Sequence record: NC_027381.1
DNA from: Escherichia phage Pollock
Length of the DNA: 64,000 bases
Direction: 5' to 3' (one strand)
Below are positions 1 to 64,000 of this stretch, in pieces. Each line of letters begins with the position of its first letter. Positions within the stretch are counted from its first letter, which is position 1. A program made the translations under genes and the position numbers. The notes under the pieces are model-generated. The model ran no database searches and was not told the DNA's origin. It was given only the letters and a program-made list of their open reading frames with translations.

Positions 1-15
1 CTTATTAAAATATTT

Positions 16-222
16 ATGAAAGATGAATTAATCATCATTTTAAATGAAATATGGTCATTACCAGAATACCAAAATATACGTGGTCCTAAGGAAGAATTAT
101 GTAGAAGAATAACATGTACCGGAGTTCACTGTACAAATTGTCCTCTTGGTTATTTCTTAAAAGACGAAGATTACGTCTCTCAAATCCATAAAATATTGGA
201 AGTCATTAATCATGAAATATGA
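16..222 (+). CDS. small Cys-rich protein, member of a 4-copy paralogue family (probable Zn-ribbon)
   Basis: 68 aa; N-terminal MKDELIIILNEI motif shared with ORFs 1367 and 1558; 4 Cys (C-x4-C-x4-C-x2-C); 3' end overlaps start of next ORF by 11 nt. Confidence 0.4.
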   Translation: MKDELIIILNEIWSLPEYQNIRGPKEELCRRITCTGVHCTNCPLGYFLKDEDYVSQIHKILEVINHEI

Positions 223-1135
223 AACTCAACTCCTGATTGAATCTATGTTCAACCGTCATCAAGAACGTGAACTCATTAGAAATGAATTAAGAAGTTCACC
301 TGAAATTATGGAGTTAGTTAATGCTGCTGTTAGTAAAGCATTGGAATGGGTTAAAGGAGATTACTTTGAAAGTAAGAATAAACGTTTAGCTTTATTAGAT
401 ACCAATATTTTAGAAGATTTTTATATTGATGTTGCTGGTTCATTGGCTCAGTTTGGTAAAGCTAAGTATACCCAAGTAGTAGGTATGGTGTCTGGGATGA
501 TAACTACTATGTCTCAGAAAGAGGCTATACGTACTGCTGGCGAGTTAATTTCATTAGCAGCTATGGTAGACCTAGTTGATGTGATTCCTGCGTCTATGAG
601 CATTACAGGCTCTATGGAATTGGTTTCTCGTATTCAACTTGAACCAAAAACATTAGAACTGATTGACCAGTATCAGTATCTTCCTCCAATGATTGTTCCA
701 CCTGAACCAGTTAAATCAAATACTGGTAGTGGATACCTGTCTATTAAATGGGATTCGTTAATTCTTAAAAAGAATCATCATGAACATGATATCTGTTTAG
801 ATAATATCAATAGATTCAATTCTGTAGCATTTTGTCTGAATGAACGAGTTATCCGTAATATTCGAGATAATCGTAAACATCTGGATAGTGCTAAAGCAGA
901 TGAGACTGCTGATGAGTTTAAAGCACGAGTAGAGTCATTCCTAAAAATGGAAAAAGAATCTATGAAAGTATTTGCAATGCTCATCAATGAAGGAAATAGA
1001 TTTTATCTAACTCATAAATATGACAAACGAGGACGTACTTACTGTCAAGGTTACCATGTCTCCTACCAAGGTAATACGTATCGTAAAGCTATTCTTGAAT
1101 TAGCTGATAAAGAAATAGTACCTATTGAGGAATAA
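212..1135 (+). CDS. T7-like RNA polymerase, N-terminal-half subunit (N4 RNAPII small-subunit-like)
   Basis: C-terminal HKYDKRGRTYCQGYHVSYQGNTYRKAILELADKE resembles T7 RNAP DWRGRVYAVSMFNPQGNDMTKGLLTLAKGK (recalled from memory); same operon as the catalytic half. Confidence 0.75.
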   Translation: MKYETQLLIESMFNRHQERELIRNELRSSPEIMELVNAAVSKALEWVKGDYFESKNKRLALLDTNILEDFYIDVAGSLAQFGKAKYTQVVGMVSGMITTMSQKEAIRTAGELISLAAMVDLVDVIPASMSITGSMELVSRIQLEPKTLELIDQYQYLPPMIVPPEPVKSNTGSGYLSIKWDSLILKKNHHEHDICLDNINRFNSVAFCLNERVIRNIRDNRKHLDSAKADETADEFKARVESFLKMEKESMKVFAMLINEGNRFYLTHKYDKRGRTYCQGYHVSYQGNTYRKAILELADKEIVPIEE

Positions 1136-1137
1136 TT

Positions 1138-1374
1138 ATGGCTGAATTATCTAAACCAGAACAACTCATTAAGATTACGTTATTACTCCGTAATATTCCA
1201 AATGAGTTAGATACGCATTTTTGTAGTACTCATCCTGCATGTGAAAAATTATGTGGACCTAAACATGATAAAAGTAAATGTGCTTTATTTACATGCTCTG
1301 AAGAAGAGATTAAGAAAACTATCTTTGGATTAGATGCAGCAGGGAGAATGTTAGGAATTATCCCTGATGAATAA
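1138..1374 (+). CDS. small Cys-rich protein (divergent member of paralogue family)
   Basis: 78 aa; 5 Cys incl. C-x5-C-x3-C; starts 3 nt after the RNAP small subunit stop; 3' end overlaps next ORF. Confidence 0.35.
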   Translation: MAELSKPEQLIKITLLLRNIPNELDTHFCSTHPACEKLCGPKHDKSKCALFTCSEEEIKKTIFGLDAAGRMLGIIPDE

Positions 1375-1561
1375 AGAATTAGTTTTAATCCTTAAAGAAA
1401 TAAAAAGAGTATCTGAAACTTCTAAACATGGATGTACTGGTAGTAAATTTAAAGAATTATTTCGTTGTTTAAATGTATCTTGTGGAGTATGTATATTAAA
1501 TAATATACAAAATCCAAAAAAGTATAATTATCAAATATTCTCTATTCCAATAAATCTATGA
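1367..1561 (+). CDS. small Cys-rich protein (paralogue family)
   Basis: 64 aa; MNKELVLILKEI N-terminus; Cys pattern ending C-x4-C-x2-C; overlapping start/stop with neighbours. Confidence 0.4.
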   Translation: MNKELVLILKEIKRVSETSKHGCTGSKFKELFRCLNVSCGVCILNNIQNPKKYNYQIFSIPINL

Positions 1562-1770
1562 ATAAACAATTTATTCTTATATTGGATTCAATTAGGGATT
1601 GGGCAAAATCAGAATTTTCTTGTAAGGGTGGACTGTTAACTATACGCGATACATATATAAATGAACATTTATGTGGGTATTTATGTACCTCATGCCCTAT
1701 TGTTCAAGTAAGAAGTAAACAACTTTATCCCGACCAAATCATTCAAACTTCCTCTCAACTAATTAAGTGA
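1558..1770 (+). CDS. small Cys-rich protein (paralogue family)
   Basis: 70 aa; MNKQFILILDSI N-terminus; Cys pattern ending C-x3-C-x2-C; stop overlaps start of RNAP large subunit. Confidence 0.4.
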   Translation: MNKQFILILDSIRDWAKSEFSCKGGLLTIRDTYINEHLCGYLCTSCPIVQVRSKQLYPDQIIQTSSQLIK

Positions 1771-3005
1771 GACTCAATATGCAACAGTTTACAGCTTTCC
1801 AATATATCAAATTAGATATTGCTAACTCTTTTGGTTTAGATAAAGAACTGTTTGATGACCGTATCAAATGGTTTGAAGAAAACAAAAATAATTTAGCTAA
1901 TTTGGTAAATGATGCAGATGAACCTGCTCAATTCTACGCAGGTATGTTGGCATACCAAGATGTACTGGAAGGTAAACCAATTGGTTATTTAGTAGGTATG
2001 GATGCTACTGCATCTGGATTGCAGTGTATGGCTGCATTAACTGGCTGTAAGACTACCGCTGAAACAGTAAATCTTATTGACCCTAATTGTCGTAAAGATG
2101 CTTATACCGATGGCTATAAAGTCATGGGAGAACTACTTAATGGCAAGATTGATAAGATTGACCGTAAGGATTTGAAGGGAGCTATTATGACTCACTTCTA
2201 TGGTTCTCAAGCAAATCCTAGAAGTGTATTTGGTGAAAATACTATAGAACTACAAAAGTTCTATGAAACTGTTCAAACCATTGCTCCCGGTGCAAATATG
2301 CTACGAGATGATTTAATCAATCTCTGGCAACCAAAAGCACTTCAACATTTATGGGAATTACCAGATGGCTTTACTGCTGTCGTTAAAGTAATGACCATGA
2401 AAGAAGAAAGCTTTGAAGTAAATGAATTAAATAGTTCCTTTACTCATCGTTATTGGGTTAATGAGGGTCAGGATTTTGGTTTATCACTTGCTGCTAATGT
2501 TGTTCACTCTGTAGATGGGATGGTAGTACGTGAGATGAATCGTCGTGCTAACTACGATGAAACCAAAATACAGCGTGTATATGAGCTTCTGACTGGTTCA
2601 AACAATACAGGTATTGTGGACTATACAGTAGATGATAAACAGCTTAAGAGAGCTATTGAGCTTGCTGAAAGACATCGTTTTGTTTCTACTGTGATGATTG
2701 AGTTCATTAACCATGAGAATGTACATATGATTCCTTTATGGATTAAGAACCAACTCATCGAAATTATTGAGAAGATGTTGGCTCATAAACCATATGCATT
2801 AATTGCAATTCATGATTGCTTTAAATGCCATCCTCTGTATATGAATAACGTGCGTCAGAACTACATTGATATCTTTGCTCAGATTGCAGATAGCACAATG
2901 CTTCAAGCAATTGCATCTCAAATCTCTGGTAAACGTATTCCAGTAACTAAACTGTCTAATGACCTTTCAACATACATTCGTAAATCCAACTACATGCTTA
3001 GTTAA
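1767..3005 (+). CDS. T7-like single-subunit RNA polymerase, catalytic C-terminal-half subunit (N4 RNAPII large-subunit-like)
   Basis: RIKWFEENKNNL (cf. T7 RIKFIEENHENI), GMDATASGLQ (motif A, cf. DGSCSGIQH), IMTHFYGSQ (motif B, cf. MTLAYGSK), IAIHDCF (motif C, cf. IHDSFGT); T7 sequences recalled from memory. Confidence 0.85.
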   Translation: MRLNMQQFTAFQYIKLDIANSFGLDKELFDDRIKWFEENKNNLANLVNDADEPAQFYAGMLAYQDVLEGKPIGYLVGMDATASGLQCMAALTGCKTTAETVNLIDPNCRKDAYTDGYKVMGELLNGKIDKIDRKDLKGAIMTHFYGSQANPRSVFGENTIELQKFYETVQTIAPGANMLRDDLINLWQPKALQHLWELPDGFTAVVKVMTMKEESFEVNELNSSFTHRYWVNEGQDFGLSLAANVVHSVDGMVVREMNRRANYDETKIQRVYELLTGSNNTGIVDYTVDDKQLKRAIELAERHRFVSTVMIEFINHENVHMIPLWIKNQLIEIIEKMLAHKPYALIAIHDCFKCHPLYMNNVRQNYIDIFAQIADSTMLQAIASQISGKRIPVTKLSNDLSTYIRKSNYMLS

Positions 3006-3014
3006 GGAACTTCT

Positions 3015-3395
3015 ATGTCCATTTTCACTAATGTAACTATTACCATTGACCCATTAGGTCATTACGTATCTATACCTCGTGACCGTATCCGTGATTCTTT
3101 AGGATACATTCCTCAAATTGTGGAACGTGGAGTACGTCAAGCCAAAGATGAAAAAGATGCTGGTTTCTGGATTTGGACAATTTATCAGTATGGTAATCCT
3201 CTAAATCCACCTGAAACCAAATTGAAATTTAAAGATGGTATTCTGACCTATCCAAAAGAAGAACCAAAATATCCAATAGCTGTTTATCACCTTAATAATG
3301 TTGCCGGATTAGATATCCGGTTTTGGCAATATGAACATGCTATGACTGTATATACAGTTAATGGTAAAGCAATTTTATTCGGGAGAATGGATTAA
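3015..3395 (+). CDS. hypothetical protein
   Basis: 126-aa ORF, co-directional and tightly packed. Confidence 0.4.
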   Translation: MSIFTNVTITIDPLGHYVSIPRDRIRDSLGYIPQIVERGVRQAKDEKDAGFWIWTIYQYGNPLNPPETKLKFKDGILTYPKEEPKYPIAVYHLNNVAGLDIRFWQYEHAMTVYTVNGKAILFGRMD

Positions 3396-3736
3396 TGATT
3401 AAAGTAGGTAATATGGTCAGAATGGTCTTTACTAAAGACCCAGAACAACATACATCCAATGTAATAATCAAAGGGTTATACATGGATAAAGCATGGGTAA
3501 TGTATGAACAGTCAGGTAAAGATGAAATTATTGATTTAGCTGACGTAAGCTTTGGCAACCCTATTCCAGAAGAACCTGCAAATCATTCTTTTGTAGCCAG
3601 AGACTATAGTGGTAATTGGCTATATTGGGACCATAAAAAAGGTTACTGGTATGAATGCAATGACCCAACACAACACGAAGAACAAGAAGTCTCTTTACCG
3701 ATTAATCAAAGCAAGCCAACTCAACCCATTTACTAA
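3395..3736 (+). CDS. hypothetical protein
   Basis: 113-aa ORF; start overlaps the upstream stop (ATGA-type). Confidence 0.4.
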   Translation: MIKVGNMVRMVFTKDPEQHTSNVIIKGLYMDKAWVMYEQSGKDEIIDLADVSFGNPIPEEPANHSFVARDYSGNWLYWDHKKGYWYECNDPTQHEEQEVSLPINQSKPTQPIY

Positions 3737-3893
3737 AATCTGGTTAAATGGGCGTCATTATGACGTCCATAATGTCTTTGATAAAGGGGAATATATTCAA
3801 GCTTACTTATGGACAGGCTGGGTATATTCCCCCTGCTTATTTAATAAAGAGGATTATATATGGCATTTAGTAAATTATGGAAAGCTATCCTAG
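3609..3893 (+). CDS. hypothetical protein (start uncertain; overlaps upstream ORF in another frame)
   Basis: 94-aa ORF overlapping 3395..3736 by 128 nt; no Met after the overlap. Confidence 0.25.
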   Translation: MVIGYIGTIKKVTGMNAMTQHNTKNKKSLYRLIKASQLNPFTKIWLNGRHYDVHNVFDKGEYIQAYLWTGWVYSPCLFNKEDYIWHLVNYGKLS

Positions 3894-4111
3894 TATTCAC
3901 TTTTTTGTTAATTGGTAGTGCTTATAGTAAGGAACACACATTAAATCCTATATCTGAAGAAATGGATGTTCAAAGAATCCATGATGATGAAGCAGGCGTT
4001 ACTTGCTGGATTTTATATGTTCCTAATACATCTAGATATCAAATGCCTGACCATTACAGTATGAGTTGTTTACCTAATACTGTAATCAAACCAGAAGCAA
4101 TTAAAAAATAA
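3860..4111 (+). CDS. hypothetical small protein with N-terminal signal-peptide-like segment
   Basis: 83 aa; hydrophobic N-terminus LVFTFLLIGSAYS; followed by a terminator. Confidence 0.35.
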   Translation: MAFSKLWKAILVFTFLLIGSAYSKEHTLNPISEEMDVQRIHDDEAGVTCWILYVPNTSRYQMPDHYSMSCLPNTVIKPEAIKK

Positions 4112-4137
4112 ATAATTAAAACTTATAACTTCATACT

Positions 4138-4168
4138 AAGCCTCCTTTTATGGAGGCTTTTAGTTTTA
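4138..4168 (+). terminator. rho-independent terminator
   Basis: aagcctcc-ttttat-ggaggctt hairpin followed by T-rich run. Confidence 0.55.
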
Positions 4169-4214
4169 TACAAATGCTTCTTATACAGGAGCATCTTTAT
4201 AAAACTATGTAGGA

Positions 4215-4670
4215 TTGGATATGAAAGTTAAACTGAAAGTACTTCCATTTAATAACACCAATATGAGCTTACCTAAACCAGCAACAGATGGTTCTGCTGG
4301 TATTGATTTACGAGCCAATACAGTTATGCCATTCGAACTTAAACCGGGAGAAACTACTCTGGTAAATACTGGTTTAGCTATCCATCTGGATGATGTTCAC
4401 TATGCAGGTATGATTTTACCTCGTTCTGGGTTAGGGCATAAACATGGTATTGTGCTTGGAAATCTTACAGGTCTCATTGATAGTGATTATCAAGGGGAAC
4501 TGATGGTAAGCCTCTGGAATCGCTCTACAAAGCCTTTTACTATTAATCCAGGTGACCGTATTGCTCAGTTAGTTATTGTGCCTGTAATGCAGCCTGAATT
4601 TGTTATAGTAGACTCTTTTGAAGCTACTGAAAGAGGCGAAGGTGGTTTCAACTCTACTGGAGTTAAGTGA
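4215..4670 (+). CDS. dut: dUTP diphosphatase (dUTPase)
   Basis: 151 aa; near-identical blocks to E. coli Dut as recalled: [59 protein letters not shown]. Confidence 0.92.
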
Positions 4671-4843
4671 TGACTGAACCAATGAGTAAGTTTGAGCTAG
4701 AAAGACATATCCATAATCTTAAGGAATATGATTCCAAGATTGCTGGTCATGAATCTGAAGTAGTTCGTCTACAAGAAGAACGTCGAGAGTACATTAATCG
4801 ACACAATCTTAACAAGATTGCAGAGAAGGTATTTCCTGCTTAA
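4670..4843 (+). CDS. hypothetical small protein (57 aa, coiled-coil-like)
   Basis: ATG overlaps dut stop (GTGATGA); not in ORF track because under 60 aa; translated by eye. Confidence 0.3.
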   Translation: MTEPMSKFELERHIHNLKEYDSKIAGHESEVVRLQEERREYINRHNLNKIAEKVFPA

Positions 4844-4865
4844 GCGCCTACGGCGCTCTCTTTGG
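4843..4865 (+). promoter_or_regulatory. recurrent motif: GC hairpin with 3-nt loop (aGCGCC-TAC-GGCGCt) followed by TCTCTTTGG
   Basis: one of four near-identical instances (4843, 5646, 13796, 59899); function unknown. Confidence 0.4.
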
Positions 4866-4869
4866 TTAT

Positions 4870-4898
4870 AGCTACCTTCGGGTAGCTTTTTATTTTTT
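4870..4898 (+). terminator. rho-independent terminator
   Basis: agctacc-ttcg-ggtagct hairpin followed by ttttatttttt. Confidence 0.6.
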
Positions 4899-4905
4899 GG
4901 GGAAA

Positions 4906-5217
4906 ATGATGGCTAAAGAACCAATCTCCAAACTATGTATTCCTATTGGAGATAAATATGAAATTACCTCTAATGGGTATTCATATGTATTAGTTGAGAA
5001 AAGAACTGTTCAATCAGGAGTTAAAGCTGGGACTACTGCTTCCAGTAATGTTGGTTATTTTCAGACTTTAGGTTCTCTTGCTAAACAGTTAATTAATAAA
5101 GAAGTATGTGAAACTAACATTACTTCTTTACAACAATTAAATGAGCGTATCGAAGAACTAGGTATTGGTATAGCTCAGTTACTTGAACAACTTGTTAAAC
5201 AAAATGAAGGTAAATGA
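4906..5217 (+). CDS. hypothetical protein
   Basis: ORF track gives 4897 (TTG); ATG at 4906/4909 after a GGGGA RBS is more likely. Confidence 0.4.
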   Translation: MMAKEPISKLCIPIGDKYEITSNGYSYVLVEKRTVQSGVKAGTTASSNVGYFQTLGSLAKQLINKEVCETNITSLQQLNERIEELGIGIAQLLEQLVKQNEGK

Positions 5218-5218
5218 A

Positions 5219-5641
5219 ATGGCACTAACCAATGAACAAAAGCAAGCACTTGAAATTGTAGCTGACTTGATTAAACAACAAGAGAATCCTCTAGTTGTTT
5301 CGGCTGGATTGGCTTTGCTGTTTAAATTGGAAATTTCCAATATGTCTCCTCGTGAAGTATTGGAACAGATTGGTAAAGAACTTAAAGCTGAACATGACCA
5401 TGATTCAGGATGTACTTGTCTTGAACGTCATCATTTCTTATTGAACGTTCTGAACAATCTGGAAAAACAGAAGTTCAATGATGAAGTTACTTATAAATTG
5501 TTGAGTACTGCTGAAGATGCTTGGGACACGTTTGAAGAACGTTATGAACGTATTCCTACTGTTACCTATACACCTTCGCAATTCACCATTCAAACTGGTG
5601 TACCGGGTATTTATTTTATTCACCCTGCTGTACAGAAGTAA
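5219..5641 (+). CDS. hypothetical protein
   Basis: ORF track start 5183 overlaps upstream gene; ATG at 5219 right after upstream stop with GAAGG RBS preferred. Confidence 0.4.
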   Translation: MALTNEQKQALEIVADLIKQQENPLVVSAGLALLFKLEISNMSPREVLEQIGKELKAEHDHDSGCTCLERHHFLLNVLNNLEKQKFNDEVTYKLLSTAEDAWDTFEERYERIPTVTYTPSQFTIQTGVPGIYFIHPAVQK

Positions 5642-5645
5642 TTCT

Positions 5646-5667
5646 CGCACTTCGTGCGTCTCTTAGG
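5646..5667 (+). promoter_or_regulatory. recurrent motif: hairpin CGCAC-TTC-GTGCG followed by TCTCTTAGG
   Basis: second instance of the hairpin + TCTCTT(T/A)GG motif; directly followed by a terminator hairpin. Confidence 0.4.
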
Positions 5668-5690
5668 AGTCATTTTGGCTCCTTTTTATT
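5664..5690 (+). terminator. rho-independent terminator
   Basis: aggagtc-atttt-ggctcct hairpin followed by ttttatt. Confidence 0.5.
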
Positions 5691-5713
5691 AACATCTGAA
5701 AGAGGAATTTATT

Positions 5714-6163
5714 ATGGGTTTATTTGGTTTTGGTAAGAAAAAAGTTAGTCAGAAAGTAGAACAAATGCGAGCTACCGCTGGAAAGATGGAAAATAAAGAT
5801 ATCGTTGAAGCAGGTATCGCTGTAATGGTTGGTGTAGCATTTGCAGATAAATCTTGCTCTGATGAAGAAATTGAAATTCTGGAAAATATCATTGAATCTG
5901 ATGACACCTTTGCAGAATGGCGTTCTGAAACTCAGGCAATGACTAATAAATGGATAAGCAAATTCCAGAAATTCCATCGTGGTGCAATGATGGATTTGGA
6001 AAAAGAATTTAACGACCTGAAAGGAGACCCTGCTGGTCAGAAACGTGCTTTGCTGTGTGGTATTGCCGTAGCAGAAGATGATGAAGGCATGGGTGCAGAA
6101 GAAAAAGCTTTTCTTGAAAAAGTTGCAGGTTGGGCAGGCATCCGTTTGGATACTTTACTGTAA
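5714..6163 (+). CDS. TerB-like protein (tellurite-resistance TerB domain family)
   Basis: 149 aa; two-part helical architecture with acidic blocks (SDEEIEILENII ... AEDDEGMGAEEKAFLEKVAGWAGI) recognised by eye as TerB-like; not database-verified. Confidence 0.45.
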   Translation: MGLFGFGKKKVSQKVEQMRATAGKMENKDIVEAGIAVMVGVAFADKSCSDEEIEILENIIESDDTFAEWRSETQAMTNKWISKFQKFHRGAMMDLEKEFNDLKGDPAGQKRALLCGIAVAEDDEGMGAEEKAFLEKVAGWAGIRLDTLL

Positions 6164-6317
6164 ATGGCACTGAAATTACGAGGAATAATAGTAGCCGTAT
6201 TATTGTTCCTTGTAGTTGCTATCGACTTCACTAGTAAGGTGATGTCGATACTAGCAGACGGTGTATTAGTTGCTGCTGTAATAGCAATAATGTGGCCTGT
6301 ATTTAAAAGGACTAACA

Positions 6318-6650
6318 ATGAGTAAACCAAAAATTGAAATTGAAAAGATTGATGCTTTACGTAATGCATTTAATGCAATGTACGTATCTCATCAAGAAAT
6401 ATCTGTAGGTGATATTGTTATTCTACACCCTTCAGTTCCGGGAATTTTTAAAGTTCCTACTGAAGAACGTCCGGGTATCGTTACTAAATTTCTACCAAAA
6501 CCAATGTATGCGTATGAAATGGCTGACGATACACGTCCAAGCCATCCTTCTTCAGCAATACAATATGATTGTGTAATCAATATCATTAATGACGATGGTG
6601 AAATTGTTCCATTCTTAATGGATTCTCGTCGCCTCCTTAAAGTTAATTAA
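6318..6650 (+). CDS. hypothetical protein
   Basis: 110-aa ORF followed by terminator. Confidence 0.4.
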   Translation: MSKPKIEIEKIDALRNAFNAMYVSHQEISVGDIVILHPSVPGIFKVPTEERPGIVTKFLPKPMYAYEMADDTRPSHPSSAIQYDCVINIINDDGEIVPFLMDSRRLLKVN

Positions 6651-6655
6651 TCTAT

Positions 6656-6690
6656 AAGCCTACTTAGTAGTAGGCTTTCATTTTTCATCT
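6656..6690 (+). terminator. rho-independent terminator
   Basis: aagcctac-ttagta-gtaggctt hairpin followed by tcatttttcat. Confidence 0.55.
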
Positions 6691-6704
6691 GTAAAGGTAA
6701 TCCT

Positions 6705-6788
6705 ATGCGTCCTACAGCTATTAAAAAAGCTATTGAAAGAGCTTTTGCAGCAGGACTTGTTCCTTTTATTAAAGGTAGTCCGGGTATT
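6705..6788 (+). CDS. MoxR-like AAA+ ATPase, exon 1 (ends inside Walker A: ...FIKGSPGI)
   Basis: ATG 6705; reading frame stops immediately after GSPGI (TGA at 6789); the GKS that completes the P-loop is at 7179. Confidence 0.55.
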
Positions 6789-7178
6789 TGATTTTACAAG
6801 ATACCCTAAGCAGTGATGCTTAGTAAAAAATCCCTTGAATTGCTGGAAACCCTTAAAGCTGAATTAACTACTGCGAGTTGAAAAACAAAGCCAATGTTTA
6901 AAAATAATTCAGATATGTAGGCAATCAGCAGCCAAGCTCCTAAGGTTTAGGATATTAAGCTATGGAGAAGGTTCAACGACTAGGCGTAAGCCGTACACTC
7001 AAGTGAGTGGAAGTGGGGGACTCTTTACAAACTTACCACCATGGAATACCTTTTGTATTTGCAAAGAAAGGTCTATGTCGTAAATGTAGTAAAGATGAAG
7101 ATATAGTCTCGTCTTATGTGAAAGCATAAGCTGTTTAATAAACAGAGGGTAGCTTAACGAACTACCCTGAAGATTACG
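6789..7178 (+). ncRNA. group I intron 1 (ORF-less), interrupting the AAA ATPase Walker A
   Basis: ~390 nt between exon end (last nt T) and exon 2 (preceded by G); contains AACGACTAGGCG...CTCAAGTGAGTGGAAG core-like element shared with intron 2; exact boundaries approximate. Confidence 0.5.
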
Positions 7179-7421
7179 GGTAAATCTGCAATTATTCGTC
7201 AAATTGCAAAAGAAGCTAAATTATTGGTTATTGACCTTCGTTTAGGTCAATGTGACCCAACTGATTTATTGGGATTTCCAAATATTGAGAATGGACGGTC
7301 TGTATATCATCCACCAAAAGATATTCCAATTATTGGGGATGAAATTCCTAAAGGATATAACGGTTGGCTGTTATTCCTTGATGAAATGAATACAGCACCT
7401 AAAGCTGTTCAGGCTGCTGCT
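7179..7421 (+). CDS. MoxR-like AAA+ ATPase, exon 2 (GKSAIIRQIAKEAKLLVIDLRLGQ ... Walker B LLFLDEMN)
   Basis: no start codon or RBS of its own; in-frame stop at 7155 upstream; ends with stop directly after AVQAAA. Confidence 0.55.
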
Positions 7422-8265
7422 TAAATTAATAGGCATTTATGGGGGAAACCTCATATCTAAAGCTACTTAAAACGGGGAACTCTTAGTAGTGTATATACAC
7501 TAAAGACAATCCGTTGCTAAATAGGAATTAAGATGCAAGAAGTTTGGAAAGCTATTCCCGGATATGAGAAAGAATATGAAATTTCTACTCATGGACGGAT
7601 TAAGAGTTTAGATAGAGTCGTTCCTTGTAAACATGGCACTCGCCTTGTTAAAGGAAAATTATTAAAAACCTATATTAATCGAAAAGGGTATTTAATTGTT
7701 ACTTTATCTAAAGAAAATAAACTGAAAACATATACCGTACATCAGTTAGTTGCTCTTACATTTATTCCAAATTTCATTAAAGGCACAGAAATTAATCATA
7801 AAGACGGTAATAAATCCAATCCAGTATTAGATAATTTAGAAATTAGCAACCCTAGCCATAACCAGTTACATGCTATAGCTACAGGTCTTAAAGCAAAGGT
7901 TGGTAAGAGTAAATACCACAATGTAACTTACATTAAAAACCCACGGGCTAAGAAAAAGTGGGCTGCAAGTATAAGTTATAATGGGGAAAAATCTTTTGGA
8001 TGGAAAACATTTATGACAGAAGAAGAAGCTGCAAGATATGTAGATAAACTTCTTGATGAAATAGGTGATACTTCCCGTTTAAGAAATTTCTAATTAATTC
8101 CTTAAATGCCCAACGACTAGTCGAAAGACGTAGGCTCAAGTGAGTCGAAAAAGTAGCTCCCCAAACAAGTAAAGTTGTGGGGATTGATATAGTCTGCTCT
8201 ATATAGAAATATATAGCTGGATTAATTATCCGGGTAATGATTAACGACCATTACTGAACATAAGG
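7422..8265 (+). mobile_element. group I intron 2 carrying an HNH homing endonuclease ORF (td-like)
   Basis: 7462-7530 CTTAAAACGGGGAACTCTTAGTAG...AGACAATCCGTTGCTAAATAGG closely matches the phage T4 td intron core as recalled; ORF begins right after this element; 3' part has CAACGACTAGTCG...CTCAAGTGAGTCG. Confidence 0.65.
7533..8093 (+). CDS. HNH homing endonuclease (intron-encoded)
   Basis: 186 aa; N-terminal WKAIPGYEKEYEISTHGRIKS, HNH core NHKDGNKSNPVLDNLEISNPSHNQLH, C-terminal AP2-like DNA-binding region. Confidence 0.8.
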   Translation: MQEVWKAIPGYEKEYEISTHGRIKSLDRVVPCKHGTRLVKGKLLKTYINRKGYLIVTLSKENKLKTYTVHQLVALTFIPNFIKGTEINHKDGNKSNPVLDNLEISNPSHNQLHAIATGLKAKVGKSKYHNVTYIKNPRAKKKWAASISYNGEKSFGWKTFMTEEEAARYVDKLLDEIGDTSRLRNF

Positions 8266-8955
8266 TATAAACTGTTGGACCGTATGGTAGGACAAACCAA
8301 ATTACATCCTAGTGTTTATATTGCTGCTGCTGGTAACAAAGATACAGATGGAGCAATTACTACTACTATGAGTAGTGCAACTCTATCTCGTATTGTTAGT
8401 ATGGAACTAGAAGTTAACTTTAATGATTGGGCTGTATGGGCATTAGCCAATAACATTGACCATCGCATCATGGGATATCTTCAGTTCAAACCAGAAGCAT
8501 TCCATAAATTTGACCCTAAAAATCTTAAAGAACCTTTTCCATGCCCACGTACATGGGAGTTCATTAACCGTGCTATTAATGGATTAGATGTATCTTTAAA
8601 TTCTGATTTGGGTTTATTGTCTGGAATTATTGGTAATGGCACTGCTCGTGAATTTATTGAGTATTGTGCTATCTATGGTGAGATTGCTTCCTTTGAAGAA
8701 ATTATGTCTAATCCAGAAAGCATTGTCATCAAAGACAGACCAGACATTAAGTATGCATATGCTGGTTTTGTAGCTTCTCGCATTACCCCTGAAAATGCAT
8801 CTCAATTAATGAAATTCATTAATCGACTGCCCGTTGAATTTCAGATTGTAACTTTGAGTAATGCTTTTAAAGCTAAACCTCTCATTTCTCAAGTTCCAGA
8901 AATAATGGAATGGATTACTCGTTATGCCAACGAGTCAGGTGAAGGGATGCTCTAA
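8266..8955 (+). CDS. MoxR-like AAA+ ATPase, exon 3 (C-terminal part)
   Basis: AVQAAA | (YKL)LDRMVGQTKLHPSVYIAAAGN continues the AAA fold after Walker B; ORF track start 8275 is a TTG; 5' boundary approximate. Confidence 0.5.
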   Translation, partial: YKLLDRMVGQTKLHPSVYIAAAGNKDTDGAITTTMSSATLSRIVSMELEVNFNDWAVWALANNIDHRIMGYLQFKPEAFHKFDPKNLKEPFPCPRTWEFINRAINGLDVSLNSDLGLLSGIIGNGTAREFIEYCAIYGEIASFEEIMSNPESIVIKDRPDIKYAYAGFVASRITPENASQLMKFINRLPVEFQIVTLSNAFKAKPLISQVPEIMEWITRYANESGEGML

Positions 8956-10069
8956 TAAGGAGTTTCCTATGGATAAGAATAAAGCACTGGATTTAGCCAA
9001 AGTAGATTTATTTGCCCGTAAACAAAATACTTTTATTTGTTCCATCTTTTGCTCACTTCAGCTTAAGTGGGACGATACCATCCCTACAGCTTGTACTGAT
9101 GGTTTGAGTATCTTGATAAATCCAGATTATTTTATGGATTTACCACGTCCAATGCGAGTGACACTTCTTGCTCATGAGACGTGGCATGTTGCTTTAAAAC
9201 ATGTCTTAAGGGTTACGGGAAGAAATCCAAAATTATGGAATTATGCTTGTGATTATTACATCAATAATATGCTTGATGATGCTAAGTATGTTATTGGTAC
9301 TGGTTGGCTATTAGACCATCAGTATGATGGCATGAGTGCTCCAGAAATCTATAACAAGCTACAAAAATCCAGTAAAAACCTGCCTCAAAATTTATTAGGT
9401 ATGGATATTAAACCCTGTCCTTCTTCATCAGAAGAAGCTATTGAATCACAAATTGATTCTATGCTTATTCGTGGCTCTATTGCTGCAAAGCAAGGAGGAC
9501 AAGCTGGAAGTATCCCCGGAGATATCCAAGCATATATTGATGAGCTTCTGAATCCTAAATTACCTTGGAACGATATTCTCAGAAATTTTATTAATGAGAT
9601 GACTCGTAATGACTACACTTGGGCTAAACCTAATAAACGGTATTTGCCTGATATTTATTTACCTTCTCTAAATTCTGAAGGTCTAGAACATATCATTTTT
9701 TATACTGATATTTCTGGTTCAGTATCTGATACACAATTTGGTGTGTATATCAGTGAAATTCATGCAATTAAAACAACATTGAATCCAAAACGAATTACAG
9801 TATGTACGTTCGATACAAAGATTCATGAAGTGTATGAATTAGAAGAAGGAGATGATATTAGTAAGTGTACGTTTACAGGTAGAGGAGGTACATCTCTTAC
9901 TTGTGTGTATGAACATGCTAAGAAAGAGAAACCAGAACTCATCGTAATATTTTCTGATTTGGATTGTGCTCCAATGAAGGAACAACCTACACCTAATGTC
10001 ATTTGGGTATGTTTGGACAATCCAACAAAAACAGTTGATTTTGGTCAACTGATTCATGTGAAAAGTTAA
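8924..10069 (+). CDS. HExxH metallopeptidase-like / von Willebrand factor A domain protein (MoxR partner)
   Basis: 381 aa; LLAHETWHVALKH (HExxH); MIDAS-like IIFYTDISGSVSD (DxSxS); overlaps ATPase 3' end. Confidence 0.6.
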   Translation: MPTSQVKGCSNKEFPMDKNKALDLAKVDLFARKQNTFICSIFCSLQLKWDDTIPTACTDGLSILINPDYFMDLPRPMRVTLLAHETWHVALKHVLRVTGRNPKLWNYACDYYINNMLDDAKYVIGTGWLLDHQYDGMSAPEIYNKLQKSSKNLPQNLLGMDIKPCPSSSEEAIESQIDSMLIRGSIAAKQGGQAGSIPGDIQAYIDELLNPKLPWNDILRNFINEMTRNDYTWAKPNKRYLPDIYLPSLNSEGLEHIIFYTDISGSVSDTQFGVYISEIHAIKTTLNPKRITVCTFDTKIHEVYELEEGDDISKCTFTGRGGTSLTCVYEHAKKEKPELIVIFSDLDCAPMKEQPTPNVIWVCLDNPTKTVDFGQLIHVKS

Positions 10070-10111
10070 TCTGCATGAGTAGGTAAATTTTAATTTACCT
10101 TTCAGATGTTT

Positions 10112-10142
10112 TTGCCCTCTTTGTGAGGGCATCTTTTTTTGG
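10112..10142 (+). terminator. rho-independent terminator
   Basis: gccctc-tttgt-gagggc hairpin followed by atcttttttt. Confidence 0.6.
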
Positions 10143-10151
10143 AGTTGTCTC

Positions 10152-10556
10152 ATGTTTAATATTCATAAAGCTGTACGTGATGCAGCTAATTCTATGTACC
10201 CAAAGAAAATTAAAATGGAAGTACCAAGTAATCTTCCTTTATCTAATAACCGTTGTCATTACAACGCTGTACAAGCAGTTAAAAATAATTTAGCTGCTGG
10301 AATATTAGAAGTAGTTATTATTTATAAAAATGACTGTACAGTTCATTATGTAAATGTATTACCTAATGGTACTTGTGTAGATTTCACATTAGGAGTCATG
10401 TGTATAAATGATGATTATCGTTTTATACGTCATGTTTCTCCTAATGAATATGACACCATTAATAAAACTTTAAAAAATGCTAAGGATAAGTTATATGCTT
10501 CAACCCCTTGGTACATACAGAAATTAATAAAACTTTCTGGTAAAGATTGGTGTTAA
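10152..10556 (+). CDS. hypothetical protein
   Basis: 134-aa ORF, Cys-containing. Confidence 0.35.
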   Translation: MFNIHKAVRDAANSMYPKKIKMEVPSNLPLSNNRCHYNAVQAVKNNLAAGILEVVIIYKNDCTVHYVNVLPNGTCVDFTLGVMCINDDYRFIRHVSPNEYDTINKTLKNAKDKLYASTPWYIQKLIKLSGKDWC

Positions 10557-11371
10557 TAATGAAAGAACAAGAACAACTTAGAAAAGATATTTCTCGTATC
10601 TTTTCAATCTTTAAAGCCAGTGAATGTAAATTACGTCCTCATTTCATTCTTACTGGAGAAAGTGGTACTGGAAAAACTTTCTTAATTAAGTCTTTAACTG
10701 AACAGCATAAAATGGATTATATTGAAATTAATGCTGCTCAGCTAACTAAAGAAGGTTTATCGGGAAATAGCTTAAGTAAGGCACTTGCTCCTTTACGCCA
10801 AGCTAATGGTAATCCTGTCATCTGTTTTGTAGATGAATTCGATAAATTATTTATCGCAGGGAATAACAATAGTGAATTAGCTCATGAATCTACCAATGGA
10901 GTTCAAAACGAATTCCTTAAGATTCTTGAATCTGAATGTACTTCTGTATTTGGTGATTATGGTAAATATGTAGATGTTCCTGTAAATAATGTTCTATTTG
11001 TATTTGCAGGAGCATTCAATGGTGAACCAAATATCACTTTAGATAAGCTACGTACTTTTGGTGTTAAAACTGAATTTTTAGGTCGTGTGGGTTTAGTTTA
11101 TAACACTGTCAAAATTAGCTTAGAAAGTCTTATTCAAGTCTTAAAAGATTCAGACACTCTCACTATGTATCTGGATTTATTTCCAGAAGTTAAACGAGAG
11201 AAAGCCATCAAAGATATCTCAGCATTTATCAAAGATAATTATGAGATGAATACTTTGGGTATTCGTATGGTTAATACGTTAATTACTCAATATTTCATTC
11301 AAGATGGAAAACTCACCCGAGATGAAGTTAAAACCAGTACTTTCCAAAATAAACTTAAATTTGGTGAGTAG
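10547..11371 (+). CDS. AAA+ ATPase (P-loop NTPase)
   Basis: 274 aa; Walker A ILTGESGTGKTFLIKSL; Walker B VICFVDEFDKLF. Confidence 0.5.
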   Translation: MVLIMKEQEQLRKDISRIFSIFKASECKLRPHFILTGESGTGKTFLIKSLTEQHKMDYIEINAAQLTKEGLSGNSLSKALAPLRQANGNPVICFVDEFDKLFIAGNNNSELAHESTNGVQNEFLKILESECTSVFGDYGKYVDVPVNNVLFVFAGAFNGEPNITLDKLRTFGVKTEFLGRVGLVYNTVKISLESLIQVLKDSDTLTMYLDLFPEVKREKAIKDISAFIKDNYEMNTLGIRMVNTLITQYFIQDGKLTRDEVKTSTFQNKLKFGE

Positions 11372-11508
11372 TACGTCTAAATCTCCTATTGCATGGGATA
11401 TCTTTCGTATCCCTTCAAAACATGTATGTCGAACCAAGAAACGCACTGTAGCCACTATTGCTCGTAATAAGGGTTATCGTGTGATTCCTGTGTTCGGAAG
11501 AAGTTAAA

Positions 11509-11523
11509 GCCCCTTCGGGGCTT
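11509..11523 (+). promoter_or_regulatory. GC hairpin with 3-nt loop (AGCCCC-TTC-GGGGCT)
   Basis: same hairpin architecture as the recurrent motif but without TCTCTTTGG; ~80 nt upstream of a highly codon-biased gene. Confidence 0.3.
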
Positions 11524-11601
11524 GCCTCGGAAAGAAAGAGGAATTAATCCTCTTCAAATTAAACTCTATTTTTAATCCCAATCTGAAAAGGTAAATGAAA
11601 A

Positions 11602-13044
11602 ATGGCTAAGACTCTTGAAAATGAAGAAAAGAAAGTTCACGTTGCTGACGTTGTTAAACACGGTGAGAAACTGATTCTCCCTGAAAACATGTCTATGTCT
11701 GATGCAATTGATTTGCTGAAGCGTCGTCAGAAGTACGAAGAAGAAGAAGTAATTGTTCGTCGTACTTATAACGTATTCCCATGGGATGGTGCTCATGCAC
11801 TGATGCTGGCTCTGACTGAACGTTATGGTTGGGCTGCTGCTGAAGCAACTCCGGGATTCTTTGGTTCTAACCCTCCGCAAATGCTGGATGTTCAGGTTGG
11901 TTATGGTCAAACCAAGAAAGTACCTTGGGGTCGTTTCTCTTTGCCTCAAGTAGATGGATTTGTTCAGTGCTCTGCACAGAAGAAAGATGGTCGTATTAGC
12001 TTTGAACTAGTTGGTAAAGTTCTGCGTAAAGACGAAAAGACCATCGAACTGCTATTTGATACTGTAGAAAAAACTCTGCGTACTAATTCCATTTATATGG
12101 GTCAGGCTATCAAAATTCGTTTCCGTGATAACGATGGTGAACTGTTGGAAATGCCTGAACCAGAATTTATGGATTTACGTGGTATCAGCCGTAATTCTCT
12201 GGTTTATTCTGATGATGTTCAAAATCTGATTGAAACTAATCTGTTTACTCCGATTGAGCGTGTAGCAGATTGCATCATCAATGAAATTCCAGTTAAACGT
12301 GGTGTACTGCTTGGTGGACCATATGGTACTGGTAAAACTATGGCTGCAACTGTTGCTGCTTCTCTGGCTACCAGCGTTGGTGTTACTTACGTATATGTAC
12401 CTCGTTGTGATGAACTGTCTGATGCAATTCAGTTTGCTAAGCAGTATAGCGATAAAGCGTGTGTAATCTTCTGCGAAGATATTGACCGTGCTGTATCTGG
12501 TGAACGTAGTGTTAAGATGGATGACATCCTGAATATTCTGGATGGTATTGATACTAAAACGTCTCGCATCATCACTGTTCTGACTACTAACCATCTGGAA
12601 AATATTAACCCAGCAATGCTGCGTCCGGGTCGTCTGGATGCAATCATTGATGTTACTCCGCCAGATGCTAAAGCAGTTGAAAAACTGGTACGTCTGTATG
12701 GTCGTGATACCATTGCTGCTGATGCAGACCTGACTCTGGTTGGTGAAGCTCTGGCAGGTACTATCCCTGCGGTAATTGCAGAAGTTGTTAAACGTGCTAA
12801 GTTGCACCAACTTCAGTATCAAGAGCCGGGTACTATGATTAAAGAAATCAGTGGTCAAGCTCTGCTGGATTCTGCTCTGACTATTCAAGCACAGCGTAAG
12901 CTGCTGGAAGAACAGTCTAAACCAAAAGTTAAAGAACCTACCTTTAACGAAACTATTGCTTCTGCCGTTGCTCCTGCAATTGAAGCTGCGGTAAGCAAAG
13001 TTACTAATCAGGTATCTGAACTGCACGAGCGCATCTGCGACTGA
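11602..13044 (+). CDS. classical AAA-family ATPase (FtsH/Cdc48-type AAA domain, no protease domain seen)
   Basis: 480 aa; Walker A LLGGPYGTGKTM; Walker B CVIFCEDIDR; ILDGIDTKTSRIITVLTTNHLENINPAMLRPGRLD; strongly CTG/CGT/GGT-biased codon usage unlike neighbours. Confidence 0.7.
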   Translation: MAKTLENEEKKVHVADVVKHGEKLILPENMSMSDAIDLLKRRQKYEEEEVIVRRTYNVFPWDGAHALMLALTERYGWAAAEATPGFFGSNPPQMLDVQVGYGQTKKVPWGRFSLPQVDGFVQCSAQKKDGRISFELVGKVLRKDEKTIELLFDTVEKTLRTNSIYMGQAIKIRFRDNDGELLEMPEPEFMDLRGISRNSLVYSDDVQNLIETNLFTPIERVADCIINEIPVKRGVLLGGPYGTGKTMAATVAASLATSVGVTYVYVPRCDELSDAIQFAKQYSDKACVIFCEDIDRAVSGERSVKMDDILNILDGIDTKTSRIITVLTTNHLENINPAMLRPGRLDAIIDVTPPDAKAVEKLVRLYGRDTIAADADLTLVGEALAGTIPAVIAEVVKRAKLHQLQYQEPGTMIKEISGQALLDSALTIQAQRKLLEEQSKPKVKEPTFNETIASAVAPAIEAAVSKVTNQVSELHERICD

Positions 13045-13070
13045 ATCATATTCGTTAAGTGATTCTCTAA

Positions 13071-13096
13071 TAGCCCTTCAATGAGGGGCTATTTTA
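13071..13096 (+). terminator. terminator-like hairpin
   Basis: tagccc-ttcaatgag-gggcta followed by ttttag. Confidence 0.4.
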
Positions 13097-13114
13097 GTTA
13101 TCACTGGAGGAATC

Positions 13115-13795
13115 ATGAAAAATCTTTATCAGAAGATTAATGGAAGCCAGTACAACCGAATCTTCGTTGTGGGAGATTTACATGGTTGTTTCGATGCTCT
13201 TCAAAAAGAAATGTGGGCTGTTCAATTTAATACTGAAACAGACCTTATTATATCTGTAGGTGATTTAATTGACCGTGGTACTCAAAACGTAGAGTGTTTA
13301 CGTCTATTAAAAGAACCTTGGTTTAAAGCTGTTTTAGGTAATCATGAAGTAATGGCATTGAATGCCTTATCTTCTGAACTTGACAGTGAAGAATCCAACT
13401 TAGCCTATTATAACTGGTTTAGTAATGGGGGTAGTTGGATTATGGATATTACGGAAGAACAGAAACCAGAAGTATTAGAGTTATTTGGTCTGGTAGCTGA
13501 ATTACCGGGAATCATCGAAATCTCTGTAGATGATAAAACTATTGTTGTTTGTCATGCAGACTACCCTTCAAATCAGTATGAATTCAATAAACCTATTGAT
13601 GAAAATACCCTTATTTGGGGAAGAGGACGTATTGTTCTAAACCAAAATAAAAAAGGTACTGTTATTGAAGGTGCTGATGAATTCTATTTTGGACATACCC
13701 CAGTTAAAGAACCTACTAAATTCTATAATCAAAACTATATTGATACAGGAGCAGTATTTCCTGTTGGTCAATTAAGTATGATTCAAATCAAATAA
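13115..13795 (+). CDS. Ser/Thr protein phosphatase (PPP / calcineurin-like metallophosphoesterase, lambda-PPase-like)
   Basis: 226 aa; GDLHGC (GDxHG), GDLIDRG (GDxxDRG), GNHE motifs in canonical order. Confidence 0.85.
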   Translation: MKNLYQKINGSQYNRIFVVGDLHGCFDALQKEMWAVQFNTETDLIISVGDLIDRGTQNVECLRLLKEPWFKAVLGNHEVMALNALSSELDSEESNLAYYNWFSNGGSWIMDITEEQKPEVLELFGLVAELPGIIEISVDDKTIVVCHADYPSNQYEFNKPIDENTLIWGRGRIVLNQNKKGTVIEGADEFYFGHTPVKEPTKFYNQNYIDTGAVFPVGQLSMIQIK

Positions 13796-13817
13796 CTGCC
13801 TACGGCAGTTTCTTTGG
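13796..13817 (+). promoter_or_regulatory. recurrent motif: hairpin CTGCC-TAC-GGCAG followed by TTTCTTTGG
   Basis: third instance; immediately after the phosphatase stop. Confidence 0.4.
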
Positions 13818-13837
13818 TTAATTTCACATCTGTATAG

Positions 13838-14152
13838 GTGCTCAATATGAATATTCAAAAATTTGGGGAGATTACATTTATTGGTAAATCTAATTTACCT
13901 GCAATGACTAACTTTGTTTTTGAAGTAGAAAACAAAGCAGAATCTGAAATGATTGAAAATCATCAAGTTAAAACATTGCTTATGTTAACTGCTGTACGAA
14001 ATCATTTCGATAGTGTAATCAGTATGGTTCAAAACAAGCTTGATAAAGCTTCTATAAGTGATTTTGAGGACTTTTCTGTACCAGTAGGTAAAAGTGATAA
14101 GTCTCCTAAAGAAATCGTATTAGAGAGCCTCTCACGAATTATGAATAAGTAG
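13838..14152 (+). CDS. hypothetical protein
   Basis: 104-aa ORF. Confidence 0.4.
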   Translation: MLNMNIQKFGEITFIGKSNLPAMTNFVFEVENKAESEMIENHQVKTLLMLTAVRNHFDSVISMVQNKLDKASISDFEDFSVPVGKSDKSPKEIVLESLSRIMNK

Positions 14153-14180
14153 TATTGAGCCTCTATAGTTAAGGGGGTTT

Positions 14181-14444
14181 ATGTCAGATTCTTCAAACAA
14201 TACATATCGTGGAAACATGATGTGTATTAAGTTTTCCTATGACTTTAAGATAATCCTCCCTATTGAAGATGGTAAAGCCTTACTAGAATTATTGAGTAAA
14301 GCTGAACTCTTCAAAGAAGAGTATCAAAAAGAACCTCATATTGAACCAATGGATAAAGACATTGATATTAGGTTCTTAGCAAGAACTACATATGAACGTC
14401 TTAAACTTAACTTTTTAAGGTCTGATAATAATGAGCCTGACTAG
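14181..14444 (+). CDS. hypothetical protein
   Basis: 87-aa ORF; 3' end overlaps helicase start. Confidence 0.4.
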   Translation: MSDSSNNTYRGNMMCIKFSYDFKIILPIEDGKALLELLSKAELFKEEYQKEPHIEPMDKDIDIRFLARTTYERLKLNFLRSDNNEPD

Positions 14445-15675
14445 TTGCCAAGAGCAAGCAGCTAAACAGTTCTTATCGTTTCTTTGTACTTCAGAGAAAC
14501 ATATGGTTATTTCAGGTCCTCCCGGAGTAGGCAAAACATTCATGCTTAATCACATGATTGAGATGTTGCCTAGTAGCAGGCGTATTACAACTATTATGGG
14601 AGCAGAACCTCTTCATAATATTGCTATAACAGCTACTACTAATAAAGCTGCTGAAGTACTTCAGGAAAGATTCCCTGATAGACAAGTAACAACAATTCAT
14701 TCAAAGCTAGGGCTTACAGTAAGAGATGATTACCGTACAGGTAAAACATTTACTGATAAGAGTAAAGGCTTTACACCTCTATCCGACACTCTCGTCTTAA
14801 TGGACGAATCTTCAATGGCGGATACTCAATTACTGAAATTGATTGATGAAGGTACTTCTAAAAACTGTAAGATAGTTTTTATTGGAGACCATTGTCAGTT
14901 AGCTCCAGTGTCAGAAACAATGAGTCCAGTCTTCAACTCGGGCTACATTACTTCATATCTAAATACCCAAATGCGTACTAGTAATAGTCCTGCATTAACT
15001 TTGCTGAATGAACAATTGCGTCAAACAGTAGAAACGGGTGTCTTCAGACCAATTACTCCTGTTCCCGGTACTATCGAATTCGTTGATGACGATACGATGA
15101 GACAATTGATGAATGCTAATTTCATCTCACAGGAAACTCCCGGTCACAAAATCCTTGCATACACAAACAATGGGGTTCAAGAATACAACACGTATATTCG
15201 AACCAAAAAGAATCTACCTCCGACATTAATAGTTGGTGATACTGTTGTATCAAACAATAGTATTGAGACTGCTGGTTCTCGAACAATTATTGAAAAAGCA
15301 TACAATGTATATCATGTATCTGAAATCCAATATGATGATGTAATTCCTTATTACTTAGTTGATATTGGAGTTGGTGGTTTAGTAAAACAACCAGTTAACT
15401 TTTCACAGCTACAAACTCATATCAGAGAAGAAGCCAGTGAAAAGAATTGGGTAGAGTATTTCCGTTTAAAGAATGAATTTGCTGACCTACGGTTTGCATA
15501 TGCATCAACGGTTCATAAATCTCAAGGTTCAACCTTTGATACTGTATATATAGATTTAACTGATTTATGTATCTGTAAAGACATGAATCAATTAGCCCGT
15601 ATGCTTTATGTAGCTGTAAGTCGTGCTACTACTCGTGTTGTGTTCTATGGTAATCCTCCTCATTTTATGAGGTGA
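14431..15675 (+). CDS. SF1 DNA helicase (Dda/RecD-like)
   Basis: 414 aa; Walker A ISGPPGVGKTF; Walker B LVLMDESSM; C-terminal YASTVHKSQGSTFDTVYID. Confidence 0.75.
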   Translation: MSLTSCQEQAAKQFLSFLCTSEKHMVISGPPGVGKTFMLNHMIEMLPSSRRITTIMGAEPLHNIAITATTNKAAEVLQERFPDRQVTTIHSKLGLTVRDDYRTGKTFTDKSKGFTPLSDTLVLMDESSMADTQLLKLIDEGTSKNCKIVFIGDHCQLAPVSETMSPVFNSGYITSYLNTQMRTSNSPALTLLNEQLRQTVETGVFRPITPVPGTIEFVDDDTMRQLMNANFISQETPGHKILAYTNNGVQEYNTYIRTKKNLPPTLIVGDTVVSNNSIETAGSRTIIEKAYNVYHVSEIQYDDVIPYYLVDIGVGGLVKQPVNFSQLQTHIREEASEKNWVEYFRLKNEFADLRFAYASTVHKSQGSTFDTVYIDLTDLCICKDMNQLARMLYVAVSRATTRVVFYGNPPHFMR

Positions 15676-16151
15676 TTATGTCTTCATATACAGAACCAAC
15701 AAAATTACAGAAAGAGATTCTTATAGATTGGTTATTAAACTCAATTACAGATAGTTTCTGTACTTTTGTTTATAACAGGGAAAAACAACTCTGTATTGAT
15801 AATGATGCTCCTAATGGATTTATGTTTAATAACATGGTCTTTAGGGAATCATCTAATATGGTTTTTTACTGTAAACCAGAATTAGTTGAAACAGCTAAAG
15901 AAGTGTGGAAACTCAAACAAAAAGTTAAAAGAGATTGGTTATATCTCGAAAACTATTTTAGAAAAGTTTTTGCACGAATAACTCACTACGGTCAGTTGTA
16001 TTGTTATGTTCCTTCATTCATGCATAAAAACTTAGATAAAGTATTCTCTACTACTGTTTTAGGGGAGAAGACTATTATCGAAGGATTAATGCCTGATGAA
16101 TCTATGCATAAGTTAATCTCTTTCTATGTAATGACACGATTGGTTATTTAA
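15672..16151 (+). CDS. hypothetical protein
   Basis: 159-aa ORF with overlapping start/stop. Confidence 0.4.
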   Translation: MIMSSYTEPTKLQKEILIDWLLNSITDSFCTFVYNREKQLCIDNDAPNGFMFNNMVFRESSNMVFYCKPELVETAKEVWKLKQKVKRDWLYLENYFRKVFARITHYGQLYCYVPSFMHKNLDKVFSTTVLGEKTIIEGLMPDESMHKLISFYVMTRLVI

Positions 16152-16396
16152 TGGATATCGCATTTGTAGTTTCCAAATTGATTGTTACAGAGTACACGTT
16201 GCTTAGACAATGGTGGCCTGAACAATTACGTCAATCCAGATATGTAGATAATGGAATGACTAGAACTTACTTCTTAGATACACATCCATCCCCTGAACTT
16301 CAAGAACTCATAGAAGAGTTACATAAGTTTGGGAGAGAGTATCGACTTATAGATTTAAGAGGAGTGGAAATAGATAATGCGTCATATAATCTTTGA
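16151..16396 (+). CDS. hypothetical protein
   Basis: 81-aa ORF. Confidence 0.35.
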   Translation: MDIAFVVSKLIVTEYTLLRQWWPEQLRQSRYVDNGMTRTYFLDTHPSPELQELIEELHKFGREYRLIDLRGVEIDNASYNL

Positions 16397-18323
16397 ACAA
16401 AATCAAAGATATCCAATCGCCATTCTTATTAAACCTCAACAACTAAAGAAGAAAGAGATATTAGAAGCTTATATCAATCCTACTGGAATCAAGCCAAATC
16501 AATTTATTGCATTTGACCTTGAGTACAATGGGAAAAAAGCTCCTGTATCTATGCAGAAAGACTATCTTAAAGTCTTACTACCAGAGCTTTGTAATTTAAG
16601 AACAGAATATATTCTGTGCTGTGATAGTGCATATTTCAAAACCTTAACCAAGCAATCTAAAGCAGAACCTCATTGTGGTTATGTATTGCCTTGTGTCATT
16701 CCTGGTTTTGAACATCTAAATATTATTTTCTGTCCTAATTATGCTCAGATTTTCTATGACCCTTCTGTACAGGATAAAGTTAATCTGGCTCTCAAAGTTC
16801 TAGTAGATAAGGTAAATGGTCAATACCAAGAGATTGGTAAGAACATTATCCATACTGCTTACTATCCTTCTACAGTTGAAGAAATTGAAGCTTGGCTTGA
16901 ATCTCTACATCAATATCCAATTCTAGCTTCAGATATAGAGGCATTTAGTCTTAAATTCTATAAAGCAGGTGTAGGTACTATTGGATTTGCATGGGACCAA
17001 CACAATGGAGGAGCATTCGCTGTTGATTATACGAATGAACCAGACAAGGCTGAAAGAATTAGGCAGGCTCTTAAGAAGTTTTTTGAAACTTATGAAGGCA
17101 AACTGATTTGGCATAACTCAAGTTATGACTTAACAGTGCTTATTTACCAGCTTTGGATGAATGGTTTAGTAGACCAAAAAGGATTGCTTAAGGGTTTGCA
17201 CATCATGTGTCGTAATTTTCACGATACTAAGATTGTGACATATCTGGCTACAAACTCTTGTGCAGGTAATGAGTTAGGGCTAAAAGCTCAAGCTCATGAA
17301 TTTGCAGGAAACTATGCACAAGAAGATATTGATGATATTACTAAAATCCCATTACCAGACCTTCTGGAGTACAACTTAATTGACTGTCTAAGTACTTGGT
17401 ATGTTGCAGACAAACATGCAGATACTATGGTATTGGATGAACAATGGGAAATTTATAATACTCTGATGTTACCTTCGCTGAAGAATATTATTCAGATGCA
17501 ATTAACTGGTATGCCTATTGATATGGCAGAGGTTAAGAAGGTTAAAGCAGAAATGATTAAAGAGCGAGATGGTTATCTTAGAGCCATCAAGTCATTTGCA
17601 GTAGTAGATTTGTTAGTTAACAACCTACGTAAACAACATGTTGCTACTAGAAATGCTACGCTCAAAACCAAGCAAATTACAATGTCTGATGAGGAGACAT
17701 TAGCAATAGAGTTTAATCCAAACTCTAACCCTCAAATGCAGGAACTTTTGTATGAAATTATGGGATTACCTGTAATTGATTTAACTGATTCTAAGCAGCC
17801 TGCTACTGGTGCAGATACTCTAGAAAAGTTAATTCATCATACAGATGATGATAGACAGAAAAAGATTCTTGAATGCCTTATTAAATATTCTAAGGTAGAA
17901 AAAATTCTTTCTGCATTTATACCTGCATTCGAAGAAGCACCTTTAGCTGAAGATGGTACTCATTATTTATTCGGAAGCTATAACTTAGGTGGTACTGTAT
18001 CTGGTCGTTTGAGTTCATCAAAACCAAACATGCAACAAATTCCTTCCTCTAAGAGTCCTTACGCCAAACCTATAAAACGATGTTTTAAAGCTGGTAAAGG
18101 TTGGCTTCTTATTGGATTAGATTTTGCATCTCTTGAAGACCGTATTTCTGCTCTAACAACCAAAGACCCTAATAAATTGAAAGTGTATATGGGGGTGAAT
18201 GTTTATACGGTTACTATAGAGGGGGTTGACCATCATATTCGAGATGACGATACAATCATTTATGATGGTAAAACTTACACTGGTGAAGAGTTCTATGATG
18301 CTTTTACCTGTGGCCTTCTATGA
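16377..18323 (+). CDS. family A DNA polymerase, N-terminal polypeptide (3'-5' exonuclease + pol motif A)
   Basis: 648 aa; exo motifs ASDIEAFSL, YNLIDC; SGRLSSSKPNMQQIP; motif A LDFASLEDRI; homology ends near KVYMG (~18194) then reads ~43 codons into the inserted HNH element. Confidence 0.8.
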   Translation: MRHIIFEQNQRYPIAILIKPQQLKKKEILEAYINPTGIKPNQFIAFDLEYNGKKAPVSMQKDYLKVLLPELCNLRTEYILCCDSAYFKTLTKQSKAEPHCGYVLPCVIPGFEHLNIIFCPNYAQIFYDPSVQDKVNLALKVLVDKVNGQYQEIGKNIIHTAYYPSTVEEIEAWLESLHQYPILASDIEAFSLKFYKAGVGTIGFAWDQHNGGAFAVDYTNEPDKAERIRQALKKFFETYEGKLIWHNSSYDLTVLIYQLWMNGLVDQKGLLKGLHIMCRNFHDTKIVTYLATNSCAGNELGLKAQAHEFAGNYAQEDIDDITKIPLPDLLEYNLIDCLSTWYVADKHADTMVLDEQWEIYNTLMLPSLKNIIQMQLTGMPIDMAEVKKVKAEMIKERDGYLRAIKSFAVVDLLVNNLRKQHVATRNATLKTKQITMSDEETLAIEFNPNSNPQMQELLYEIMGLPVIDLTDSKQPATGADTLEKLIHHTDDDRQKKILECLIKYSKVEKILSAFIPAFEEAPLAEDGTHYLFGSYNLGGTVSGRLSSSKPNMQQIPSSKSPYAKPIKRCFKAGKGWLLIGLDFASLEDRISALTTKDPNKLKVYMGVNVYTVTIEGVDHHIRDDDTIIYDGKTYTGEEFYDAFTCGLL

Positions 18324-18840
18324 ACAACGGTATAAGATTTTTGATGAAGGTTTCATCTTAAATCTTGCAAACAATCAACTCCTAAAACCAATTCTCAATT
18401 CTAATGGATACCTTAAAGTTGGATTAGCTAATGGTGATGGTACTCATCATCAAGAGCTACTTCATATTCTGGTAGCTAAACACTTCATTCTAAATCCTTA
18501 TGGCTACAAACAGGTAAACCATAAAGATGGTAATAAACTGCATTGCCATAAGGACAATCTGGAATTGTGTTCTGCTACTCAGAACGTCAAACATGCATTT
18601 AAAACAGGACTACGCCCCGGTTATATGTCTGCTGATGATAAAGAGAAATATCTCTTTGAGGTACTAGCAGGCAAGCAAGTTAAGGACATTGCTTTTGAAA
18701 TAGGCAGACGTCCTGAAACTCTGCACAAGATGCTTAGAATCACTGCTGACCGACTTGGTATCCGAAATGAATGGGACGATGTTATGAGGAGAAATAGAAA
18801 AGATGTTGCTTTACGACAGCTTGCCAAAATCAACTCATGA
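18226..18840 (+). CDS. HNH homing endonuclease inserted within the DNA polymerase gene
   Basis: 204 aa; HNH core VNHKDGNKLHCHKDNLELCSATQNVKH; different frame from both polymerase parts; true start may be an internal Met (~18295). Confidence 0.7.
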   Translation: MTIIFEMTIQSFMMVKLTLVKSSMMLLPVAFYEQRYKIFDEGFILNLANNQLLKPILNSNGYLKVGLANGDGTHHQELLHILVAKHFILNPYGYKQVNHKDGNKLHCHKDNLELCSATQNVKHAFKTGLRPGYMSADDKEKYLFEVLAGKQVKDIAFEIGRRPETLHKMLRITADRLGIRNEWDDVMRRNRKDVALRQLAKINS

Positions 18841-19663
18841 CTTCACTGGCAAGAAAATTGACAACGTAGTCAAGGCTGGTAATTCGTCAGGGTATGATGG
18901 TCATAGTTTGAGGGCATTTGCTTACTTTGGCGACCAGATGCCTGATATTGTAGATACTGTGGAAAGTATCAATAGTATTCAGGAATTATATAAGGACTTT
19001 AGACAAGACTCTAAAGCTCCTACTTTTGCATTAACTTATCAAGGTACTTATCACACATTAATGGCTAACTGTGGTTTCCCAGAGGATAAAGCCAAAATGG
19101 TTGAGAAGAGGTATCACGAACTCTACTTCGTATCTGACCAATGGGTAAACGCTAAATTAACTCAAGCCAGTAAAGATGGATATATCACTGCTGCATTTGG
19201 ATTAAGAATCCGTACTCCATTACTTAAAAATGTTGTCTGGGGAATTAAACAAACTCCTTATGAAGCTAAAGCTGAAGGCAGAACTGCTGGAAATGCTTTA
19301 GGTCAATCATGGTGTTTATTAAATAACAGGGCAGCAAATGAATTTATGGAACGAGTATGGAATTCTCCATACGCATATGTAATTAAACCATGTGCTCAAA
19401 TCCATGATGCTCAATATTATCTGGTTCCAGATAACATCGACATTGTTCATTGGGTTAATGAAAATTTAGTCGAATGTATTGAGTGGCAAAACCATCCTGA
19501 TATTTATCACGATAAAGTGAAATTAGGAGGGGAATTAAGCGTCTTTTATCCATCATGGGCTAATGATATTTCATTGAAAAATGGAGCCTCTAAAGAGGAA
19601 ATCTTAAGCACATGTGAAATTGGATTAGATAAGTATCTTTACCCGGAGAAATATAAAAAATGA
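18803..19663 (+). CDS. family A DNA polymerase, C-terminal polypeptide (motifs B and C)
   Basis: 286 aa; YDGHSLRAFAYFGD (cf. Pol I DIHRATAAEVFG), motif B-like RQDSKAPTFALTYQGTY, motif C QIHDAQYY; own ATG overlapping the HNH ORF 3' end. Confidence 0.8.
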   Translation: MLLYDSLPKSTHDFTGKKIDNVVKAGNSSGYDGHSLRAFAYFGDQMPDIVDTVESINSIQELYKDFRQDSKAPTFALTYQGTYHTLMANCGFPEDKAKMVEKRYHELYFVSDQWVNAKLTQASKDGYITAAFGLRIRTPLLKNVVWGIKQTPYEAKAEGRTAGNALGQSWCLLNNRAANEFMERVWNSPYAYVIKPCAQIHDAQYYLVPDNIDIVHWVNENLVECIEWQNHPDIYHDKVKLGGELSVFYPSWANDISLKNGASKEEILSTCEIGLDKYLYPEKYKK

Positions 19664-20037
19664 ATATCTTACAGTCACCTATTGATAATGCTCCTGCAAT
19701 TTTACAGGAAGCAAGTCGTTGTATTGCTGCCAGAGCACATGAACGAGATAAAGAATCTGAACGTTCAATGTCTCGTTGTGTAGCGGCTTTTAATGCCATG
19801 TATGATTTAAATTTAACAGAAGAACAAGGTTGGATGTTCATGGTTTTTTTGAAAGCTGCTAGAGCATCAGGAGGTGCATTTAAACTTGATGATTATGTTG
19901 ATGGTTCTGCTTACTTTGCATTAGCTGGTGAAGCTGCTATCCCACATCCTCAAATGAAATTATCTCTATCTACCTCAGAATTAGTTAAAAAACATATGGA
20001 ACATTTTGGTATTCCAGCAAGTAAGGAACAAATTTAA
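19660..20037 (+). CDS. hypothetical protein
   Basis: 125-aa ORF. Confidence 0.4.
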   Translation: MNILQSPIDNAPAILQEASRCIAARAHERDKESERSMSRCVAAFNAMYDLNLTEEQGWMFMVFLKAARASGGAFKLDDYVDGSAYFALAGEAAIPHPQMKLSLSTSELVKKHMEHFGIPASKEQI

Positions 20038-20669
20038 TGCAAGTTAAATTAATTACTGTAACTCCTGATGCAGAAAAAATCATTGGTTATATTGCTCGTG
20101 TATCCAATCCAGATAACCAAGATAATCCATCTGTAGCTGGTTTACTTCGTTACTGTATTAAACATGCTCATTGGAGTGTGTTTGAACAAGCAGACATGAC
20201 TCTTGAGATTGAAACTACTCGTGCTATTTCTGCACAAATTATTCGTCATCGTAGTTTTACTTTCCAAGAATTTAGTCAGCGATATGCAGAAGTTAAACAA
20301 ATTCCTGCTGTTTTTGATTTACGTTCTCAGGATGAAAAGAATCGTCAAAATTCTATCGACAATATTCCTGCCGATTTAAAAGCTGACCTTCAAACCAAGA
20401 TTCAAACTCACATTGTAGAAACTCAACGTTTGTATGAAGAGTTATTGGCTCAAGGTGTAGCTAAAGAATGTGCTCGTATGATTCTGCCAATGTGTACTCC
20501 AACTAAGATTTACATGAAAGGTAATATTCGTAGCTGGATTACATATATTCAATTACGTAGTGCAAATGGTACTCAGAAAGAACATATGGAAATTGCTTTA
20601 GCTGCTAAAGAAATTTTCAAAACACAATTCCCAATTATCTCTGAAGCCCTAGGATGGGATAAGGATTAA
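20037..20669 (+). CDS. thyX: flavin-dependent thymidylate synthase (ThyX)
   Basis: 210 aa; ThyX signature RHR-x7-S (IIRHRSFTFQEFSQRY). Confidence 0.8.
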   Translation: MQVKLITVTPDAEKIIGYIARVSNPDNQDNPSVAGLLRYCIKHAHWSVFEQADMTLEIETTRAISAQIIRHRSFTFQEFSQRYAEVKQIPAVFDLRSQDEKNRQNSIDNIPADLKADLQTKIQTHIVETQRLYEELLAQGVAKECARMILPMCTPTKIYMKGNIRSWITYIQLRSANGTQKEHMEIALAAKEIFKTQFPIISEALGWDKD

Positions 20670-20672
20670 TTT

Positions 20673-21305
20673 ATGTCTGTACGCTTAACTAATGCTGCTC
20701 GTGATGAAATTATAAAAGCTGCCCTAGATAAATCTGGTTTTCCTGAACGTCTCAAAGAAGCCCGAGATGAAGTAGAAAAAGTTAAAATGGAATGTCTGAT
20801 TGCATCTTTTGGTGGGTTAAAAGCATATCGTCGTATTTGCGATAAATTTAAAACTATTGAAGATAAAATTGATGCTCTCTCTAAAGAAGGAATCTTAGTT
20901 AAATCTTCTCGTGATTACAGTACTTGGAATGCAGATAAAATGAATTTGGGGGGTATGAATGTGTACTATCCAAATCATTCTGCATTAAGTGGTGAGTTTG
21001 AAGATTTGATGATAATCCATTTAAGTAATGGAGTAAAACCAACTTTACCTGCTGATAATTCTTTGGTTCAAAAATTTCTTGATGCAGAAGCAAAAGTAAA
21101 AGAACTGGATTCTAGTATTAAAACTATTAGAGAAAACGTAAGAGCAGTAGTTTATTCAGTAACTACTGTTAAACGTTTAATTGAAGTATGGCCTGAATCT
21201 GCGGAATTAATCCCAAAGGAAGTTGAAGTAGTCCGTGCAGGACTACCAGCAATTAATTTCGAAAGTCTTAATGCTGCTATCGGTATTCCCTCTAAAAAGG
21301 CTTAA
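20673..21305 (+). CDS. hypothetical protein
   Basis: 210-aa ORF. Confidence 0.4.
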   Translation: MSVRLTNAARDEIIKAALDKSGFPERLKEARDEVEKVKMECLIASFGGLKAYRRICDKFKTIEDKIDALSKEGILVKSSRDYSTWNADKMNLGGMNVYYPNHSALSGEFEDLMIIHLSNGVKPTLPADNSLVQKFLDAEAKVKELDSSIKTIRENVRAVVYSVTTVKRLIEVWPESAELIPKEVEVVRAGLPAINFESLNAAIGIPSKKA

Positions 21306-21307
21306 TC

Positions 21308-22294
21308 ATGAAGTTAACCAATAACACTAACATCGCATTGTCGATGGCAGTATGGTTAGCTCAAGATGATTATGACTATATTGAAAAACCTAACTACATC
21401 TCTGCTACCAGTCTATTAAAGAGTGTTCGACAGTTAGTTCTAATGAAACGTCTTACAAGCGTTTCTAACGCATCAACTGATGTAGCTGACCGAATCTCTA
21501 ATCGTATGGGTTCTGCCTTTCATGATGCGATTGAAAGAGCGTGGAAGGGTAATTATCAACAGTCTCTTAATGCTCTTGGTTATCCAAAAAGGGTTATTGA
21601 ATCAATTCGTATTAACCCAACTCCTGAAGAGTTAAATGAAGATGTAATTCCTATTTGGTTAGAACAGCGGGTTGAAAAGGAATTCAAAGGATGGATTATC
21701 GGAGGAAAGTTCGACATGGTTATGGAATATCGCTTAAGAGATGTTAAGTCTACTAGCGTATTCACATACATGAACAAATCCAATGATGAAAAATTCCGTA
21801 TACAAGGAAGTATTTATCGTTGGCTCAATCCAGAAAAAATCAAACATGATTACATGTACATAGATTATCTCTTTACTGATTGGTCAGCTAATCAAGCCAA
21901 AAGTAATAAGGATTACCCACAGCAGAAGATTTTAGAATACCCCTTACAGTTGAAATCAGTACATGAAACGGAGCAGTATATTGCCTCCAAACTTGCTGCT
22001 TTGGAGAAGTATAAAGACTCTCCTGAACCAGAGTTACCTGAATGTACAGAAGAAGAGTTATGGCGTGCTAAACCAGTTTATAAGTACTACAAAAATCCTA
22101 ATTCAACGGGACGTAGTACAAAGAACTTTGACAACCTGCACGATGCCAATTTGAGATTAGCTCAGGATGGTGGAGTAGGAATTGTTGTTACAGTTCCGGG
22201 TGAAGTTAAAGCTTGTAAACACTGTCCTGTCTATTCTCTTTGTACACAAAAAGATAGGTATCTGGCATCAGGAGAACTTGTCATTTCAGATTGA
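21308..22294 (+). CDS. PD-(D/E)XK-type nuclease with C-terminal Cys cluster (Cas4/RecB-like exonuclease)
   Basis: 328 aa; GKFDMVMEYRLRDVK (D...E...DxK-like); C-terminal four-Cys cluster PECTEEE ... CKHCPVYSLC. Confidence 0.45.
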   Translation: MKLTNNTNIALSMAVWLAQDDYDYIEKPNYISATSLLKSVRQLVLMKRLTSVSNASTDVADRISNRMGSAFHDAIERAWKGNYQQSLNALGYPKRVIESIRINPTPEELNEDVIPIWLEQRVEKEFKGWIIGGKFDMVMEYRLRDVKSTSVFTYMNKSNDEKFRIQGSIYRWLNPEKIKHDYMYIDYLFTDWSANQAKSNKDYPQQKILEYPLQLKSVHETEQYIASKLAALEKYKDSPEPELPECTEEELWRAKPVYKYYKNPNSTGRSTKNFDNLHDANLRLAQDGGVGIVVTVPGEVKACKHCPVYSLCTQKDRYLASGELVISD

Positions 22295-24465
22295 GGAATC
22301 CAATGTTTGACCTATCATCAGCCACATACCATCCAATCTCAGAAGAGATTGTAGATGTGCTATGTAAAAAAACCCTTAATAGTAATCGCTTGTTCTTTAG
22401 AGTTCAGGTTAGTTACTTTCTGGCTAAGATGGCATCCAGTATGCGTTGTACTCTGGATACATTAGACAGAGGAAAGATTCCTGTTAATGTTTATGCCCTT
22501 AACTTAGCTCCATCAGGTTCAGGTAAAGGGCATTCCACTAATATCATTGAAGGTCAGTTCCTGAATCAATTTAAGGGTACTTTCCTTCAGGATACATTTC
22601 CATATATAGCTAAACAGAATCTTATAGATGTAGCTGCTAAAAGAGCAGGTAAAAATGGTACAGACCCAGCAGATGAACTTGTTAAGGTAGAAAAGGAATT
22701 TGCTAGTACGGGTGCTTTAGCATTTTCGTTTGATAGTGGTACTGTTCCTGCCCTTAAACAATTACGTCATAAGTTACTTTTAGCAGGAATTGGTGCTGCA
22801 TCTTTTGAATGTGATGAGTTAGGTAAAAACTTAATTGCAAACATGGATTTGTTAACAGCTTTTTTAGAGTTGTATGACCAAGGACTTATCAAACAAAAGT
22901 TAACCAAAAATACAGCAGACTCTCAACGAATGGAGGAATTAGAGGGGAAAACCCCAACTAATATGCTTCTGTTTGGTACTCCAAATAGTTTGCTGAATGG
23001 TGGTAAAGAAGAAGATGAATTCTATGCATTGTTAATAGCAGGCTATGCAAGACGTTGTTTATTTGGATATTCTCGTAAAGAGGATTTTCAAAAAGACATG
23101 TCTCCTGAAGAAGTCTTCGATATGCTTACCGATTCTACGTCTAATGCTACTGTAGCTAGACTATCTCAGCATTTTGGTATGTTGGCTGATGTAGCCAAAT
23201 ATAACCAACATATAGCAGTTAACAGAGATGTAAGTATTAAACTTATTGCTTATAAACTTCACTGCGAACAAATAGCTGATAAGCTTCCTGACCATGAAGA
23301 AATTCGTAAAGCTGAATTACGACACCGTTATTTCAAAGCATTGAAGTTAGCAGGCGTATATGCATTTGTAGATGAAACTCCAGAAGTAACTGAAACTCAA
23401 TTACTATCTGCAATTAAATTAGTTGAAGAGTCTGGTGAAGCTTTTAATAAAATTCTCAGTCGTGAGAAGAATTATGTGAAGCTTGCTAATTATATTGCAG
23501 AAATAGGAAAAGAAGTTACTCATGTAGATTTGGTAGAAGACTTACCATTCTATAAAGGGAGTAATGCACAGAAGCAAGAGCTTATGAATTTGGCTATTGC
23601 TTATGGGTATAAGCATCACATTATTATTAAGAAAACATATATTGATGGTATTGAGTTCTTTAAAGGTGAAGCTCTTAAACCAACTGACCTCAATAAACTT
23701 ATTGTTTCTTATAGTAATCATATAGCCTATAACTATCTCTCAGAGACGATATCCTTTAGTAACCTAGAATCCTTATGCAAGATGGAAGACATGCATTGGA
23801 TTAATCATGCATTGGTTAAAGGTGCTAGTGGGGATGGTCACAGAGAAGGTGGAAATATCATTCCTGGTTTTAATGTTATCGTCATTGATGTTGATGGAGG
23901 AACATCTCTGGATGAAGTTAGAGTATTGATGAAAGACTATACGTATATCATCCATACTACTAAACGGCATCAAACAGAAGGATATGGCGATAGATTCAGA
24001 TTAATTATACCTATCAACTATCATCTAAAATTAGATGAGAATGAATTCAAAGAATTTATGTCAAATATCTTTGAATGGCTTCCATTTAAAGTAGATGAAC
24101 AGACTAGTCAACGTGCTCGTAAATGGGCAACACATCCGGGTATTTCATTTTCTAATGAAGGTGAAATCTTAGATGCTTTAGCTTTCATTCCAAAAACCAG
24201 TAAGAATGATGAGCTAAAGAAAACTATGGTTGATTTAGGTAATCTGGATAATCTTGAACGTTGGTTTGCTCAACGTATGGGCAACGGAAACCGAAACAAT
24301 CAACTGCTAAAATTTGCTATGATGCTTGCAGATACTGGTATGAATTATCAAGATATTCTGCATAAGGTAATTGATTTCAATTCTAAATTGAGTAATAGCC
24401 TTCCAGAGATTGAAATCCATAACACTATCATGCGTAGCGTCAGCAAAAAGTTATCAGAAAAATAA
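22291..24465 (+). CDS. large replication-associated protein (possible primase; function uncertain)
   Basis: 724 aa; P-loop-like APSGSGKGHS near N-terminus; acidic NVIVIDVDGG motif in C-terminal half; location between nuclease and ATPase/SSB-like genes. Confidence 0.35.
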   Translation: MRNPMFDLSSATYHPISEEIVDVLCKKTLNSNRLFFRVQVSYFLAKMASSMRCTLDTLDRGKIPVNVYALNLAPSGSGKGHSTNIIEGQFLNQFKGTFLQDTFPYIAKQNLIDVAAKRAGKNGTDPADELVKVEKEFASTGALAFSFDSGTVPALKQLRHKLLLAGIGAASFECDELGKNLIANMDLLTAFLELYDQGLIKQKLTKNTADSQRMEELEGKTPTNMLLFGTPNSLLNGGKEEDEFYALLIAGYARRCLFGYSRKEDFQKDMSPEEVFDMLTDSTSNATVARLSQHFGMLADVAKYNQHIAVNRDVSIKLIAYKLHCEQIADKLPDHEEIRKAELRHRYFKALKLAGVYAFVDETPEVTETQLLSAIKLVEESGEAFNKILSREKNYVKLANYIAEIGKEVTHVDLVEDLPFYKGSNAQKQELMNLAIAYGYKHHIIIKKTYIDGIEFFKGEALKPTDLNKLIVSYSNHIAYNYLSETISFSNLESLCKMEDMHWINHALVKGASGDGHREGGNIIPGFNVIVIDVDGGTSLDEVRVLMKDYTYIIHTTKRHQTEGYGDRFRLIIPINYHLKLDENEFKEFMSNIFEWLPFKVDEQTSQRARKWATHPGISFSNEGEILDALAFIPKTSKNDELKKTMVDLGNLDNLERWFAQRMGNGNRNNQLLKFAMMLADTGMNYQDILHKVIDFNSKLSNSLPEIEIHNTIMRSVSKKLSEK

Positions 24466-24490
24466 CCCCTTAATTGGGGTTTTCTTATTT
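24464..24490 (+). terminator. rho-independent terminator
   Basis: aacccc-ttaatt-ggggtt followed by ttcttattt. Confidence 0.5.
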
Positions 24491-24504
24491 AAGCAGGAGA
24501 TACA

Positions 24505-25233
24505 ATGTCAGAACCAATTAAAGATTTGGTATTGATTGCAGGTGCATCCTCTTCAGGTAAATCATCTTCATTGATGAATTTGCCAGACCATCCGGGAGTG
24601 ATGTATTTAAACTGTGAATCAGGTAAACGTCTGCCATTTCCAAACAAGTTTGATAAATATGTAATCACTGACCCACTTCAAGTATACGAAGCATTTGATG
24701 CTGCTGAACAGATGCCTCATATTCATACCATTGTTGTAGATTCACTTACATTCTTGATGGATATGTTTGAATCTCTTTATGTAGTTGGTTCTACCAATAC
24801 CATGAAGGGATGGGCAGATTATAACCAATATTTTAAAAACTTGATGCAGGATAAAGTAGCTAAGTCTACTAAACGTGTAATTTTCACTGCTCATACTCTA
24901 TCTCAATTAAATGAGAATGAGATGATTATTGAAACTAAAATTCCGATTAAAGGTGCTTTAAAGAACCAAGGAATTGAAGCGTATTTTACCTGCATTGTTT
25001 ATGCCAAGAAGATGCAGCTTAAGCATCTGAAACCATATGAAAATGACTTATTAGTCATTACTCCTGAAGAGGAAATTCTTGGCTATAAGCATGTATTTCA
25101 AACATGTATCACTAAAGATACTGTGCATGAACGTATTCGTTCTCCACGCTTTATGTGGAAGATGAATGAAAGTTTCATTGATAATGATGTAACTAAAGTA
25201 TTGGACCGTATTAAAGAATTCTACGAAGAGTAA
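24505..25233 (+). CDS. P-loop ATPase (RecA-like core; possible Sak4-type recombination ATPase)
   Basis: 242 aa; Walker A IAGASSSGKSS; Walker B-like IHTIVVDSLT. Confidence 0.4.
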   Translation: MSEPIKDLVLIAGASSSGKSSSLMNLPDHPGVMYLNCESGKRLPFPNKFDKYVITDPLQVYEAFDAAEQMPHIHTIVVDSLTFLMDMFESLYVVGSTNTMKGWADYNQYFKNLMQDKVAKSTKRVIFTAHTLSQLNENEMIIETKIPIKGALKNQGIEAYFTCIVYAKKMQLKHLKPYENDLLVITPEEEILGYKHVFQTCITKDTVHERIRSPRFMWKMNESFIDNDVTKVLDRIKEFYEE

Positions 25234-25242
25234 GGAATAAAT

Positions 25243-25983
25243 ATGTCTCTGTTAAAAAATCTGGAAACTAAAGCTGGTGTTGAAGGTGAAAAGGATACCC
25301 TAGGTGGAGGTGGTGTACTTGACTCTGGTCTGTATGACCTGATTGTAAAAGTAGCTTATATCTCTGCTTCTAGTGGTGGTGCTTTAGCTCTAAATACTAT
25401 CTTTGATTATGATGGTAAAGAAGTACGTCAGCAGTTCTGGATGACTTCTGGCAATGATAAAGGCAATAAGAACACCTATATCGGTAAAGATAATAAAGAA
25501 CATTATCTACCGGGTTTCTTAGCTGCTAATAGTTTGGCTCTTTTGACTGTTGGTAAAGAAATTAGCCAACTGGAATTGGAAGAGAAAACTATCAAGCTGT
25601 ATGACTATGAGGCTAAAGCTGAAGTACCTACTAAGGTACAGGTATTTGTTGAATTAACTGGTCAAAAAATTACTGCTGGTATTCAGAAACAGACCGTTGA
25701 TAAGAACATTGATTCTGGTCAGGTTGACGGTAATGGTAGAAAAATTTATGTAGCATCTGGTGAAACTCGTGATATTAACGAAGTAGTTAAATTCTTCCGT
25801 CACGATGATGGTTTGACTGTACCTGAAATTGAAGCTGGTAAAACTGAGGCTCAATTTAAAAATGATTGGGATGCTAAATTTACTGGTAAAACCATCAATA
25901 AAGCTAAAGGCTCTAAGGATGGTGTAACAGCAGGTGCTCCATCAGCAACAGCAAAACCAACTAAATCCCTATTTGCTAAATAA
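25243..25983 (+). CDS. abundant DNA-metabolism protein, candidate single-stranded DNA-binding protein
   Basis: 246 aa; highly biased codon usage; position just upstream of the late block; C-terminal tail KPTKSLFAK shared with ORF 26637..27068. Confidence 0.35.
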   Translation: MSLLKNLETKAGVEGEKDTLGGGGVLDSGLYDLIVKVAYISASSGGALALNTIFDYDGKEVRQQFWMTSGNDKGNKNTYIGKDNKEHYLPGFLAANSLALLTVGKEISQLELEEKTIKLYDYEAKAEVPTKVQVFVELTGQKITAGIQKQTVDKNIDSGQVDGNGRKIYVASGETRDINEVVKFFRHDDGLTVPEIEAGKTEAQFKNDWDAKFTGKTINKAKGSKDGVTAGAPSATAKPTKSLFAK

Positions 25984-25989
25984 AAAAGA

Positions 25990-26012
25990 AGCCCTCTACG
26001 GAGGGCTTTTTA
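25990..26012 (+). terminator. rho-independent terminator
   Basis: gccctc-tacg-gagggc followed by ttttt. Confidence 0.6.
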
Positions 26013-26024
26013 ATAGGTATTTTT

Positions 26025-26258
26025 ATGACAATCAAAGTAAGAATGTTCCAAAATGTCTCTGGTACAGCTTATCAGAAAGTGTCATATAAAATCATTCAAG
26101 GGATTATAGAAAATCCTAATGATAAAGAAATTGATGTTCTTCTTACTGGTTGGGAACATGCTAGTTCTAAATCAGTAATGAGAACTAAAATTTTACAACA
26201 ACTAGAGTGGTTTAAGTCTCAAGGGTACACTGTCATTTTTAATAATGAGAGACTTTAA
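26025..26258 (+). CDS. hypothetical protein
   Basis: 77-aa ORF. Confidence 0.35.
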   Translation: MTIKVRMFQNVSGTAYQKVSYKIIQGIIENPNDKEIDVLLTGWEHASSKSVMRTKILQQLEWFKSQGYTVIFNNERL

Positions 26259-26260
26259 TC

Positions 26261-26644
26261 ATGTATAAACTTATTGCCCCTCTTCGAGTACACAAATCTA
26301 AAAATAAGTTATTTAGTCTCAATTTGAATGCATACAGGAATGAGAATAGATTTGCTTTGGACAATGCCAAAGTTAATTTTAAAAAGGTTATGGAAGAACA
26401 AATTAGTGAGTTACCTGAGTTCACTAAAGTTCATATTACATATGTCTTTTATCCTGGAACCAAACATTTAAGTGATATTGGTAATGCGTGCTCGATAGTT
26501 GATAAGTTTTTTGCAGATGCTTTAGTTGAACTAGGGAAACTCCCAGATGACAATTATCTTTATATTCCTGAATTGGTTTTTCGGTTTGGGGCTGTAGACC
26601 AAAAAAATCCACGAGTAGAAATCTTTATTAAGGAAATTGAATAA
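26261..26644 (+). CDS. RusA-like Holliday junction resolvase (tentative)
   Basis: 127 aa; LSDIGNACSIVDKFFADALVELGKLPDDNYL resembles RusA D-x-D-N...D-A-L...DD pattern as recalled. Confidence 0.4.
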   Translation: MYKLIAPLRVHKSKNKLFSLNLNAYRNENRFALDNAKVNFKKVMEEQISELPEFTKVHITYVFYPGTKHLSDIGNACSIVDKFFADALVELGKLPDDNYLYIPELVFRFGAVDQKNPRVEIFIKEIE

Positions 26645-27068
26645 TATGCAAATTACTCTGAACCAAGATGAAATTCTTGAAGCTCTGAAGAACTATGCTT
26701 TCTCTGTTATCAACGTAGCTCCGGGTAATGATATTACTATCGACCTGAAAGCTGGTCGTGGTGAGAACGGATATTCTGCTACTTTAGAAATTACTCCTCA
26801 ACGTAAAGAAGTAAAAACTTCCAACGTACATACAGGTTCTACTGAAAATACTGTAGGACTTCGTACAGAAGTTGTAGAACGTACTGTTGAATCTGATAAA
26901 AGAGTTATGCATGAAGTAACTCCAGAACTTCCAGTAGAAGGAGTAGACATTATAGATACTGAAGCTAAAGACCCTGCTGCAGACATGACTGAAGAAGAAG
27001 TTGATGCAGAAGTAGATGCATTTATGGCTACCCAGAATCCAACTAAATCACTCTTCGCTCGTAATTAA
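26637..27068 (+). CDS. hypothetical acidic protein with C-terminal PTKSLFA tail
   Basis: 143 aa; biased codon usage; ends NPTKSLFARN, matching the C-terminus of ORF 25243..25983. Confidence 0.4.
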   Translation: MNNMQITLNQDEILEALKNYAFSVINVAPGNDITIDLKAGRGENGYSATLEITPQRKEVKTSNVHTGSTENTVGLRTEVVERTVESDKRVMHEVTPELPVEGVDIIDTEAKDPAADMTEEEVDAEVDAFMATQNPTKSLFARN

Positions 27069-27081
27069 TTAAGGAGCTAAA

Positions 27082-27231
27082 ATGAAAGCACTTAAAGCTG
27101 CTTTCATTACTGCTCTCATAGTAGGGGTCTTTTTTACATGGCCCCTAGTATTAACAGTAGCTGTGATAGCAGGATTATTTTGGTTTATCTATATGGCTCT
27201 GATTCAAACAGAAGAGGAAGAAGATAATTGA
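27082..27231 (+). CDS. small membrane protein (49 aa)
   Basis: AAGGAG RBS then ATG; single hydrophobic helix; acidic C-terminus EEEEDN; not in ORF track (<60 aa). Confidence 0.3.
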   Translation: MKALKAAFITALIVGVFFTWPLVLTVAVIAGLFWFIYMALIQTEEEEDN

Positions 27232-27458
27232 TTGTTTGGATTGTAATTGGATTAATTGTAGTCATTTGTCGTCTATCAATTTTTAGACAAAATGACCCAA
27301 AAGTAAAGAAAACTATGAGGAATGTTAAAATAGCCTTTGAAGATGAAAGACTTTATTGGGCTATCATTACTCCTTCTTTAATATTTTGGAGCATTATACT
27401 AGCTATATTTTGGCCTGTTGTAGTGTATACAAGATTTTTCTACAAACAGAAAAAATAA
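27228..27458 (+). CDS. small membrane protein
   Basis: 76 aa; two hydrophobic segments. Confidence 0.3.
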   Translation: MIVWIVIGLIVVICRLSIFRQNDPKVKKTMRNVKIAFEDERLYWAIITPSLIFWSIILAIFWPVVVYTRFFYKQKK

Positions 27459-27463
27459 ATAAT

Positions 27464-27483
27464 AAGCCTCTTCCATGAGGCTT
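27464..27483. terminator. bidirectional terminator between convergent plus and minus blocks
   Basis: aagcctc-ttccat-gaggctt hairpin with T-rich tracts on both strands; sits between + gene ending 27458 and - gene ending 27490. Confidence 0.6.
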
Positions 27484-27489
27484 TTTCTT

Positions 27490-30400
27490 TTAGTACAGAC
27501 TTACTAAAGGATGGATAGTAAATCCATTTAGTGCTGTACCCATTCCAACGTTATAACTTAAGCTACCTGTTGCTAAGTTTGCTTCCATGATATTAGGTAA
27601 TCCAGATTCAGCAGTATTACCAAACATAAGGAATAATGCTCTTAATGGGTTTTCCCTAATCGTTCTTAAGATAATTTTCTGAATACGAATCTTATAGTTT
27701 AAGAACCATGTTAAACCAATAGCATCCAAATAGAATCTGGTGCGACTAGGTAATATGTCATAGTTCACAAACTCATCCATTACTCTATTCAATGCACTAT
27801 CTTTATCCATTGGATTACGAGAACGAGTAGTTAAATGCTTATATAGAGAGTATTTAGCAACGAAGTCACCATACTGAATTGAACGATTCAATAAGAAGTA
27901 CACATTACTATCTCTAGATAAAGTGATTTCTTTAGCAACACGTTTAACACTATCTGGAATACCAGAAGTGTACTCATCCATTTTAGTAAGTAGTTTATCC
28001 TTCAAAGAGTAATCATCCTGCTGACCTAAATCTTCTGCGATAGTTGGTAACAAACCAGCTTTAATTAAATCAGCTACTGGGTTACGAGCTTGAGAATCTT
28101 TAAGTTCAGATATTTTTCTCTGATACTCTTCAGCCATTCTTGGATTATGGTTTACAGCCAGATAATGAGAATACTCGTTAATTAATTTCTCATTTCTTCT
28201 GTACTCCTCAGCAGCCAGTACAGCAGTAGACATATCTTTAGCCATAGTAATTGGGCTAATACCTACCGTAGCCAAATGTACCATGTTAGATAAGATATTC
28301 CCTGCGGATACAACTACTGAACGAACTACAATCCAGTCCTTCATTTCCTTCACAAATTCCATCAAACCACGTTCACCAAGTCTTAGATAGCGTGCAGCAT
28401 TCTTACCTAAGAATGTTTCTGCAATGTTTACAAATGCTTTCTGAAACTCTTTAGAGAAATTGGTTTGACCAGTCCATAGATTCAGTACAGAAGGTTCACG
28501 ATAACCAAATGCATTATTCAGTAAATCCTTACGTACTTTAATTTTCCCATTAGGCCAAATACGTTTGGCTGCTTCTTTCATCTCAATAGGCATCAGTTCA
28601 TAGATTTCTTTTAACTGATGGTCTGTAGAGTTTTCATCTATAGTGATGTATTGATATGCTTTTCCTTCTCTAGCATCCTTCTTATAGATTTCACCAAGTC
28701 TTTCTAAAAGCATCTCATTGTATTTGGCAGCCTGAATCTCTTCAGCAATACGACCTTCCCAAGCAGCTAATACTTTAGTGAAGTCATTATCTACATTTAA
28801 TTGAGCTTCTCTATTAGCTCTTGGCATTTGGTACGAGTATCCCATTATTGAACCAGCGCGGTTTAAAACAGGCTGCATCTGTCCATCATAGTTCTGAGGC
28901 ATTGGTTTAGAAGCATCAAATAAATCATTGATAGCAGCTTGTTTATTAGCTGATACCTTGTTCTTTTCTGATGTCTTCCATGCACCCGGGGTCATAGAAC
29001 CATTAACACTTCTGCCTGTAATTGGGTTTACTCCACCTACGGTGCTTTGCAGGGTACTCATTACACCAGCAATCCAACGAGGTTCACCACCATTGTTAGA
29101 ATGGTAGTAGTACATTGGAGTTTTATCTGTATCTGCTGGGTCACGTTTAACTTGAGCACCTCTGGTATAGCCTCTACGAGATAAGCTTGGTTCATCCTTA
29201 ATGGATGCAATAATTACTTTTTTGTTTGGGTCAGTGATAGTAGGAGTAAATCCTTTAACTGCTGCCAAAGAATAGTTATTACCAGATTTAGCTAACTCAG
29301 CGCCTTTAAGGCTTTCATAGTATTTGAGAGTAAAAGTCATACCATTATTATCTGGTTCACCTTTAGTCATCTCTCTACTGATTACATTACTTACTGTTTC
29401 TTTATCTGCTTGAGATAATTCAGTAAGAGCACTCAATGAAGCCAAGGTATCAATTAACTGAGTAGCTATTTCAACAGCATCATTTGATGGTCTTTCTCTA
29501 CCAGTACCAATCAAACGTGCAATAGCAGCAGCATTTGATAATTGGTATGCCAGTGGAGATACTCCATGCACCATCTGTTTAGCTAAACCATGAGCAGATT
29601 TAATATAGAATGCAGAGTTTTGAGCACCTGCTTTTTGTAACTGAGATTCTATTAAATCTATCTCTTTAGCTAACTCATTTGGATTAGTTAATAATTCATT
29701 TAAACGAACCAAGTCATACCCATTAGCAAACAGGTATGCCATATCTGTATTGGCAACTACTCTCTGAATAGCCTCTTTCTCATTTTGGTTTAAAGAAACA
29801 AACGTTTTTTCAATCATACCCGGAACCATCTCACGAATAATCTGACGTGCTCTATCAGCAGCCATATTTTTCTGAGTTAATAAGGTATGAATACTACTGT
29901 TGGTTTCATTAGAACCAATAAATTCATTAATGAGTTCAGCGATAGTACCTAGTTTTCCATCCTGATGAATGGTCATATAAATGTGAGTTATAGCCTCACG
30001 TACATCATGAGCATCTTGTTCATTAAATACTGCTGCTCCAACAGTAATACCAAATGCTACAGACTTAGGTACTTTCTTCTCTACTTTGCTTAACTGCTTA
30101 CGAATAGAGTTACCAAAAGCTCTCAACCTATCTTGAGTAGCTTCAGTGATTTCTTCTGTACCTCTACCAATTCTGGTAAAGAGATTATCTCTTGCCTGAC
30201 TATCTACATGACTAATGTTCTTAGCCAGTTTAGATAAACGAGAAGCAATATTTGTATCTCTTAAAGATTTAGTAGCTAAGCCAGATAACCAAGTAAGAAT
30301 CATATTAGTTAAATCACCAATACGTTCTCTAAGAGATGTAGCCTGATTCTGTCTGGTACGTTTAACACTAATTTGAGACAGCTTATTTCTTAATTGTTCA

Positions 30401-33400
30401 TTGGTTTCAGCCAATGCAATAAAGTTAGCAAGTCTGTTAGTACGACCAGTAGCATCAGTAGTAATAGCTGTATTGCCAAATACTGCATCATATCTTTGTT
30501 TAGCTAATGCCATTTCATTAGCAGAACGATTGTTAGGGTCAGTTAAGAAATCTTCTACTTTTAAGTTTTCTCTGGCTTGCGAGTACAAACTACGTGCAAC
30601 CAGAACACTTGGAGAAAAGTTCTCTAACCCATATTTCATAGATACTTGCAGCATCTTGAATACAAATGCTTCTTTCTCACTCATGTTAAAACCATGAGCA
30701 ATTAATGCATTTGGTGAGTCATCAATTTCTGGGTCAATGCTATCTACCAAAAGTTTATCTTGGTAATGCTCTAAACCAGATATTTGCTGACCAGTATTTT
30801 TAATTACTTTAATGATATTGGATTGTAAGTAATCCAGAGTATCTGTTAGATGATTTACATGTTCCTGAGATGCTTTACCTGCATCCAATTTATTAAATAA
30901 TGTTTCTGCATCTAATCTATTAATGTTGTTAGCATTTTGCTGAGCATAGCTTGTTGTATCTCTGGATTTAACAGGATTGGTAGCATCAGCCAAAGCAACG
31001 GTATGGCCTAACAAACGAGTCCAGTAAGAAGTAATGTCTGGATTAGAGCCAATAGCAAACAGACGTTTAATAGATTCAGCTAATTGCTTAAGTACCTTTG
31101 TTACAGTTCCTGTAATAGTTTTTTTAGTCATTGCATCAATCATCCTTGGGTTAACAAGACCCCATGCAATGAATTCAGCAGTAGCCTGAGCCATATCACC
31201 AGAAGCAATATGATTATTAATCAAGTCTACAACACTATCTGTTTCAGGATTCGTACTAGAATACTCATTAACAAATTTAGTCATGAGTGCTTCTATTGAA
31301 GCAATCTCTACTTTTTGAGCAGGAGTTAATGCTTCTGGATTACTGTAATAATTGTGAACAGCATTAGCAGTAGCAGCATGAATTAACTCATGCATTACAG
31401 TCTCAATAGACTGAGAACCAATATAGATATTCTGTCCCTGTGTAAGCCCTAAGAATGAGTTATTAAACTCAACCTTAGTATCAGGTGTCATTTCCTGTTG
31501 AACGGCTGAGAGAGCTTCTGGAGAGCCTACATACACATTAATATCTTCAGGAATAGAGTTAGCAATCTTATCTAATACGAAGCTAGTAATTCTATTTTGA
31601 CGAGAAGGTAAAGATTTAGCTGCTTCTTTAATAGCAGCAATCACATCACCTTTAGACAGTACTTTAATTCCATCATGTCCTGATACATTTCTTCCATTTT
31701 TAGCCAATGCTTCAATCATTTGACGAGTAGGAGGAATAGTTACTCTACCTTTAGGGAGAGATACTGATTCCATAGTAGGAAGTTCTGTATTAGCAATTAA
31801 CTGTTCTAAAGGAGTTCTGGTATCAATTGCTTCTTTATCAGTCTGCTTACCATTCTGAACATTGAATGGAATATTAGCCCCGGTCATTTGGTTAATAGAA
31901 GTAACTGCTTCTCCTCCTAATAAACCTTGTTTAATAGCAGTTTGAGTAGCAGCTTCTTTTTTAAGAAGTGTAGTAAATGCTTCTAACACTTCTGGGCTAG
32001 TAGGTGAATTGGTTTCATCTGCTCCAATCATTTCCATAATTCCACGGAAAGATTGTTCCAAACGTGTATCTGCATCTGGACCTAATTCTTCAGTTAGATT
32101 TACTCCTTCCATCGCTTGCTCAAAACGATTAGTAAAATCTTGAAGTAAATCAAATTCATTCCAACTTTGCAGAACACCTTGGTTAATAGCTTGAGAACCA
32201 GTATCTAAATGAGCTACAGCATTAATATAACCATCAAATACGTTAAGGGCATTGTTAGGGTTAATATCACGAGCAATAGCCTGCATAGCTGCTTCTACAG
32301 ATTGAACCAATAAAGGCATTACACGAGTACCTGGTTCAGTATAAGTAGGAGTATCTACACCAAAAGTAGCACGACGCATTTTACCATCCAGATTTCTACG
32401 TCCTCTGGATTCCATACGATAAATATCAAATGTGACTCTACCTTCTTCACTCAGAAGAATACCTTCATTTAATTTAGCTGCATCAGTATTACCAGCAGTA
32501 AACCAAGAGTTAAAGATAGGCATCTGAGTAATCAGTTCTCTCTTAATCTCGTTATATTGCTGCTGAGAAAGAGATTCATACTTAGATAATTTACCTGCTT
32601 CTCTAAGTTCTTTTTCTTTAGCTTCTACTACTTTATTCCAACGAGACATGAATACTTCATGCATTACAGCAGCAGCATAAACCATCATCTTGCCGCGATT
32701 GATTACAGTACCAAATTCATTAGCAATTGATTCATTTACTGCTGCACCAATACCAATTTTGATGTTTTGGGTAATTGCTTCAATCTGCTCGCTAGTAAAC
32801 TCAAATTTAGTTACATCTTTTCCTAAATTGATAGGAGCACCAATTTTTACCCAAGAACCATTACGAAATACTTGAGCAGTAGTTAATTCATTAGTTGTAT
32901 TGGTCAAATCATTAATATGAGCAATTGCAGCATCTCTATCTTCCTGATTAGTAGCTGAATCTACTGCTCTTAATGCTTCTGTGATTGCTTCGTAATAACC
33001 ATTAGCAATACCCATAGCAATCTTTCTATTGATTGCATTAGCACCACCAGAATAAACAGTAACTGTTACTGGATTTTTAAGTAATCCTCGACCTATTTGG
33101 ATTGGATGTTCTACATCCTCTCCTTCAACAATATTTACATCACCAATTAGTTTTGATGCAGCAAGAGTTACCCTTACCTGATTTTTCAAGCGTTCAATAT
33201 CTCTCATCTCTTTTTGTTGGAATTGTCGAGATTTATTTTTAAGGGCAGCTAACCTGTTAGGGATATTACTGTAAGCATCCATCATGTTGTTGATGTATTG
33301 CTGTGAGCCAGCAGCAGCAGTTTTATACAGGTCTAAGAATCCCGGTTCTTCAGCAGCATCATTGTATAGACGGTCTGATTGCCCATAGAACAAACCACCT

Positions 33401-36400
33401 TTCTCTAACTTATTCAGTAAATCTTGGTTCACGTCTTTTAAACCAAGCTGAACAATAGAGTTAAATGGTCCATTAGTTACACCATCAAGCTCCAGCATCA
33501 CATGAGTCTGGAATGAGGATTTACCTTGTTCTACTGCTAATTCATATTGAGCTTGTGCATATAAAGCATGGAGTGTTTTAGTTTTCTCCTTACCTGCTTT
33601 TACAGCTTCTAAAAGAACCTCTGCATCAGCATCACTAATTGAATCTTGGTTTTCAGCAGCTTTTAGAATATTGATAGCATCTCTAAATAAACCAGTACTG
33701 ATAGCTTTATTTAGCTTATCTCTGGCAGTCTCAGAAGAGAGTTTATCAACAGCAATATCCAATCCTTGAGCAATAGCATAATCAAGAAATGCACCATGTT
33801 GAGGATTGTTGAGTTCAATAGTAGAAGGTTCAACAGTAATTAATTCACGATGTAATTTAGCTGACTGAGGGTTTAAATCCCCTGAGTTAAGCATCATACG
33901 GAAGTTACTAATTACGTTATATGCAAAATAAATAGGTGTATTAGCCAGAGGTAATCCAGCTTCTGACATACGAGTTAAACCGTTAATCAGAGTATTAATA
34001 TCTCTTTCAATAGTACGGTTAGAACCTTGAATGGATTTCAGATGAGCACCATTAGCATTCTCTTCTGATTGAATGCCTAACATTCTACCAATCCATTCTG
34101 TACCTAATTTATCCAGCATAAGGTCATGAAGACCCATGTTGATATAATGAGGTTGTTTACTGGCTTTGTTACGTGCAGCAAGCATCTTTTCAGGAATATC
34201 CTGACCACCACCATTTTTAACTTTAGTGCTCTGACCTTTTGGTGGAGTACCAAAGTATGCTCCTGCTTTTTCTCTCTGAGGATTAGTTAATTGACCTAAG
34301 AGGTCATTGGAATCCTTCATTAAGTCTACTAAACGTTTAGCAGCTTCAGATTCTTCATTCATACGAATGAATATACGAGAGTTTTTAATGTTGGATTCAT
34401 TTACTTTAGTAGAACCAACAGCAGCTAATTCACTGTTTTTAACAACAGATTCTTGAACCAGATTAGCATTAATCATTACGTTCAATACTTCAGTTGCTAG
34501 TGCTTTAGATACAGCATCACGAACAGAGATAGGAGTATTAGGGTCAGCATTAATACCTAAGATTCCAAAAATCTCTCTGCTTAAATAATCAATAACATTT
34601 TGCCGGTCTGTACCTACATTACGTAATAAATCTGTTTGCTCTACAGTAGGTTTAGTTTTGTTATCTAAACCAAGAATATCCATTACTGTACGGTCATCAT
34701 TGAATGTAGTTTCAACTGCATTACGTACAAACCACTGCATCATACCAGCAGTCATTGCTTCAATTACTGGCTGAGGTAAGAAGTAAACATTTTCACCATT
34801 GATATTTCTTACTTCACTAAAATATTCGACAGGGTATGTTTCCCAGAAGATACGTTGACCTTCAGGAGTTAATTTACCCCAAGATTGAATTAACGATTGT
34901 TCAATAGCAGGGACTAAACCAGCAAATTGACGTAGTACTTTTACTTCTTTCTCTGTTACTTGTTCTGGTTTAATAAATCCTTTAAACAGATTTTGAATCT
35001 GAGTAATAGGATTAGAACCATTGGTAAAAATGTTATTAAGTCTTCCAGAGAAATTAGAAGTTCTCAGGAATGCAGAACGTTTACCTGTAGGTTTAAACCA
35101 TTTTTTAACTTGGTTAGTAGCCTGATAGTTCTTATCTGCTTCTGAAGTAGATTTAGCATCAGAACGTACAGTTTCTGATTGCAGACTACTCAGAATATCG
35201 AAATTAACACCTTTATCTAAACCAAGTTCTAATTGAGACTCATCCATTAAATCAGTCTCAACTTCAGTTGGTTTTTCCTGAATCTGAATTTCAGATTCAA
35301 CTACATCTGGTTTCTCAAATAGTTCTCCTTGAACTGGAGTACTAGTAGGAGCTTCTGTAACAGCTTCTGGCTGTGTTTCTACAGTCTCAGAAGGTGTTTG
35401 TACCTGTTCTTCAGAAACCTGTGCAGAAGCCTCTATAGGAGCTTCTGATTCTTGAGTTGAGACTAATTCCTCTGTAGCAACTGGAGCAGATTGTGCTGGC
35501 ACAGATACAGGTTTACCATCTACTAATTGACTAGTAATGGTATGTGCTTGACGAACAGCATTAGCATCATTACGAATTTCTTTGATTAATCCTTTAGAAC
35601 GTACCGGATGATACGTCATAGGATTTCCATCTAAAGATAAATATGGTTGTCCTGTAGTTGGATTAATTACTTCTACAGGTTGATTACCAGTAAAGTTTTG
35701 AGCAGCCTGTTCAAATGCATTAGCTTTAGTTTCCATGTGCTCTGCAAAACGGTTTAAATGGTCTAATAAACCTTGAGCACGAGCAGTATCCCCTAAAGAT
35801 AATGCACGGAAGATACCTTGCTGATACTGTTGAATACCAATAAATCCATCAGAACCTTTACGTACATCTTCTCCTACTTGGCTCATTGCTTTACCAGTAG
35901 CAGAGATAATTTTTAATTTATCTACATCCTGCTGGTTCAAACCAATGGTTTCTGCTGAATTAACTAAACGGTCAGCAACTTCTGGAGTAATAGAAGATGC
36001 ATCTAAATTCATTTGAGCCAGAACAGATTTAATGTTCTTTTGTACTTCAGGAGATTTATAAGTTTCTGGAGTAATTTCAGAAGGTAAAGACTCCATAATC
36101 TTATTCATTTCTTCTGGAGTCAGTCTGAAGCTTTCAGCAGTAGTTTTAACTGCTTGTACATCAGGATGGTTCAGCACAGCATTGATATTATCAATAGCTG
36201 TTTGATACTGAGCTTTCTCTTCTTCTGGTGCAACTTCCATCTGTGCTTGAATTTGAGGTAAAGCTTCCTCATAAGCAGAGATAACATTATTACCTACAAC
36301 AGCTAAATCTCTACGAGAAGCTTCATCCAAATTACGTTCTTTAATTGCACGGGAAATTCTCAAAATAGAATCTGGAGAACTAATTTCCTCTTCAGGAATA

Positions 36401-38103
36401 GCTTTAAATACTTCTTTAGCAGCAGGTTCAGTAACAGCATCAACAGCTTTAACTACAGTTGGTTCTGCTACTGCTTCAGCATCTGTTTGTTGTACTGTTT
36501 GTTTAACTGATTCATTAGCAGCAGATACAGTATTCCTAAAAGATTGTGCTCTGGATTCTGCTTTACGGGCTTCTCTTGCTTCAAATGCTTCACGACCTTG
36601 TTGAGCACCTTCTTGAATTGCTCTAGGTGTTTCACTGATAGCCGAGCCAAAAGCACCCATACCCGCACCAGCAATAGCAGACTCAACAGCGTTTGAACCA
36701 ATGTCTTCAGCAAGGGACTGAGATTCATCAGCAGAAGTCCGTATGCCGAGGTTAGAAGCAAATTGACCAGTAATCCCTTGGGAGGTTTCTTCAATAGTTT
36801 CTTTGAAAGCATTGTTAAGAACTCGTGAGGAAGCACTAAAGAATCCCGTACCTTCAAGTAAGGAAGGAGTGAATATACGAGATTCAAATGGAGCAGCAAC
36901 CTTACCAGTCAGAGCACCAAGAGTACCTGCTACCAAAGCAGTGACATTACCTGTTTGAGTACGTACTTGTCTTCTGGCTTGCTCTGGAGACATACCATCA
37001 GCAATTAAATCACGATACATAGGTGATTTTTCTGCTAATTGCTTATCAGTCATTCCATCAATCTGGTCTAATGTTTGTTGGGCATTAGAACCTGCTTCTT
37101 GGAAACCTACATAACCAACCAATGCTCTTTCAGCAGCATCCTGAAGACGTTTTCTACCATACTGAGTTGAAGCTAGCTTGGTAGCAAAATCTGCACCATA
37201 TTCTTCAGCTAATTGTTTAAATGCTCCACGAGAAGCAATCTTACCTACTAAACCACCAGTTAATATATCTGGAGCAGATTCAGCAATAAGTGTAGTTAAT
37301 GCTCCCGGAGCACCACCATATTGTTCAGCAGTATTAACAAACTGACGTAATTGTTCTTTAGCCCCTGCAACTAAAGGATTATCACCTTTAGCTATATCAG
37401 CAGCTTCACGAGCTTCAGCACCTTGTTTAAATCTCTCTTTTTCTGCTTCAATTACAGATTGTTCATATTGAACACGCGGAGAATATTGAGAACGTTGTTC
37501 TTCAACATACTGTTTTAATGGTACATCAATACCCACTTGTTCTAATAAAGTAGGTTGTCCTAATTGTTCTTCTTGACCAGTAACATTAGCAATTAAATCT
37601 TGAGTATTTTGTAATGCTAAGTTACCCAAACCAGTAACAAATCTAGCTGTATTACCTGCCCATATCTGTGCAGCATTACCTACATCAGATAATTCTATAG
37701 GAGCATTTTCAAATATATCTGTATTGGCTTGAGCAATATTTAAAGACAGTTTGTCTCTAGCTGCCTGAGGACCATATTTCTGCTGTAATGCAGATAAAGG
37801 CATATCTCTTAAATCAGCCAAATATTGCTCAGAAGGATTAGTTTGAGTAGCAGTAGTAGTAGTTCTTTGTCCAGATAGCATCTGATTCATCTGTTCTCTT
37901 GTATATTTAGGACCAGATTCTGCTAACTGGATTGCTTGCTGTGCTCTTTGATACTGTGGAGAACCTACAGCAAAGTCTATTTCTACCCCGGGTACTGGAG
38001 TACCTAACTCTAATTTCTTCTGTTGAGTAGCTATATTTAATTGTTGTGTTTTTTGTAAGGCAGCATTAGCTAATTCTTGCTGTTTCTCAAATCCGGTGGC
38101 CAT
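27490..38103 (-). CDS. giant virion-encapsidated RNA polymerase (N4 vRNAP-like)
   Basis: single uninterrupted 3,537-aa ORF; size and position at the head of the late structural block fit N4-type architecture; catalytic motifs not verified by eye. Confidence 0.8.
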   Translation of the reverse strand: MATGFEKQQELANAALQKTQQLNIATQQKKLELGTPVPGVEIDFAVGSPQYQRAQQAIQLAESGPKYTREQMNQMLSGQRTTTTATQTNPSEQYLADLRDMPLSALQQKYGPQAARDKLSLNIAQANTDIFENAPIELSDVGNAAQIWAGNTARFVTGLGNLALQNTQDLIANVTGQEEQLGQPTLLEQVGIDVPLKQYVEEQRSQYSPRVQYEQSVIEAEKERFKQGAEAREAADIAKGDNPLVAGAKEQLRQFVNTAEQYGGAPGALTTLIAESAPDILTGGLVGKIASRGAFKQLAEEYGADFATKLASTQYGRKRLQDAAERALVGYVGFQEAGSNAQQTLDQIDGMTDKQLAEKSPMYRDLIADGMSPEQARRQVRTQTGNVTALVAGTLGALTGKVAAPFESRIFTPSLLEGTGFFSASSRVLNNAFKETIEETSQGITGQFASNLGIRTSADESQSLAEDIGSNAVESAIAGAGMGAFGSAISETPRAIQEGAQQGREAFEAREARKAESRAQSFRNTVSAANESVKQTVQQTDAEAVAEPTVVKAVDAVTEPAAKEVFKAIPEEEISSPDSILRISRAIKERNLDEASRRDLAVVGNNVISAYEEALPQIQAQMEVAPEEEKAQYQTAIDNINAVLNHPDVQAVKTTAESFRLTPEEMNKIMESLPSEITPETYKSPEVQKNIKSVLAQMNLDASSITPEVADRLVNSAETIGLNQQDVDKLKIISATGKAMSQVGEDVRKGSDGFIGIQQYQQGIFRALSLGDTARAQGLLDHLNRFAEHMETKANAFEQAAQNFTGNQPVEVINPTTGQPYLSLDGNPMTYHPVRSKGLIKEIRNDANAVRQAHTITSQLVDGKPVSVPAQSAPVATEELVSTQESEAPIEASAQVSEEQVQTPSETVETQPEAVTEAPTSTPVQGELFEKPDVVESEIQIQEKPTEVETDLMDESQLELGLDKGVNFDILSSLQSETVRSDAKSTSEADKNYQATNQVKKWFKPTGKRSAFLRTSNFSGRLNNIFTNGSNPITQIQNLFKGFIKPEQVTEKEVKVLRQFAGLVPAIEQSLIQSWGKLTPEGQRIFWETYPVEYFSEVRNINGENVYFLPQPVIEAMTAGMMQWFVRNAVETTFNDDRTVMDILGLDNKTKPTVEQTDLLRNVGTDRQNVIDYLSREIFGILGINADPNTPISVRDAVSKALATEVLNVMINANLVQESVVKNSELAAVGSTKVNESNIKNSRIFIRMNEESEAAKRLVDLMKDSNDLLGQLTNPQREKAGAYFGTPPKGQSTKVKNGGGQDIPEKMLAARNKASKQPHYINMGLHDLMLDKLGTEWIGRMLGIQSEENANGAHLKSIQGSNRTIERDINTLINGLTRMSEAGLPLANTPIYFAYNVISNFRMMLNSGDLNPQSAKLHRELITVEPSTIELNNPQHGAFLDYAIAQGLDIAVDKLSSETARDKLNKAISTGLFRDAINILKAAENQDSISDADAEVLLEAVKAGKEKTKTLHALYAQAQYELAVEQGKSSFQTHVMLELDGVTNGPFNSIVQLGLKDVNQDLLNKLEKGGLFYGQSDRLYNDAAEEPGFLDLYKTAAAGSQQYINNMMDAYSNIPNRLAALKNKSRQFQQKEMRDIERLKNQVRVTLAASKLIGDVNIVEGEDVEHPIQIGRGLLKNPVTVTVYSGGANAINRKIAMGIANGYYEAITEALRAVDSATNQEDRDAAIAHINDLTNTTNELTTAQVFRNGSWVKIGAPINLGKDVTKFEFTSEQIEAITQNIKIGIGAAVNESIANEFGTVINRGKMMVYAAAVMHEVFMSRWNKVVEAKEKELREAGKLSKYESLSQQQYNEIKRELITQMPIFNSWFTAGNTDAAKLNEGILLSEEGRVTFDIYRMESRGRRNLDGKMRRATFGVDTPTYTEPGTRVMPLLVQSVEAAMQAIARDINPNNALNVFDGYINAVAHLDTGSQAINQGVLQSWNEFDLLQDFTNRFEQAMEGVNLTEELGPDADTRLEQSFRGIMEMIGADETNSPTSPEVLEAFTTLLKKEAATQTAIKQGLLGGEAVTSINQMTGANIPFNVQNGKQTDKEAIDTRTPLEQLIANTELPTMESVSLPKGRVTIPPTRQMIEALAKNGRNVSGHDGIKVLSKGDVIAAIKEAAKSLPSRQNRITSFVLDKIANSIPEDINVYVGSPEALSAVQQEMTPDTKVEFNNSFLGLTQGQNIYIGSQSIETVMHELIHAATANAVHNYYSNPEALTPAQKVEIASIEALMTKFVNEYSSTNPETDSVVDLINNHIASGDMAQATAEFIAWGLVNPRMIDAMTKKTITGTVTKVLKQLAESIKRLFAIGSNPDITSYWTRLLGHTVALADATNPVKSRDTTSYAQQNANNINRLDAETLFNKLDAGKASQEHVNHLTDTLDYLQSNIIKVIKNTGQQISGLEHYQDKLLVDSIDPEIDDSPNALIAHGFNMSEKEAFVFKMLQVSMKYGLENFSPSVLVARSLYSQARENLKVEDFLTDPNNRSANEMALAKQRYDAVFGNTAITTDATGRTNRLANFIALAETNEQLRNKLSQISVKRTRQNQATSLRERIGDLTNMILTWLSGLATKSLRDTNIASRLSKLAKNISHVDSQARDNLFTRIGRGTEEITEATQDRLRAFGNSIRKQLSKVEKKVPKSVAFGITVGAAVFNEQDAHDVREAITHIYMTIHQDGKLGTIAELINEFIGSNETNSSIHTLLTQKNMAADRARQIIREMVPGMIEKTFVSLNQNEKEAIQRVVANTDMAYLFANGYDLVRLNELLTNPNELAKEIDLIESQLQKAGAQNSAFYIKSAHGLAKQMVHGVSPLAYQLSNAAAIARLIGTGRERPSNDAVEIATQLIDTLASLSALTELSQADKETVSNVISREMTKGEPDNNGMTFTLKYYESLKGAELAKSGNNYSLAAVKGFTPTITDPNKKVIIASIKDEPSLSRRGYTRGAQVKRDPADTDKTPMYYYHSNNGGEPRWIAGVMSTLQSTVGGVNPITGRSVNGSMTPGAWKTSEKNKVSANKQAAINDLFDASKPMPQNYDGQMQPVLNRAGSIMGYSYQMPRANREAQLNVDNDFTKVLAAWEGRIAEEIQAAKYNEMLLERLGEIYKKDAREGKAYQYITIDENSTDHQLKEIYELMPIEMKEAAKRIWPNGKIKVRKDLLNNAFGYREPSVLNLWTGQTNFSKEFQKAFVNIAETFLGKNAARYLRLGERGLMEFVKEMKDWIVVRSVVVSAGNILSNMVHLATVGISPITMAKDMSTAVLAAEEYRRNEKLINEYSHYLAVNHNPRMAEEYQRKISELKDSQARNPVADLIKAGLLPTIAEDLGQQDDYSLKDKLLTKMDEYTSGIPDSVKRVAKEITLSRDSNVYFLLNRSIQYGDFVAKYSLYKHLTTRSRNPMDKDSALNRVMDEFVNYDILPSRTRFYLDAIGLTWFLNYKIRIQKIILRTIRENPLRALFLMFGNTAESGLPNIMEANLATGSLSYNVGMGTALNGFTIHPLVSLY

Positions 38104-38139
38104 TTGAAATCCTCTAAAGGAATGTAACTGGATAGGAGT

Positions 38140-38170
38140 GTACTAAAAGAAATCCCTCACTAGGAGGGAT
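38140..38170 (-). terminator. terminator-like hairpin (minus strand)
   Basis: atccctc-actag-gagggat with T-run on minus strand, between upstream structural gene and the giant ORF. Confidence 0.45.
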
Positions 38171-38177
38171 TTTGTCA

Positions 38178-39593
38178 TTATCTCGTAGATTTATTCACTT
38201 TTGGATTACCTAATGTATCCTCAAGGAACTTTCTTAACTGTTGTCGTTGTCCACTGTAATCAGGAACAACTGGTTGGAATGATTCCACAGGAGTACCAGA
38301 AATATTAGCTCTAGGTAGTTTTCTCTGAAACTCAATTAAAGGAGCATTTGCTTCTTTAAGAAGTGATTCTTGAGATTTATCTACCAGTCTTAATGCATCA
38401 GTTAAAGCTTGTTTAGCAGCAGCATTACTTGCTGTTTTCTTAGCTTGTTCTGCATTTCTTTCTACAGTACCAAATGAAATAGATACCCCATCTGTAAACC
38501 AATTAGGAGATAACGATTGTTCCATGATATACCCAACAGTGGCTGGCGTAGCATTGGGGTATTTTTTCTTAATACGAGTATATGCTTCTGTAGCTTCATC
38601 TGGGTCTGATAATCTAGACTGAAAGCTTTTGATAACATCATCTGCTTTAGTCTTCTTATCATCCTGTAGATTGAATACAGTAGGGTCAATACCAGAACTA
38701 AGAAATGCAGCATTAACTTCCTGTATTGCATCCTGCTTGTATTGGTCTGCTGCTTCTTTATTAAGAACACTTTGGTTCTGAATAATAGTTGCTTGTTCAG
38801 GAGTAGGAGCACCTAATGTACTAATGTTCTGGGATACAGCAGTAGCAACCTGATTACCAGTAACAGGGTTAACATTAAATTTCTTCTGCAATTCAGCAGC
38901 TTTAGCCCCAATAGGTTTATCTGGATTATCCAATACCCATTGGTTTAATTCCTGAGCATAATTTCTTAAACCAATACGTTCTTCAGCAGCAAGCTTTCTT
39001 TCTGCATTTGCAGATGCTCTGGTAGCACGAGATTCAGCTAGTTGTGCCTGTCTTAAACCAAGCTCTGCTAATTGCTGTCTACGATTAGTTAAATCACCAT
39101 ATAGTTGACGAGCATTAGCAAAATTAGCTTCATTTTGTCTAAGGAATGCTTCTGCCTGATTAGGATTACTAGCCAATAAAGAATAGAACTGGTTCTCATA
39201 TGGTTGAGATGCCTGTTCTTTCTGTAGATTCTCTAATTGAATCTGACCAGAAATATCTTGTCTTAACTGCCCCGGTCTTGTAGCTAAAATTTGGTTAATA
39301 GCTGATTGGTCTACAGCAGCACCAAATCTACTTCTTAAATTATCAGCAGCAAACTGTTGTCTGGCTGCTTCTAATGAAGCAGGGTCAGTAAAACCAAGTA
39401 ATTCATTTTGTAATGCAGCAGTGTTTTGAGTACGTGCAGTATTAAAATTGATATTACTTAGTTCTTGCTGTCGTTGGACAGGAGCCAATAAACCAGAAAG
39501 AGCATCTCTGATGCTTTGAGCACCTACTTGTTGGAGTCTTGCTATTCCTGTTAAATCAGGAGCATCAATATTTCTCCATGTTATCTGAGCCAT
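38178..39593 (-). CDS. virion structural protein (Q/A-rich, coiled-coil-like)
   Basis: 471 aa; low-complexity Q/A/N-rich sequence; late block. Confidence 0.4.
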   Translation of the reverse strand: MAQITWRNIDAPDLTGIARLQQVGAQSIRDALSGLLAPVQRQQELSNINFNTARTQNTAALQNELLGFTDPASLEAARQQFAADNLRSRFGAAVDQSAINQILATRPGQLRQDISGQIQLENLQKEQASQPYENQFYSLLASNPNQAEAFLRQNEANFANARQLYGDLTNRRQQLAELGLRQAQLAESRATRASANAERKLAAEERIGLRNYAQELNQWVLDNPDKPIGAKAAELQKKFNVNPVTGNQVATAVSQNISTLGAPTPEQATIIQNQSVLNKEAADQYKQDAIQEVNAAFLSSGIDPTVFNLQDDKKTKADDVIKSFQSRLSDPDEATEAYTRIKKKYPNATPATVGYIMEQSLSPNWFTDGVSISFGTVERNAEQAKKTASNAAAKQALTDALRLVDKSQESLLKEANAPLIEFQRKLPRANISGTPVESFQPVVPDYSGQRQQLRKFLEDTLGNPKVNKSTR

Positions 39594-39602
39594 GATTACT
39601 CC

Positions 39603-40067
39603 TTAGAGACGATTTTTATTTAAGTAGGCTTGAACGTCTTCTTCTTTACCAGCGTAATCAGAAGTACGTCCTCTGATTCTGTCTTCAAGGGCTGTGTTAT
39701 ATGCTTGTCTTTGGTTTGCTAGATTAGTGTTATATGCGTTTCTTTGGAAATTTAACTGGTCTTTAGCTAAACCAAGATTCTGCATACCTGACCATGCTTG
39801 GAATATAGAACCTAATCCTTGTAAGGTAGGGGAGATGATTCCTTGACTCTGAAATCCAGTTGACGGGTCAGTACCACCAAATAAAGTGCGTGCAGTATCC
39901 CCATTCAACCAATCAGAGAATGCAGAAAACATTCCTGAATTACCTAATGCAGAAGTATCTACAGTAGATAAAGGTGTGTTTAATATACTACTTTGTGTTG
40001 GATTATAGTTTTGGTAAACCAAAGGTAATTGCTGTTGGTTCATACCAAAGTTTAAATCAAAAGCCAT
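39603..40067 (-). CDS. virion-associated protein (hypothetical)
   Basis: 154-aa ORF in late block. Confidence 0.4.
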   Translation of the reverse strand: MAFDLNFGMNQQQLPLVYQNYNPTQSSILNTPLSTVDTSALGNSGMFSAFSDWLNGDTARTLFGGTDPSTGFQSQGIISPTLQGLGSIFQAWSGMQNLGLAKDQLNFQRNAYNTNLANQRQAYNTALEDRIRGRTSDYAGKEEDVQAYLNKNRL

Positions 40068-40069
40068 AG

Positions 40070-42445
40070 TTAACTCCTCATAGAATTTAAGTCAGTAGGT
40101 AATGTTAAAGCATAATCAACATAATTCTCTATACTTTCTAAGGTAACAACACCTGGATTTGTACTTAAAGTTCTAGTAAAGAATTCATCTGGCTGTTCAA
40201 ATAAATTAAAGAATGCAGAGTTAATTAATGCATCTATATCAATATTAGGATTTATAGTTCCTAAAGCATCCATAGCATCTTCAATCTCTTCCATCTGCTT
40301 CTTATAGTTTTCAGCATTCTTCTGCATCTCTTTAACGATATTTTGTAAATCTTGCTGTAGACGCATTTGAGCACCCTTAGCAACTGAAGGTACTAAATTC
40401 ATTACTTCAGTAGCATAAGGGAGTCCTTTGTTACCTGTAGTACCATACGATTGATATGCAGATACTGCTCCATAGGTAAGCATTGCAATAGTAGCAATGA
40501 ACATAATATTTGGACTAACAAACTTAGCTAAAATAGAAACACCAAAACTAATAGCTAAACCAATAGCTACTTGAGTAGTGATGTATACAGCTACAGCAGC
40601 AGCAACAGAAGTACCAGCAGCAGTAGCAGCACTTGCAGCAGCAGTAATACCAGCAGATAAAGTACCCAATGAATACACAGCAATTACTACAGCAATAGCT
40701 ATAGTAACTACTTTAAATATTCCAGATTGATACCACTTAGCTTTAGTAACTTGATATGAGTTAACTACAATATGTAAGCAGTCATATGTCATCTGAGTAC
40801 GATGAACAATTTGTTGTGCATCTACAATATTTGCACATAAGGGAATAAGAAATCCTTCATTATCTGGGTCAGATAAACTAGCTTCTCCAGTAATATTTAC
40901 TGAATGCCCTTTGTATATATAGTTGATATGTTCTAATCCACATATCTCTACTTCTTCATATTGAGTTTCAGATATCTGTTTTCTGAACAAGATAGTAGAA
41001 ACATCAGCAGTCATTTCTACTGATGCATTAAGTATGTTTACTACATTGATTGTAGCCTTATTACCTACGCTTCTAGTTACAGTACCAATACTGCCAATGC
41101 TTCCATTTTTTACAGTAAGGTCTGAATATTGATATGCAATGGTAATATCATAAGGGTCTTGTCTTAGGCTTAATCTGTTAACAGGAGGTTTGCTATCAGT
41201 GTTAGAAATAGTACCTTCTTCATTAACATTCTCTGTATACCATTTAATATAATTTTCTTTATCGTTAGGAGATACCTGAGCCAGATATTTAAAGAACTCA
41301 TGTAAGTAATCTATGGAAGATTCATACTTTGAATTTAAAGAAATACCCATTACAAAGAATGCATGGTCTATATCTTTAATATCTGGATTCTCATTTAAGG
41401 TATCCCCTAAATCTGTAAATCTGAGATTCAATTTATTAAGTAGAGTTTTACTGGTTTTGAATTGTTCTGCACTGACATTATTTGGGTCAGTTAAATCTGT
41501 ATTATTTACTCTTAAAGGTACAACAGGATAATAGGCAGAATCCCTAACTACATCAGTTAAGATTTTATCCAGTATAGGATAAGTTCCTGAACCAGCTTCA
41601 TAAATAAAATATTTTTTACGAGATAGAGTACTTACAACAACTGTAGTTGTAATAGTGGTTTCAGTCTTATCTTCATTAATAGTTGCCTGTACTGTAGTAA
41701 CAGTTGAAGTTATTAAACCAAAATTATTATTAATGGTTTCATCAGTAGTAGTACCTTCTTCATCTCCTTCTTCATATGCTCTGGTTTCTGTAGTTACTTC
41801 AGGAGTACCCGGAGTACGTACACGATAAATTACCTGATAGTATTCAGAACCATAGTTAATATCTGAGAAGGAAACTTGTTCTGTAAAATCAATTTCAGAA
41901 CCAGTACCCATTGTAATGGTGACTACACCATTATTATCAATAGACCAGTCAATGGTAGCTGTAGAAGCTACTCCTGCTGGTGGATTACCCATACCACCAT
42001 AGTCTGCATCCCAATCATATGTATTAGTCAGATACCGTTCTATCCAATAAGATAGGTCAGCTACGTTATAATCTGACATTACAATAGATACTTCTTTTCC
42101 TTCATTTAATGAAGAAAGTACAGTCATCAAATCATCGTAGTTAGGTACAACATAAAAAATAGAACCATCTGGTAATCCTAATGAATAATAATCTCTACCA
42201 TATCTATATGCTTGTCTAATCTGAGTACCCATACCATTCAAGTATGCTTGGTTTAAAGTACTTCCAATACCACTACCATTCATAACAGCAGTGGTAATAG
42301 TTTTCTGTAAAAAGTTTTCAGCATCATCTCCAGCTAAATTAACTGTAACTGAAGATACTGAAATAATTTTCTTTCTACTAAATAATCCCATATACATTAA
42401 AGGGGGCTTTCGCCCCCTCTCCTTAATATGTAACACTAACTCCAT
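40070..42445 (-). CDS. large virion protein with C-terminal hydrophobic segments
   Basis: 791 aa; long hydrophobic region near C-terminus; true start may be an internal Met (~42397/42391) because a hairpin overlaps the first 16 codons. Confidence 0.45.
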   Translation of the reverse strand: MELVLHIKERGRKPPLMYMGLFSRKKIISVSSVTVNLAGDDAENFLQKTITTAVMNGSGIGSTLNQAYLNGMGTQIRQAYRYGRDYYSLGLPDGSIFYVVPNYDDLMTVLSSLNEGKEVSIVMSDYNVADLSYWIERYLTNTYDWDADYGGMGNPPAGVASTATIDWSIDNNGVVTITMGTGSEIDFTEQVSFSDINYGSEYYQVIYRVRTPGTPEVTTETRAYEEGDEEGTTTDETINNNFGLITSTVTTVQATINEDKTETTITTTVVVSTLSRKKYFIYEAGSGTYPILDKILTDVVRDSAYYPVVPLRVNNTDLTDPNNVSAEQFKTSKTLLNKLNLRFTDLGDTLNENPDIKDIDHAFFVMGISLNSKYESSIDYLHEFFKYLAQVSPNDKENYIKWYTENVNEEGTISNTDSKPPVNRLSLRQDPYDITIAYQYSDLTVKNGSIGSIGTVTRSVGNKATINVVNILNASVEMTADVSTILFRKQISETQYEEVEICGLEHINYIYKGHSVNITGEASLSDPDNEGFLIPLCANIVDAQQIVHRTQMTYDCLHIVVNSYQVTKAKWYQSGIFKVVTIAIAVVIAVYSLGTLSAGITAAASAATAAGTSVAAAVAVYITTQVAIGLAISFGVSILAKFVSPNIMFIATIAMLTYGAVSAYQSYGTTGNKGLPYATEVMNLVPSVAKGAQMRLQQDLQNIVKEMQKNAENYKKQMEEIEDAMDALGTINPNIDIDALINSAFFNLFEQPDEFFTRTLSTNPGVVTLESIENYVDYALTLPTDLNSMRS
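42395..42419 (-). terminator. hairpin (possible weak terminator/attenuator, minus strand)
   Basis: gggggc-gaaa-gccccc on minus strand just after stop of ORF 42423..43067. Confidence 0.3.
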
Positions 42446-43067
42446 CCGCTACCTTTTTGGTAAATGCATCAACTGCACTTGTATCAAATCCTGTAGGTAG
42501 AGGAGTGCCATCATCAACCGTCTTACGAGTAATCCAAGTATCAGCAATTATCTTCAGAGCTTTCTGTTCAGCATCTCGTAAGAAACCTTCTTTCTGCTGT
42601 TTATATAAAGCTACCTGAGCACCAATAATTCCTGTTACTGAAGTACCATCAACTGTATCAGATATTTGAGCTATCTCAGTTTTAACCTTTTGAGCAATAA
42701 GGTCAGCATTAAGCTGTTGAAGTTCAATTTGTTTATCTAACAATTGAAGTTCTTTATCTGCTTTCTCAAGTTCTTTATCTGCTAATTCAATTTGTTTATT
42801 AGCCAGATTAATTTGAGATTCAACTAAAAGGTTATTGAGATAGGTCTTATCCTTTTCAATAAGAAAAGTGACAGCTTGAGCTAGTACTGCTGTTAACTGG
42901 CCTAAATATACTTCTGCATATTGAGTACCAGTAATTCTGTCTTTATCCCACTGGTTATCTAGATGAGCATTGGCTGCTGACATCAACTCATCAAAGATAC
43001 CAGAACCACCAACTACCTTAGTAGTTAGGTCTTCATTTGTAATTGGATTGATAACAACAGCCATCAT
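42423..43067 (-). CDS. coiled-coil protein (hypothetical)
   Basis: 214 aa; heptad-like LxxKxxE repeats. Confidence 0.4.
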   Translation of the reverse strand: MMAVVINPITNEDLTTKVVGGSGIFDELMSAANAHLDNQWDKDRITGTQYAEVYLGQLTAVLAQAVTFLIEKDKTYLNNLLVESQINLANKQIELADKELEKADKELQLLDKQIELQQLNADLIAQKVKTEIAQISDTVDGTSVTGIIGAQVALYKQQKEGFLRDAEQKALKIIADTWITRKTVDDGTPLPTGFDTSAVDAFTKKVADGVSVTY

Positions 43068-43074
43068 CTATTCC

Positions 43075-43626
43075 TTAGTCAATAGACTTAGCAGCAGCTT
43101 GTTTAGCTTTAAGGTCAGCAAGCTCTTGTGCAGTCAGTTGAGGGAGTACCTGAATGCTGTATGCATTGGCTTGGATGTTCTGTTGAGTATCACCTTTAGG
43201 ACCTTTAATGGTTTTAATAGATGAATACTTACGGTCTCTCAGGAATTTATAAATGATGTTTGGTACATGGTAACCATCTTCATAGAACTCTTCACGATAC
43301 GGTACAAAGACTTTAACGTTACCTACTACGTCATTACCTACAGTAATGATTTCACCATGATAATCAGCTTTAGATGGGTCCATACAGGTAAGACGAATAC
43401 GTACAAGCTTCATAGCTTCACTATAGGCTTCAGCACGTAATTGAGAAGCAGTTTTAGCTTTAGTAATAAACTCAGAATTATCAGCTTCTTCTGTTACATT
43501 GGCTTGACCTGACAATTTAGCTTGTACTTTTTCACGTAATTTATCTACACCAATATTTGGATGGTAAGAAATACCTAATTGGTCAGCACGTTGTTTCAGT
43601 AAATCAAGTTCATTTAATTCGGACAT
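43075..43626 (-). CDS. hypothetical virion protein
   Basis: 183-aa ORF. Confidence 0.4.
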   Translation of the reverse strand: MSELNELDLLKQRADQLGISYHPNIGVDKLREKVQAKLSGQANVTEEADNSEFITKAKTASQLRAEAYSEAMKLVRIRLTCMDPSKADYHGEIITVGNDVVGNVKVFVPYREEFYEDGYHVPNIIYKFLRDRKYSSIKTIKGPKGDTQQNIQANAYSIQVLPQLTAQELADLKAKQAAAKSID

Positions 43627-43698
43627 AAATATTTTCCTTTTAACTTTCTGGGTGGAACCAGTTTTATATGGTCTCGGTAAGTTTACCGTATTTTAAGG

Positions 43699-43725
43699 AT
43701 AAAAAAAGAGTGGGTTTCCCCACTC
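43699..43725 (-). terminator. strong rho-independent terminator after capsid gene (minus strand)
   Basis: gagtggg-gaaa-cccactc followed by 7 T on minus strand. Confidence 0.65.
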
Positions 43726-43742
43726 TCTTTGCACTTACTGCA

Positions 43743-44930
43743 TTACATCTGAGCTACAGTTTTGTACAAACCAATCCACTCAGGACGCAGAATCAGAGAA
43801 CCGTAGTACCACTTGATAGAAGTGAAACCTAATTCACCGAATGGGTCAGAGTAAGATGCAGTAGCTTCACCCGGTTTTTTAGTGTAGGTAACAAACTTAA
43901 CAGTCTTACCATCAGTCTGGAAGCCAATAGTAGTAAAGGAACCAGAACCAACACACAGCATTGGGAATACGTCATACTTATCATCAGTAGCGTAGTAACC
44001 CGGATTGATAGTTACAGAATCACCTGCACCTGCCCATTTCATCATCTTAGGTACAACGATGATACGGAAAGAAGCAATAGAACCAATCTCACCTTTTAAC
44101 AGATTACCTGCATCTGCATAATGCTGTACTGGAATGAATGCTGCATTACCAAATGGGTCTTGCATCTTACGTAACATCAGTTCCAGTTCAGAACCAATAT
44201 ACAGAGCACGAGCACCTGGGATAACACGAGTATCAGTCATTAGAGAACCTTTAATCATCTTCGTCTGAAGAGGACACAGGTTATCGTTTAAAGTGATACC
44301 TAACTTAACCAGACCATCATAGGTAACTACGTTAGGAGAATTACCTTCACCAGTCATTTCACTGTTTTCTGTAGCTGTACCCGGATAGCGGATAACACCA
44401 GCACCATTCAACAGGTCAATCTGTAACTGGTCTTCAGTGATTTCATTAGCACCTTTAACAGCTTCCTGAATCAAATGCATATCCAATTCTTCATCAGAAT
44501 CGAAATCCATTGATTCTTGGGTCCATTCATAGAAGAAACCAAATTTCTTAATAGTGCCTTCTAATTGAATACGTGTAAAACCAACACGGTTAACACGACC
44601 ACCATTCTCAGTCAGAGTTGGTAGTTTACCCGGAATAGTACCAATGTCTTTACTAGAGCCGTACAGGTTACCTTTATTATCAGAGGTAGTACCATCAGCA
44701 TTAATACCTTGGTCATTCATGTTACGGTCATCCAGTAACGGAACATAATGGTACATCTTAATTTTTTTACCCATATGCTTTGGCATAGCAGTGACATCAG
44801 CAAGCTGGCTGAAGTACATTTCTTTTGCTGCATCTACCAAAGCCTTCTTATAGTAATAATCCAGACGAATCTGAGGACCAATGGTAGAAGCCTTTGGACT
44901 GGAATCAGCTCCGGGGGTATTGTACTGCAT
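43743..44930 (-). CDS. major capsid protein (putative)
   Basis: 395 aa; strongly biased codon usage; follows scaffold-like gene and is followed by a strong terminator; no motif verification. Confidence 0.6.
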   Translation of the reverse strand: MQYNTPGADSSPKASTIGPQIRLDYYYKKALVDAAKEMYFSQLADVTAMPKHMGKKIKMYHYVPLLDDRNMNDQGINADGTTSDNKGNLYGSSKDIGTIPGKLPTLTENGGRVNRVGFTRIQLEGTIKKFGFFYEWTQESMDFDSDEELDMHLIQEAVKGANEITEDQLQIDLLNGAGVIRYPGTATENSEMTGEGNSPNVVTYDGLVKLGITLNDNLCPLQTKMIKGSLMTDTRVIPGARALYIGSELELMLRKMQDPFGNAAFIPVQHYADAGNLLKGEIGSIASFRIIVVPKMMKWAGAGDSVTINPGYYATDDKYDVFPMLCVGSGSFTTIGFQTDGKTVKFVTYTKKPGEATASYSDPFGELGFTSIKWYYGSLILRPEWIGLYKTVAQM

Positions 44931-44946
44931 AGATTATCATCCTATT

Positions 44947-46020
44947 TTAACGAAATTTTAATTTAAACGTTTTTTCAAACTCTTCATCATCCATAGCCAA
45001 AGGACTTACTTCTTGCTCTTTAGCTTTGTTTGAAGGTTTGGTTGGACTTGCAGCTTTACGCTTTGCAGCCCTCTCAGAGTCTTCTTGCGTTGGAATACGA
45101 GGTTTAACTTCTACAGGTTGTTTAGGAGTTGCTTTATTAAAGGCTCCTTTAGCTGCTAGTTCTTTACCTACATATTCATACGCTTGTAAATCTGAAAGAC
45201 CACTCAAATTACCCAATGCTCTTTGCTTCGTTATTTCCGTAGCGATTGTATCAAAGATTCCATTTGCTACATGCTCGTTAATAAGTGGAATAAGAGTTGG
45301 TTCATTTGCAAGTGCACGTTTACTATTATCATCCCATTCGTCAAGAATGACGGTCATTGTCCGATTGTATGTTGGAGTATGTTCAATACTATCCAACACC
45401 ATATCTAGATTAACCTGTGCATCTGGAACAGAATAATCTCTAGGTGTGTACTTTGGTTCTTCCTGAGTATTTACATCTAGTGGGTCAATCCCACTTTCAC
45501 GAATAAGTTTACTAATTGCTTCAGGATTCTTCTTATCTAAATCTATTAAATAAGAAAGTTTCTGTTCATCTAATAAACCATTATTTTCAAGCATCTTAAG
45601 AACTTTCAAAGATGGTTTCAAGGCTTCCATCTTCTTATTATAGTTTGCTCCTTTTTGCATGAGCTTAATAGCGTCATCAACATTATCAATTTGAATGTCT
45701 CGACCATTAGCTTTAAAAGGAGAAAACAGTTTCTTAAGCTGTTCCTCTGCATTAGTAATTTTTACTTCTTCAGTCTGATTTTCTTCAGACTCTTCAGTAG
45801 ATTCTGTTTCTTTATTTTCTTCTACTGATTCATCAGAAGTATTAATTTCTTCTTCAGAAGTATTTTCTTCAGTAGTTAATGCTTCTTCTTCAGTATCTTG
45901 TTCCTGAGTATTTTCCTGTTGCTCAAATGAAGATGCCGACTCGAAAGTCGGCATTGGAGCATTCAGGAAATCAGCATCAGACATACCAAGAATAGATTGT
46001 TCAACACTGTTTCCAGACAT
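44947..46020 (-). CDS. scaffolding-like protein (acidic, low complexity)
   Basis: 357 aa; Glu/Thr/Ser-rich N-terminal half; lies between portal and capsid genes. Confidence 0.4.
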   Translation of the reverse strand: MSGNSVEQSILGMSDADFLNAPMPTFESASSFEQQENTQEQDTEEEALTTEENTSEEEINTSDESVEENKETESTEESEENQTEEVKITNAEEQLKKLFSPFKANGRDIQIDNVDDAIKLMQKGANYNKKMEALKPSLKVLKMLENNGLLDEQKLSYLIDLDKKNPEAISKLIRESGIDPLDVNTQEEPKYTPRDYSVPDAQVNLDMVLDSIEHTPTYNRTMTVILDEWDDNSKRALANEPTLIPLINEHVANGIFDTIATEITKQRALGNLSGLSDLQAYEYVGKELAAKGAFNKATPKQPVEVKPRIPTQEDSERAAKRKAASPTKPSNKAKEQEVSPLAMDDEEFEKTFKLKFR

Positions 46021-46026
46021 AAGCTA

Positions 46027-46365
46027 TTACTCCTGTACTTCTTCTTCTAACAGTTCGACCTGAGTCTCTTCATCTGCTGGCAAGGAATTACGTGCCTGTT
46101 CAGCAAACATTTCAGTACGACCTAAGAAGTTACGGAAATATGCAATAGCTAACATCTGATTGCGAATTTCAGTCTGGGAAACTTCATCCTGCATATTTGG
46201 ATGAGCCAACAGAGATACAAGACGCTTAGGTTCATTCTCAAAGAACTCAGTATCAATTAGACGTTTCCAATCACGGTTCTTAGTGAGACGTGATACAGAA
46301 TCACCTAAAGCAATCATCTCTTTTTTTTGTTCGATAGTAATACGAATTTGTTCAATCTGACTCAT
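46027..46365 (-). CDS. hypothetical protein
   Basis: 112-aa ORF. Confidence 0.4.
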   Translation of the reverse strand: MSQIEQIRITIEQKKEMIALGDSVSRLTKNRDWKRLIDTEFFENEPKRLVSLLAHPNMQDEVSQTEIRNQMLAIAYFRNFLGRTEMFAEQARNSLPADEETQVELLEEEVQE

Positions 46366-46388
46366 ACGTGTGTCCTCATAATGAGATA

Positions 46389-48509
46389 TTAAATTTCACT
46401 TAATGGCTTACCAGATTTAAGAATGTAATCAACAATCTTAGTTTGAGTTTGACTTTCAGCTTGTGCAGAAATCTTCTCAACATCTCTGGCTTGTTTAACC
46501 CCAGACTCTTGTTCAATATAATCCAAGTTTTTAAGGTCTGTATCACTTTGAACATTTTGAGCTTGGGTAGCTTTATACCCTGCATTAGCTCTGTTTTCAA
46601 TTGCTTTAGATTGCTTCTCAGCGATTTCAGCTTCTAAAAGTGCAATTTCTAGTTCAGCTTTACGTTGTGCTAATGGGTCAGGTTGTGGCTGATAGGATTC
46701 AATTCTTTTAGCTAAGTCAGGCATATTTCTTAAACGAGCAATATCACTTAATACCATTTGAGTCATTTCAAAAGGCATACTATTACCCATTGTTTGTAGC
46801 ATAAATGCCAATTCTTGAGCTTTTTGGTTATCAGCTTCAGCAGTAGAGATACTTAGTTTAAGGTCAAAATCACCAGCTAATTCATCTCTTCGTACTCTAA
46901 CAAATTCATCATTAGTAATACGTACTACTTCTTCCTCAGATAAGAACTCAGCATTCATAGAAACAAACTTACGTCCAATTTCTATAATACCTTGAGCCAA
47001 TCTACGTAAAATTCCTAATTCACGTTTAGAAGCTGCATCTAATGCACCACGAATACCAGCAGCAACATCACCTAATGCTTGTGATGCAATACCTTGAGAG
47101 AAGGATTTAACACCTGTAAGAGATTCTGCTTCATTATTCTGATACTGAATCATTACAGCAGCAGATTGAGGAATCTCAGGGGCTGTATGCATGTAGATAC
47201 CTTGTCTTGGGTCTACGTTAGCATTGAACTCATAATCCTCACCCTTATCAAACTTACGTCTGTTGGTAATATCCAGCATGTCTTTACGAATACCAGTTTG
47301 ACCGTTAGCACTACGAGCCAAGATATCAATCATTGCTCTAGTAGTAGCTCCAATAATCTTCTGGTTATCTTCCAGTAATGCACCATCTGGTTCACCATAT
47401 ACAGAACGAGTAACAGGTAAATATGGAACCACAATAAATGGAATTTGTTTATCTGGATAAGGATTCTCTTCAAGACGAATCATAGTATTACCTACAAAAG
47501 TAGCTACTATAGGTACAGTCTTACCATTACCTGAAATATCCCACCAACCCCAATACTCATAAGCTACAAATTTCTTACGAGGTTCATCTTTAAAATTAAA
47601 ACCAGATGAATCTTCAGTTTCATGGTCAGGGGTATTTAAAGGGCTAGTTGAAGATACAGAAATCTTATCCAGATTCTTATATCTACCATCTTTCTCTAAA
47701 TCGGATTTAGAAGTTTCAAAACTATAGATAACAAACTGTGCCTGAGAAATATCACCATTACATGTTGGGTCAATTACTACGTTTTGAGGATTAACTACTT
47801 CAACAGTAGGATGGTTTTTAATAACTTTCTCATACTCAATTTCTTCAGTACCAGTTTGTACTGCTACATATGCACCATTGTTCTCATATGAGTAATCTAC
47901 TGAAGCAATAATATCATCAGGAAGATTATGATATTCATTTGGATTATTAACTTTAAGTTGTAGAGCTTCTTGAATAGCCTGTACTTGGTCTTCATTCTCA
48001 GCAGGATAATAAGCATATACAGGTACAGTTTCTTTAACTGTTTCTGTTTGACTTACCCAACCAACTCTAGCAATAACAGTCCCTTCATTAACAGCAGCAC
48101 GTACATACTCATCAATGAAACGAACCTTATTTATCTTTATATTGAATTGGTAATTAAGAACTAACTGGTTTTGAATAGCAGCATCTCTGTCTTCCCATGT
48201 AGCAGGAGAAACAGTAAATAATTCATCAGTACTTAAGAAGGGTTCTGTAAGAGCAGAGTATCTCCACTCAGCTTGCTTACGAATAAGCATAGGTTGAACA
48301 GAAGAACGTCCCGGACTTTTCTTTGGTTTGGCTGAACCTTCAATCTTTAGGTTATTAAGCCAAGTAGTGATTTGGGACATCTGAGCACTATGAGAGCTAT
48401 ATGCAGCATTATAGTCTGCCCTCAAATCTGAGACTGTAGGTTCATTTTTCCAGTCTGTTAGATTGCTGGTTTCTTCTGGGTTTACTATACGTAAATCGTC
48501 TTTAGACAT
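46389..48509 (-). CDS. portal protein (putative)
   Basis: 706 aa; first large gene of the morphogenesis block upstream of scaffold and capsid; assignment by size and order only. Confidence 0.55.
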   Translation of the reverse strand: MSKDDLRIVNPEETSNLTDWKNEPTVSDLRADYNAAYSSHSAQMSQITTWLNNLKIEGSAKPKKSPGRSSVQPMLIRKQAEWRYSALTEPFLSTDELFTVSPATWEDRDAAIQNQLVLNYQFNIKINKVRFIDEYVRAAVNEGTVIARVGWVSQTETVKETVPVYAYYPAENEDQVQAIQEALQLKVNNPNEYHNLPDDIIASVDYSYENNGAYVAVQTGTEEIEYEKVIKNHPTVEVVNPQNVVIDPTCNGDISQAQFVIYSFETSKSDLEKDGRYKNLDKISVSSTSPLNTPDHETEDSSGFNFKDEPRKKFVAYEYWGWWDISGNGKTVPIVATFVGNTMIRLEENPYPDKQIPFIVVPYLPVTRSVYGEPDGALLEDNQKIIGATTRAMIDILARSANGQTGIRKDMLDITNRRKFDKGEDYEFNANVDPRQGIYMHTAPEIPQSAAVMIQYQNNEAESLTGVKSFSQGIASQALGDVAAGIRGALDAASKRELGILRRLAQGIIEIGRKFVSMNAEFLSEEEVVRITNDEFVRVRRDELAGDFDLKLSISTAEADNQKAQELAFMLQTMGNSMPFEMTQMVLSDIARLRNMPDLAKRIESYQPQPDPLAQRKAELEIALLEAEIAEKQSKAIENRANAGYKATQAQNVQSDTDLKNLDYIEQESGVKQARDVEKISAQAESQTQTKIVDYILKSGKPLSEI

Positions 48510-48670
48510 TTCAAATATCCTTTAGTTACTTTGCAAGCAGTATATATGTTTATCCTCTTTCTAAACATACTTTGTCTTCTTGCGTAAGAATTATCTAATA
48601 TTTCTTTGGATTTCTATTGTATTCTTGACGAACTTCTAGAGAAGTATTTCTTATTTACTGGAGGATTCTT

Positions 48671-49045
48671 ATGCATGAACCAGTTTCTGGTACAGCTATT
48701 ACATCAGGACTATGGGCTACTACTCTACTATCCTATTGGGCTGGTATACCTTCTGGGGTAATCATTGGTTCTTTTGCAGGTGCAGTTGTCTATGTGTTAA
48801 CTAACTCTGATGTTCCTATCTTTAAGAGATTAACTTTTTTCTTAATTTCTTTTCTTGTAGGGATAATAGGAGCAGGATATACAGCTAAAGTTATTGAGGG
48901 ATTTACTCGTGTATGGACTCAATCAGATGTTCATGTAGACCACTCTATAGGGGCACTCATAGCAGCAGCACTAGCTATTAAAGTACTATTCAATTTAATA
49001 GCTAAAGCTAAGGTTCCCAATGTTTCAGCAGGGGGAAACCAGTAA
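48671..49045 (+). CDS. holin-like membrane protein
   Basis: 124 aa; multiple hydrophobic helices; first gene of lysis cassette. Confidence 0.45.
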   Translation: MHEPVSGTAITSGLWATTLLSYWAGIPSGVIIGSFAGAVVYVLTNSDVPIFKRLTFFLISFLVGIIGAGYTAKVIEGFTRVWTQSDVHVDHSIGALIAAALAIKVLFNLIAKAKVPNVSAGGNQ

Positions 49046-49335
49046 TGACAATCATAGAGTATTTTGCTTCTTTTTCTCCAATGGAGTTAGTCAATGCATT
49101 TGTCTGTATAAGCATTGCTCTAAGATTAATGGTATTTAGACAAGGAAATGCCAAACATAAACTAAGTTATTCAATTTTTGCTTATGTTCTTACAGTATCA
49201 TCTGTTGCAATTGCTATACGTATAATTATGAAGCACTATACAAATATTGACCCTTGGGAAGTATTTCTCAACTCGTCAATTTTAATTGGTGTATTTTGTG
49301 CTAAAGGTAATGTAGCAAAGTTACTAAGGGTATAA
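49045..49335 (+). CDS. small membrane protein (holin/antiholin-like)
   Basis: 96 aa; hydrophobic segments. Confidence 0.4.
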   Translation: MTIIEYFASFSPMELVNAFVCISIALRLMVFRQGNAKHKLSYSIFAYVLTVSSVAIAIRIIMKHYTNIDPWEVFLNSSILIGVFCAKGNVAKLLRV

Positions 49336-49337
49336 GT

Positions 49338-49838
49338 ATGTCTCGTGATATTTCAAATAATGGATTGAAATTTACTGCTGCTTGGGAACAGTTAAGAACC
49401 AAAGCATATAGAGCTACACAAAATGAGAAGTACCTAACGATAGGGTATGGTCACTACGGTCCTGATGTTAAACCGGGTGACACTATCACTGCTGATGGTG
49501 CTTTAAATTTACTGTACAAGGATATGGCTAAAGCTGTTCGTAAAGCATCAGAATTAGTTCATCCATCTTTTAATCAAGCTCAATTCGATGCCATTGTAGA
49601 CCTATGTTTTAACGTAGGTATTGGTGTTATCGAAAAAGATAATGTTCTTGGTGATTTCGATGATGCTGTTCGTTTAGGGGATATTCCCAAAGCCAGAGAA
49701 ATCATGGGGCAATTTATCTATCAAAATAAAAAACCATTATTAGGATTAAAAAGACGAGCAGTAGGACGTATTGCTCTGTTTGATGGTAAGTCTTGGTTAG
49801 AAGCAGAAGCTATCGGGAGAGGAGTTAAATCTCTATGA
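49338..49838 (+). CDS. endolysin, GH24 lysozyme family (P22 gp19-like)
   Basis: 166 aa; WEQLR...AY...LTIGYGH, TITA, NQAQFDAIVDLCFNVG, RRAVGRIALF match phage lysozyme blocks as recalled. Confidence 0.8.
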   Translation: MSRDISNNGLKFTAAWEQLRTKAYRATQNEKYLTIGYGHYGPDVKPGDTITADGALNLLYKDMAKAVRKASELVHPSFNQAQFDAIVDLCFNVGIGVIEKDNVLGDFDDAVRLGDIPKAREIMGQFIYQNKKPLLGLKRRAVGRIALFDGKSWLEAEAIGRGVKSL

Positions 49839-50383
49839 TAAATAAAACCAAGTTATTAATGCTTGGTTTGACTGCTATAGCTCTCACTTCGGTGGGAGCT
49901 TTTTTATCTTGGTATATAGCCAGTAATAAGTATGAATATGAAATAGCTATATTAAAGTCAGATTACAGTCTGAAATTAAAAGCTATATCAGATGAAGCAG
50001 CATTCAAACTAGGTAATGAAATAGTACGTAATAACCAACTACAACAAGAATTGAATGAATTAGATTCTAAATATTATAGAGATTTAGAGTATGAAAAAGA
50101 ACGTAATAAACAACTTAGCATTGATGTTAGTAATGGTACTCGTAGGGTGCAATTCGCAGAAACAAGTCTTGCAACCTGTAAGCAATCCAGAAATACAGGA
50201 ACAATCTCCCCCAGCATGGGTAATGGAACCACCATCGAACTCTCTCCAATTGCTGGACAAAACATTCTCAATATCCGAGAAGGAATTATTGCAGACCAAA
50301 TTAAATTGAGATATTTACAAGATTACATTCGTAAAGTAGAGGCATCCAGATATGGCAAAACTAACATCCAAACAAAGAAATAA
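49835..50383 (+). CDS. i-spanin (Rz-like)
   Basis: 182 aa; N-terminal TM helix then coiled coil; contains embedded +1-frame ORF. Confidence 0.55.
   Translation: MINKTKLLMLGLTAIALTSVGAFLSWYIASNKYEYEIAILKSDYSLKLKAISDEAAFKLGNEIVRNNQLQQELNELDSKYYRDLEYEKERNKQLSIDVSNGTRRVQFAETSLATCKQSRNTGTISPSMGNGTTIELSPIAGQNILNIREGIIADQIKLRYLQDYIRKVEASRYGKTNIQTKK
50091..50309 (+). CDS. o-spanin (Rz1-like lipoprotein), embedded in the i-spanin gene
   Basis: 72 aa; signal peptide with lipobox LVGC; Pro-rich mature part. Confidence 0.5.
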   Translation: MKKNVINNLALMLVMVLVGCNSQKQVLQPVSNPEIQEQSPPAWVMEPPSNSLQLLDKTFSISEKELLQTKLN

Positions 50384-50552
50384 ACTTCCTGATTCAGCTT
50401 TTGCTGGTCCAGATAGGAGTTATCCGGTACATGATAAAGCTCATGCAGCTAATGCTAAAGCTAGAGCAACACAGCAATATGAAGCAGGTAATCTCTCTAA
50501 GTCACAAAGAGATAAGATTCGAGCCAGAGCTAATAAAGTTTTATATGGTTAA
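50352..50552 (+). CDS. hypothetical small basic protein
   Basis: 66-aa ORF followed by terminator. Confidence 0.35.
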   Translation: MAKLTSKQRNKLPDSAFAGPDRSYPVHDKAHAANAKARATQQYEAGNLSKSQRDKIRARANKVLYG

Positions 50553-50556
50553 AATA

Positions 50557-50582
50557 AGCCCCCAAATAAGGGGGCTTTTTAT
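50557..50582. terminator. terminator between convergent lysis (+) and tail (-) genes
   Basis: agccccc-aaataa-gggggct hairpin followed by tttttatt. Confidence 0.6.
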
Positions 50583-50585
50583 TAC

Positions 50586-53441
50586 TTACTTATTCTCAAG
50601 TGCATCTATTCTACTAACCAATACATTAACAGTTTCTGCTAATGAATCAATTTGATTAATAGTAGCTCTCAGACACCACCAAAGAAGTTCTTCTTTTCTA
50701 AAGCGATATCGAGTACCTGCTTCTAATGCAGGACGTACTAGAACTTTTTGAGATTCTCTTACAAGTACTAAGGTTGTACCACTTAATAGCTCTCCTTCAT
50801 CAGAGTAGATAGCAGGTTGTACAGGTACTTCTTCATACTCTGCTGGAATCTCTTCATATTCTGCTTCAACAGCATCCCAAGAATCTAAACAGAAAGCACT
50901 GTATTTTCTCCAATCCAGTCCATGTTTAGTCATGATATCAATTGCTGCTTGCACAGTAGGACCAGAATGTAATCTGGCATCATCACCTTCTTCTTCAATT
51001 CGTTGTAACCATCTCCATACAGAAGGTAAACGAGCTATTTCTGCAAATGCAGCAATCTCTGATGAATTGATATCTCTTGGTTCATCTTTCAATGTTGCAT
51101 CAGATACAACAGTCGGTGAATTATTAAAGTAAGCATTACTGAATGCTTTACTAGAAGAACCAATATTATAGGTATTGTTAGTTGAAGGTAAGAAGTTACC
51201 TTTAATATCTGTATCCATCTGCATGAATGCAGTGCCGTTACTACGGGCTGCAATTACATAAGCGTCAGCAGAATCGTCATAAATACCCAGATTCCCGGAT
51301 GTTGATACCTGGAAAGCTCCCGCCTTCAGCGTGGTACTGATAGTCATGCGCTTCTGGGTTTTGTCATCCGATTTAATATTCACGCCCTGCAGGTATGCCA
51401 CATTCCAGCGATTTGGCGATGACCCCAGATTCATTGCCTTGTCCTGGTCGGGATGAAATGACGGCGAGACCGGACTCAATAATACAGACCAGGTCTCGCT
51501 GCCATCGGTACAATAAAGCCTTGTGCGCCCCGCCGACTGAGTATCGTTCATTGAGTAAAGGTTAATCCCGCCACCGCTCAACAAATTCACGTCAGCGCGT
51601 ATTTCCAGACAATCGTGCACGGCGTTCAGGCGGTGTTTCCACTGAACGAAGCGGCCTGTGTATTCTCCGGTTCGGAACGCATCCCCGAACAAACGAAAAA
51701 CAGCAGCAGAAGTGTCTGTATCCGGAGCCTCCTTTCTGACCTCAAATAACGGGCGATGCGAGCGCAGATTCTGCTCATAGGCTGCCACCTGGAAGTCTTC
51801 ATTGGGTGACAGGGCAATATTTACAGCATTGGGACATAGAAAAAGACTGGCATGACTATCAGGATAAGCTACACCAAAAATTGAATACCCAGTACCATCA
51901 TAAGGTTCTACAGAGACAATAGCTTTAGTACGCTTTGTTCTTGTACCACGAGTATAAGTCTTTGTTGAATCCCATTGACTTGCATTACTTGTTCCATAAG
52001 TAGTAGGTGTCCAATAAGTTGGGTTTACTGGAGAATACCCGGAAAAATTAGCTGTTCTTGCAGCAAAGTATTTTCCTTCAAATAAAACAACATCTGCTGT
52101 GGCATACCAAAAATCCATATCAAGCAGATATAGTTTACCTTTATATAAAGCTAATCCTTCTGGTTCTTGTAAACATGGATAACCTAATTCTGCATTACCA
52201 AGCATTTTCTCACGTCCATACTTAGCACGCACACCATCTACATTAAACCATCTAATAATCTCACCTGTGAATAAATTATAAATAACAATACGGTGGGTTA
52301 AGAAAACACCATTGTATCCATAATATACATATAGATATTGGTCATCACTTGCCATCCCTTGGAAAGATTGAGCCACCATAGGGATATTATTTATATGAAA
52401 TCTATATTTAAATGTTAAAGAAACACGGTCAAATACATAAATTATACGGTGGTCATCTCTGTTATACTGTACGTGAACAGGCTCACCTATAGTTTCAATA
52501 ACTAATGTTTTACCACTTTCAGATAATGCAAGTGTGATAATTTCATCGTTGTTATAGAAGTCTGATTTAAATACTTCTACTCTAGTAATATTTGATGTAG
52601 TAGTATCTCTTCCTTTCCAATTAATTATATTGATACCTTTACTGTCTTCAGTAGGTAAATACAAAATTACACCACCATTCTCATATATAGCCCCGATACT
52701 CTGATGACCTATATCTTCAAATACTGGAGAGAAAGAAATAACAGTAGGGTTTTCATTGTCCCCTTCTGGATTAAATGTTGTTTCAACAATTCTAACTCCA
52801 CCTGTTACTGGTTGATGGATAAACATACGTAAACCATCTGGAGTTTCACAAATACAGAATCCCTGACTTAAATTTTCTGCACCTTCAAAAATTCCTGAAT
52901 AATCAATATCATGTACAACTTTATGTTGTAGAGCTATATTATCAACAATAGGGTTATGTGTTGCTAAAGTTCCTACAGGAACCCATGCACCAACATGAAT
53001 ACCTCCACTTTTTTCTGGAGTAGAATCTGGTTCAACTACTTTAGGTAGTTCTCCATCCCATCTATATAAACCAGAAATACTTGTAAGTACTTCATTCTTA
53101 GTAGTTATAGTAGTTCCTGTAGTAAATGAACCAGGTACAGTTATAAACTCTTCTCGTTGTGCCCCTAATTCACCTAAATCTACAGAACCTTGTGAATGTA
53201 CAAGTACAGCATCAGTACCAAGACTGATGGCAGTAGTACCAGAAGAAATGTCAGTAGGTAAGGAATAAGCTCTTTGTGTTGTCTTATCATAAATAACCTT
53301 ATAACCACCTAAATCTACTCCTTCTGAGAAGTAGACTACTTCACTCTGTTTAACACCAAACTTACGAGCAATAGCTTGTTTGTTGGTTAAGATTCCAGTT
53401 GAACCTCTACCACCTTGGCTGAACATTTCGTTCATATACAC
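50586..53441 (-). CDS. tail fibre protein with C-terminal intramolecular chaperone domain
   Basis: 951 aa; C-terminal SDATLKDE ... IAAFAEIARLPSVWRW ... coiled-coil end; contains GC-rich segment 51240-51860. Confidence 0.65.
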   Translation of the reverse strand: MYMNEMFSQGGRGSTGILTNKQAIARKFGVKQSEVVYFSEGVDLGGYKVIYDKTTQRAYSLPTDISSGTTAISLGTDAVLVHSQGSVDLGELGAQREEFITVPGSFTTGTTITTKNEVLTSISGLYRWDGELPKVVEPDSTPEKSGGIHVGAWVPVGTLATHNPIVDNIALQHKVVHDIDYSGIFEGAENLSQGFCICETPDGLRMFIHQPVTGGVRIVETTFNPEGDNENPTVISFSPVFEDIGHQSIGAIYENGGVILYLPTEDSKGINIINWKGRDTTTSNITRVEVFKSDFYNNDEIITLALSESGKTLVIETIGEPVHVQYNRDDHRIIYVFDRVSLTFKYRFHINNIPMVAQSFQGMASDDQYLYVYYGYNGVFLTHRIVIYNLFTGEIIRWFNVDGVRAKYGREKMLGNAELGYPCLQEPEGLALYKGKLYLLDMDFWYATADVVLFEGKYFAARTANFSGYSPVNPTYWTPTTYGTSNASQWDSTKTYTRGTRTKRTKAIVSVEPYDGTGYSIFGVAYPDSHASLFLCPNAVNIALSPNEDFQVAAYEQNLRSHRPLFEVRKEAPDTDTSAAVFRLFGDAFRTGEYTGRFVQWKHRLNAVHDCLEIRADVNLLSGGGINLYSMNDTQSAGRTRLYCTDGSETWSVLLSPVSPSFHPDQDKAMNLGSSPNRWNVAYLQGVNIKSDDKTQKRMTISTTLKAGAFQVSTSGNLGIYDDSADAYVIAARSNGTAFMQMDTDIKGNFLPSTNNTYNIGSSSKAFSNAYFNNSPTVVSDATLKDEPRDINSSEIAAFAEIARLPSVWRWLQRIEEEGDDARLHSGPTVQAAIDIMTKHGLDWRKYSAFCLDSWDAVEAEYEEIPAEYEEVPVQPAIYSDEGELLSGTTLVLVRESQKVLVRPALEAGTRYRFRKEELLWWCLRATINQIDSLAETVNVLVSRIDALENK

Positions 53442-53451
53442 CTCTTTGTTT

Positions 53452-53481
53452 TTCTAAAAAAATCCCCTCCGAAGAGGGGAG
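53452..53481 (-). terminator. rho-independent terminator (minus strand)
   Basis: tcccctc-cgaa-gagggga hairpin followed by 7 T on minus strand. Confidence 0.6.
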
Positions 53482-53487
53482 TAAAGC

Positions 53488-56400
53488 TTAGTAAAATTTC
53501 TTTTCAGTAGAAGATTCTAAAACAGAAAGACGTTCTTCTATTCTTTCTAATCTTCTGCGTAGATAAGCAGCCTCAAGCCATAAGCATTGGTCTGCACGTA
53601 TTCCCCAACGATTACCAGCCTCTCTTACGAGAACTTTTTCACCAGTATCATATTCTTCCTCTACTTCTGTTTCCACACCATCAATAATGGTAGATACTTT
53701 TCTAGTTGCTAATACTGGCTCATAAGAGTCTTCCCATTCGTCATAACAAAGAAGACCAAATTTAGTTCCATCTAAACCATGAGCAAGGAAAGCATCTCTT
53801 ACCTGTTGAGCTATTACACCAAAATGCCAACGAGCATCATCATTTTTAAGTTTGATAGCAGAGAGCCAACGGAAAGCTATGATTCTTACATCTTCCCAAG
53901 CATCCAGAATTGCATCTCCATCATATTCTGAAGACAGAGATGAGCTAAGTTCACTGGTAGTTACTGGCTCTGTTTTCTCTCTTTCATCAGATGTATTTAT
54001 TGTTCCAGATACAGCATAAACCTGAGTAGGTCTATTATCTGCAACACCAAGACTATAGGAGTTATCCAGATAAGGATGCCAATGACCATTTGGACTTACT
54101 TTCCATCTCCATGTGTCATTACTTCCCAAATGTAAATCAGCTCCATTTGCAGCCATTAAAGCTACATTGGAAGTGCTCATGTACATCTGGAAATAACCAA
54201 CGCCTTTTCTCTGCCATTCATAAAGCAAGCCTGTTTCCTGTTCGTTGTTGAACTTTAATGCTTTTATAGGTGAATTTTCTCCCCATGTTGTATCACCCGA
54301 ATAAATTACATGAGGAACCACCTCAGGATTATCAGAGATACATATTTCTTTAGATGGTAGAGATAGCGTTCTTTTATCTCCTGCACCAAGCGCATAAATC
54401 AGAATGGTGCGTCTGGTTGCCCCCATAACATCAGAATGCTCAGATACTATTGTTACCGATGGATATAGAACACCATCGTAATCAACAAAATGCATTCCTT
54501 CTGATTCACGGAATGTAGGAGTAGAACCAATGATTCTAGGTAAATCAGTATCACCTAAATCAGAGATAGCTTTCCGTACATCATTACCTAACAAGTCACA
54601 ACTGGATAAGTACTGGGTTTGTCCAAATGTAATATTCCCGCAATACATATACAGATGCGAGCCATCAGAACAAAATCCACTAAGTGATGTGGTTTCATCA
54701 CCACCGACTTGTGAAAGTTGAAGAGTAAACTCATGAGTACACATAGATGAATAATCACCTTGTGTATCAAAAATATCTGTAGAGAAAATGCGGAATGTTT
54801 GATTGTTGTAGTCAGCATTATCAGTAAATCTAACAATCAACCATTTACCATCAAGAGAAATAGTAGGTGTAGTTGAGCTACCTGCTGTACGAGTTTCTTC
54901 TACAACTCTAAACAATTCAGGCGCATCAATTTCACCGTCTGTGTTACTTCTCCAAGAAAATCTAACAATCCCGTGAGAACCGCCTACAGAAAAATCAAAA
55001 TCAGTATGGGTAGTAGAACCTGCTGGTGTATCTGGTGCTGTAGTCCATAACTTAATTGCATTATTTAAATTCTGTACTGCTATACCCTGATGACCCAATC
55101 TGTCTTCAGGTAACATAAAGTCAGTAGAACTATTAATAATTCTTGAGTCAGCAGAATACTTATTCCAGATAGAAACAGTAGTGGCATTACCATCTATTTC
55201 TGTATTGTGGTTAGAGTAATAAGCCCTATCTACAGGGTCATATGTGAATGTCTGTAGTGTTCTTATTTGTCCACGACCCTGAGCAATAGGAATGAATCTT
55301 ACTGCTGAATTAGATTCTCGACCTATAGTATAAACATCCCATGCTGGCTTCTTATTAGTAAGAAGCTCCCCATTCATAGGAATGGATTTTCCGTTTATAA
55401 GCCAAGTACCATTAATATAGATATTTTTAAAGAAGGTTTTAGTAGTGGCATATACTTTGCCATCCATATCTATAACCTTGGATGTAACATCTGATTCTAG
55501 TTGCTCAAATGCACTAGTATCATCAGTAACACCATTACCTACTATTCCCCATGCACGAGGGTCATACTCATCTTTCCAACGAGCTATCTGTAAATCAGGA
55601 TATAAAGTAGCACCATCAGGATTACTAATTTTATCCTGAAGGTCTAAACCAGTAATTACTTCATCTAAGATAACTACTACGTTACCGGGAGTATAAGTAA
55701 GTTTTCCATCTGCTACTGTAGAGATATAAACATTTCTTAAAGCAGTAGGTAACCTATAGATTTTCTGTTCATCTACAGAATAGATAATAGTTTTATTATC
55801 TAATGCCTGACTGGTATTAGTACTTAAAATTACTTCTGAATTTTTTACATTAGTGGCTCTTGCTACCTCTTGAATAGTACGGTCAGCAATCTCAATAACT
55901 TCTTGCTCACCTCCAATCTGAATAATCAAACGGTCATTAGCAACCAATGGTTCAGTAAGAGTAATGGTTTGAGCATTAGCATCTACAAAGTAGGATTGAG
56001 TTTGTAATCCCTTATAGAATCTCAAACCATTCTTAAATACCGCAGGAATATCCTGAAAGGTATATGGAATATTGATAGTAGTTTCACCACCAACAGCAGC
56101 ACCTTCATTGTATAACCAGTTAAAAATAGTCCAGTTATCAATATTTGGATTATCAGGTACAGCAGGAGTACCACTAAGAAGTAAAACTACTTCATCTCCT
56201 TCCTCTAAAGCTTGAGATAATGTAACCAAGTTATTGGAAATAGAGAATTGAAATCCATAACCAACAGATTGCATGTAGCCATTAACAATAATAAATGGAA
56301 CACTTACAGTTCCATTGGGTACTGTAATAGTAGTTTCTCCACCTAAAGCAAAGCCACTCTTATAAACATAAGGAATGTAGGAACCACCACCATTTCCACC

Positions 56401-56754
56401 AGACGAGGATGTACCTACAACAATCCAACTACCTGTAGCTCCAGATTCATTAGGAATGATTCCAGAAGTATCGTTTTCTACATACAAATAATCTGTATAG
56501 ATTATGTAACTAGAATCAAAAGTATTATAGATACGTGCATACTTGACAGATACAGGAAGTGCTTTTAATTCATCTTCTGAAGTAACACAAATAAGTACTC
56601 CATACTTATTTAGAAATTCATAGATAAAGTGAATTTCTCCTAAGCTATCATATACAGCTTTAACTACGTCATATGCTGTACCAATAAACTTTTCTACTAA
56701 TGGAGCATTGTTACCACAACAAGTATTAGTAGTTCTGATTGACATTATACCCAT
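53488..56754 (-). CDS. large tail / receptor-binding protein with C-terminal intramolecular chaperone domain
   Basis: 1088 aa; C-terminal SDEREK (S-D-x-R-x-K-like) ... ILDAWEDVRIIAFRW ... LERIEERLSVLE. Confidence 0.6.
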   Translation of the reverse strand: MGIMSIRTTNTCCGNNAPLVEKFIGTAYDVVKAVYDSLGEIHFIYEFLNKYGVLICVTSEDELKALPVSVKYARIYNTFDSSYIIYTDYLYVENDTSGIIPNESGATGSWIVVGTSSSGGNGGGSYIPYVYKSGFALGGETTITVPNGTVSVPFIIVNGYMQSVGYGFQFSISNNLVTLSQALEEGDEVVLLLSGTPAVPDNPNIDNWTIFNWLYNEGAAVGGETTINIPYTFQDIPAVFKNGLRFYKGLQTQSYFVDANAQTITLTEPLVANDRLIIQIGGEQEVIEIADRTIQEVARATNVKNSEVILSTNTSQALDNKTIIYSVDEQKIYRLPTALRNVYISTVADGKLTYTPGNVVVILDEVITGLDLQDKISNPDGATLYPDLQIARWKDEYDPRAWGIVGNGVTDDTSAFEQLESDVTSKVIDMDGKVYATTKTFFKNIYINGTWLINGKSIPMNGELLTNKKPAWDVYTIGRESNSAVRFIPIAQGRGQIRTLQTFTYDPVDRAYYSNHNTEIDGNATTVSIWNKYSADSRIINSSTDFMLPEDRLGHQGIAVQNLNNAIKLWTTAPDTPAGSTTHTDFDFSVGGSHGIVRFSWRSNTDGEIDAPELFRVVEETRTAGSSTTPTISLDGKWLIVRFTDNADYNNQTFRIFSTDIFDTQGDYSSMCTHEFTLQLSQVGGDETTSLSGFCSDGSHLYMYCGNITFGQTQYLSSCDLLGNDVRKAISDLGDTDLPRIIGSTPTFRESEGMHFVDYDGVLYPSVTIVSEHSDVMGATRRTILIYALGAGDKRTLSLPSKEICISDNPEVVPHVIYSGDTTWGENSPIKALKFNNEQETGLLYEWQRKGVGYFQMYMSTSNVALMAANGADLHLGSNDTWRWKVSPNGHWHPYLDNSYSLGVADNRPTQVYAVSGTINTSDEREKTEPVTTSELSSSLSSEYDGDAILDAWEDVRIIAFRWLSAIKLKNDDARWHFGVIAQQVRDAFLAHGLDGTKFGLLCYDEWEDSYEPVLATRKVSTIIDGVETEVEEEYDTGEKVLVREAGNRWGIRADQCLWLEAAYLRRRLERIEERLSVLESSTEKKFY

Positions 56755-57449
56755 CCTCTCATTTCAGGCTTCATATTAGATTGACCAATGTAAGCATTGT
56801 TCAAATCCAAATCCTCTATTCTCTTACACTCTGCTTCATATCTTTGAGACCATTCAACACCTTTAGCAGCAGTCTCTTGATTTGGTGAGTTAGAGTACAG
56901 TTGAGATGCAATGTAATAAGTAAGAGCTTTTTCATGACTAGCAGGAATACGAATATCAGTATTTAAATCTGTAGTATCCAAAGGAATCTTTGGATGATTG
57001 GCTCTATACGTAACAAACAATGCATTAGTTTCGATAGGAGATACTATCTGAATACAATCAAATGATGGAGTCATGATTGAACCACATTGAGGTTCATCAT
57101 TTAAATAGAGGCAACAACCTACTTCACTAAAAACACTCTCTACTCTAATTACATCCTCAGAGAATCTGTCAAAAGGAGTATCTTTAATGTATTTATATGG
57201 TTCAGTAGATTCAGTATTCATTTCAGCATACTGAACTCTTAGATAGTATTTACTAATGTGTTCATACTGCTGAATGATTACTTCCTTTTCTAGTAAAGGA
57301 AATCTTGTATGTAATGCAGTTAAGCCTGCATTAAGTTGAGCAATAATTTTAGGATAATCTTGTTCACGAATACCCTCTCCATTATTACCTACCCTAATCA
57401 GGCTTAACTCACCTACAGACAGCATCTGGAATAGTTCAGATAATTTCAT
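56745..57449 (-). CDS. hypothetical virion/tail-associated protein
   Basis: 234-aa ORF overlapping the tail gene start. Confidence 0.4.
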   Translation of the reverse strand: MKLSELFQMLSVGELSLIRVGNNGEGIREQDYPKIIAQLNAGLTALHTRFPLLEKEVIIQQYEHISKYYLRVQYAEMNTESTEPYKYIKDTPFDRFSEDVIRVESVFSEVGCCLYLNDEPQCGSIMTPSFDCIQIVSPIETNALFVTYRANHPKIPLDTTDLNTDIRIPASHEKALTYYIASQLYSNSPNQETAAKGVEWSQRYEAECKRIEDLDLNNAYIGQSNMKPEMRGWV

Positions 57450-57492
57450 AATGTAGTCCCATAAATTAATGTCGCTACATTATATGCTTAAC

Positions 57493-59115
57493 CTAAACCA
57501 GATAACTATCAATTCCATTGGTTTGATGAGGTGTAGACATATCCCATATACTATCTTCTTGTACGGCTCCTGAGATGCCCTGAGATGGTTTCCACACCTT
57601 CAAACAAGACAACATACTGATGGTATCAATGAAGTCATCATGCTTACTTTTAAAGCCTTCTACAGTAGCCATACGAAGTTCATCCATAGCTTCAAGCATG
57701 ATTTTTTCTTCCTTCATTTCTTCAGGGAAGTAAAACTTACCTGTTTTAAACCAAGGAAGTACTGTATTGAATCTCACCATCTTATTGGTATTAGGTCTAA
57801 TACCCGGTCTATTGTTATTGCCTTCAGAAGCAAAGTTAAACCAGATATTACGTCTCATCATCTCATCCTGAAGTAGAGGGATGAATCCACCTTGTTGACC
57901 TGTAACTTCAATACCTACAGATTGAGGTTGGTATTCAACTACCAATCTAAATAAATCATCGAAGTTTTTATCCATAAGCTGACGTCTACAGATACCATCA
58001 ACCCAGAACCAGTCACCATTACTATTGATAGCCCATACAGATATTACAGAGAAGTCTGCTGATTGCTTATCAGAGGTAGCAAAGTCAGTAGTGATATAAA
58101 AATTAAAATGCCCTCTATTCAGTAGTAGAGATTTACGTTTATACCACTGAATATCTGACTCAAGAATTAGTCGTTCTTCATCAGAAGTAATACGTAACAT
58201 CAATTCTTGGTTAAATGCAGCTACCTGTCCTGTAGATACAGCAAGGTCATACTGACCTTTAACAAAGTCATAAGAGAATCTGTCTTCCCATGCTCCTACA
58301 AATTCTTCTCTCGTACATGGGAATTTCTCACATATTGGGAATACGTTGACGTACCAACCCCCAGACTCAACAGCTTCATAAAGAATATCGTTCTTGTTAA
58401 AGGGTGTGCCACTGAAAACAATTTTTCTACGAGTAGGGTCAAGAGCATAGTCTACTCCTTTATACACAGTATCTTTAATTGCCTGCATTGTGCTCTTAGA
58501 TTTAGCATCATCATCACTAACCAAATCATCAAGCACAGCTAAAACAGGACGTTTACCAAAGATTTTAGTACCACGTAAACCAGTTTTAGCACCAAACATA
58601 CGAACACCTAACTTATGTCCATCAGCATTAGTAAATTCTAAGTAGGCATCAGTGAATTTAGCTTCAGGAATGTACTTCTGAAGAAATTCAGAGTTGTTAT
58701 AGCGATATTCGATGTTTTTTCTTAATGATTTAACCCCGTTTTCCATAGAATCCGAGATATAAATCATACCCTCGATTTCACCAAATCCATCAATTTCACC
58801 ATAAAGTGCTATGTATAAAACTAGATACTCACCAAATAGAGTAGTTTTAGCCATACCACGAGAACATAGATTAGCTAATCGAGTACGTTTACCTGCTAAT
58901 TCATCTAACATCTTAAGATGAACTACAGGAGTTAGATTTGACTCTCCTGCTTCACCATTAACTAACTTAATAAAGTTAACGTAATTAAGTGCGAATACAG
59001 AAGGAACATAATTTCCAGAGTTCAAGGAAGCATAATCGACAGAATTAAGCCATTCCTCTACTGTCTTTTTAACCATTGGGTCTTCTTTAATCGACACGTT
59101 CTGATTCCCCATCAA
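57493..59115 (-). CDS. terminase large subunit
   Basis: 540 aa; Walker B-like VLAVLDD; C-terminal nuclease-like FYITTDFATSDKQSADFSVISVWA. Confidence 0.7.
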   Translation of the reverse strand: MMGNQNVSIKEDPMVKKTVEEWLNSVDYASLNSGNYVPSVFALNYVNFIKLVNGEAGESNLTPVVHLKMLDELAGKRTRLANLCSRGMAKTTLFGEYLVLYIALYGEIDGFGEIEGMIYISDSMENGVKSLRKNIEYRYNNSEFLQKYIPEAKFTDAYLEFTNADGHKLGVRMFGAKTGLRGTKIFGKRPVLAVLDDLVSDDDAKSKSTMQAIKDTVYKGVDYALDPTRRKIVFSGTPFNKNDILYEAVESGGWYVNVFPICEKFPCTREEFVGAWEDRFSYDFVKGQYDLAVSTGQVAAFNQELMLRITSDEERLILESDIQWYKRKSLLLNRGHFNFYITTDFATSDKQSADFSVISVWAINSNGDWFWVDGICRRQLMDKNFDDLFRLVVEYQPQSVGIEVTGQQGGFIPLLQDEMMRRNIWFNFASEGNNNRPGIRPNTNKMVRFNTVLPWFKTGKFYFPEEMKEEKIMLEAMDELRMATVEGFKSKHDDFIDTISMLSCLKVWKPSQGISGAVQEDSIWDMSTPHQTNGIDSYLV

Positions 59116-59788
59116 TTATTAGTTTAGTATGAGCAACTTCTTTAGCGGAATACAAACCACCTTCAATGAGTTGTTGCTGCTTCGCAGCTAATCTTGAAGT
59201 TATTTCTCTTAATTCATTAATAACTCCACCTTCCTGAATACCAACATTGAGTTCAATCTTACTGGCTTCAGGACGTTTAAGATGATTAAGCAATGAGTTG
59301 GCTGCATCACATCTAACTTTTTCACTTTTAGCTGTCAACATTAAATCAGCTTGTACATTAATAGCTTTCTGGAATATGTCAGCATTAAGTACATGAGTTG
59401 GAACCAAAGTTTGCTCATAAATTAAATTAACTAATTTATTTTTATTATATGCAGATACATAACAATGAATGTCCTTAGTAGGAGTATTGTTATTTAAGAA
59501 GTTCTGATATCTATCAGGGAATGTTTTTATGTAAGCTTCAAAGTTAGTGTGTCCCATCAGTTTAAAACTTACGTACTTAACAGCAGAGATATAGTCTTCA
59601 ATCTTAAACCTACCTTCTTTCATGACATGGGTATAAGACATTAAGTTATCTCTAAGTACTTCACCCATATTAGGGTCAGACAGAATCTTATTGATTTTAT
59701 CCATCAATTCTTGATTGATGTTGCCTTTATGATTAGTAGGCATTACAGCTTTAAATTGTTCTACGGTTAATTGAGTAGACATGAGCAC
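59087..59788 (-). CDS. hypothetical protein (possible terminase small subunit by position)
   Basis: 233-aa ORF immediately upstream of terminase large subunit on minus strand. Confidence 0.35.
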   Translation of the reverse strand: MLMSTQLTVEQFKAVMPTNHKGNINQELMDKINKILSDPNMGEVLRDNLMSYTHVMKEGRFKIEDYISAVKYVSFKLMGHTNFEAYIKTFPDRYQNFLNNNTPTKDIHCYVSAYNKNKLVNLIYEQTLVPTHVLNADIFQKAINVQADLMLTAKSEKVRCDAANSLLNHLKRPEASKIELNVGIQEGGVINELREITSRLAAKQQQLIEGGLYSAKEVAHTKLIIDGESERVD

Positions 59789-59898
59789 TCCAATAGCATC
59801 TATAGTTAGTCTATAGGTACTATATAGTACTTTTTAATAAAAATAGAAGATACTTAAGAAAGGAAGCTATAGAAGTGTTACTGATACATCTTTTGTTT

Positions 59899-59922
59899 AA
59901 GCACCTTCGGTGCTTTTCTTGG
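59899..59922 (+). promoter_or_regulatory. recurrent motif: hairpin AAGCACC-TTC-GGTGCTT followed by TTCTTGG
   Basis: fourth instance; in divergent region at the start of the plus-strand block. Confidence 0.4.
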
Positions 59923-60086
59923 AAAAATATAAAGGTGAAAACCAGAGGATAAGAGCTTTCTTATCCAGAGGTTGGCAAAAGAGTCATATCAGTCATAATG
60001 TATTCCTTGAGTGAGATACGAACAGAATGTTCGTTTCAGCAGTTTGATTGAATTCTCACTTGTTATCACTCTTTTAAGGAAATGTT

Positions 60087-60239
60087 ATGGATAGGCGCTA
60101 CTGTTCGTCTTGCGGTACATTGCAATATAAGTGCCCTGAATGTGGTGAATGGTTTACTAAAAAGAGAAGTGACCAAGTTTTATGTAGGCCGAGTTGTAGA
60201 CAAAGAAAGTCTAGAAGAAAGAAAAAAGAGCAAGAATAA
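60087..60239 (+). CDS. small zinc-ribbon protein (50 aa)
   Basis: AAGGA RBS 6 nt upstream; CSSC...CPEC...CRPSC Cys pairs; basic C-terminus; followed by terminator; not in ORF track (<60 aa). Confidence 0.35.
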   Translation: MDRRYCSSCGTLQYKCPECGEWFTKKRSDQVLCRPSCRQRKSRRKKKEQE

Positions 60240-60247
60240 TGAAAAAT

Positions 60248-60272
60248 AAGCCTCTATTTGAGGCTTTTTATT
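60248..60272 (+). terminator. rho-independent terminator
   Basis: aagcctc-tattt-gaggctt followed by tttatt. Confidence 0.55.
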
Positions 60273-60307
60273 GAATTAAACATTTAATCTAATGTATAAA
60301 GCATTCA

Positions 60308-60384
60308 CGGAATGTAGCACAGCCGGGTAGTGCATCTGCTTTGGGAGCAGAGGGTCATAGGTTCAAATCCTATCATTCCGACCA
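60308..60384 (+). tRNA. tRNA-Pro (anticodon UGG)
   Basis: hand-folded cloverleaf: acceptor CGGAATG/CATTCCG, anticodon loop TTTGGGA, T-loop TTCAAAT, encoded CCA. Confidence 0.75.
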
Positions 60385-60389
60385 AATTA

Positions 60390-60467
60390 TTCCCGTTTAG
60401 CTTAATTGGTTAAAGCACCCGACTCATAATCGGATGATTACAGGTTCGAATCCTGTCACGGGAACCA
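60390..60467 (+). tRNA. tRNA-Met or Ile2 (anticodon CAU)
   Basis: hand-folded: anticodon loop CTCATAA, T-arm ACAGG-TTCGAAT-CCTGT, encoded CCA; exact 5' end ambiguous by 1 nt. Confidence 0.65.
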
Positions 60468-60471
60468 AAAT

Positions 60472-60547
60472 GCATCCTTAGCTCAATGGATAGAGCAGTA
60501 GCCTTCTAAGCTATTGGTTACAGGTTCGAATCCTGTAGGATGCACCA
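60472..60547 (+). tRNA. tRNA-Arg (anticodon UCU)
   Basis: hand-folded: acceptor GCATCCT/AGGATGC, anticodon loop CTTCTAA, T-loop TTCGAAT, encoded CCA. Confidence 0.75.
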
Positions 60548-60552
60548 TATTA

Positions 60553-60637
60553 GGGAGTATGGTGAAATTGGTAAACACAAGGGATTTAAAATCCCTCGCT
60601 TAATTGCTTACGAGTTCGAGTCTCGTTACTCCCACCA
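60553..60637 (+). tRNA. tRNA-Leu (anticodon UAA)
   Basis: hand-folded: acceptor GGGAGTA/TACTCCC, anticodon loop TTTAAAA, long variable arm, T-loop TTCGAGT, encoded CCA. Confidence 0.75.
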
Positions 60638-61491
60638 AATTAGTGCTCTGGTATATTATGTTTAACTCTTAGGTTATGCACAGTATTACAACAGATTGGG
60701 TCATCTGAAATCAGAGCACTAATCCTATATGAACCAGGTATGAACAACTTACTTAGTATTAACAATTCCGCATAGGGGTATGTTTGGGTTGTTGGTGGTA
60801 AGTAGCTGGTTAGAATCCAGCATGGTTCATTAATTAATTGCCATTCTCTTATGGCGATTGGGATAGCACGCTGGCTCTGCTTAAACCAGCATACAACAGG
60901 TAAGAGCACTGAATGTTGACTGGCTTAGCATACCAAATCCAACATTGTTGCCGCAGTGCTCTTACCGTTGTAGCGACCCTGCAACACCGAAGACCGAAGC
61001 TTTTCCTTCCCTGCTTTTTGGGAATAGCACTTCAAACAGGTATATCCTGTATATGTATCAAAGGCGTAAAAACTGGAGATACCAGAGTACTAGAACTCTG
61101 TTACCAAACTCAGGGAGTGATTGGCCTAACCAATCCAACATCCTATCAATGAGTGTACTGAGATAACGTGCGGAGGTTTACACTGTAGCCGGTGTAAATA
61201 GAGAAGACGGCAAGATAGCTACTTGTTCTTAGTGCACTCTTTGATAGTTTTCGTGAGCGACTTTGCGGACTTTTTAGAAACTGACCTCAAAGATAAATGC
61301 AAACGATGATGTTGTTCTGATGGCGGCGTAATAGCCTATAAATCAGCAAGGTCTTCCGATTCCTTGTAAACAAATTCGGCGCACTGGCCCGGTGTGATTA
61401 ATAATGGGCAACTACATCCCTCTAAGGGTATTTAATTAAGTATTCTTAAAGGGATGGGTACTCTCTATCTCCGTAAACATGTCAACTCTTT
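60638..61491 (+). other. ~0.85 kb apparently non-coding, structure-rich region (candidate structured RNA or cis-acting DNA element)
   Basis: no convincing ORF; multiple long inverted repeats (13-bp perfect GGTAAGAGCACTG/CAGTGCTCTTACC at 60899-60965); visibly more GC-rich than flanks; bounded by tRNA-Leu and a strong terminator. Confidence 0.3.
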
Positions 61492-61520
61492 GCCTCTATT
61501 AATTAGAGGCTTTTTTTTTT
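61492..61520 (+). terminator. strong rho-independent terminator
   Basis: gcctcta-ttaat-tagaggc hairpin followed by T10. Confidence 0.7.
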
Positions 61521-61534
61521 ATCCCAATTACTGC

Positions 61535-61588
61535 CTTACGCTTACGCGCTTCCATCGCTCACTACGTTCGCTTGGAGCGCCCGCTTCA
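61535..61588 (+). promoter_or_regulatory. GC-rich CGCTT-repeat cluster upstream of early gene (candidate promoter/operator)
   Basis: CGCTT occurs four times in ~55 nt (cttacgcttacgcgcttcc...cgttcgcttggagcgcccgcttcagg) in an otherwise AT-rich genome. Confidence 0.25.
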
Positions 61589-61612
61589 GGCATTATTGTA
61601 GGAGATTTTATA

Positions 61613-62641
61613 ATGGCTTCCCCTTGCGAAATGCTAGGTTATGAAGAAGGAATGAGATTTGTTGTAGTTAGTCCTAATGAGGAGTTCTCAGTAGGAGATA
61701 CTATATGGCTACATCATGATGATAAATCTCATTGTCCTCTCTTCCGAGATACTGAAGAAGATAATGAAGATGCTAATACCGATTACTGTTATTTAAATAA
61801 TGTAGCTCCTTATTCAGAATCTCATACTCTTGCTTATAACCGTGGATTCAGAAAAGGTGATATTTTATTAGTTACCGAAGATGATGAAGATGAAGATGCA
61901 TTAGCAGGAGATATTGTTACCTTCATCCATGATGATGGTGATACTTGTCCTAAATTTAAAGTACATAGAACTGGTACTGAAGAATATCTCTATCTAGGCT
62001 GTATTGATAGTCTGAAACCAAAAGTTGGCCGTAAAGTTCGTATCATTTATAACTGTACTGCAGGTCATCCATCTGGTTCAGAAGGCATCATCGAAAAAAT
62101 AGATGCAGATGGTGATTTAATGATAAATGTTGATGGTACGTGTTGCTTTCATCATCCATATTCTTGTGTTGTATTTGGTTATTCAGAAGATGAATTATCA
62201 GACAATACAAAATCTGAACCAAAAACAGAATGGACTACTAAACCAGCTTCTGAATGGAAAAAAGGTGATAAAGGAATTGTTCGAGGACAACAGAAATCTG
62301 ACCAACACAATTTCAATATTGGTGCAGAAGTAACCTTTATATCTCATGCTTGGGAAAACAGAGGTCGCTTTGAATCCCCCTCATTCCATCGTTCTCAGAC
62401 AGTTGAATATGATTTGATTGAACCAATTGAATCAAATAAACCATCTGAAACCAAACCAACAGTAGTAGCTGTTGATGAACTTACGGATGTCTCTGGTAAG
62501 TACAAATACTTTATTGATGGTGATTCTATTGAAGTAACTTTAGTTGGTTACTTTGAAGGGGAACCTATCTGTGCATATAAAGACAGATGGGGAGATACTC
62601 AAGTATTCGTTGCTAAGCCTTCTCTACTAGTAAAAGAATAA
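61613..62641 (+). CDS. hypothetical acidic protein (early)
   Basis: ORF track start 61454 rejected because the terminator lies inside the extension; ATG 61613 preceded by GGAG RBS; DEDEDA-type acidic stretches. Confidence 0.45.
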   Translation: MASPCEMLGYEEGMRFVVVSPNEEFSVGDTIWLHHDDKSHCPLFRDTEEDNEDANTDYCYLNNVAPYSESHTLAYNRGFRKGDILLVTEDDEDEDALAGDIVTFIHDDGDTCPKFKVHRTGTEEYLYLGCIDSLKPKVGRKVRIIYNCTAGHPSGSEGIIEKIDADGDLMINVDGTCCFHHPYSCVVFGYSEDELSDNTKSEPKTEWTTKPASEWKKGDKGIVRGQQKSDQHNFNIGAEVTFISHAWENRGRFESPSFHRSQTVEYDLIEPIESNKPSETKPTVVAVDELTDVSGKYKYFIDGDSIEVTLVGYFEGEPICAYKDRWGDTQVFVAKPSLLVKE

Positions 62642-62645
62642 ACCA

Positions 62646-62888
62646 ATGGTACAAGACCAATTAGCTTTATCCTTAGAAGAACGTAAGCTTTGGAGAAGGG
62701 CAGCTACTAGATGGTCTGATTTACTCTTATCCGGTGATTTATCTAATTCAGAGATGGATTGGGTATTAGCCAGAAAAGAATATTGTCTAAGACAAGCAAA
62801 GAGAACAGTACCTTATTCTGATTCTAGTAGTTTACAAGGTAATGTTAATGCATCTCTATATACTTACTTAGGTTCTTTAAGTAAATAG
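62646..62888 (+). CDS. hypothetical protein
   Basis: 80-aa ORF followed by terminator-like hairpin ggggtac-atcta-gtacccc. Confidence 0.35.
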   Translation: MVQDQLALSLEERKLWRRAATRWSDLLLSGDLSNSEMDWVLARKEYCLRQAKRTVPYSDSSSLQGNVNASLYTYLGSLSK

Positions 62889-62996
62889 TAATAAGGGGTA
62901 CATCTAGTACCCCATTTCATAAATTACTATTAAACCAATAGTAAATACCTCTATTAACCACCATCTCATATCCCAATCTCCATTAGGAATAAACCA

Positions 62997-63287
62997 ATGA
63001 ATTTAGATTTATACATACTGATATTAACCAGTATTGGATTTATCTTTGGTTGGATTGTAGGAAGATTTAACTATAAAAAGAAATTACTTAAATGTATTGA
63101 AGGAATAGAATTTAAAGGTACTTCTAATAATGAATATTTTACTGCTAGTATGTATAAGGGAATTGATGCTCTAAAGATATACTTGAAAAGTATTATACTA
63201 GATAACAAAGTAGGTAAATCTTATCTATTAGAATTACATTCTAACAAAGATTTATTATCTAAATCCTCTAAAAAGAATAATAAATAA
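62997..63287 (+). CDS. hypothetical small membrane protein
   Basis: 96 aa; N-terminal hydrophobic helix; very AT-rich. Confidence 0.3.
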   Translation: MNLDLYILILTSIGFIFGWIVGRFNYKKKLLKCIEGIEFKGTSNNEYFTASMYKGIDALKIYLKSIILDNKVGKSYLLELHSNKDLLSKSSKKNNK

Positions 63288-63422
63288 TAAAGTATTACTG
63301 TCAATATGTAATTTAATACAGTATGTATATTTATCTATTATTTTTAAGAGGGTTTAGATTTTTACTATAATTTTGTCTCATGTTAGTAATAATGCACACA
63401 ATCATTCTGTAAGCAAAGTACT

Positions 63423-63433
63423 CCCCCCCCCCC
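63423..63433. repeat. homopolymeric C11 tract
   Basis: 11 consecutive C in an AT-rich intergenic region upstream of ORF 63509. Confidence 0.9.
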
Positions 63434-63508
63434 ATACTTCACACATTGATGAGTCTTCGACTCTAGTGGAGCAATGGTGCTCTACTTAATCATGATTAGG
63501 AGTATGTT

Positions 63509-63844
63509 ATGAAACCTGTTAACTCTATCGGTATCTTTGGTGCTGTATCTTCCTCTACTGTATCTGCATTGAATGCAATTGAACGTGGTGCAGTAGCTGT
63601 AGCTAATACTGCTAACATGGCAGTAGCTCTTACTGAATGGGGTAATGAGGAGATTGAGAACCTTCGTCATCATCGTGCTATGAAGCGTGAAGTAGAAGGT
63701 GAAATCTTCCGAACCAAGTATGTAATGGAAGCAGCTAAAGAAGTAGCTGAAGTACATGCAGAAGCCAATAAAGCTATGGAGAGTGCATCTCCCGAAGTTA
63801 AAGCAGTATTTGATGCATTAGTAGCTAAGCATCTCAACAAGTAA
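63509..63844 (+). CDS. hypothetical protein (Ala-rich, helical)
   Basis: 111-aa ORF; biased codon usage; followed by hairpin aagcctactc-ttcg-gagtaggttt. Confidence 0.4.
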   Translation: MKPVNSIGIFGAVSSSTVSALNAIERGAVAVANTANMAVALTEWGNEEIENLRHHRAMKREVEGEIFRTKYVMEAAKEVAEVHAEANKAMESASPEVKAVFDALVAKHLNK

Positions 63845-63850
63845 TTACTA

Positions 63851-63873
63851 AGCCTACTCTTCGGAGTAGGTTT
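63851..63873 (+). terminator. terminator-like hairpin
   Basis: cctactc-ttcg-gagtagg followed by tttaaaaatt. Confidence 0.4.
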
Positions 63874-64000
63874 AAAAATTCTAATTCACACATTACACAT
63901 CAGATAGATAGTATGTACATAAACACATGTGTATCCATACATATCGCTATAACGCTCTAGGAAGCTCTACAATGAGATTAAGGGTAGAGGTAATAGGGTA

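Follow-up and report, generated by a model that had tools for sequence, protein, structure and literature searches.

Phage group I introns of the T4 td, nrdB and sunY type constitute subgroup IA2 in the classification of Michel and Westhof, and are marked by a pair of additional hairpins (P7.1 and P7.2) inserted between P7 and the P3 3' strand. The T4 nrdB intron is the closest classical precedent for the intron considered here, which interrupts the ATPase gene of an N4-like phage and is designated intron 1. Both are phage introns in a conserved enzyme gene, and in both the HNH endonuclease appears to have been crippled by an internal deletion, a defect recorded for the nrdB endonuclease I-TevIII in the T4 GenBank record. 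The likeness extends through the group IA core (AAUUGCUGGAAA, AGCAGCCAAGG and GGUUCAACGACUAG) to the P7.1 and P7.2 hairpins that follow, the P9-P9.1-P9.2 extension and a similar L9.2 loop. The two introns differ in host gene and phage family, and at the sequence level they resemble each other only in the core, where blastn aligns 51 nt at 76% identity. While the nrdB ORF lies in P6 and about half of it survives, the remnant in intron 1 lies in P8 and amounts to 24 codons, and the nrdB intron lacks both the P5a/P5b extension and the 11-nt P6 receptor found in intron 1.

Introns have been suspected in the same host gene before. Fouts et al. (2013) reported HNH genes that interrupt the gp24 homologue of Vibrio phage JA-1 and remarked that these 'may be carried on an intron'; no structure was given (PMC3670811). 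The ATPase genes of JA-1, VCO139 and JSF3 carry introns at the same two sites as the sequence analyzed here, between GSPG(I/V) and GKS and between VQAAA and YK. The first of these Vibrio phage introns shares 72% core identity with intron 1 and is alike in the P5 extension, the 11-nt receptor and the L9.2 loop. It retains a 191-aa HNH gene in P8, orthologous to the endonuclease of the metagenomic phage L016 described below, where that of intron 1 has been deleted, and the ATPases of the Vibrio phages share no more than 35-38% identity with the protein encoded here. Klebsiella phage Pylas (NC_049444, 'ATPase split by intron') has the same host gene, belongs to a close subfamily (Humphriesvirinae) and carries an intron at the second site, but its P-loop site is empty and residues 1-109 are contiguous. 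The Pseudomonas N4-like phages YH6, LP14 and Pa_WF01 carry a group I intron (Intron_gpI in OQ848593) that is 71% identical to intron 1 over 185 nt and is likewise ORF-less with a P5 extension; unlike intron 1, it resides in an RNA polymerase subunit gene and has no 11-nt P6 receptor. The Tetrahymena P5abc domain, with its clamp between L5b and J6a/6b, offers a structural analogy only: an A-rich bulge, a GAAA-capped P5b and a CCUAAG...UAUGG receptor at P6a/P6b all occur in intron 1, whereas the Tetrahymena intron belongs to IC1, intron 1 has no P5c three-way junction, and the clamp contact in intron 1 is predicted from these motifs. The literature retrieved on introns of N4-like phages and Schitoviridae includes the thymidylate-synthase intron of Vibrio phage pVa5, and no description of intron 1 was found there.

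The window, by which is meant the whole stretch of 64,000 nucleotides analyzed, originates from an N4-like podophage. Approximately 24 kb align at ~84% identity to the Salmonella phages FSL SP-058 and FSL SP-076 (Schitoviridae, Humphriesvirinae), and this stretch codes for the virion RNA polymerase, the DNA polymerase and further N4-type genes. IMG/VR contig UViG_2706796286_000001 (68,365 bp) is 100% identical to the window sequence, while no record in the GenBank phage collection searched exceeds ~86% identity. When the three ATPase exons (Table 1) are joined, they encode a 338-aa protein with Pfam AAA_5 and AAA matches that aligns at 85% identity and with 0 gaps to the 'MoxR-like ATPase' that FSL SP-076 encodes without interruption. 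Megablast alignments to the intronless relatives break at 6788 and resume at 7179. Intron 1 thus defined falls within the Walker-A codons, GGT AGT CCG GGT ATT before and GGT AAA TCT after (GSPGI and GKS), between Ile28 and Gly29. The expected spliced junction reads ...GGTATT followed by GGTAAATCT..., and the intronless site in FSL SP-076 reads GGTAGTCCGGGTATTGGTAAGTCTGCAATC. The first-pass annotation had proposed an ORF-less insert of about 390 nt in the P-loop codons of an ATPase, preceded by a T and ending in a G. Each of these points is borne out, by a length of exactly 390 nt, by T6788 and G7178 as the last bases of the upstream exon and of the intron, and by stop codons in all three forward frames; the lack of an ORF can be refined further, as a derived state. 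The sole plus-strand ORF of at least 40 aa listed within the intron is a 40-aa ORF with a GTG start at 7007-7129. The ATPase protein would be made only once introns 1 and 2 have both been removed.

Considered jointly, the sequence evidence favors a P-loop group I intron that still splices, that lost its HNH endonuclease through a 506-bp deletion and that is unable to home alone, a reading to which a probability of about 0.9 can be given.

Table 1. Coordinates of the interrupted ATPase gene, its two introns and the structural elements assigned to intron 1
Feature	Position	Strand	Details
Exon 1, MoxR-like AAA ATPase (N4 gp24 homologue)	6705..6788	+	28 codons to ...GSPGI; start and sequence agree with FSL SP-076 ATPase YP_008240168; megablast piece stops at 6788
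Intron 1	6789..7178	+	390-nt group I intron, assigned to IA2, T4 nrdB-like, without intact ORF; RF00028 match and excision test
P1	6782-6789 / 6799-6806	+	Exon strand GGGUAUU plus U6789; internal guide sequence AGAUACCC (6799-6806); 7-8 bp
P10	6793-97 with 7180-84	+	P1-loop UUUAC can pair with exon-2 GUAAA; direct reading
P2	6807-12 / 6817-22	+	UAAGCA/UGCUUA, GNRA loop GUGA 6813-6816; Rfam alignment and unconstrained MFE fold
P3	6831-37 / 7014-20	+	UCCCUUG/UGGGGGA; 7/7 pairs, family covariation
P4-P6 domain	6841..6972	+	Rfam, MFE folds, family comparison
P4	6841-46 / 6925-30	+	
P5	6851-54 / 6918-21	+	Weak: 3 standard pairs and U.U
P5 extension	6859..6912	+	Same architecture, differing sequences in independent MFE folds of 7 relatives
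P5a	6859-66 / 6905-12	+	
2-bp helix in P5 extension	6867-68 / 6896-97	+	
P5b	6873-74 and 6877-79 / 6884-86 and 6890-91	+	GAAA cap 6880-83
A-rich 3' bulge of P5 extension	within GUUUAAAAA, 6896-6904	+	
P6	6931-33 / 6970-72	+	
P6a	6937-40 / 6964-67	+	Four pair combinations in 8 relatives
11-nt GAAA-receptor motif in P6a/P6b	CCUAAG 6939-44 / UAUGG 6961-65	+	
P6b	6945-49 / 6956-60	+	
P7	6978-82 / 7104-08	+	GACUA/UAGUC; invariant in 8/8 relatives
P7.1	6983-92	+	GGC-GUAA-GCC; conserved with compensatory changes, 8 relatives and intron 2
P7.2	6996-7009	+	CACUC-AAGU-GAGUG; conserved with compensatory changes, 8 relatives and intron 2
P8	7022-28 / 7089-95	+	UCUUUAC/GUAAAGA; 60-nt loop holds deletion scar (junction 7053/7054)
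HNH endonuclease gene remnant	7055..7129	+	Last 24 codons, VFAKKGLCRKCSKDEDIVSSYVKA, and stop; from 7089 on overlaps P8', J8/7, P7', P9
J8/7	7096-7103	+	UGAAGAUA; J8/7 and P7 3' strand (7096..7108) exactly match Rfam consensus UgAAGAUAUAGUC
3' extension P9-P9.2	7113..7168	+	Covariation; MFE folds agree
P9	7113-19 / 7124-30	+	Loop GAAA
P9.1	7131-35 / 7141-45	+	
P9.2	7146-52 / 7162-68	+	Loop CUUAACGAA
Omega-G	7178	+	Terminal guanosine; 3' splice site 7178/7179
Exon 2	7179..7421	+	81 codons, GKSAII...VQAAA
Intron 2	7422..8265	+	844-nt group I intron; follows T7421, last base G8265
Intron-2 homing endonuclease	7533..8093	+	186 aa; Pfam NUMOD4 1.4e-16, HNH_3 1.5e-6
Exon 3	8266..8955	+	229 codons and stop

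The loss of the endonuclease can be read from a comparison with L016, a related metagenomic phage (IMG/VR contig 3300045988_020372, loci L007 and L016) that also has an intron at the P-loop site. The L016 intron measures 888 nt and is 92.6% identical to intron 1, compared to a nucleotide identity of 68.9% for the ATPase coding sequences of the two phages, an imbalance that constitutes a homing-type signature. Its P8 loop contains an extra 506 bp, which together with their flanks encode a 185-aa HNH_3 protein (Pfam). In the window the scar reads ...GGAATACCTTT / TGTATTTGC..., and what follows is identical in amino acid sequence to the C-terminus of the L016 endonuclease, with 3 nucleotide differences that are all synonymous. 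Intron 1 lacks a gene of its own because the 506-base deletion most likely took out the homing endonuclease, and the intact ORF expected of a mobile intron is reduced to these 24 codons. The tail of the gene would have survived because it overlaps the ribozyme core. The 40-aa ORF is a chance fusion across the deletion scar, with the endonuclease remnant as its 3' part. When L016 stands in for the ancestor, the deletion ends show no microhomology (...ACCTTT / AAAGG... and ...TTCTTC / TGTAT...).

The direction of this change, loss rather than gain, is drawn from a single close relative together with JA-1. It is improbable that the ORF-less state is ancestral and that the HNH gene of L016 and JA-1 entered the P8 loop at a later time. 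Free-standing endonuclease genes can invade intron loops, as is generally known, and L016 is the one close relative that bears an endonuclease, which lends this possibility some weight. Against it, positions 7055-7088 (34 nt of the P8 loop) have no role in the ribozyme, yet they remain in frame for a CxxC segment that belongs to the C-terminus of the L016 protein and differ from it only synonymously; the ORF-less state is therefore best seen as derived by deletion and not as ancestral. Additionally, the P8 loop of the distant same-site intron of JA-1 also houses an endonuclease, an ortholog that matches the L016 protein at 45% identity over its entire length, from which it follows that intron and endonuclease probably moved as a unit. 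In a tblastn search of GenBank phages with the L016 endonuclease, the three Vibrio phages were the nearest matches, at 45% identity. In its ancestral form, intron 1 would have been a mobile element whose P8 loop carried the gene for an HNH homing endonuclease, until the 506-bp deletion removed it. The remaining intron would be unable to home alone, and mobilization in trans or recombination is conceivable during co-infection with an L016-type phage.

A fold with consistent P1, P7 and P9, anticipated in the first-pass annotation, emerges from the assignment of all helices from P1 to P9.2 (Table 1), and when the entire intron is folded without constraints, the MFE structure includes P1, P2, P4-P6, P7.1, P7.2, P8 and P9-P9.2, which are all of the non-pseudoknot helices (z = -3.2). 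A U6788.G6800 wobble lies at the 5' splice site, inside P1. P10 comprises only 5 bp and leaves one exon base unpaired, compared to 6 bp for its equivalents in L016 and JA-1. A partner for the conserved L9.2 loop was sought as sequence complementary to UUAACGAAC, and this search gave no convincing candidate. By analogy with G264-C311 of Tetrahymena, the G6978-C7108 pair in P7 likely forms the guanosine-binding site. Along the established group I pathway, the transcript would fold from P1 through P9.2, with U6788 held as the U.G wobble by the internal guide sequence, and a free guanosine bound at G6978-C7108 would attack the phosphate after U6788. G7178 would next occupy the guanosine site, P10 would align exon 2, and ligation would restore ...GGT ATT joined to GGT AAA....

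Comparison among relatives supports this structure. Relatives were gathered with a 22-nt core word and blastn, their endonuclease ORFs were cut out, and the 8 distinct members were aligned with MAFFT. In this small sample (n = 8), whose members were picked for a common 22-nt core word, 97.5% of 405 cells (52 pairs, 8 sequences) hold standard pairs, as opposed to 36-47% after a shift of the 3' partners by 1-3 columns. Two-sided changes occur in 26 of the 52 pairs, versus 2-7 in these shifted controls, and none of 500 shuffles reached any of the observed covariation measures. Six of the seven pairs in P9 changed on both sides, with the same proportion in P9.2 (6/7), while P4 and P7 are invariant and thus uninformative in this regard. 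MAFFT placed P5a, P5b, P7.1, P8 and P9.1 out of register; these helices were therefore omitted from the formal pair count and are supported by the folding of each sequence instead. Independent folds of each segment gave the same P5a/P5b, P7.1/P7.2, P8 and P9-P9.2 hairpin architecture in every member from differing sequences. The pairing of exon and guide has changed in step as well: position -4 of P1 is U-A in the window and A-U in L016 (exon GGT to GGA, synonymous; guide A to U), and position -3 is A-U in the window and G-C in JA-1 (exon ATT to GTT; guide U to C). Across these sequences, the predicted conserved core from P3 to P9, including the P3/P7 pseudoknot, is backed by covariation.

It is very unlikely that intron 1 has decayed to a non-splicing insert, with the ATPase left as a pseudogene or expressed in fragments. 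Such an outcome would be in keeping with the loss of the endonuclease, a step that comes before intron loss in the homing-cycle model. All of the core junctions, however, agree with the consensus of the Rfam group I family RF00028, and where helices differ from their L016 counterparts the changes are compensatory (P6a CUCC/GGAG versus CUUC/GAAG, a P5b pair and the P1/guide pair). The three exons remain in frame and free of lesions at the 85% identity to an intact homologue given above, and exon 1 alone would yield a peptide of 28 residues that stops midway through the P-loop. A splicing intron thus remains the preferred reading, and intron 1 would persist because it still splices.

The assignment to group I, put forward as a candidate in the first-pass annotation, is confirmed by an RF00028 covariance model match of 101.4 bits at 6778-7130 (full model 1-253, E 4e-25; gathering cut-off 50 bits), with which the P1 U.G wobble, the terminal G, the continuity of the exons and the covariation all agree. 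Based on sequence, intron 1 is a genuine member of group I and of the classic T4 nrdB-like phage type, predicted to be self-splicing. No further Rfam family reached the gathering threshold in it, nor did any appear at E <= 0.01. Both this exclusive match to the full group I model and the stop codons in all three frames leave next to no room for other kinds of insertion, be it an intein, a group II intron or non-coding DNA separating ATPase fragments that are translated on their own; the interruption by itself is all that would speak for these. An intein in particular is ruled out because stop codons occur in all three frames and there is no continuous ORF. Within group I, the P7.1 and P7.2 hairpins, with compensatory changes among the relatives, and the resemblance to T4 nrdB in the core and in P9-P9.1-P9.2, judged by alignment, blastn and a reading of helix order, place intron 1 in IA2 on sequence grounds.

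The two intron sites are occupied independently of each other among the relatives, and all combinations occur. The window phage has intron 1 with the endonuclease deleted and intron 2 with its endonuclease; L016 has intron 1 with endonuclease and no intron 2; Klebsiella phage Pylas (L018) has no intron 1 and has intron 2 with endonuclease; FSL SP-076, FSL SP-058, KpCHEMY26, L011, L013 and L014 have neither; and the Vibrio phages JA-1, VCO139 and JSF3 have both, each with an endonuclease. Near-relatives lacking intron 1 are L001, L011-L014 and L017. Two of these, L013 and L014, originate from the metagenome of L016 and have ATPase coding sequences that are 96% identical, without the intron. A scan with the 22-nt core word identified 7 viral loci and 18 metagenome loci, and none of the 18 metagenome loci holds the ATPase gene. 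An intron conserved beyond its host gene, present sporadically and found at common sites in distant hosts is the standard signature of homing. The nucleotides that code for the P-loop would be sufficiently conserved to act as a common homing site in Vibrio and enterobacterial phages.

The window phage, L016 and the intronless relatives represent three stages of the homing cycle at one site, namely an intron without endonuclease, an intron with endonuclease and an empty site. Intron 1 would fill the endonuclease target and thereby destroy it, and immunity to the L016-type endonuclease would be expected as a consequence. It is possible, though tentative, that an endonuclease-less intron is kept as a 'vaccinated' allele immune to the HNH endonuclease of co-circulating L016-type relatives; if so, this would represent immunity without the cost of a nuclease and a form of intron-mediated competition between phages. 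A separate suggestion, equally tentative, is that this subfamily of IA2 introns may stabilize P4-P6 through a Tetrahymena-like clamp between the L5b GAAA and the 11-nt P6a/b receptor; no description of such a clamp in T4-type phage introns was found. The locus is a clear but ordinary case of mobile-intron decay and leaves general knowledge of group I introns unchanged. Its added value lies in a scar of endonuclease loss that is readable to the single base and in a corrected model of the ATPase gene. Gene callers would present this essential-looking ATPase as three fragments and a stray HNH gene, as several relatives are annotated, whereas the intron map yields the 338-aa product.

Read by hand, intron 2 of the same gene follows the order P1-P9.2 seen in intron 1. 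Its ORF sits in P6a (AGGAAUUA at 7523-30 and UAAUUCCU at 8095-8102), which is why RF00028 matches it as two sub-threshold halves (33.5 and 28.9 bits). The endonuclease is 61% identical to that of the Pylas intron, and the same site is also filled in JA-1. It should be noted that the first-pass annotation had drawn attention to an element common to both introns, AACGACTAGGCGTAAGCCGTACACTCAAGTGAGTGGAAG at 6975-7013 in intron 1 and CAACGACTAGTCGAAAGACGTAGGCTCAAGTGAGTCGAAAAAG at 8111-8153 in intron 2, and had taken it to suggest related catalytic cores. Both strings are present as described, and a degenerate pattern covering them occurs at 2 places in the window (0.00 expected from 100 dinucleotide-preserving shuffles). 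The element corresponds to J6/7-P7-P7.1-P7.2, and the P7.1/P7.2 hairpins define subgroup IA. The introns of T4 nrdB, JA-1 and Pylas share this module, and it is therefore a mark of structural class and not of a special kinship between introns 1 and 2. The proposed relationship thus holds at the level of structural class, but the two introns are not each other's closest relatives. They are 85% identical over a 39-nt stretch and do not align outside of it; intron 1 is nearest to the same-site introns of L016 and JA-1 and is nrdB-like, while intron 2 is nearest to the same-site intron of Pylas. Among distant blastn matches, the 5' part of intron 2 recovered Pylas and two Staphylococcus phages only. 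The 3' part is 80% identical to the T4 td intron over 79 nt, and the td likeness is confined to this part. Across the whole window, the Rfam scan (E <= 0.01) returned nothing besides introns 1 and 2, four tRNAs and a pair of sub-threshold Plastid-ycf2 matches, the latter on the opposite strand of two of these tRNA genes.

The HNH endonuclease genes carried by relatives of the ORF-less intron 1 are not confined to one loop of the ribozyme. In all three of the endonuclease-bearing relatives (L016, from a metagenome; L003, Vibrio phage JA-1; and L008), the reading frame leaves the P8 loop and continues into the catalytic core, where each terminates in a different element (see table). Because the HNH frames read into the core, the conserved GAUAUAGUC is translated and structural at once. 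The three related metagenomic loci L013, L014 and L016 originate from one IMG/VR sample (3300045988) and possess ATPase genes that are 96% identical, with the 888-nt endonuclease-bearing intron either present or absent, and constitute a natural intron polymorphism inside a single community.

Intron 2 is the second group I intron of the ATPase gene. The Shine-Dalgarno sequence of its endonuclease gene (AGGA, 7 nt upstream of ATG 7533) is part of the 5' strand of P6a (AGGAAUUA), and the pairing partner UAAUUCCU lies just 3' of the endonuclease stop codon. The folded ribozyme would therefore mask the ribosome-binding site of the endonuclease gene. Masking of a ribosome-binding site by ribozyme folding has been reported for T4 introns.

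Coordinates of intron elements, endonuclease gene ends and other features (positions in the window or, for L-numbered relatives, in the respective locus)
Feature	Coordinates	Strand	Description
P5 extension, intron 1	6859-6912	+	A-rich 3' bulge; P5b with GAAA cap
11-nt GAAA receptor, intron 1	6939-6944/6961-6965	+	Canonical CCUAAG...UAUGG at the P6a/P6b junction
P6a, intron 2	7523-7530/8095-8102	+	AGGAAUUA pairs with UAAUUCCU
HNH ORF end, L016	2410-2451		Stop within P9
HNH ORF end, L003 (JA-1)	3310-3336		Stop within P7' (...Q D I V, stop)
HNH ORF end, L008	about 6560-6600	minus	Stop within J8/7 (...K K I, stop)
Terminator-like hairpin	6656-6677		9-bp stem, then T-run; separates the ATPase start (6705) from the gene before it
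Gene 3' of ATPase	8924-10069		Likely start ATG 8970; DUF2201 metallopeptidase and VWA-like domain protein
tRNA cluster (n = 4)	60308-60637		Pro-TGG, Met-CAT, Arg-TCT, Leu-TAA

The layout of the P5 extension and GAAA receptor in intron 1 recalls, by analogy, the Tetrahymena P5abc/J6a-6b clamp. JA-1 intron 1 and L008 share the 11-nt receptor, and L016 has a compensated variant (UCUAAG/UAUGA). Four relatives (L002, L009, L020 and L029) keep the P5 extension and lack the receptor, while members of another subfamily (L022-L025, L028 and L035-L037) carry the receptor motif within a longer P5 extension.

The 9-nt P9.2 loop reads UUAACGAAC, or a close variant, at window positions 7153-7161 (intron 1) and 8235-8243 (intron 2). 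It is conserved in these introns, both JA-1 introns (L003), the intron of Klebsiella phage Pylas (L018), L008, L009 and other family members, and the corresponding loop of T4 nrdB is UUAGCGAGC. A search for a sequence complementary to the conserved loop yielded no convincing match.

In N4-like phages of Pseudomonas, namely Pa_WF01 (L002, 2449-2714) and its relatives YH6 and LP14, the gene for an RNA polymerase subunit is interrupted by an ORF-less intron of the intron-1 family, with a separate 222-aa ORF between the intron and the second polymerase fragment. The intron is without annotation in most records of this group. Annotation also appears problematic 3' of the ATPase gene, where the product matches the Pfam DUF2201 metallopeptidase (7.6e-43) and VWA-like (7.3e-25) domains; the RefSeq label 'HNH endonuclease' on its orthologues in Salmonella phage FSL SP-076 and Pylas looks like an annotation error.

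Follow-up and report, generated by a model that had tools for sequence, protein, structure and literature searches.

The gp24-like ATPase gene and its introns

The question raised by this locus is whether the 844 nt between positions 7422 and 8265 of our window (the 64,000-nt stretch of Escherichia phage Pollock analysed here; record NC_027381.1) are what they were originally predicted to be, a group I intron resembling that of the T4 td gene and carrying an HNH homing endonuclease, and, if so, whether such an element is mobile. We consider it highly probable that this stretch is a mobile, T4 td-type (IA2) group I intron in the phage's counterpart of N4 gene 24. The interrupted gene encodes an N4 gp24-like MoxR/AAA ATPase, and five segments of it, three exons and two introns, were derived from the sequence (slashes in sequence motifs mark insertion points throughout):

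6705..6788, plus strand, exon 1 of the gp24-like AAA/MoxR ATPase (28 codons, ending ...GSPGI within Walker A)
6789..7178, plus strand, intron 1, a group I intron (390 nt) that contains no ORF
7179..7421, plus strand, exon 2 of the gp24-like ATPase (81 codons, GKSAII...AVQAAA)
7422..8265, plus strand, intron 2, a td-like (IA2) group I intron of 844 nt, with an in-frame UAA at its start and a terminal G8265
8266..8955, plus strand, exon 3 of the gp24-like ATPase (229 codons plus stop, YKLLDRMVG...)

Conceptual splicing of the three exons yields a 338-aa ATPase with an intact Walker A motif (GSPGI/GKS), residues 1-332 of which are matched by PHROG 1297 'ATPase' (E=1e-121). Residues 1-338 align as one tblastn piece, at 85-86% identity, with the uninterrupted 1014-bp genes of Salmonella phages SP154, S5, FSL SP-076 and SP-058 and of Shigella phage B2, and this single-piece colinearity with intron-less genes fixes the splice sites of both introns to the base. 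The ends first proposed for intron 2 prove exact: U7421 stands before the intron, G8265 is its last base, the insertion lies between ATPase codons 109 and 110 (...AVQAAA/YKLL...), and excision of 7422-8265 restores the reading frame. The gene should accordingly be annotated as one 338-aa protein in three exons and not as gene-caller fragments. The genome was also correctly taken to be N4-like, as it shares ~82% nucleotide identity over 24 kb with Salmonella phages FSL SP-076 and SP-058, which are classified in Schitoviridae, Humphriesvirinae, Ithacavirus.

A td-type catalytic core

Intron 2 has a GC content of 33%, and the following elements can be assigned to it:

7418..7435, plus strand, P1 hairpin: 7418-7423 (UGCU/UA) with the guide sequence 7430-7435 (UAGGCA), in the MFE fold
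7438-7444 with 7449-7455, plus strand, P2, GAAA loop
7461-7466 (5′ strand) with 8153-8158 (3′ strand), plus strand, P3
7471-7475 with 7511-7515, plus strand, P4
7481-7484 with 7503-7506, plus strand, P5, with a P5a extension absent from td
7516-7517 (5′ strand) with 8108-8109 (3′ strand), plus strand, P6, internal loop UAAAU
7523-7531 (5′ strand, AGGAAUUAA) with 8094-8102 (3′ strand), plus strand, P6a, closing the ORF loop
8115-8119 (5′ strand, GACUA) with 8190-8194 (3′ strand, UAGUC), plus strand, P7
8120-8129, plus strand, P7.1
8133-8146, plus strand, P7.2
8159-8182, plus strand, P8, followed by J8/7 and then the 3′ strand of P7
8199-8216, plus strand, P9
8217-8233, plus strand, P9.1
8234-8254, plus strand, P9.2, loop AUUAACGAC as in td
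ending at 8265, plus strand, 3′ splice site (...CAUAAGG/)

The 5′ splice site is marked within P1 by the wobble pair of U7421 and G7432, and a P10 helix may arise between UAU, with which exon 3 opens, and AUA in the guide sequence. The IA2 hallmarks, P7.1/P7.2 between P7 and the 3′ strand of P3 together with the P9.1/P9.2 extension, are all present.

The resemblance to td had been recognized from a single string, CTTAAAACGGGGAACTCTTAGTAG...AGACAATCCGTTGCTAAATAGG, which is indeed read at 7466-7526 (the start originally given, 7462, lies 4 nt upstream, an immaterial difference), and the td element given for comparison occurs letter for letter in the T4 td intron (NC_000866.4). The likeness extends well beyond this string: td has the same helices in the same order from P1 to P9.2, including P7.1/P7.2 and P9.1/P9.2, an identical P7 (GACUA with UAGUC), J8/7 (GAUAUAGUC), P6 internal loop (UAAAU with UAAAU) and P9.2 loop, an in-frame UAA at its start, and an endonuclease ORF, that of I-TevI, in the P6a loop. 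The ORF of intron 2 had been placed at this same position, rightly so, as P6a (7523-7531 with 8094-8102) closes its loop. The two introns differ in length (1017 nt in td against 844 nt), in the extra P5a hairpin and shorter P7.1 of intron 2, in their host genes (thymidylate synthase in T4, an AAA ATPase here), in the class of endonuclease (GIY-YIG in td, HNH and I-HmuI-like here), and in P1 and the guide sequence, as different exons require.

Alignment to td, which the original prediction had called for, shows significant similarity on both sides of the ORF. Upstream of the ORF, the 111 non-coding nt share 87.8% identity with the reference intron from NC_000866.4 across 82 aligned positions; downstream of it, the 172 non-coding nt share 89.1% across 129. 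Against shuffled sequences these alignments reach z=5.2 and z=15.7, respectively; moreover, BLAST matches the 3′ core in introns of 166 phage records. The companion check against Rfam Intron_gpI (RF00028) gave a divided answer: in a permissive scan both halves match the family (7412-7638, 33.5 bits, E=1.3e-6; 8057-8216, 28.9 bits, E=3.2e-5), but they fall below its gathering score of 50 bits, at which 6778-7130 is the only match in the whole window. The cut-off is likely missed because the 566-nt ORF loop parts the two halves.

When the ORF is deleted, an unconstrained MFE fold of intron 2 recovers P1-P6, P6a, P7.1, P7.2, P8, P9, P9.1 and P9.2 (z=-4.4); of the assigned helices it misses P7 alone, a pseudoknot and hence beyond the reach of such folding. 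The helices occur in canonical order, with standard pairs only, in six introns, namely those of the window, Klebsiella phage Pylas, the phages pVco-5, JA-1 and ZC03, and T4 td. The P5 and P7.1/P7.2 regions are larger in the Vibrio phage introns than in the window, and a MAFFT alignment including pVco-5 and JA-1 misaligned their enlarged P7.1-P8 region; covariation was counted on five better-aligned introns, and pVco-5 and JA-1 were checked helix by helix. In the five-intron alignment 89.5% of cells are paired, as compared with 33-42% when the partners are slid, and both sides of the helix have changed in 38 of 81 pairs, as compared with 6-11; none of 500 shuffles reaches the observed values. 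Because the structure had been drawn from the window's own sequence, the measure of cells paired is inflated, and five sequences are a small sample; even so, compensatory changes are in large excess. P7 is invariant among the introns compared and hence uninformative. On these sequence comparisons we assign intron 2 to the td-type (IA2) group I introns and consider it probably self-splicing.

An I-HmuI-like endonuclease in the P6a loop

The remainder of the intron is occupied by a single gene:

7533..8093, plus strand, intron ORF, a 186-aa HNH homing endonuclease (NUMOD4 + HNH_3, I-HmuI-like), in the P6a loop

This ORF, with the coordinates and HNH identity first given to it, is real: NUMOD4 (60.9 bits against a Pfam cut-off of 23.4, E=1.4e-16) and HNH_3 (28.1 bits against 24.8, E=1.5e-6) both score above their cut-offs, and the product matches PHROG 59 'HNH endonuclease' (E=2.8e-40). 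Its residues 5-136 match I-HmuI (PDB 1U3E, E=4.3e-12), the HNH nicking enzyme of the DNA polymerase intron of Bacillus phage SPO1, across the NUMOD4-type β-region and the HNH core, where 'NHKDGNKSN..DNL' aligns to 'DHKDGNKDN..TNL' and the catalytic H...N...N residues are aligned. Each of these two enzymes is encoded within a phage group I intron, but the host gene and phage group of I-HmuI are different, and its C-terminal DNA-binding region cannot be aligned with that of the window's enzyme. An AP2-type DNA-binding domain, at one stage considered for the C-terminus, was dropped for want of Pfam support. Judged from this homology, the product is an I-HmuI-like HNH endonuclease, unrelated to the GIY-YIG enzyme I-TevI. 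The idea of a T4-type pair of intron and endonuclease thus holds for the RNA, which is td-like and IA2, and fails for the enzyme.

The ORF starts with ATG, and 6 nt upstream of the AUG, inside the 5′ strand of P6a, lies its Shine-Dalgarno sequence, AGGA. The ribozyme, on folding, should therefore occlude the Shine-Dalgarno sequence, and its folding would be expected to compete with translation of the endonuclease. Such occlusion would resemble the control of I-TevI in T4.

Distribution and probable homing

Intron 2 is absent from all 10 of the closest relatives (ATPases 85-86% identical), a distribution more indicative of a recent gain than of long-standing fixation. These intron-less alleles, which had been suggested as a means of locating the homing site, do define it: they read GCTGCA/TACAAA, and all intron-bearing alleles read GCTGCT/TATAA. 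The differences at these flanks are synonymous and would fit both a need for U at position -1 and co-conversion during homing.

Outside this group, the same site, P1 and guide sequence recur in Pylas, pVco-5, JA-1/VCO139 and L012, a metagenomic high-GC N4-like phage. The ATPases of these phages are 77% (Pylas), 49% (L012), 37% (JA-1) and 36% (pVco-5) identical to that of the window, while the endonucleases are 61% (Pylas), 63% (pVco-5) and 68% (L012) identical; identities so discordant show that the element does not co-diverge with its host gene. At the AAA/YK site JA-1 combines a related ribozyme with a different HNH protein of 128 aa, which suggests that ribozyme and ORF also move independently of each other.

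From these features we infer the following course of splicing and homing. In the pre-mRNA, intron 2 would fold into its P1-P9.2 core, and an exogenous guanosine bound at P7 would attack after U7421, held in P1 by UAGGCA as a U·G wobble. The freed 5′ exon would then attack after the terminal G8265, aligned by the short P10, so that GCUGCU is joined to UAUAAA and the 338-aa ATPase restored; on unspliced RNA translation should stop at once, owing to the in-frame UAA that opens the intron. The HNH endonuclease most likely nicks or cuts intron-less alleles in co-infecting related phages, into which recombinational repair would copy intron 2 together with a few flanking exon bases.

The only live alternative to a mobile intron is that the ribozyme splices and the element is nonetheless immobile, its HNH ORF being inactive or serving another role (e.g. 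as a maturase), such that the intron is a fixed passenger. Endonuclease-free introns do persist in this genome, intron 1 (6789-7178) being ORF-less, and no Pfam family is matched by the C-terminal, DNA-binding part of the enzyme. Yet we consider such immobility unlikely: the ORF is of full length, with a good Shine-Dalgarno sequence and AUG, its HNH core is intact by comparison with I-HmuI, and its dN/dS against homologs is 0.17-0.28 where dS is unsaturated (dS is saturated in most endonuclease comparisons, which limits this as evidence for current purifying selection). Neither the failure of endonuclease similarity to track that of the host gene nor the recent gain indicated by the closest relatives is what an immobile passenger would lead one to expect.

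Splicing versus a gene in pieces

A mobile intron and a fixed one both presuppose splicing. It is also conceivable that nothing is spliced, and that a free-standing HNH cassette has cut the ATPase into separately translated subunits which reassemble. The split nrdA of phage Aeh1 is a precedent for such 'genes in pieces', the annotations of pVco-5, JA-1 and ZC03 list the ATPase pieces as separate CDS, and the window's own DNA polymerase is split by an HNH ORF around which no ribozyme is detectable (see below). Such a cassette would not, however, be flanked by ~280 nt of non-coding sequence that form a complete, covarying td-like catalytic core, nor would it be expected to obey the U...G rule and to restore the frame exactly upon excision. 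Translation of the pieces is equally hard to envisage: exon 3 has neither a start codon nor a ribosome-binding site at the junction, its first start codon being a TTG three codons downstream, and exon 1, of 28 codons, ends in the midst of Walker A and can have no role as a separate subunit. We therefore regard this reading as very improbable. That the td resemblance is a product of chance or low complexity, the ORF being an ordinary intergenic endonuclease gene, is scarcely credible, the region being AT-rich and the Rfam gathering threshold not reached but the alignment (z=15.7 and z=5.2), Rfam (E of 1e-6 and 3e-5), covariation (38/81 pairs) and BLAST (166 records) results having already refuted it.

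Precedents among N4-like phages

With splicing and mobility thus favoured for intron 2, it remains to ask how unusual a mobile td-type intron is in its setting. The original prediction implied that it would be a surprise in an N4-like phage, and in this it was mistaken: Pylas is already annotated with this intron at this very site, and HNH-split homologs of gp24 have been described (PMC3670811; PMC5418858). Td-type introns carrying HNH genes have precedents in N4-like phages, and in the ATPase gene itself.

The nearest counterpart is that of Klebsiella phage Pylas (gp35/gp36; NC_049444.1), where the ATPase gene is orthologous (77% aa identity) and the insertion lies at the same point (GCTGCT/TAA...). 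Its intron is 66% identical in nucleotide sequence over 93% of intron 2, with the same P1 and guide sequence and an endonuclease 61% identical in amino acid sequence. Pylas differs in that it is without the Walker A intron, that its ORF extends into P7.1, and that divergence in its intron exceeds that in the host gene. Its GenBank record carries the notes 'HNH Intron splits the protein; ATPase split by intron' and 'HNH Homing Endonuclease encoded in intron'; the intron is not mentioned in the Pylas genome paper and appears in the GenBank record alone.

In Vibrio phages JA-1 and VCO139, HNH genes split the homologs of gp24, DNA polymerase and gp43, and the authors of that work went only so far as to suggest that these endonucleases 'may be carried on an intron' (Fouts et al., 2013; PMC3670811). 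We find both insertion sites of the window's gene (GSPGV/GKS and AAA/YK) occupied by introns in the JA-1 homolog, the one in Walker A with an HNH ORF, whereas intron 1 of the window has none. Vibrio phage pVco-5 has the second intron of the window in the same gene, with the 63% identical endonuclease given above. An 'HE within ATPase-domain-containing protein' was reported from Pseudomonas phages ZC03 and ZC08, as an endonuclease insertion in a host protein that was taken for ribonucleotide reductase (Amgarten et al., 2017; PMC5418858). In ZC03 the orthologous ATPase gene proves to hold a td-like intron that contains an HNH ORF and has a 3′ core 70% identical to that of intron 2; the ZC03 intron lies at a different site (EPQD/FTGLP, around codon 55 in window numbering) and consequently differs in P1 and guide sequence. 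Beyond the ATPase gene, an RNA polymerase gene is annotated with Intron_gpI in the record of Pa_WF01, an N4-like phage of Pseudomonas. A systematic description of the gp24-ATPase intron family in N4-like phages was not found in the literature searched.

A candidate homing hot spot

Across the family the ATPase introns occupy three sites, in Walker A (GSPG[IV]/GKS), at DPxD/[LF] and at AAA/YK, two of which are filled in the present phage. We somewhat favour the view that homing has struck the gp24-like ATPase gene of Schitoviridae repeatedly, making it a hot spot with at least three independent td-like sites, and that ribozymes and HNH genes have passed among Vibrio, Klebsiella, Salmonella-type and probably Pseudomonas-type phages; the window phage would then have received two introns recently, one of which has since lost its endonuclease. 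A modest novelty may lie in this combined picture of three intron sites in one gene of ~1 kb, with one occupied site lacking an endonuclease.

Intron 2 itself changes no concept; its contribution is a further clear-cut instance of the movement of td-type introns between groups of phages that are not related. The pair of intron-plus and intron-minus alleles formed by this phage and FSL SP-076 or SP154 would be usable for studying I-HmuI-type homing in enterobacterial N4-like phages. For annotation the consequences are more immediate, as the ATPases of pVco-5, JA-1 and ZC03 are mis-annotated as fragments in public records, and two PHROG families look as if they were built from such ATPase fragments.

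Intron 1 and other sites in the window

The first intron of the ATPase gene splits the Walker A motif and contains no ORF. It is the stronger of the two by Rfam, with Intron_gpI scoring 101.4 bits on 6778-7130 (E=4e-25); exon base U6788 pairs with a G in P1 (GGGUAUU with GAUACCC), and G7178 is the last base. It is not present in SP-076 and SP154. A possible remnant of an endonuclease can be made out by eye in a 13-aa stretch, GLCRKCSKDEDIV, which weakly resembles GICNSCAKEQDIV at the C-terminus of the JA-1 endonuclease; a tblastn search of intron 1 with the JA-1 intron-1 endonuclease returned nothing significant.

Two further places in the window drew attention. An exact copy of GATATAGTCT at 59588 was considered as a third intron and discarded as a chance occurrence, as it lies in a minus-strand ORF of 233 aa and gives no Rfam signal. 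The DNA polymerase gene is also split by a second HNH ORF (18189-18883), around which Rfam gave no ribozyme match at E<=1. Finally, the window is 100% identical to the IMG/VR contig IMGVR_UViG_2706796286_000001 (68,365 bp).

Additional introns of the ATPase gene

The MoxR/AAA ATPase gene that carries the td-like intron is interrupted a second time in the window, and its ortholog in a Pseudomonas phage holds an intron at yet another position:

6789-7178, intron 1, the second group I intron of the ATPase gene (390 nt, without an ORF; Rfam, 101 bits)
1836-2750 of Pseudomonas phage ZC03 (L006), td-like intron with an HNH ORF in the orthologous ATPase gene

Intron 1 splits the Walker A motif (GSPGI|GKS). 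An intron is inserted between the same two codons in Vibrio phage JA-1, but there it bears an HNH ORF, whereas that of the window is ORF-less. The JA-1 endonuclease has the C-terminus GICNSCAKEQDIV, to which the GLCRKCSKDEDIV encoded directly upstream of P7′ in intron 1 bears a weak likeness, judged by eye only; this stretch of intron 1 may be the leftover of a lost ORF. The ZC03 insertion point, EPQD|FTGLP, is a third intron site in the orthologous ATPase gene, and the interrupted host protein was taken for ribonucleotide reductase in the published description (PMC5418858).

Two PHROG families may reflect such interruptions: phrog_21479 (a 68-aa profile), which matches residues 7-58 of the spliced ATPase, and phrog_16335, which matches residues 7-162, look like families made from ATPase exon fragments of intron-bearing phages.

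Core motifs beyond the ATPase gene

The 32 nt at 8186-8217 of the window, which take in J8/7, the P7 3′ strand and P9, recur with 100% identity in unannotated sequence from ten Lactococcus phage records, AM1 and LW81 among them, and these matches presumably represent related introns in unrelated phages. Within the window, the core motif GATATAGTCT occurs in exact form a third time, at 59588-59597; as it lies there inside a minus-strand ORF of 233 aa and no intron signal was found there, we regard this copy as a chance match and reject a third intron at this site.

A split DNA polymerase gene

16377-19663, DNA polymerase, split by an insert at 18189-18883

In alignment with the polymerase of Salmonella phage FSL SP-076, 16377-18188 matches residues 1-604 and 18884-19660 matches residues 605-863. 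The intervening 695 nt contain a second, paralogous HNH ORF (phmmer E=1.4e-12), and the two polymerase parts and the HNH insert occupy three different reading frames. Either a free-standing endonuclease may have inserted here and left the gene in pieces, or the insert may be an intron that escaped detection; the region gave no Rfam intron signal at E≤1.

Gene naming and genome-level observations

8924-10069, vWA/DUF2201 metallopeptidase-like protein gene, downstream of the ATPase gene

RefSeq calls homologs of this gene product ‘HNH endonuclease’ in phages Pylas, FSL SP-076, pVco-5, ZC03 and JA-1, in what looks like a propagated naming error.

At the genome level, the window matches the IMG/VR contig IMGVR_UViG_2706796286_000001 (68,365 bp) with 100% identity across the 3,387 bases compared. 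The closest INPHARED phage shows only ~82% identity, so the phage is probably new among N4-like phages at the species or genus level. Four tRNA genes cluster at 60308-60634 on the plus strand.

What the first reader, a model, noticed from the sequence alone, without database searches (positions are those of the whole stretch)
8266..10069. MoxR-type ATPase paired with an HExxH metallopeptidase-like vWA protein
The downstream partner combines an HExxH motif (AHETWH) with a MIDAS-type vWA domain (DISGSVS), and its start overlaps the ATPase 3' end. MoxR-vWA pairs are established chaperone-like modules, but their role in a phage is unclear.
Basis: partly seen in the sequence, partly recalled or inferred. 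Interest (0 to 1): 0.4.

Follow-up and report, generated by a model that had tools for sequence, protein, structure and literature searches.

The report
Intron-split MoxR ATPase with zincin-vWA partner

Summary
The domain call holds. The downstream protein (best start 8969, end 10069, 366 aa) matches Pfam DUF2201_N (putative metallopeptidase, 147 bits) and DUF2201 (vWA-like, 88 bits). Its HExxH and a full MIDAS (DxSxS, T, D) are invariant in 41 homologues down to 37% identity, and the motifs recur in relatives of 20-27% identity.

The ATPase ORF at 8266-8955 is only the third exon. The full 338-aa gene is 6705-6788 + 7179-7421 + 8266-8955. Intron 1 (390 nt, no intact ORF) splits the Walker A codons. 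Intron 2 (844 nt) carries an HNH homing endonuclease gene.

The spliced product aligns without gaps to uninterrupted 338-aa genes of Ithacavirus phages. A contig 98% identical in DNA lacks intron 2 precisely. Its model best matches NorQ and CbbQ.

The pair equals N4 gp24/gp25, two of the 14 core genes of N4-like phages. The same architecture was described in jumbo phages. Split gp24 genes were noted in Klebsiella phage Pylas and in Vibrio phages JA-1 and VCO139.

My inference is an ATP-driven remodelling and cleavage module that acts on an unknown client during the middle phase. This is a new member of known kinds, of modest interest.

The parts
6656..6677 (+). Terminator-like hairpin with a T-run, upstream of the two-gene unit
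   Evidence: 9-bp stem, then TCATTTTTCA. It lies between the previous ORF (ends 6650) and the ATPase start (6705).
6705..6788 (+). ATPase exon 1 (residues 1-28, MRPT...GSPGI). It holds the first half of Walker A (6774-6788).
   Evidence: It aligns to residues 1-28 of the uninterrupted SP076, SP058 and B2 ATPases.
6789..7178 (+). Group I intron 1 (390 nt, no intact ORF), inserted inside the Walker A codons
   Evidence: Rfam RF00028 scores 101.4 bits, E 2.4e-26. The last exon base U6788 can pair with G6800 in P1, and the intron ends in G7178 (read). Intronless homologues read GGTATT|GGTAAG. Introns at the same site occur in L006, VCO139 and L036.
7007..7129 (+). Remnant C-terminus of a deleted homing endonuclease ORF inside intron 1
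   Evidence: The last 26 residues equal the C-terminus of the 146-aa HNH_3 ORF in L006. L006 has 505 extra nt at window position 7053/7054.
7179..7421 (+). ATPase exon 2 (residues 29-109). It holds GKS of Walker A (7179-7187) and Walker B D96/E97 (7380-7385).
   Evidence: D96 and E97 are invariant in 47 homologues.
7422..8265 (+). Group I intron 2 (844 nt) carrying a homing endonuclease gene
   Evidence: Rfam RF00028 hits both halves: 33.5 bits (E 4.9e-6) and 28.9 bits (E 1.2e-4). U7421 can pair with G7432 in P1, and the intron ends in G8265. The 98%-identical contig L006 lacks exactly this segment. Pylas has an 853-nt intron at the same site, annotated as such. VCO139 is split at the same site.
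7533..8093 (+). HNH homing endonuclease ORF (186 aa) inside intron 2
   Evidence: Pfam NUMOD4 (60.9 bits) and HNH_3 (28.1 bits). PHROG 59 and related HNH endonuclease families.
8266..8955 (+). ATPase exon 3 (residues 110-338 plus stop). It holds sensor 1 N133 (8335-8337), the arginine finger R151 (8389-8391) and the helical C-terminal domain.
   Evidence: N133 and R151 are invariant.
8957..8962 (+). Shine-Dalgarno AAGGAG for the partner gene, directly after the ATPase stop codon
   Evidence: It lies 6 nt before ATG 8969.
8969..10069 (+). gp25-like protein (366 aa): N-terminal zincin-like domain (DUF2201_N), conserved linker, C-terminal vWA domain (DUF2201)
9173..9187 (+). HExxH motif (H69, E70, H73). 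H78 (9200-9202) and D95 (9251-9253) are candidate further zinc ligands.
   Evidence: H69, E70, H73 and D95 are invariant; H78 is at least 90% conserved.
9707..9721 (+). MIDAS DxSxS (D247, S249, S251). The remaining MIDAS residues are T308 (9890-9892) and D330 (9956-9958).
   Evidence: All five residues are invariant in 41 sequences.
10113..10131 (+). Terminator-like hairpin with a T-run, directly downstream of the partner gene
   Evidence: 7-bp stem with 5 GC pairs, then TCTTTTTTTG.

Best explanation
The locus is a two-gene unit flanked by terminator-like hairpins. It is homologous to N4 gp24 and gp25.

Gene 1 encodes a 338-aa MoxR-class AAA+ ATPase. Its mRNA must first lose two self-splicing group I introns. 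Intron 1 lies inside the Walker A codons. Intron 2 lies 12 codons after Walker B and carries an HNH homing endonuclease.

Gene 2 encodes a 366-aa adaptor with three parts: a zincin-like HExxH domain, a conserved linker, and a minimal vWA domain with a complete MIDAS.

Proposed mechanism, by analogy with NorQ/NorD and CbbQ/CbbO (inferred, not shown):
- The ATPase forms a hexameric ring that docks the vWA domain of one adaptor.
- The MIDAS metal captures an acidic side chain of a client protein.
- ATP hydrolysis pulls on the adaptor linker and remodels the client.
- The HExxH domain cleaves the client, or a segment exposed by the remodelling.

The genes sit in the +-strand block that holds replication and nucleotide-metabolism genes, and gp24 and gp25 are middle transcripts in N4. 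The client is therefore more likely a non-virion protein, of host or phage, handled during the replication phase than a capsid or tail protein.

Shown here: gene structure, domains, motif conservation, fold class, intron identity and intron borders. Inferred: complex formation, proteolysis, the client and the timing in this phage.
For: Gene model. The spliced CDS is 1017 nt and in frame. It aligns without gaps to the uninterrupted 338-aa ATPases of SP076, SP058 and B2 at 85% identity, with matching junction codons. Intron 1 scores 101 bits on Rfam RF00028, and both halves of intron 2 hit the same model. A natural intron-2-free allele exists in L006.

ATPase class. Pfam AAA_5 is above its cut-off. 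K30, D96, E97, N133 and R151 are invariant. The model has pLDDT 91, with beta-hairpins at 61-72 and around 120-133. Its best fold matches are NorQ (E 5e-10) and CbbQ2, followed by dynein and midasin.

Pairing. The two genes are adjacent in SP076, SP058, B2, MY01, Pylas, VCO139, L006 and K64-1. An AAGGAG sits directly after the ATPase stop. Terminator-like hairpins flank the unit.

Timing and context. gp24 and gp25 are core genes and middle transcripts in N4 (PMC4193335). Neighbours here and in the Dyella element are dUTPase, helicase, thymidylate synthase and DNA polymerase A.

Against: The vWA domain is minimal, and I could not identify a pore-entering finger like that of NorD. Gene neighbourhood is mixed in other phage groups: in K64-1 the pair lies next to virion structural genes. 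Middle-phase expression is taken from N4, not measured for this phage.
Confidence: 0.6

Rival explanations
1. Virion-assembly chaperone plus maturation protease. The pair folds and trims structural proteins, as proposed for the same architecture in group 2.2 jumbo phages and as shown for the MoxR-vWA pair of Acidianus two-tailed virus in tail development.
For: Iyer et al. 2021 (PMC7824862, read) propose exactly this. In jumbo phage K64-1 the pair lies directly after a run of virion structural genes.
Against: In this window and its relatives the pair lies in the +-strand block with replication and nucleotide-metabolism genes, away from the late structural block on the other strand. gp24 and gp25 are described as middle transcripts in N4 (PMC4193335). 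The same pair in the Dyella element sits among thymidylate synthase, helicase and DNA polymerase A genes.
Confidence: 0.2
2. Metal-cofactor insertion chaperone without proteolysis. As with NorQD, CoxDE or CobST, the ring and the vWA adaptor open a client to load a metal, and the HExxH domain only holds or hands over the metal.
For: The closest solved ATPase structures are NorQ and CbbQ, whose partners act without cleavage (PMC13036017). PHROG 249 (porphyrin biosynthesis, CobS-like) is a weak secondary hit of the ATPase.
Against: The invariant glutamate of HExxH is the catalytic base of zincins and is not needed for metal holding alone. Pfam names the domain a putative metallopeptidase. By my recollection Pfam also places it in the Peptidase_MA clan; I did not check this here. 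No obvious metalloenzyme client is encoded next to the pair.
Confidence: 0.12
3. The ATPase gene is dead. The insertions are homing endonuclease cassettes that broke the gene, the fragments are relics, and only the vWA protein still works.
For: Several GenBank records, such as VCO139, annotate the pieces as separate ORFs. Splicing was not tested.
Against: Both insertions have group I ribozyme cores. They have the expected U before the 5' splice site and G at the intron end. The exons join into a full-length frame with every catalytic residue intact and 85% identity to uninterrupted genes. The same sites are occupied in distant genera that keep intact exons.
Confidence: 0.03

Closest known systems
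Bacteriophage N4 gp24 (AAA ATPase) and gp25 (vWFA protein), core genes of N4-like phages (Schitoviridae)
   Same: Homologous pair in the same order and the same genome region. A hit in a Pseudomonas N4-like phage is annotated 'N4 gp25-like protein'. The literature lists both as core genes (gp24 unknown, gp25 vWFA domain) and middle transcripts (PMC4193335, PMC2784036).
   Different: This phage is a new relative, only about 80-82% identical in DNA to Ithacavirus. Its gp24 homologue carries two introns. By the account of Fouts et al. (PMC3670811), N4 has no such selfish elements.
MoxR ATPase plus metallopeptidase-vWA pair of group 2.2 jumbo phages (Iyer et al. 2021, PMC7824862)
   Same: Same two-protein architecture. 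K64-1 gp059 and gp060 keep GSPGIGKS, HEILH, DASGS and GGGGT.
   Different: The jumbo-phage proteins are longer (444 and 461 aa) and only about 25-28% identical. They were proposed to act in virion assembly, whereas the context here is the replication-gene block.
NorQ/NorD and CbbQ/CbbO (MoxR CGN subfamily with vWA partners)
   Different: The ATPase is 15-18% identical to NorQ and CbbQ2 over the aligned region. It has a much larger helical C-terminal domain (TM-score 0.5 on query length). NorD and CbbO have no HExxH domain. No finger-like vWA insertion was seen. The clients of those systems (nitric oxide reductase, Rubisco) have no counterpart here.
Intron-split gp24 homologues in Klebsiella phage Pylas and Vibrio phages JA-1 and VCO139
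   Same: Pylas has an 853-nt HNH-carrying intron at exactly the intron-2 site (AAA|YK) and is annotated 'ATPase split by intron'. VCO139 is split at both sites, GSPGV|GKS and VQAAA|YK, and its site-1 insert scores 52 bits on RF00028. Fouts et al. noted gp24 split by an HNH gene (PMC3670811).
   Different: Here intron 1 has lost its endonuclease gene, leaving a 505-nt deletion remnant. A 98%-identical relative has the opposite pattern: intron 1 with a frameshifted endonuclease gene and no intron 2.
Acidianus two-tailed virus p618 (MoxR) with its vWA partner
   Same: A viral MoxR-vWA chaperone pair, cited by Iyer et al..
   Different: It is an archaeal virus, its partner has no peptidase domain, and it has an experimentally supported role in tail development. 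I did not compare sequences here.

Membership tests
MoxR-class AAA+ ATPase | Walker A GxxGxGK[ST] and Walker B hhhhDE | tested here: met
   GSPGIGKS is restored across intron 1, and LLFLDE follows in exon 2. K30, D96 and E97 are invariant in 47 homologues.
MoxR-class AAA+ ATPase | Profile match to the dynein-related/MoxR AAA family (Pfam AAA_5) above the curated cut-off | tested here: met
   26.2 bits against a cut-off of 22. The margin is small. PHROG 1297 'ATPase' scores 407 bits.
MoxR-class AAA+ ATPase | Fold closest to solved MoxR ATPases, with a helix-2 insert and a pre-sensor-1 beta-hairpin | tested here: met
   Foldseek top hits are NorQ (E 5e-10, TM 0.62 on target length) and CbbQ2. 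The model shows strands 61-65 and 68-72 after helix 2, and strands 120-122 and 126-133 before sensor 1.
MoxR-class AAA+ ATPase | Hexameric ring with ATPase activity, working with a vWA partner | not testable with these tools
   Only adjacency of the two genes is shown.
vWA domain with MIDAS | DxSxS ... T ... D metal-binding residues | tested here: met
   D247, S249, S251, T308 and D330 are invariant in 41 sequences.
vWA domain with MIDAS | vWA (Rossmann-like) fold | tested here: met
Zincin-type metallopeptidase | HExxH on a helix, conserved across the family | tested here: met
   H69, E70 and H73 are invariant. They lie in predicted helix 60-75. The motif is kept in relatives of 20-27% identity. 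Pfam DUF2201_N scores 147 bits.
Zincin-type metallopeptidase | Third zinc ligand and zincin fold shared with a solved peptidase | tested here: inconclusive
Zincin-type metallopeptidase | Zinc binding and peptide-bond hydrolysis | not testable with these tools
   No experiment was found in the searched literature.
Group I self-splicing intron | Match to the group I covariance model (RF00028) at or above the gathering score | tested here: met
   Intron 1 scores 101.4 bits against a gathering score of 50. Intron 2 is split by its ORF and gives two partial hits of 33.5 and 28.9 bits, each below the gathering score.
Group I self-splicing intron | U before the 5' splice site paired with G in P1; G as the last intron base; exact restoration of the host gene | tested here: met
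   U6788-G6800 with G7178, and U7421-G7432 with G8265 (read). The spliced frame is collinear with intronless genes. L006 lacks intron 2 precisely.
Group I self-splicing intron | Self-splicing of the transcript | not testable with these tools
   This needs RT-PCR or an in vitro splicing assay.
HNH endonuclease (label given to the gp25-like protein by PHROG 1314 and many RefSeq records) | HNH/His-Me finger nuclease domain | tested here: not met
   Pfam finds only DUF2201_N, DUF2201 and a weak VWA_CoxE match, and no HNH family. The label appears and is a propagated misannotation.

The most novel reading that the evidence does not exclude
The gp24/gp25 pair may be an ATP-gated protease of a kind not yet described. 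The MoxR ring would pull on the conserved, flexible linker (LNPKLPW...RPNRRYxPDxYLPS) between the vWA and zincin domains. This would unmask or position the HExxH site so that a client caught by the MIDAS is cut only when ATP is spent. The client would be a host protein whose removal is needed for the switch to phage replication, or for escape from a host defence. That would explain why the pair is a core gene set of all N4-like phages.
Probability: 0.15. Interest if true: 0.6.

Novelty: new member of a known kind. Interest (0 to 1): 0.3.

Why it matters
The pair belongs to the small core gene set of a whole phage family and recurs in jumbo and rV5-like phages, yet nobody knows what it does. 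A correct gene model is the precondition for any knock-out or expression work. Anyone cloning 8266-8955 as 'the ATPase' would obtain a fragment without Walker motifs.

The intron pattern is a tidy natural series of homing endonuclease gain, decay and loss at fixed sites in the catalytic core of one gene. The wrong 'HNH endonuclease' name on the partner protein is widespread and worth correcting. None of this overturns current understanding.

Tried and rejected
Searches that gave nothing useful:
- PADLOC defence models: only a 13.7-bit match for the ATPase and none for the partner.
- NCBIfam: no family for either protein.
- PDB by sequence: full-length profile gave only marginal vWA hits at E 0.2-0.5. 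The N-domain profile gave only BepA at E about 0.8, which is not significant.
- The afdb50 library was not available.
- Literature searches for DUF2201, COG3864, 'MoxR + N4-like' and 'Schitoviridae + group I intron' gave nothing relevant. PMC10579305 uses gp24 and gp25 for unrelated tail genes.
- Exact look-up of the intron-2 endonuclease protein: not on record, so the source of the window was not traced.

Readings considered and rejected:
- ATG 8924 as the start of the partner gene: no Shine-Dalgarno sequence, and it does not match the homologues.
- The 'HNH endonuclease' name for the partner protein.
- Inteins: the insertions contain stops, and in L047 and L057 their lengths (910 and 883 nt) are not multiples of three.
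- The RyhB hit at 10079-10138: E 0.74; it overlaps the terminator-like hairpin and is a chance match.

Incomplete: Rfam did not detect introns in L047, L051 or L057 at E up to 0.001, so the nature of those three interruptions is unproven.

Full report
WHAT IS AT THE COORDINATES

The ORF list shows a 226-aa ORF at 8275-8955 and a 381-aa ORF at 8924-10069. The first has no Walker motifs. It begins with ...DRMVGQTKLHPSVYIAAAGN, which is the region after Walker B of an AAA+ protein.

Reading upstream I found the missing parts in other frames. A 28-aa ORF at 6705-6791 ends in GSPGI followed by a stop. A stretch from 7179 reads GKSAIIRQ...LLFLDEMNTAPKAVQAAA followed by a stop at 7422. Joining 6705-6788, 7179-7421 and 8266-8955 gives 1017 nt in frame and a 338-aa protein with an intact GSPGIGKS.

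THE TWO INSERTIONS ARE GROUP I INTRONS

- Rfam RF00028 matches 6778-7130 at 101.4 bits (E 2.4e-26). It matches the two halves of the second insertion at 33.5 and 28.9 bits, split by an ORF.
- Both insertions follow a U that can pair with a G in a P1 helix (U6788-G6800, U7421-G7432). Both end in G (7178, 8265), as read.
- The ORF in intron 2 (7533-8093, 186 aa) is a NUMOD4 + HNH_3 homing endonuclease.

INDEPENDENT CHECKS OF THE BORDERS

The window belongs to a member of the Schitoviridae, about 80-82% identical in DNA to Ithacavirus phages FSL SP-076, FSL SP-058 and Shigella phage B2. Those phages have an uninterrupted ATPase gene of exactly 1017 nt. My spliced product aligns to them without a single gap at 85% identity, and the codons at both junctions match.

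A metagenomic contig, L006, is 98% identical to the window over 13 kb. It lacks intron 2 exactly. It carries 505 extra nt inside intron 1, holding an HNH_3 ORF whose C-terminus survives in the window as the small ORF 7007-7129. In L006 that endonuclease gene already looks frameshifted.

The same insertion sites are used elsewhere:
- Klebsiella phage Pylas has an 853-nt intron at the intron-2 site, annotated 'ATPase split by intron'.
- Vibrio phage VCO139 is split at both sites, each insert with an HNH ORF. Its first insert scores 52 bits on RF00028. Fouts et al. had noted gp24 split by an HNH gene (PMC3670811).
- Among the 80 best IMG/VR relatives, four are interrupted: one at residue 28|29, two at 58|59 and one at 109|110. 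Rfam supports an intron only in the 28|29 case, at 49.2 bits, just below the gathering score of 50.

DOMAIN ASSIGNMENT

The spliced ATPase passes Pfam AAA_5 at 26.2 bits against a cut-off of 22. K30, D96, E97, N133 and R151 are invariant in 47 homologues. The AlphaFold model has pLDDT 91 and shows the extra beta-hairpins of the MoxR/dynein clade. Its best solved neighbours are NorQ and CbbQ2, then dynein and midasin.

I could not assign the N-terminal fold to a solved zincin. The structure lists held only vWA hits. The only sequence hit of the N-domain profile was the M48 peptidase BepA at E about 0.8.

GENE START AND OPERON STRUCTURE

ATG 8969 follows an AAGGAG that sits directly after the ATPase stop. 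It also fits the N-termini of the homologues and the 366-aa call of P0001. The two genes therefore abut rather than overlap. Terminator-like hairpins at 6656-6677 and 10113-10131 bracket the pair.

WHAT IS ALREADY KNOWN

The pair is N4 gp24 and gp25. These are two of the 14 core genes of N4-like phages and are middle transcripts; gp24 is listed as unknown and gp25 as a vWFA-domain protein (PMC4193335; PMC2784036). tblastn finds the partner in 642 phage records and the ATPase in 805. These are mostly N4-like phages, plus jumbo and rV5-like phages.

Iyer et al. described the MoxR plus metallopeptidase-vWA pair in jumbo phages and proposed a role in virion assembly with proteolytic processing (PMC7824862). 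Shigella phage B2 is already annotated 'MoxR-like ATPase' and 'putative metallopeptidase'. Many other records, and PHROG 1314, call the partner 'HNH endonuclease'. Pfam does not support that name.

HOW IT MOST LIKELY WORKS

The closest solved system is NorQ/NorD. There a vWA finger enters the pore of the hexamer and the ring remodels the linker of the partner (PMC13036017). By analogy I propose the following:
- A gp24 ring docks the vWA domain of gp25.
- The MIDAS holds an acidic residue of a client.
- ATP hydrolysis pulls on the conserved, low-confidence linker (residues about 195-240).
- The invariant HExxH site cuts the client.

The pair lies among replication and nucleotide-metabolism genes here, in L006 and in a Dyella prophage-like element, and it is middle-class in N4. 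I therefore favour a non-virion client. The context in K64-1, next to structural genes, keeps the assembly hypothesis alive. All of this is inference. No functional data were found.

VERDICT

The observation needs two corrections: the ATPase gene has three exons, and the partner gene starts at 8969. The module and the split-gene phenomenon both have precedents, so this is a new member of known kinds. Interest is modest at 0.3.

Noticed in passing
window 5714-6325: A TerB-domain protein (5714-6163; Pfam TerB 32 bits) is followed by a 53-aa membrane-like ORF (6164-6325). The homologue of the small ORF is annotated 'TciB-like' in SP076. Both lie just upstream of the gp24/gp25 unit and are conserved in Ithacavirus and L006.
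   Followed up: partly
window 10547-13044: Two more AAA+ ATPases follow within 3 kb. One is a 274-aa ClpX-like protein (AAA/AAA_2; 10547-11371). The other is a 480-aa FtsH-like AAA protein without a protease domain (11602-13044). That makes three AAA+ proteins in about 6 kb of the replication-gene block.
   Followed up: partly
window 60308-60637: A cluster of four tRNA genes: Pro-TGG, Met-CAT, Arg-TCT and Leu-TAA.
   Followed up: no
window 8186-8217: A 32-nt stretch of the intron-2 core (P7-P9 region, GATATAGTCTGCTCTATATAGAAATATATAGC) is 100% identical to sequences in ten records of large (about 125 kb) Lactococcus lactis phages, AM1 to LW81. This points to a shared intron lineage across very distant hosts.
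   Followed up: no
L006 4425-5005 versus window 7007-7129: The intron-1 homing endonuclease shows a decay series. In the 98%-identical contig it is present but apparently frameshifted (a 37-aa ORF and a 146-aa ORF in different frames). In the window, 505 nt are deleted and only a 40-codon tail is left.
   Followed up: yes
L047, L051 (residue 58|59) and L057 (residue 109|110): Further IMG/VR relatives have the gp24 homologue interrupted by inserts of about 900 nt, including a third site after ...PTDLL. Rfam found no intron in them at E up to 0.001, so their nature is open.
   Followed up: partly
PHROG 1314; RefSeq records such as NC_021782 SP076_00100 and NC_049444 gp37: The gp25-like metallopeptidase-vWA protein is widely labelled 'HNH endonuclease', although no HNH domain is detectable. 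The ATPase of Klebsiella phage MY01 is labelled 'DnaA protein'.
   Followed up: yes
L007 (Dyella sp. ASV21 contig JAELTT010000005, locus 1588-15209): A prophage-like element with an integrase and a Tad2-like gene carries a gp24-like ATPase (347 aa) and a gp25-like protein. They sit next to thymidylate synthase, a helicase and DNA polymerase A. The pair therefore also occurs in an integrated element related to the N4-type replication module.
   Followed up: partly

Follow-up and report, generated by a model that had tools for sequence, protein, structure and literature searches.

The DNA polymerase gene of Bacillus phage SPO1 is interrupted by a group I intron carrying I-HmuI, and phages PhiI and W31 likewise have an intron with an HNH gene. 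A different solution is found in phage Aeh1, for which Friedrich et al. in 2007 reportedly described the gene order nrdA-a / mobE / nrdA-b. The tails that the two NrdA halves owe to the mobE insertion are oppositely charged and essential for the activity of the split enzyme (Crona et al. 2011, PMC3045599). They are needed only for higher-order assembly and not for the binding of one half to the other, and they were proposed to be possible remnants of a degenerate intein (PMC3045599). HNH genes also split the DNA polymerase of the Vibrio N4-like phages JA1 and VchO139-I, where an intron was suggested and tails were not analysed (PMC3670811, 2013). The polymerase gene described here, with its candidate clasp tails, is a variant on what is already known from the Aeh1 NrdA tails and from the split-intein fractured genes of Dassa et al. 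(2009, PMC2677866). The window analysed is a stretch of 64,000 nucleotides from Escherichia phage Pollock (NC_027381.1), and all positions refer to it.

Organization of the interrupted polymerase gene

A first-pass annotation had proposed that a family A DNA polymerase gene is split here between motifs A and B by a free-standing HNH gene, and the ORFs, the Pfam matches and the alignment with Salmonella phage FSL SP-058 all agree with this (Table 1). The HNH ORF is located in a different frame and a third ORF with its own ATG resumes the polymerase, both as described there. The suggested alignment with intact polymerases of relatives was run, using the uninterrupted polymerase of FSL SP-058 (863 aa, 87-88% nucleotide identity) as reference, and it shows a net insertion of 695 nt, window 18189-18883, at KVY / TDGYDGH between the two motifs. 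The interrupted sequence reads KVY, element, SSGYDGH, where the intact one has KVY followed directly by TDGYDGH, and the reading frame is continuous again once exactly 695 nt are taken out.

The insert DNA outside the HNH ORF consists of 106 nt (18189-18294) and 43 nt (18841-18883), in total 149 nt, and not of the approximately 30 and 50 nt given at first. Both stretches are protein-coding, each in the frame of the adjoining polymerase piece, and the HNH gene overlaps the ORF of the N-fragment by 29 nt and that of the C-fragment by 38 nt. The three ORFs use three different frames, stop codons are present at 18321 and 18838, and all lineages share this arrangement. A contiguous intein, which the differing frames had already seemed to exclude, was rejected, as there is no single open frame from host through intein to host. 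An assembly artefact was also rejected, since the IMG/VR contig L008 has the same ORF layout, with an N-ext coding sequence identical to that of the window, and the same architecture is found in at least ten diverged lineages.

Table 1. Features of the interrupted DNA polymerase gene in the window.
Feature	Coordinates	Strand	Description
N-terminal PolA ORF	16377-18323	+	648 aa
PolA N-fragment, native part	16377..18188	+	3'-5' exonuclease domain, thumb, palm motif A (GLDFASLEDR); ends ...KLKVY
N-ext	18189..18323	+	C-terminal tail of N-fragment, 44 codons (MGVNVYTVTIEGVDHHIRDDDTIIYDGKTYTGEEFYDAFTCGLL) and TGA stop; from 5' end of element
Conserved stem-loop	18230..18268	+	CCATCATA...TATGATGG with inner stem; within N-ext coding sequence, ~30 nt upstream of HNH start
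NUMOD4-HNH homing endonuclease gene	18295..18840	+	free-standing, I-HmuI-like, 181 aa, third frame
Shine-Dalgarno and start of C-fragment	18786..18805	+	GAGGAG 18786-18791, ATG 18803-18805; within 3' end of HNH gene
C-terminal PolA ORF	18803-19663	+	286 aa, own ATG
C-ext	18803..18883	+	N-terminal tail of C-fragment, 27 codons (MLLYDSLPKSTHDFTGKKIDNVVKAGN); from 3' end of element
PolA C-fragment, native part	18884..19663	+	begins SSGYDGH; fingers motif B (RQDSKAPTFALTYQG), palm motif C (QIHDAQ)

Polymerase fragments

The N-terminal ORF matches the Pfam families DNA_pol_A_exo1 (PF01612) and DNA_pol_A (PF00476, profile positions 15-180), and the C-terminal ORF matches DNA_pol_A (PF00476) at profile positions 199-342. 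The native part of the N-fragment is colinear with the intact FSL SP-058 polymerase, with 87% nucleotide identity, and matches phrog_17, and the native C-fragment shows 88% nucleotide identity to FSL SP-058 and matches phrog_2573 (E = 4e-69). Connected by a linker, the two fragments give a model that resembles KlenTaq and Bst Pol I (E ~1e-20). The exonuclease and Pol I-type domains of a family A DNA polymerase are present together with motifs A (D..SLE), B (K...F...YG) and C (HD), and all three motifs are intact when read from the translations of the split gene. The N4 variants that carry the cassette are lytic isolates that can be propagated, as AlfredRasser is on E. coli K-12, and given such isolates and the intact motifs the polymerase function is probably kept despite the split.

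The signals of the C-fragment, AGGAG or AAGGAG followed by ATG or GTG, are kept throughout the lineages, even in Pylas and L023, whose HNH residues in the overlap are different, and this conserved Shine-Dalgarno sequence and start support that the C-fragment would be translated independently.

The endonuclease gene and its spread

The HNH frame is open from 18226, and the ATG at 18295 is most likely the true start, in agreement with the annotation of VEc25 and with the frame-specific conservation that begins there. The inferred protein shows similarity over residues 6-105 to PDB entry 1u3e, the structure of I-HmuI (E = 2e-6), and to phrog_59 (E = 3e-33). In Pfam the HNH_3 match has 22.9 bits against a curated cut-off of 24.8, and NUMOD4 is weak and also under its cut-off. 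The catalytic motif VNHKDGN...DNLE...QN is present and the gene has a dN/dS of 0.07-0.11. By its sequence the ORF is an I-HmuI-like NUMOD4-HNH homing endonuclease, with relatives in 415 phage records. The copy in the window is alone in having NLELCS, with Leu, at a position where all relatives have NLEWCS, with Trp.

Both types of allele occur within one species, as N4 has an intact polymerase gene and VEc25 and AlfredRasser an interrupted one. Compared with the Enquatrovirus N4 variants, the insert has an identity of 90-91%, but the polymerase exons one of only about 40-75%. Across the polymerase VEc25 and N4 share 96-100% identity, which falls to 88-93% only around the junction, between about -150 and +33 nt, and the TD codons adjoining the insert are altered compared to the intact genes. 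Homing is indicated by these flanking co-conversion tracts and by the 90% identity of the insert across phage subfamilies. Comparison of the genomes thus gives three marks of mobility for the cassette: a single site that is occupied in some phages and empty in others, co-converted flanks, and a distribution over several host lineages.

The terminal tails

Neither N-ext nor C-ext has a counterpart in intact polymerases, as represented by FSL SP-058 and N4. It had been noted that the N-terminal ORF runs about 43 codons into the insert; the extension is real, with 44 codons from 18189, but it is a selected and conserved tail and not passive read-through. The dN/dS of N-ext is 0.04-0.12 in the polymerase frame, while the two remaining frames have values of about 1-5 (Fisher p 1e-5 to 3e-9). 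Purifying selection at the amino-acid level acts on N-ext with the same strength as on the endonuclease. Among 1.8 billion proteins searched, N-ext was present in 42 clusters (50% identity), in every case at a protein C-terminus, and the tblastn matches are confined to this cassette. C-ext has kept its length and strand pattern in ten lineages, with a dN/dS of 0.06-0.6 in the frame of the C-fragment for the portion outside the HNH overlap. N-ext is acidic, with a net charge from -3 to -7, and C-ext is mostly basic, from +1 to +5.

In the metagenomic phage L025 the HNH gene is lost and both tails are retained, with the two polymerase ORFs 17 nt apart, so that the tails outlive the loss of the endonuclease gene. 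A related N-tail is also present beside a related HNH gene at a second polymerase site.

The stem-loop within the N-ext coding sequence was found in an RNAalifold consensus of seven lineages, where seven of the eight outer pairs are kept in all seven and one is broken in Pylas; the inner stem shows one compensatory change. It has a folding energy of -15.1 kcal/mol (z = -3.4), and it may control the expression of the HNH gene.

AlphaFold2 models in which the fragments were connected by an artificial linker gave pLDDT values of 84-91 for the tails (86-91 for N-ext and 84-89 for C-ext), from an alignment that is shallow over the tails (7 of 80 rows). A construct with the tails only gave a pTM of 0.73, from an alignment that is likewise shallow (all 8 rows), and the pair is only about half as large as a Hint domain. 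The tails are predicted to jointly form an intein-like (Hint-like) mini-domain, with inteins as the nearest structural neighbours of the model, and a Foldseek search gave nothing significant (best E ~1). The smallest known functional inteins have about 125 residues or more. The two tails together have 63-71 residues across the lineages and 71 aa in the window, and as this is about half of the smallest known inteins the resemblance is possibly convergent. We infer that the tails would bind each other and be needed for polymerase activity, the need for them having indirect support from the purifying selection, the retention in L025 and the opposite charges.

Alternative explanations

It is very improbable that the 695-nt insert is a group I intron with an HNH ORF, self-splicing to give a single intact polymerase as in SPO1 and PhiI. 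An intron would explain the exact restoration of the frame, the homology of the HNH protein to the intron-encoded I-HmuI, the conserved hairpin in the 5' flank and the annotation of Pylas and AlfredRasser in GenBank, where the polymerase CDS is joined across the insert, and intron-borne HNH genes splitting the polymerase of the Vibrio N4-like phages have been speculated upon (PMC3670811, 2013). However, an Rfam cmscan of positions 17800-19300 with E values up to 10 gave chance matches only and no group I or II intron, so that the earlier impression of a missing group I core holds also at permissive thresholds. The little DNA left outside the HNH ORF is constrained as protein by purifying selection in the frames of the exons, which would not be seen if splicing removed it ahead of translation, the C-fragment retains its own Shine-Dalgarno sequence and start codon, and the HNH-less L025 has both coding tails with 17 non-coding nt between them. 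The preference for two polypeptides over an intron, expressed from the outset, is borne out by these four observations. We find it hardly credible, either, that the tails work as a split intein of unusually small size, by which the fragments would be trans-spliced to a covalent polymerase, as in the fractured genes (Dassa et al. 2009). The succession of N-tail, free-standing endonuclease, C-tail and 3' overlap with the downstream start does match those genes (PMC2677866), a canonical split intein with a different HNH gene is present at a second site of the same polymerase gene in L020, and the C-ext of the window and of Pylas ends in Asn. The residue directly after C-ext, which is the Thr of the native polymerase, is always Ser or Thr, and this is the sole conserved intein-like residue. 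Against trans-splicing, the first residue of N-ext is M, T, S, Q, I, L, V or A depending on the lineage, and there is therefore no conserved nucleophile at position 1; the last residue of C-ext is N, S, D, K or T, and the N4 variants with Ser replacing the terminal Asn are viable isolates. The TxxH of block B is absent, a block-F-like His is not conserved, the size is far below that of functional inteins, and HMMER, Pfam and hhalign gave no significant similarity between the tails and inteins.

A further possibility is that there are two polypeptides but that the tails are neither derived from an intein nor a clasp, being fortuitous DNA carried along from the earlier location of the endonuclease gene. 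They would then be kept for a stop codon, translational coupling, start signals or minor stabilisation, and the halves would assemble via their native palm and fingers interfaces. This is unlikely, although the Aeh1 NrdA halves bind without their tails (PMC3045599), the sequence tests against inteins and the Foldseek search were negative, and fractures with hardly any tail exist at other sites of related polymerases, namely in that of Shigella phage B2, at the PNMQQIP site, and at the motif B site in L028, with a 6-aa tail. Speaking against it are the amino-acid-level selection on N-ext, equal to that on the endonuclease, the preservation of the tail sequence in L025, the association of related N-tail and HNH gene at the second site, and the confident AlphaFold2 joint fold with its likeness to inteins. 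We consider the tail pair a probable remnant of a split intein (Hint fold), without catalytic function and of roughly half the usual size. The constant Ser or Thr after C-ext and the split intein of L020 also count in favour of a Hint-like fold.

Proposed model

From the observed anatomy, the selected tails and their distribution among phages, the marks of homing and the persistence of the tails where the endonuclease gene is lost, we regard it as rather likely that this is a fractured polymerase gene, in which a homed cassette is tolerated without splicing as its own tails, probably a dead half-intein remnant, reassemble the halves non-covalently. A three-part cassette of N-tail, I-HmuI-like HNH gene and C-tail would have homed into the polymerase of an N4-like (Ithacavirus-like) phage, in the loop that separates motif A from motif B, at KVY / TDGYDGH, and the gene would be expressed as three separately translated proteins, with neither RNA nor protein splicing. 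The polymerase N-fragment, with exonuclease, thumb and motif A, would end in the acidic 44-aa tail. The endonuclease, starting inside the end of the N-tail, probably nicks or cuts cassette-free alleles in mixed infections so that repair copies the cassette in. The C-fragment with motifs B and C would start from its own Shine-Dalgarno sequence and ATG inside the 3' end of the HNH gene, with the 27-aa tail first. Both tails should fold into one small beta-rich domain that closes the broken loop and helps the halves to assemble non-covalently into an active polymerase, and because of this aid to reassembly the invasion of an essential gene would, as we propose, be harmless.

The more specific suggestion, for which we see somewhat less than an even chance, is that the tails descend from a split intein, dead and half-sized, and serve purely as a portable non-covalent clasp, in a cassette that moves as one, occupies at least two polymerase sites in the Schitoviridae and can outlive its endonuclease. 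If true, this would be a third widespread way, beside introns and inteins, for homing endonucleases to make the invasion of essential genes harmless, and the clasp tails would be a missing link from the fractured genes with split inteins to tails of the Aeh1 type. The tail pair is the most interesting part of the locus.

Comparison with known systems

The T4 gp39 / mobA / gp60 arrangement and the split gp43 of T4-like phages (cited in PMC3045599 and PMC2677866) differ in enzymes and endonuclease families, and the match is far too weak for a relationship. In JA1 and VchO139-I the virus family and the gene split by HNH genes are the same as here. SPO1, PhiI and W31 share with Pollock a family A phage polymerase interrupted in a conserved region by an I-HmuI-type HNH element, but their endonucleases reside inside self-splicing introns and one polypeptide results, whereas here no intron was detected and the flanks are translated.

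The fractured genes (Dassa et al. 2009, PMC2677866) have the same order on one strand, N-extein with N-part, endonuclease, and C-part with C-extein, and also a hairpin before the endonuclease gene, host genes for replication enzymes of phage-like elements and a Ser or Thr after the insertion. The 3' overlap of the endonuclease gene with the downstream start is 38 nt here and 6-69 bp in the fractured genes. Their split inteins, however, are full-size and have catalytic residues, and their endonucleases are of the GIY-YIG or Vsr-like kinds, in contrast to the HNH enzyme and 71-aa tails of this locus, and as these tails have no position-1 nucleophile, no block B and no conserved terminal Asn, trans-splicing is very unlikely.

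As in Aeh1, a free-standing HNH gene divides the gene of an essential enzyme into two adjacent genes and overlaps the downstream fragment, and the tails are located within the 695-nt insert and missing from the unsplit genes of FSL SP-058 and N4. The host gene, the endonuclease lineage, which is I-HmuI-like NUMOD4-HNH here, and the tail sequences are different, and the charge polarity is reversed, with the acidic tail on the N-fragment. The Aeh1 tails are known from a single phage and were tested biochemically, whereas those described here are found in 42 clusters and known from sequences and models; unlike the Aeh1 tails they occur at two polymerase sites, survive the loss of the endonuclease and are predicted to share a joint Hint-like fold.

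Structure of the split DNA polymerase gene

The window belongs to an N4-like podophage of the Schitoviridae, with a polymerase region that is 87–88% identical at the nucleotide level to that of Salmonella phages FSL SP-058 and SP-076 (Ithacavirus). The locus is covered by three overlapping ORFs, which the first-pass annotation had taken for a family A DNA polymerase split between motifs A and B by a free-standing HNH endonuclease gene. By BLAST and pairwise alignment the gene is colinear with the polymerase of FSL SP-058, a single protein of 863 aa, save for a net insertion of 695 nt. The protein-level junction is KLKVY/TDGYDGHSLRAF in the intact gene and KLKVY/insert/SSGYDGHSLRAF in the window. 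It falls in the loop that connects motif A (GLDFASLEDR) with motif B (RQDSKAPTFALTYQG); the observation was therefore correct, and the comparison with intact relatives also fixes the insertion point. Of the insert, just 149 nt are outside the HNH ORF, and these two stretches encode protein as well, the upstream one in the tail of the polymerase N-fragment (N-ext) and the downstream one in the 27-codon leader of the C-fragment (C-ext).

Coordinates of the features of the split polymerase in the window and in the compared loci
Feature	Sequence	Position	Remarks
Split polymerase region	window	16377-19663 (+)	three overlapping ORFs
N-terminal polymerase ORF	window (+)		648 aa; 3'-5' exonuclease domain and first half of Pol I polymerase domain (Pfam, PHROGs)
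Middle ORF	window (+)	18295-18840	HNH (Pfam, PHROGs)
C-terminal polymerase ORF	window (+)		286 aa; remainder of polymerase domain (Pfam, PHROGs)
Insert	window	18189-18883	between KLKVY and SSGYDGHSLRAF
N-ext	window	18189-18320	44 codons after KVY
Stem-loop	window	18230-18268	CCATCATA...TATGATGG and inner stem; within N-ext coding sequence, ~30 nt upstream of HNH start
HNH-core substitution	window	18556-18561	NLELCS
N-ext alone	Escherichia phage vB_Eco_AL25 (OW991345.1)	~70054-70185	P0001
Second HNH gene	L002 (Klebsiella phage Pylas)	5032-5550	between small post-polymerase gene and thyX
HNH-less split	L025 (jgi 3300002242 KVWGV2_10026296)	4780-5080	both tails present
N-tail at MPDIQ	L017	305-1877	HNH ORF fused to polymerase C-part
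N-tail at MPDIQ	L022/P0146	848-3050	
N-tail at MPDIQ	L026/P0153	2148-5356	C-fragment follows HNH gene
Three-part polymerase	L020 (Logan SRR25679418_17093)	1-1576	P0138, 124-aa middle piece
Independent HNH insertion	L003 (Shigella phage B2)	3153-3865	
Independent HNH insertion	L010-L013	around 2821	
Additional fracture	L028 (GCA_022076565.1)	4496-5434	84-aa middle piece

Distribution and mobility of the insert

Several phage groups share the insert, its site and its three-frame layout, namely Enquatrovirus N4 variants including VEc25, PMBT57, AlfredRasser and the BEU phages (90–91% nucleotide identity), Gamaleyavirus SP5M and PD205 (76%), Klebsiella phage Pylas (70%), and several IMG/VR contigs, while gp39 of reference N4 is intact. 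Public annotation of the cassette is inconsistent: the GenBank records of Pylas and AlfredRasser have a joined CDS, i.e. an intron, those of VEc25 and SP5M have two polymerase genes, and in vB_Eco_AL25 N-ext by itself is given as a separate protein, a 44-aa "DNA polymerase I".

The inserts of the window and of the N4 variants are ~90% identical, but the polymerase exons of the two phages are only ~40–75% identical. Along the polymerase VEc25 is 96–100% identical to N4, but near the junction, between about -150 and +33 nt, the value dips to 88–93%, and in the same region the identity of the window falls against FSL SP-058 and climbs against VEc25. Such dips mark short tracts of co-conversion. 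In alleles that bear the cassette, SS, ST or TP has replaced the TD encoded by the first two codons past the insert, which is what one would expect were the endonuclease to target the uninterrupted sequence. This endonuclease, of the NUMOD4-HNH type, is a homologue of I-HmuI (PDB 1u3e, E = 2e-6; phrog_59), with relatives in 415 phage records. At one conserved position of the HNH core the window protein has Leu where all relatives have Trp (NLEWCS); this copy may be weakened. Pylas has a second HNH gene, annotated as an intron-type homing endonuclease yet intergenic.

Probable expression of the polymerase as two polypeptides

The split of the polymerase in Vibrio N4-like phages was noted in 2013 and an intron was suggested (PMC3670811), as the joined GenBank records of Pylas and AlfredRasser also imply. 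The first-pass annotation had seen no group I core, and this is borne out by a permissive Rfam scan of 17800-19300, which gave only chance matches and no intron or other RNA family. It had also dismissed an intein since the frames differ, and a contiguous intein is indeed ruled out, since in every lineage each of the three ORFs occupies a frame of its own, with intervening stops. In the window, GAGGAG stands eleven nt 5' of the ATG of the C-fragment, and AGGAG or AAGGAG with ATG or GTG is kept despite differing overlapping HNH residues, MRRN in the window and MKEN in Pylas and L023. In contig L025 the sequence runs ...KLKVY-TGHTIYELNINGTCHHIRDDADIIYDGKSYTGAEFYTKYSNN-stop, followed by 17 nt (TAGGAAAAATAAAAGAA) and then MQEFEDLETSTITIDKNDAFFIKKAGK-TEGYDGHSLRAF...; the HNH gene has been lost, yet two separate polymerase pieces persist, each with its tail, which excludes an intron. 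A +1 frameshift fusing N-ext to the HNH protein is unlikely: the HNH gene is equipped with a conserved ATG of its own and a Shine-Dalgarno-like GGTGAAGAG, and upstream of 18295 its frame shows no conservation (dN/dS 0.8–5). Translational bypassing as in T4 gene 60 was rejected, the gap being 695 nt. With no Rfam intron, a kept ribosome binding site and start for the C-fragment and a two-piece gene that has no endonuclease, the two-polypeptide split favoured from the start is supported, and we are highly confident that the polymerase is expressed in this way. A scan for σ70 promoters and terminators gave matches at chance level only, and σ70 is not relevant to N4 middle transcription.

The stem-loop in the N-ext coding sequence is also present in L002, L004, L005, L010, L016 and L018. 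In a seven-lineage consensus 7 of the 8 pairs of the outer stem are kept in all seven sequences and one is broken in Pylas; the synonymous third positions of this stem are invariant, and the folding energy is -15.1 kcal/mol (z = -3.4). By analogy with what is reported for mobE and fractured-gene loci, this structure may regulate expression of the HNH gene.

Selection on and spread of the tails

N-ext has a dN/dS (Nei-Gojobori) of 0.04–0.12 in the polymerase frame with a synonymous divergence of up to 0.79 per site, whereas the same nucleotides give ratios of about 0.5–5 in the other two frames (Fisher tests, p 1e-5 to 3e-9), a constraint as strong as that on the HNH core (0.07–0.11). For the 16 codons of C-ext that do not overlap the HNH gene, the value is 0.06–0.6 in the C-fragment frame. 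A search of 1.84 billion representative proteins with the N-ext profile gave 42 clusters, in all of which the match forms the very C-terminal end of the protein, and most of them are polymerase N-fragments ending in KLKVY and the tail. The retention of the tails in L025 indicates that they are maintained to the benefit of the polymerase and not of the endonuclease.

A related N-tail (...KVGGTDIHFRASDTLEYEGKTYTGEEFYEAF...) is found ~20 codons further downstream, after MPDIQ, and is followed by a related NUMOD4-HNH gene in three loci (L017, L022 and L026); the tail therefore belongs to a mobile cassette and not to one site. Only in L026 does a C-fragment come after this HNH gene, with a different leader peptide. 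In L017 the HNH ORF continues in frame into a polymerase C-part without motif B; this might be a decaying copy.

Predicted structure of the tails and relation to inteins

N-ext is acidic (net charge -3 to -7) and C-ext is mostly basic (+1 to +5). A model of polymerase residues 344–648 joined to the C-fragment by a 30-aa Gly/Ser linker (80-sequence alignment; mean pLDDT 87) has a normal Pol I fold outside the tails, and the tails themselves are ordered (pLDDT 84–91), with four strands and a helix in N-ext and two strands in C-ext. Modelled alone with a 12-aa linker from 8 sequences, the two tails gave a mean pLDDT of 82 and a pTM of 0.73, predicting one compact domain, which aligns to structural neighbours over 43–61 residues at 2–3 Å rmsd.

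The tails resemble the Hint fold in these models, but Foldseek of the domain against the PDB gave no match below E = 1, HMMER, Pfam and hhalign found nothing significant between tails and inteins, and the resemblance is therefore suggestive, not established. The best hhalign result against 8 inteins aligned VYxVxIxGxxHHI of N-ext with block F (VYDIGVERDHNF) at a non-significant P = 0.01, and C-ext gave P = 0.05–0.12, likewise not significant; an apparent circularly permuted match to a C-intein is not trusted. No N-ext family was found in PHROGs, Pfam or PDB sequences, and a word-indexed protein search with N-ext gave, owing to its word filter, just one entry of 44 aa and was uninformative.

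Across lineages the first residue of N-ext is M, T, S, Q, I, L, V or A, the last residue of C-ext is N, S, D, K or T, and no TxxH block is present in the tails. Only a Ser or Thr following the insertion (the native Thr) is conserved at the junction. A terminal Asn was rejected as evidence of splicing, as Ser is found in VEc25 and SP5M, Asp in L016 and Lys in L018; viable N4 variants have Ser where an intein requires Asn. The tail pair totals 63–71 residues, and the smallest functional inteins known are about twice that size. Judged by these features the tails are not an active intein. As for all functional steps proposed here, we infer from sequence comparison and structure prediction that the tails are probably an assembly device for the split polymerase; an intein ancestry is a more tentative reading, with an even chance at best.

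Other fractures in related polymerases

P0138, the middle piece of the three-part polymerase of L020, starts with a canonical C-intein (MGIRRVYDLEIEEDHCYIANDIYVHN/S; ..VYDLEIEEDHCYIANDIYVHN/S) at a PNLxN(LP) site, preceded and overlapped by a different HNH gene, and ends with an N-ext tail followed by an I-HmuI-like HNH gene. Real split inteins and these tails therefore coexist in one gene family, and L020 looks like a genuine HNH-associated split-intein fractured gene. Shigella phage B2 has a second, independent HNH insertion, an essentially tail-free split at a (K/E)PN(M/L)Q(Q/N/T)IP motif, and in L010–L013 this is combined with the KVY cassette to give a three-piece polymerase. Yet another fracture site is seen in L028, where a second HNH gene, inserted inside motif B, comes after the middle piece, which consists of C-ext ... 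KAPTFALT and a 6-aa tail. The middle pieces P0130, P0142 and P0152 (~120 aa) contain motif A only and end with an N-ext tail; before PGW..GADF they have an unrelated N-terminal leader of ~50 aa, helical by eye, implying one more split, immediately upstream of motif A and with another kind of tail.

Comparison with known fractured genes

Should the tails prove to be a clasp that the element itself supplies, homing endonucleases would be able to enter the catalytic core of an essential enzyme with neither an intron nor an active intein, since they would bring their own repair kit. It would then be clear why the polymerases of Schitoviridae can be broken at four or more sites, and the degenerate-intein idea raised for the single case of phage Aeh1 would gain direct comparative support. 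A tail pair of ~70 aa predicted to rejoin a split polymerase without chemistry could serve as a split-protein joining tool. Within the literature library searched, no paper was found that links inteins or tails to Schitoviridae polymerases. What is new here is that the tails are under selection, widely distributed, mobile with the cassette, persistent without the endonuclease gene and predicted to fold jointly into a Hint-like domain.

In the fractured genes of Dassa et al., a free-standing endonuclease gene of GIY-YIG or Vsr-like type lies between the two parts of a full split intein; its 3' end overlaps the gene that follows, and hairpins are found upstream of it (PMC2677866). These loci are the closest architectural precedent for the cassette. 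The HNH-associated split intein of L020 is a combination that Dassa et al. did not report. The closest functional precedent is NrdA/mobE of phage Aeh1, where tails resulting from the insertion of the HNH gene mobE are essential for the split NrdA enzyme, and whose authors considered them possibly degenerate intein remnants and predicted that similar tails have gone unnoticed elsewhere (PMC3045599).
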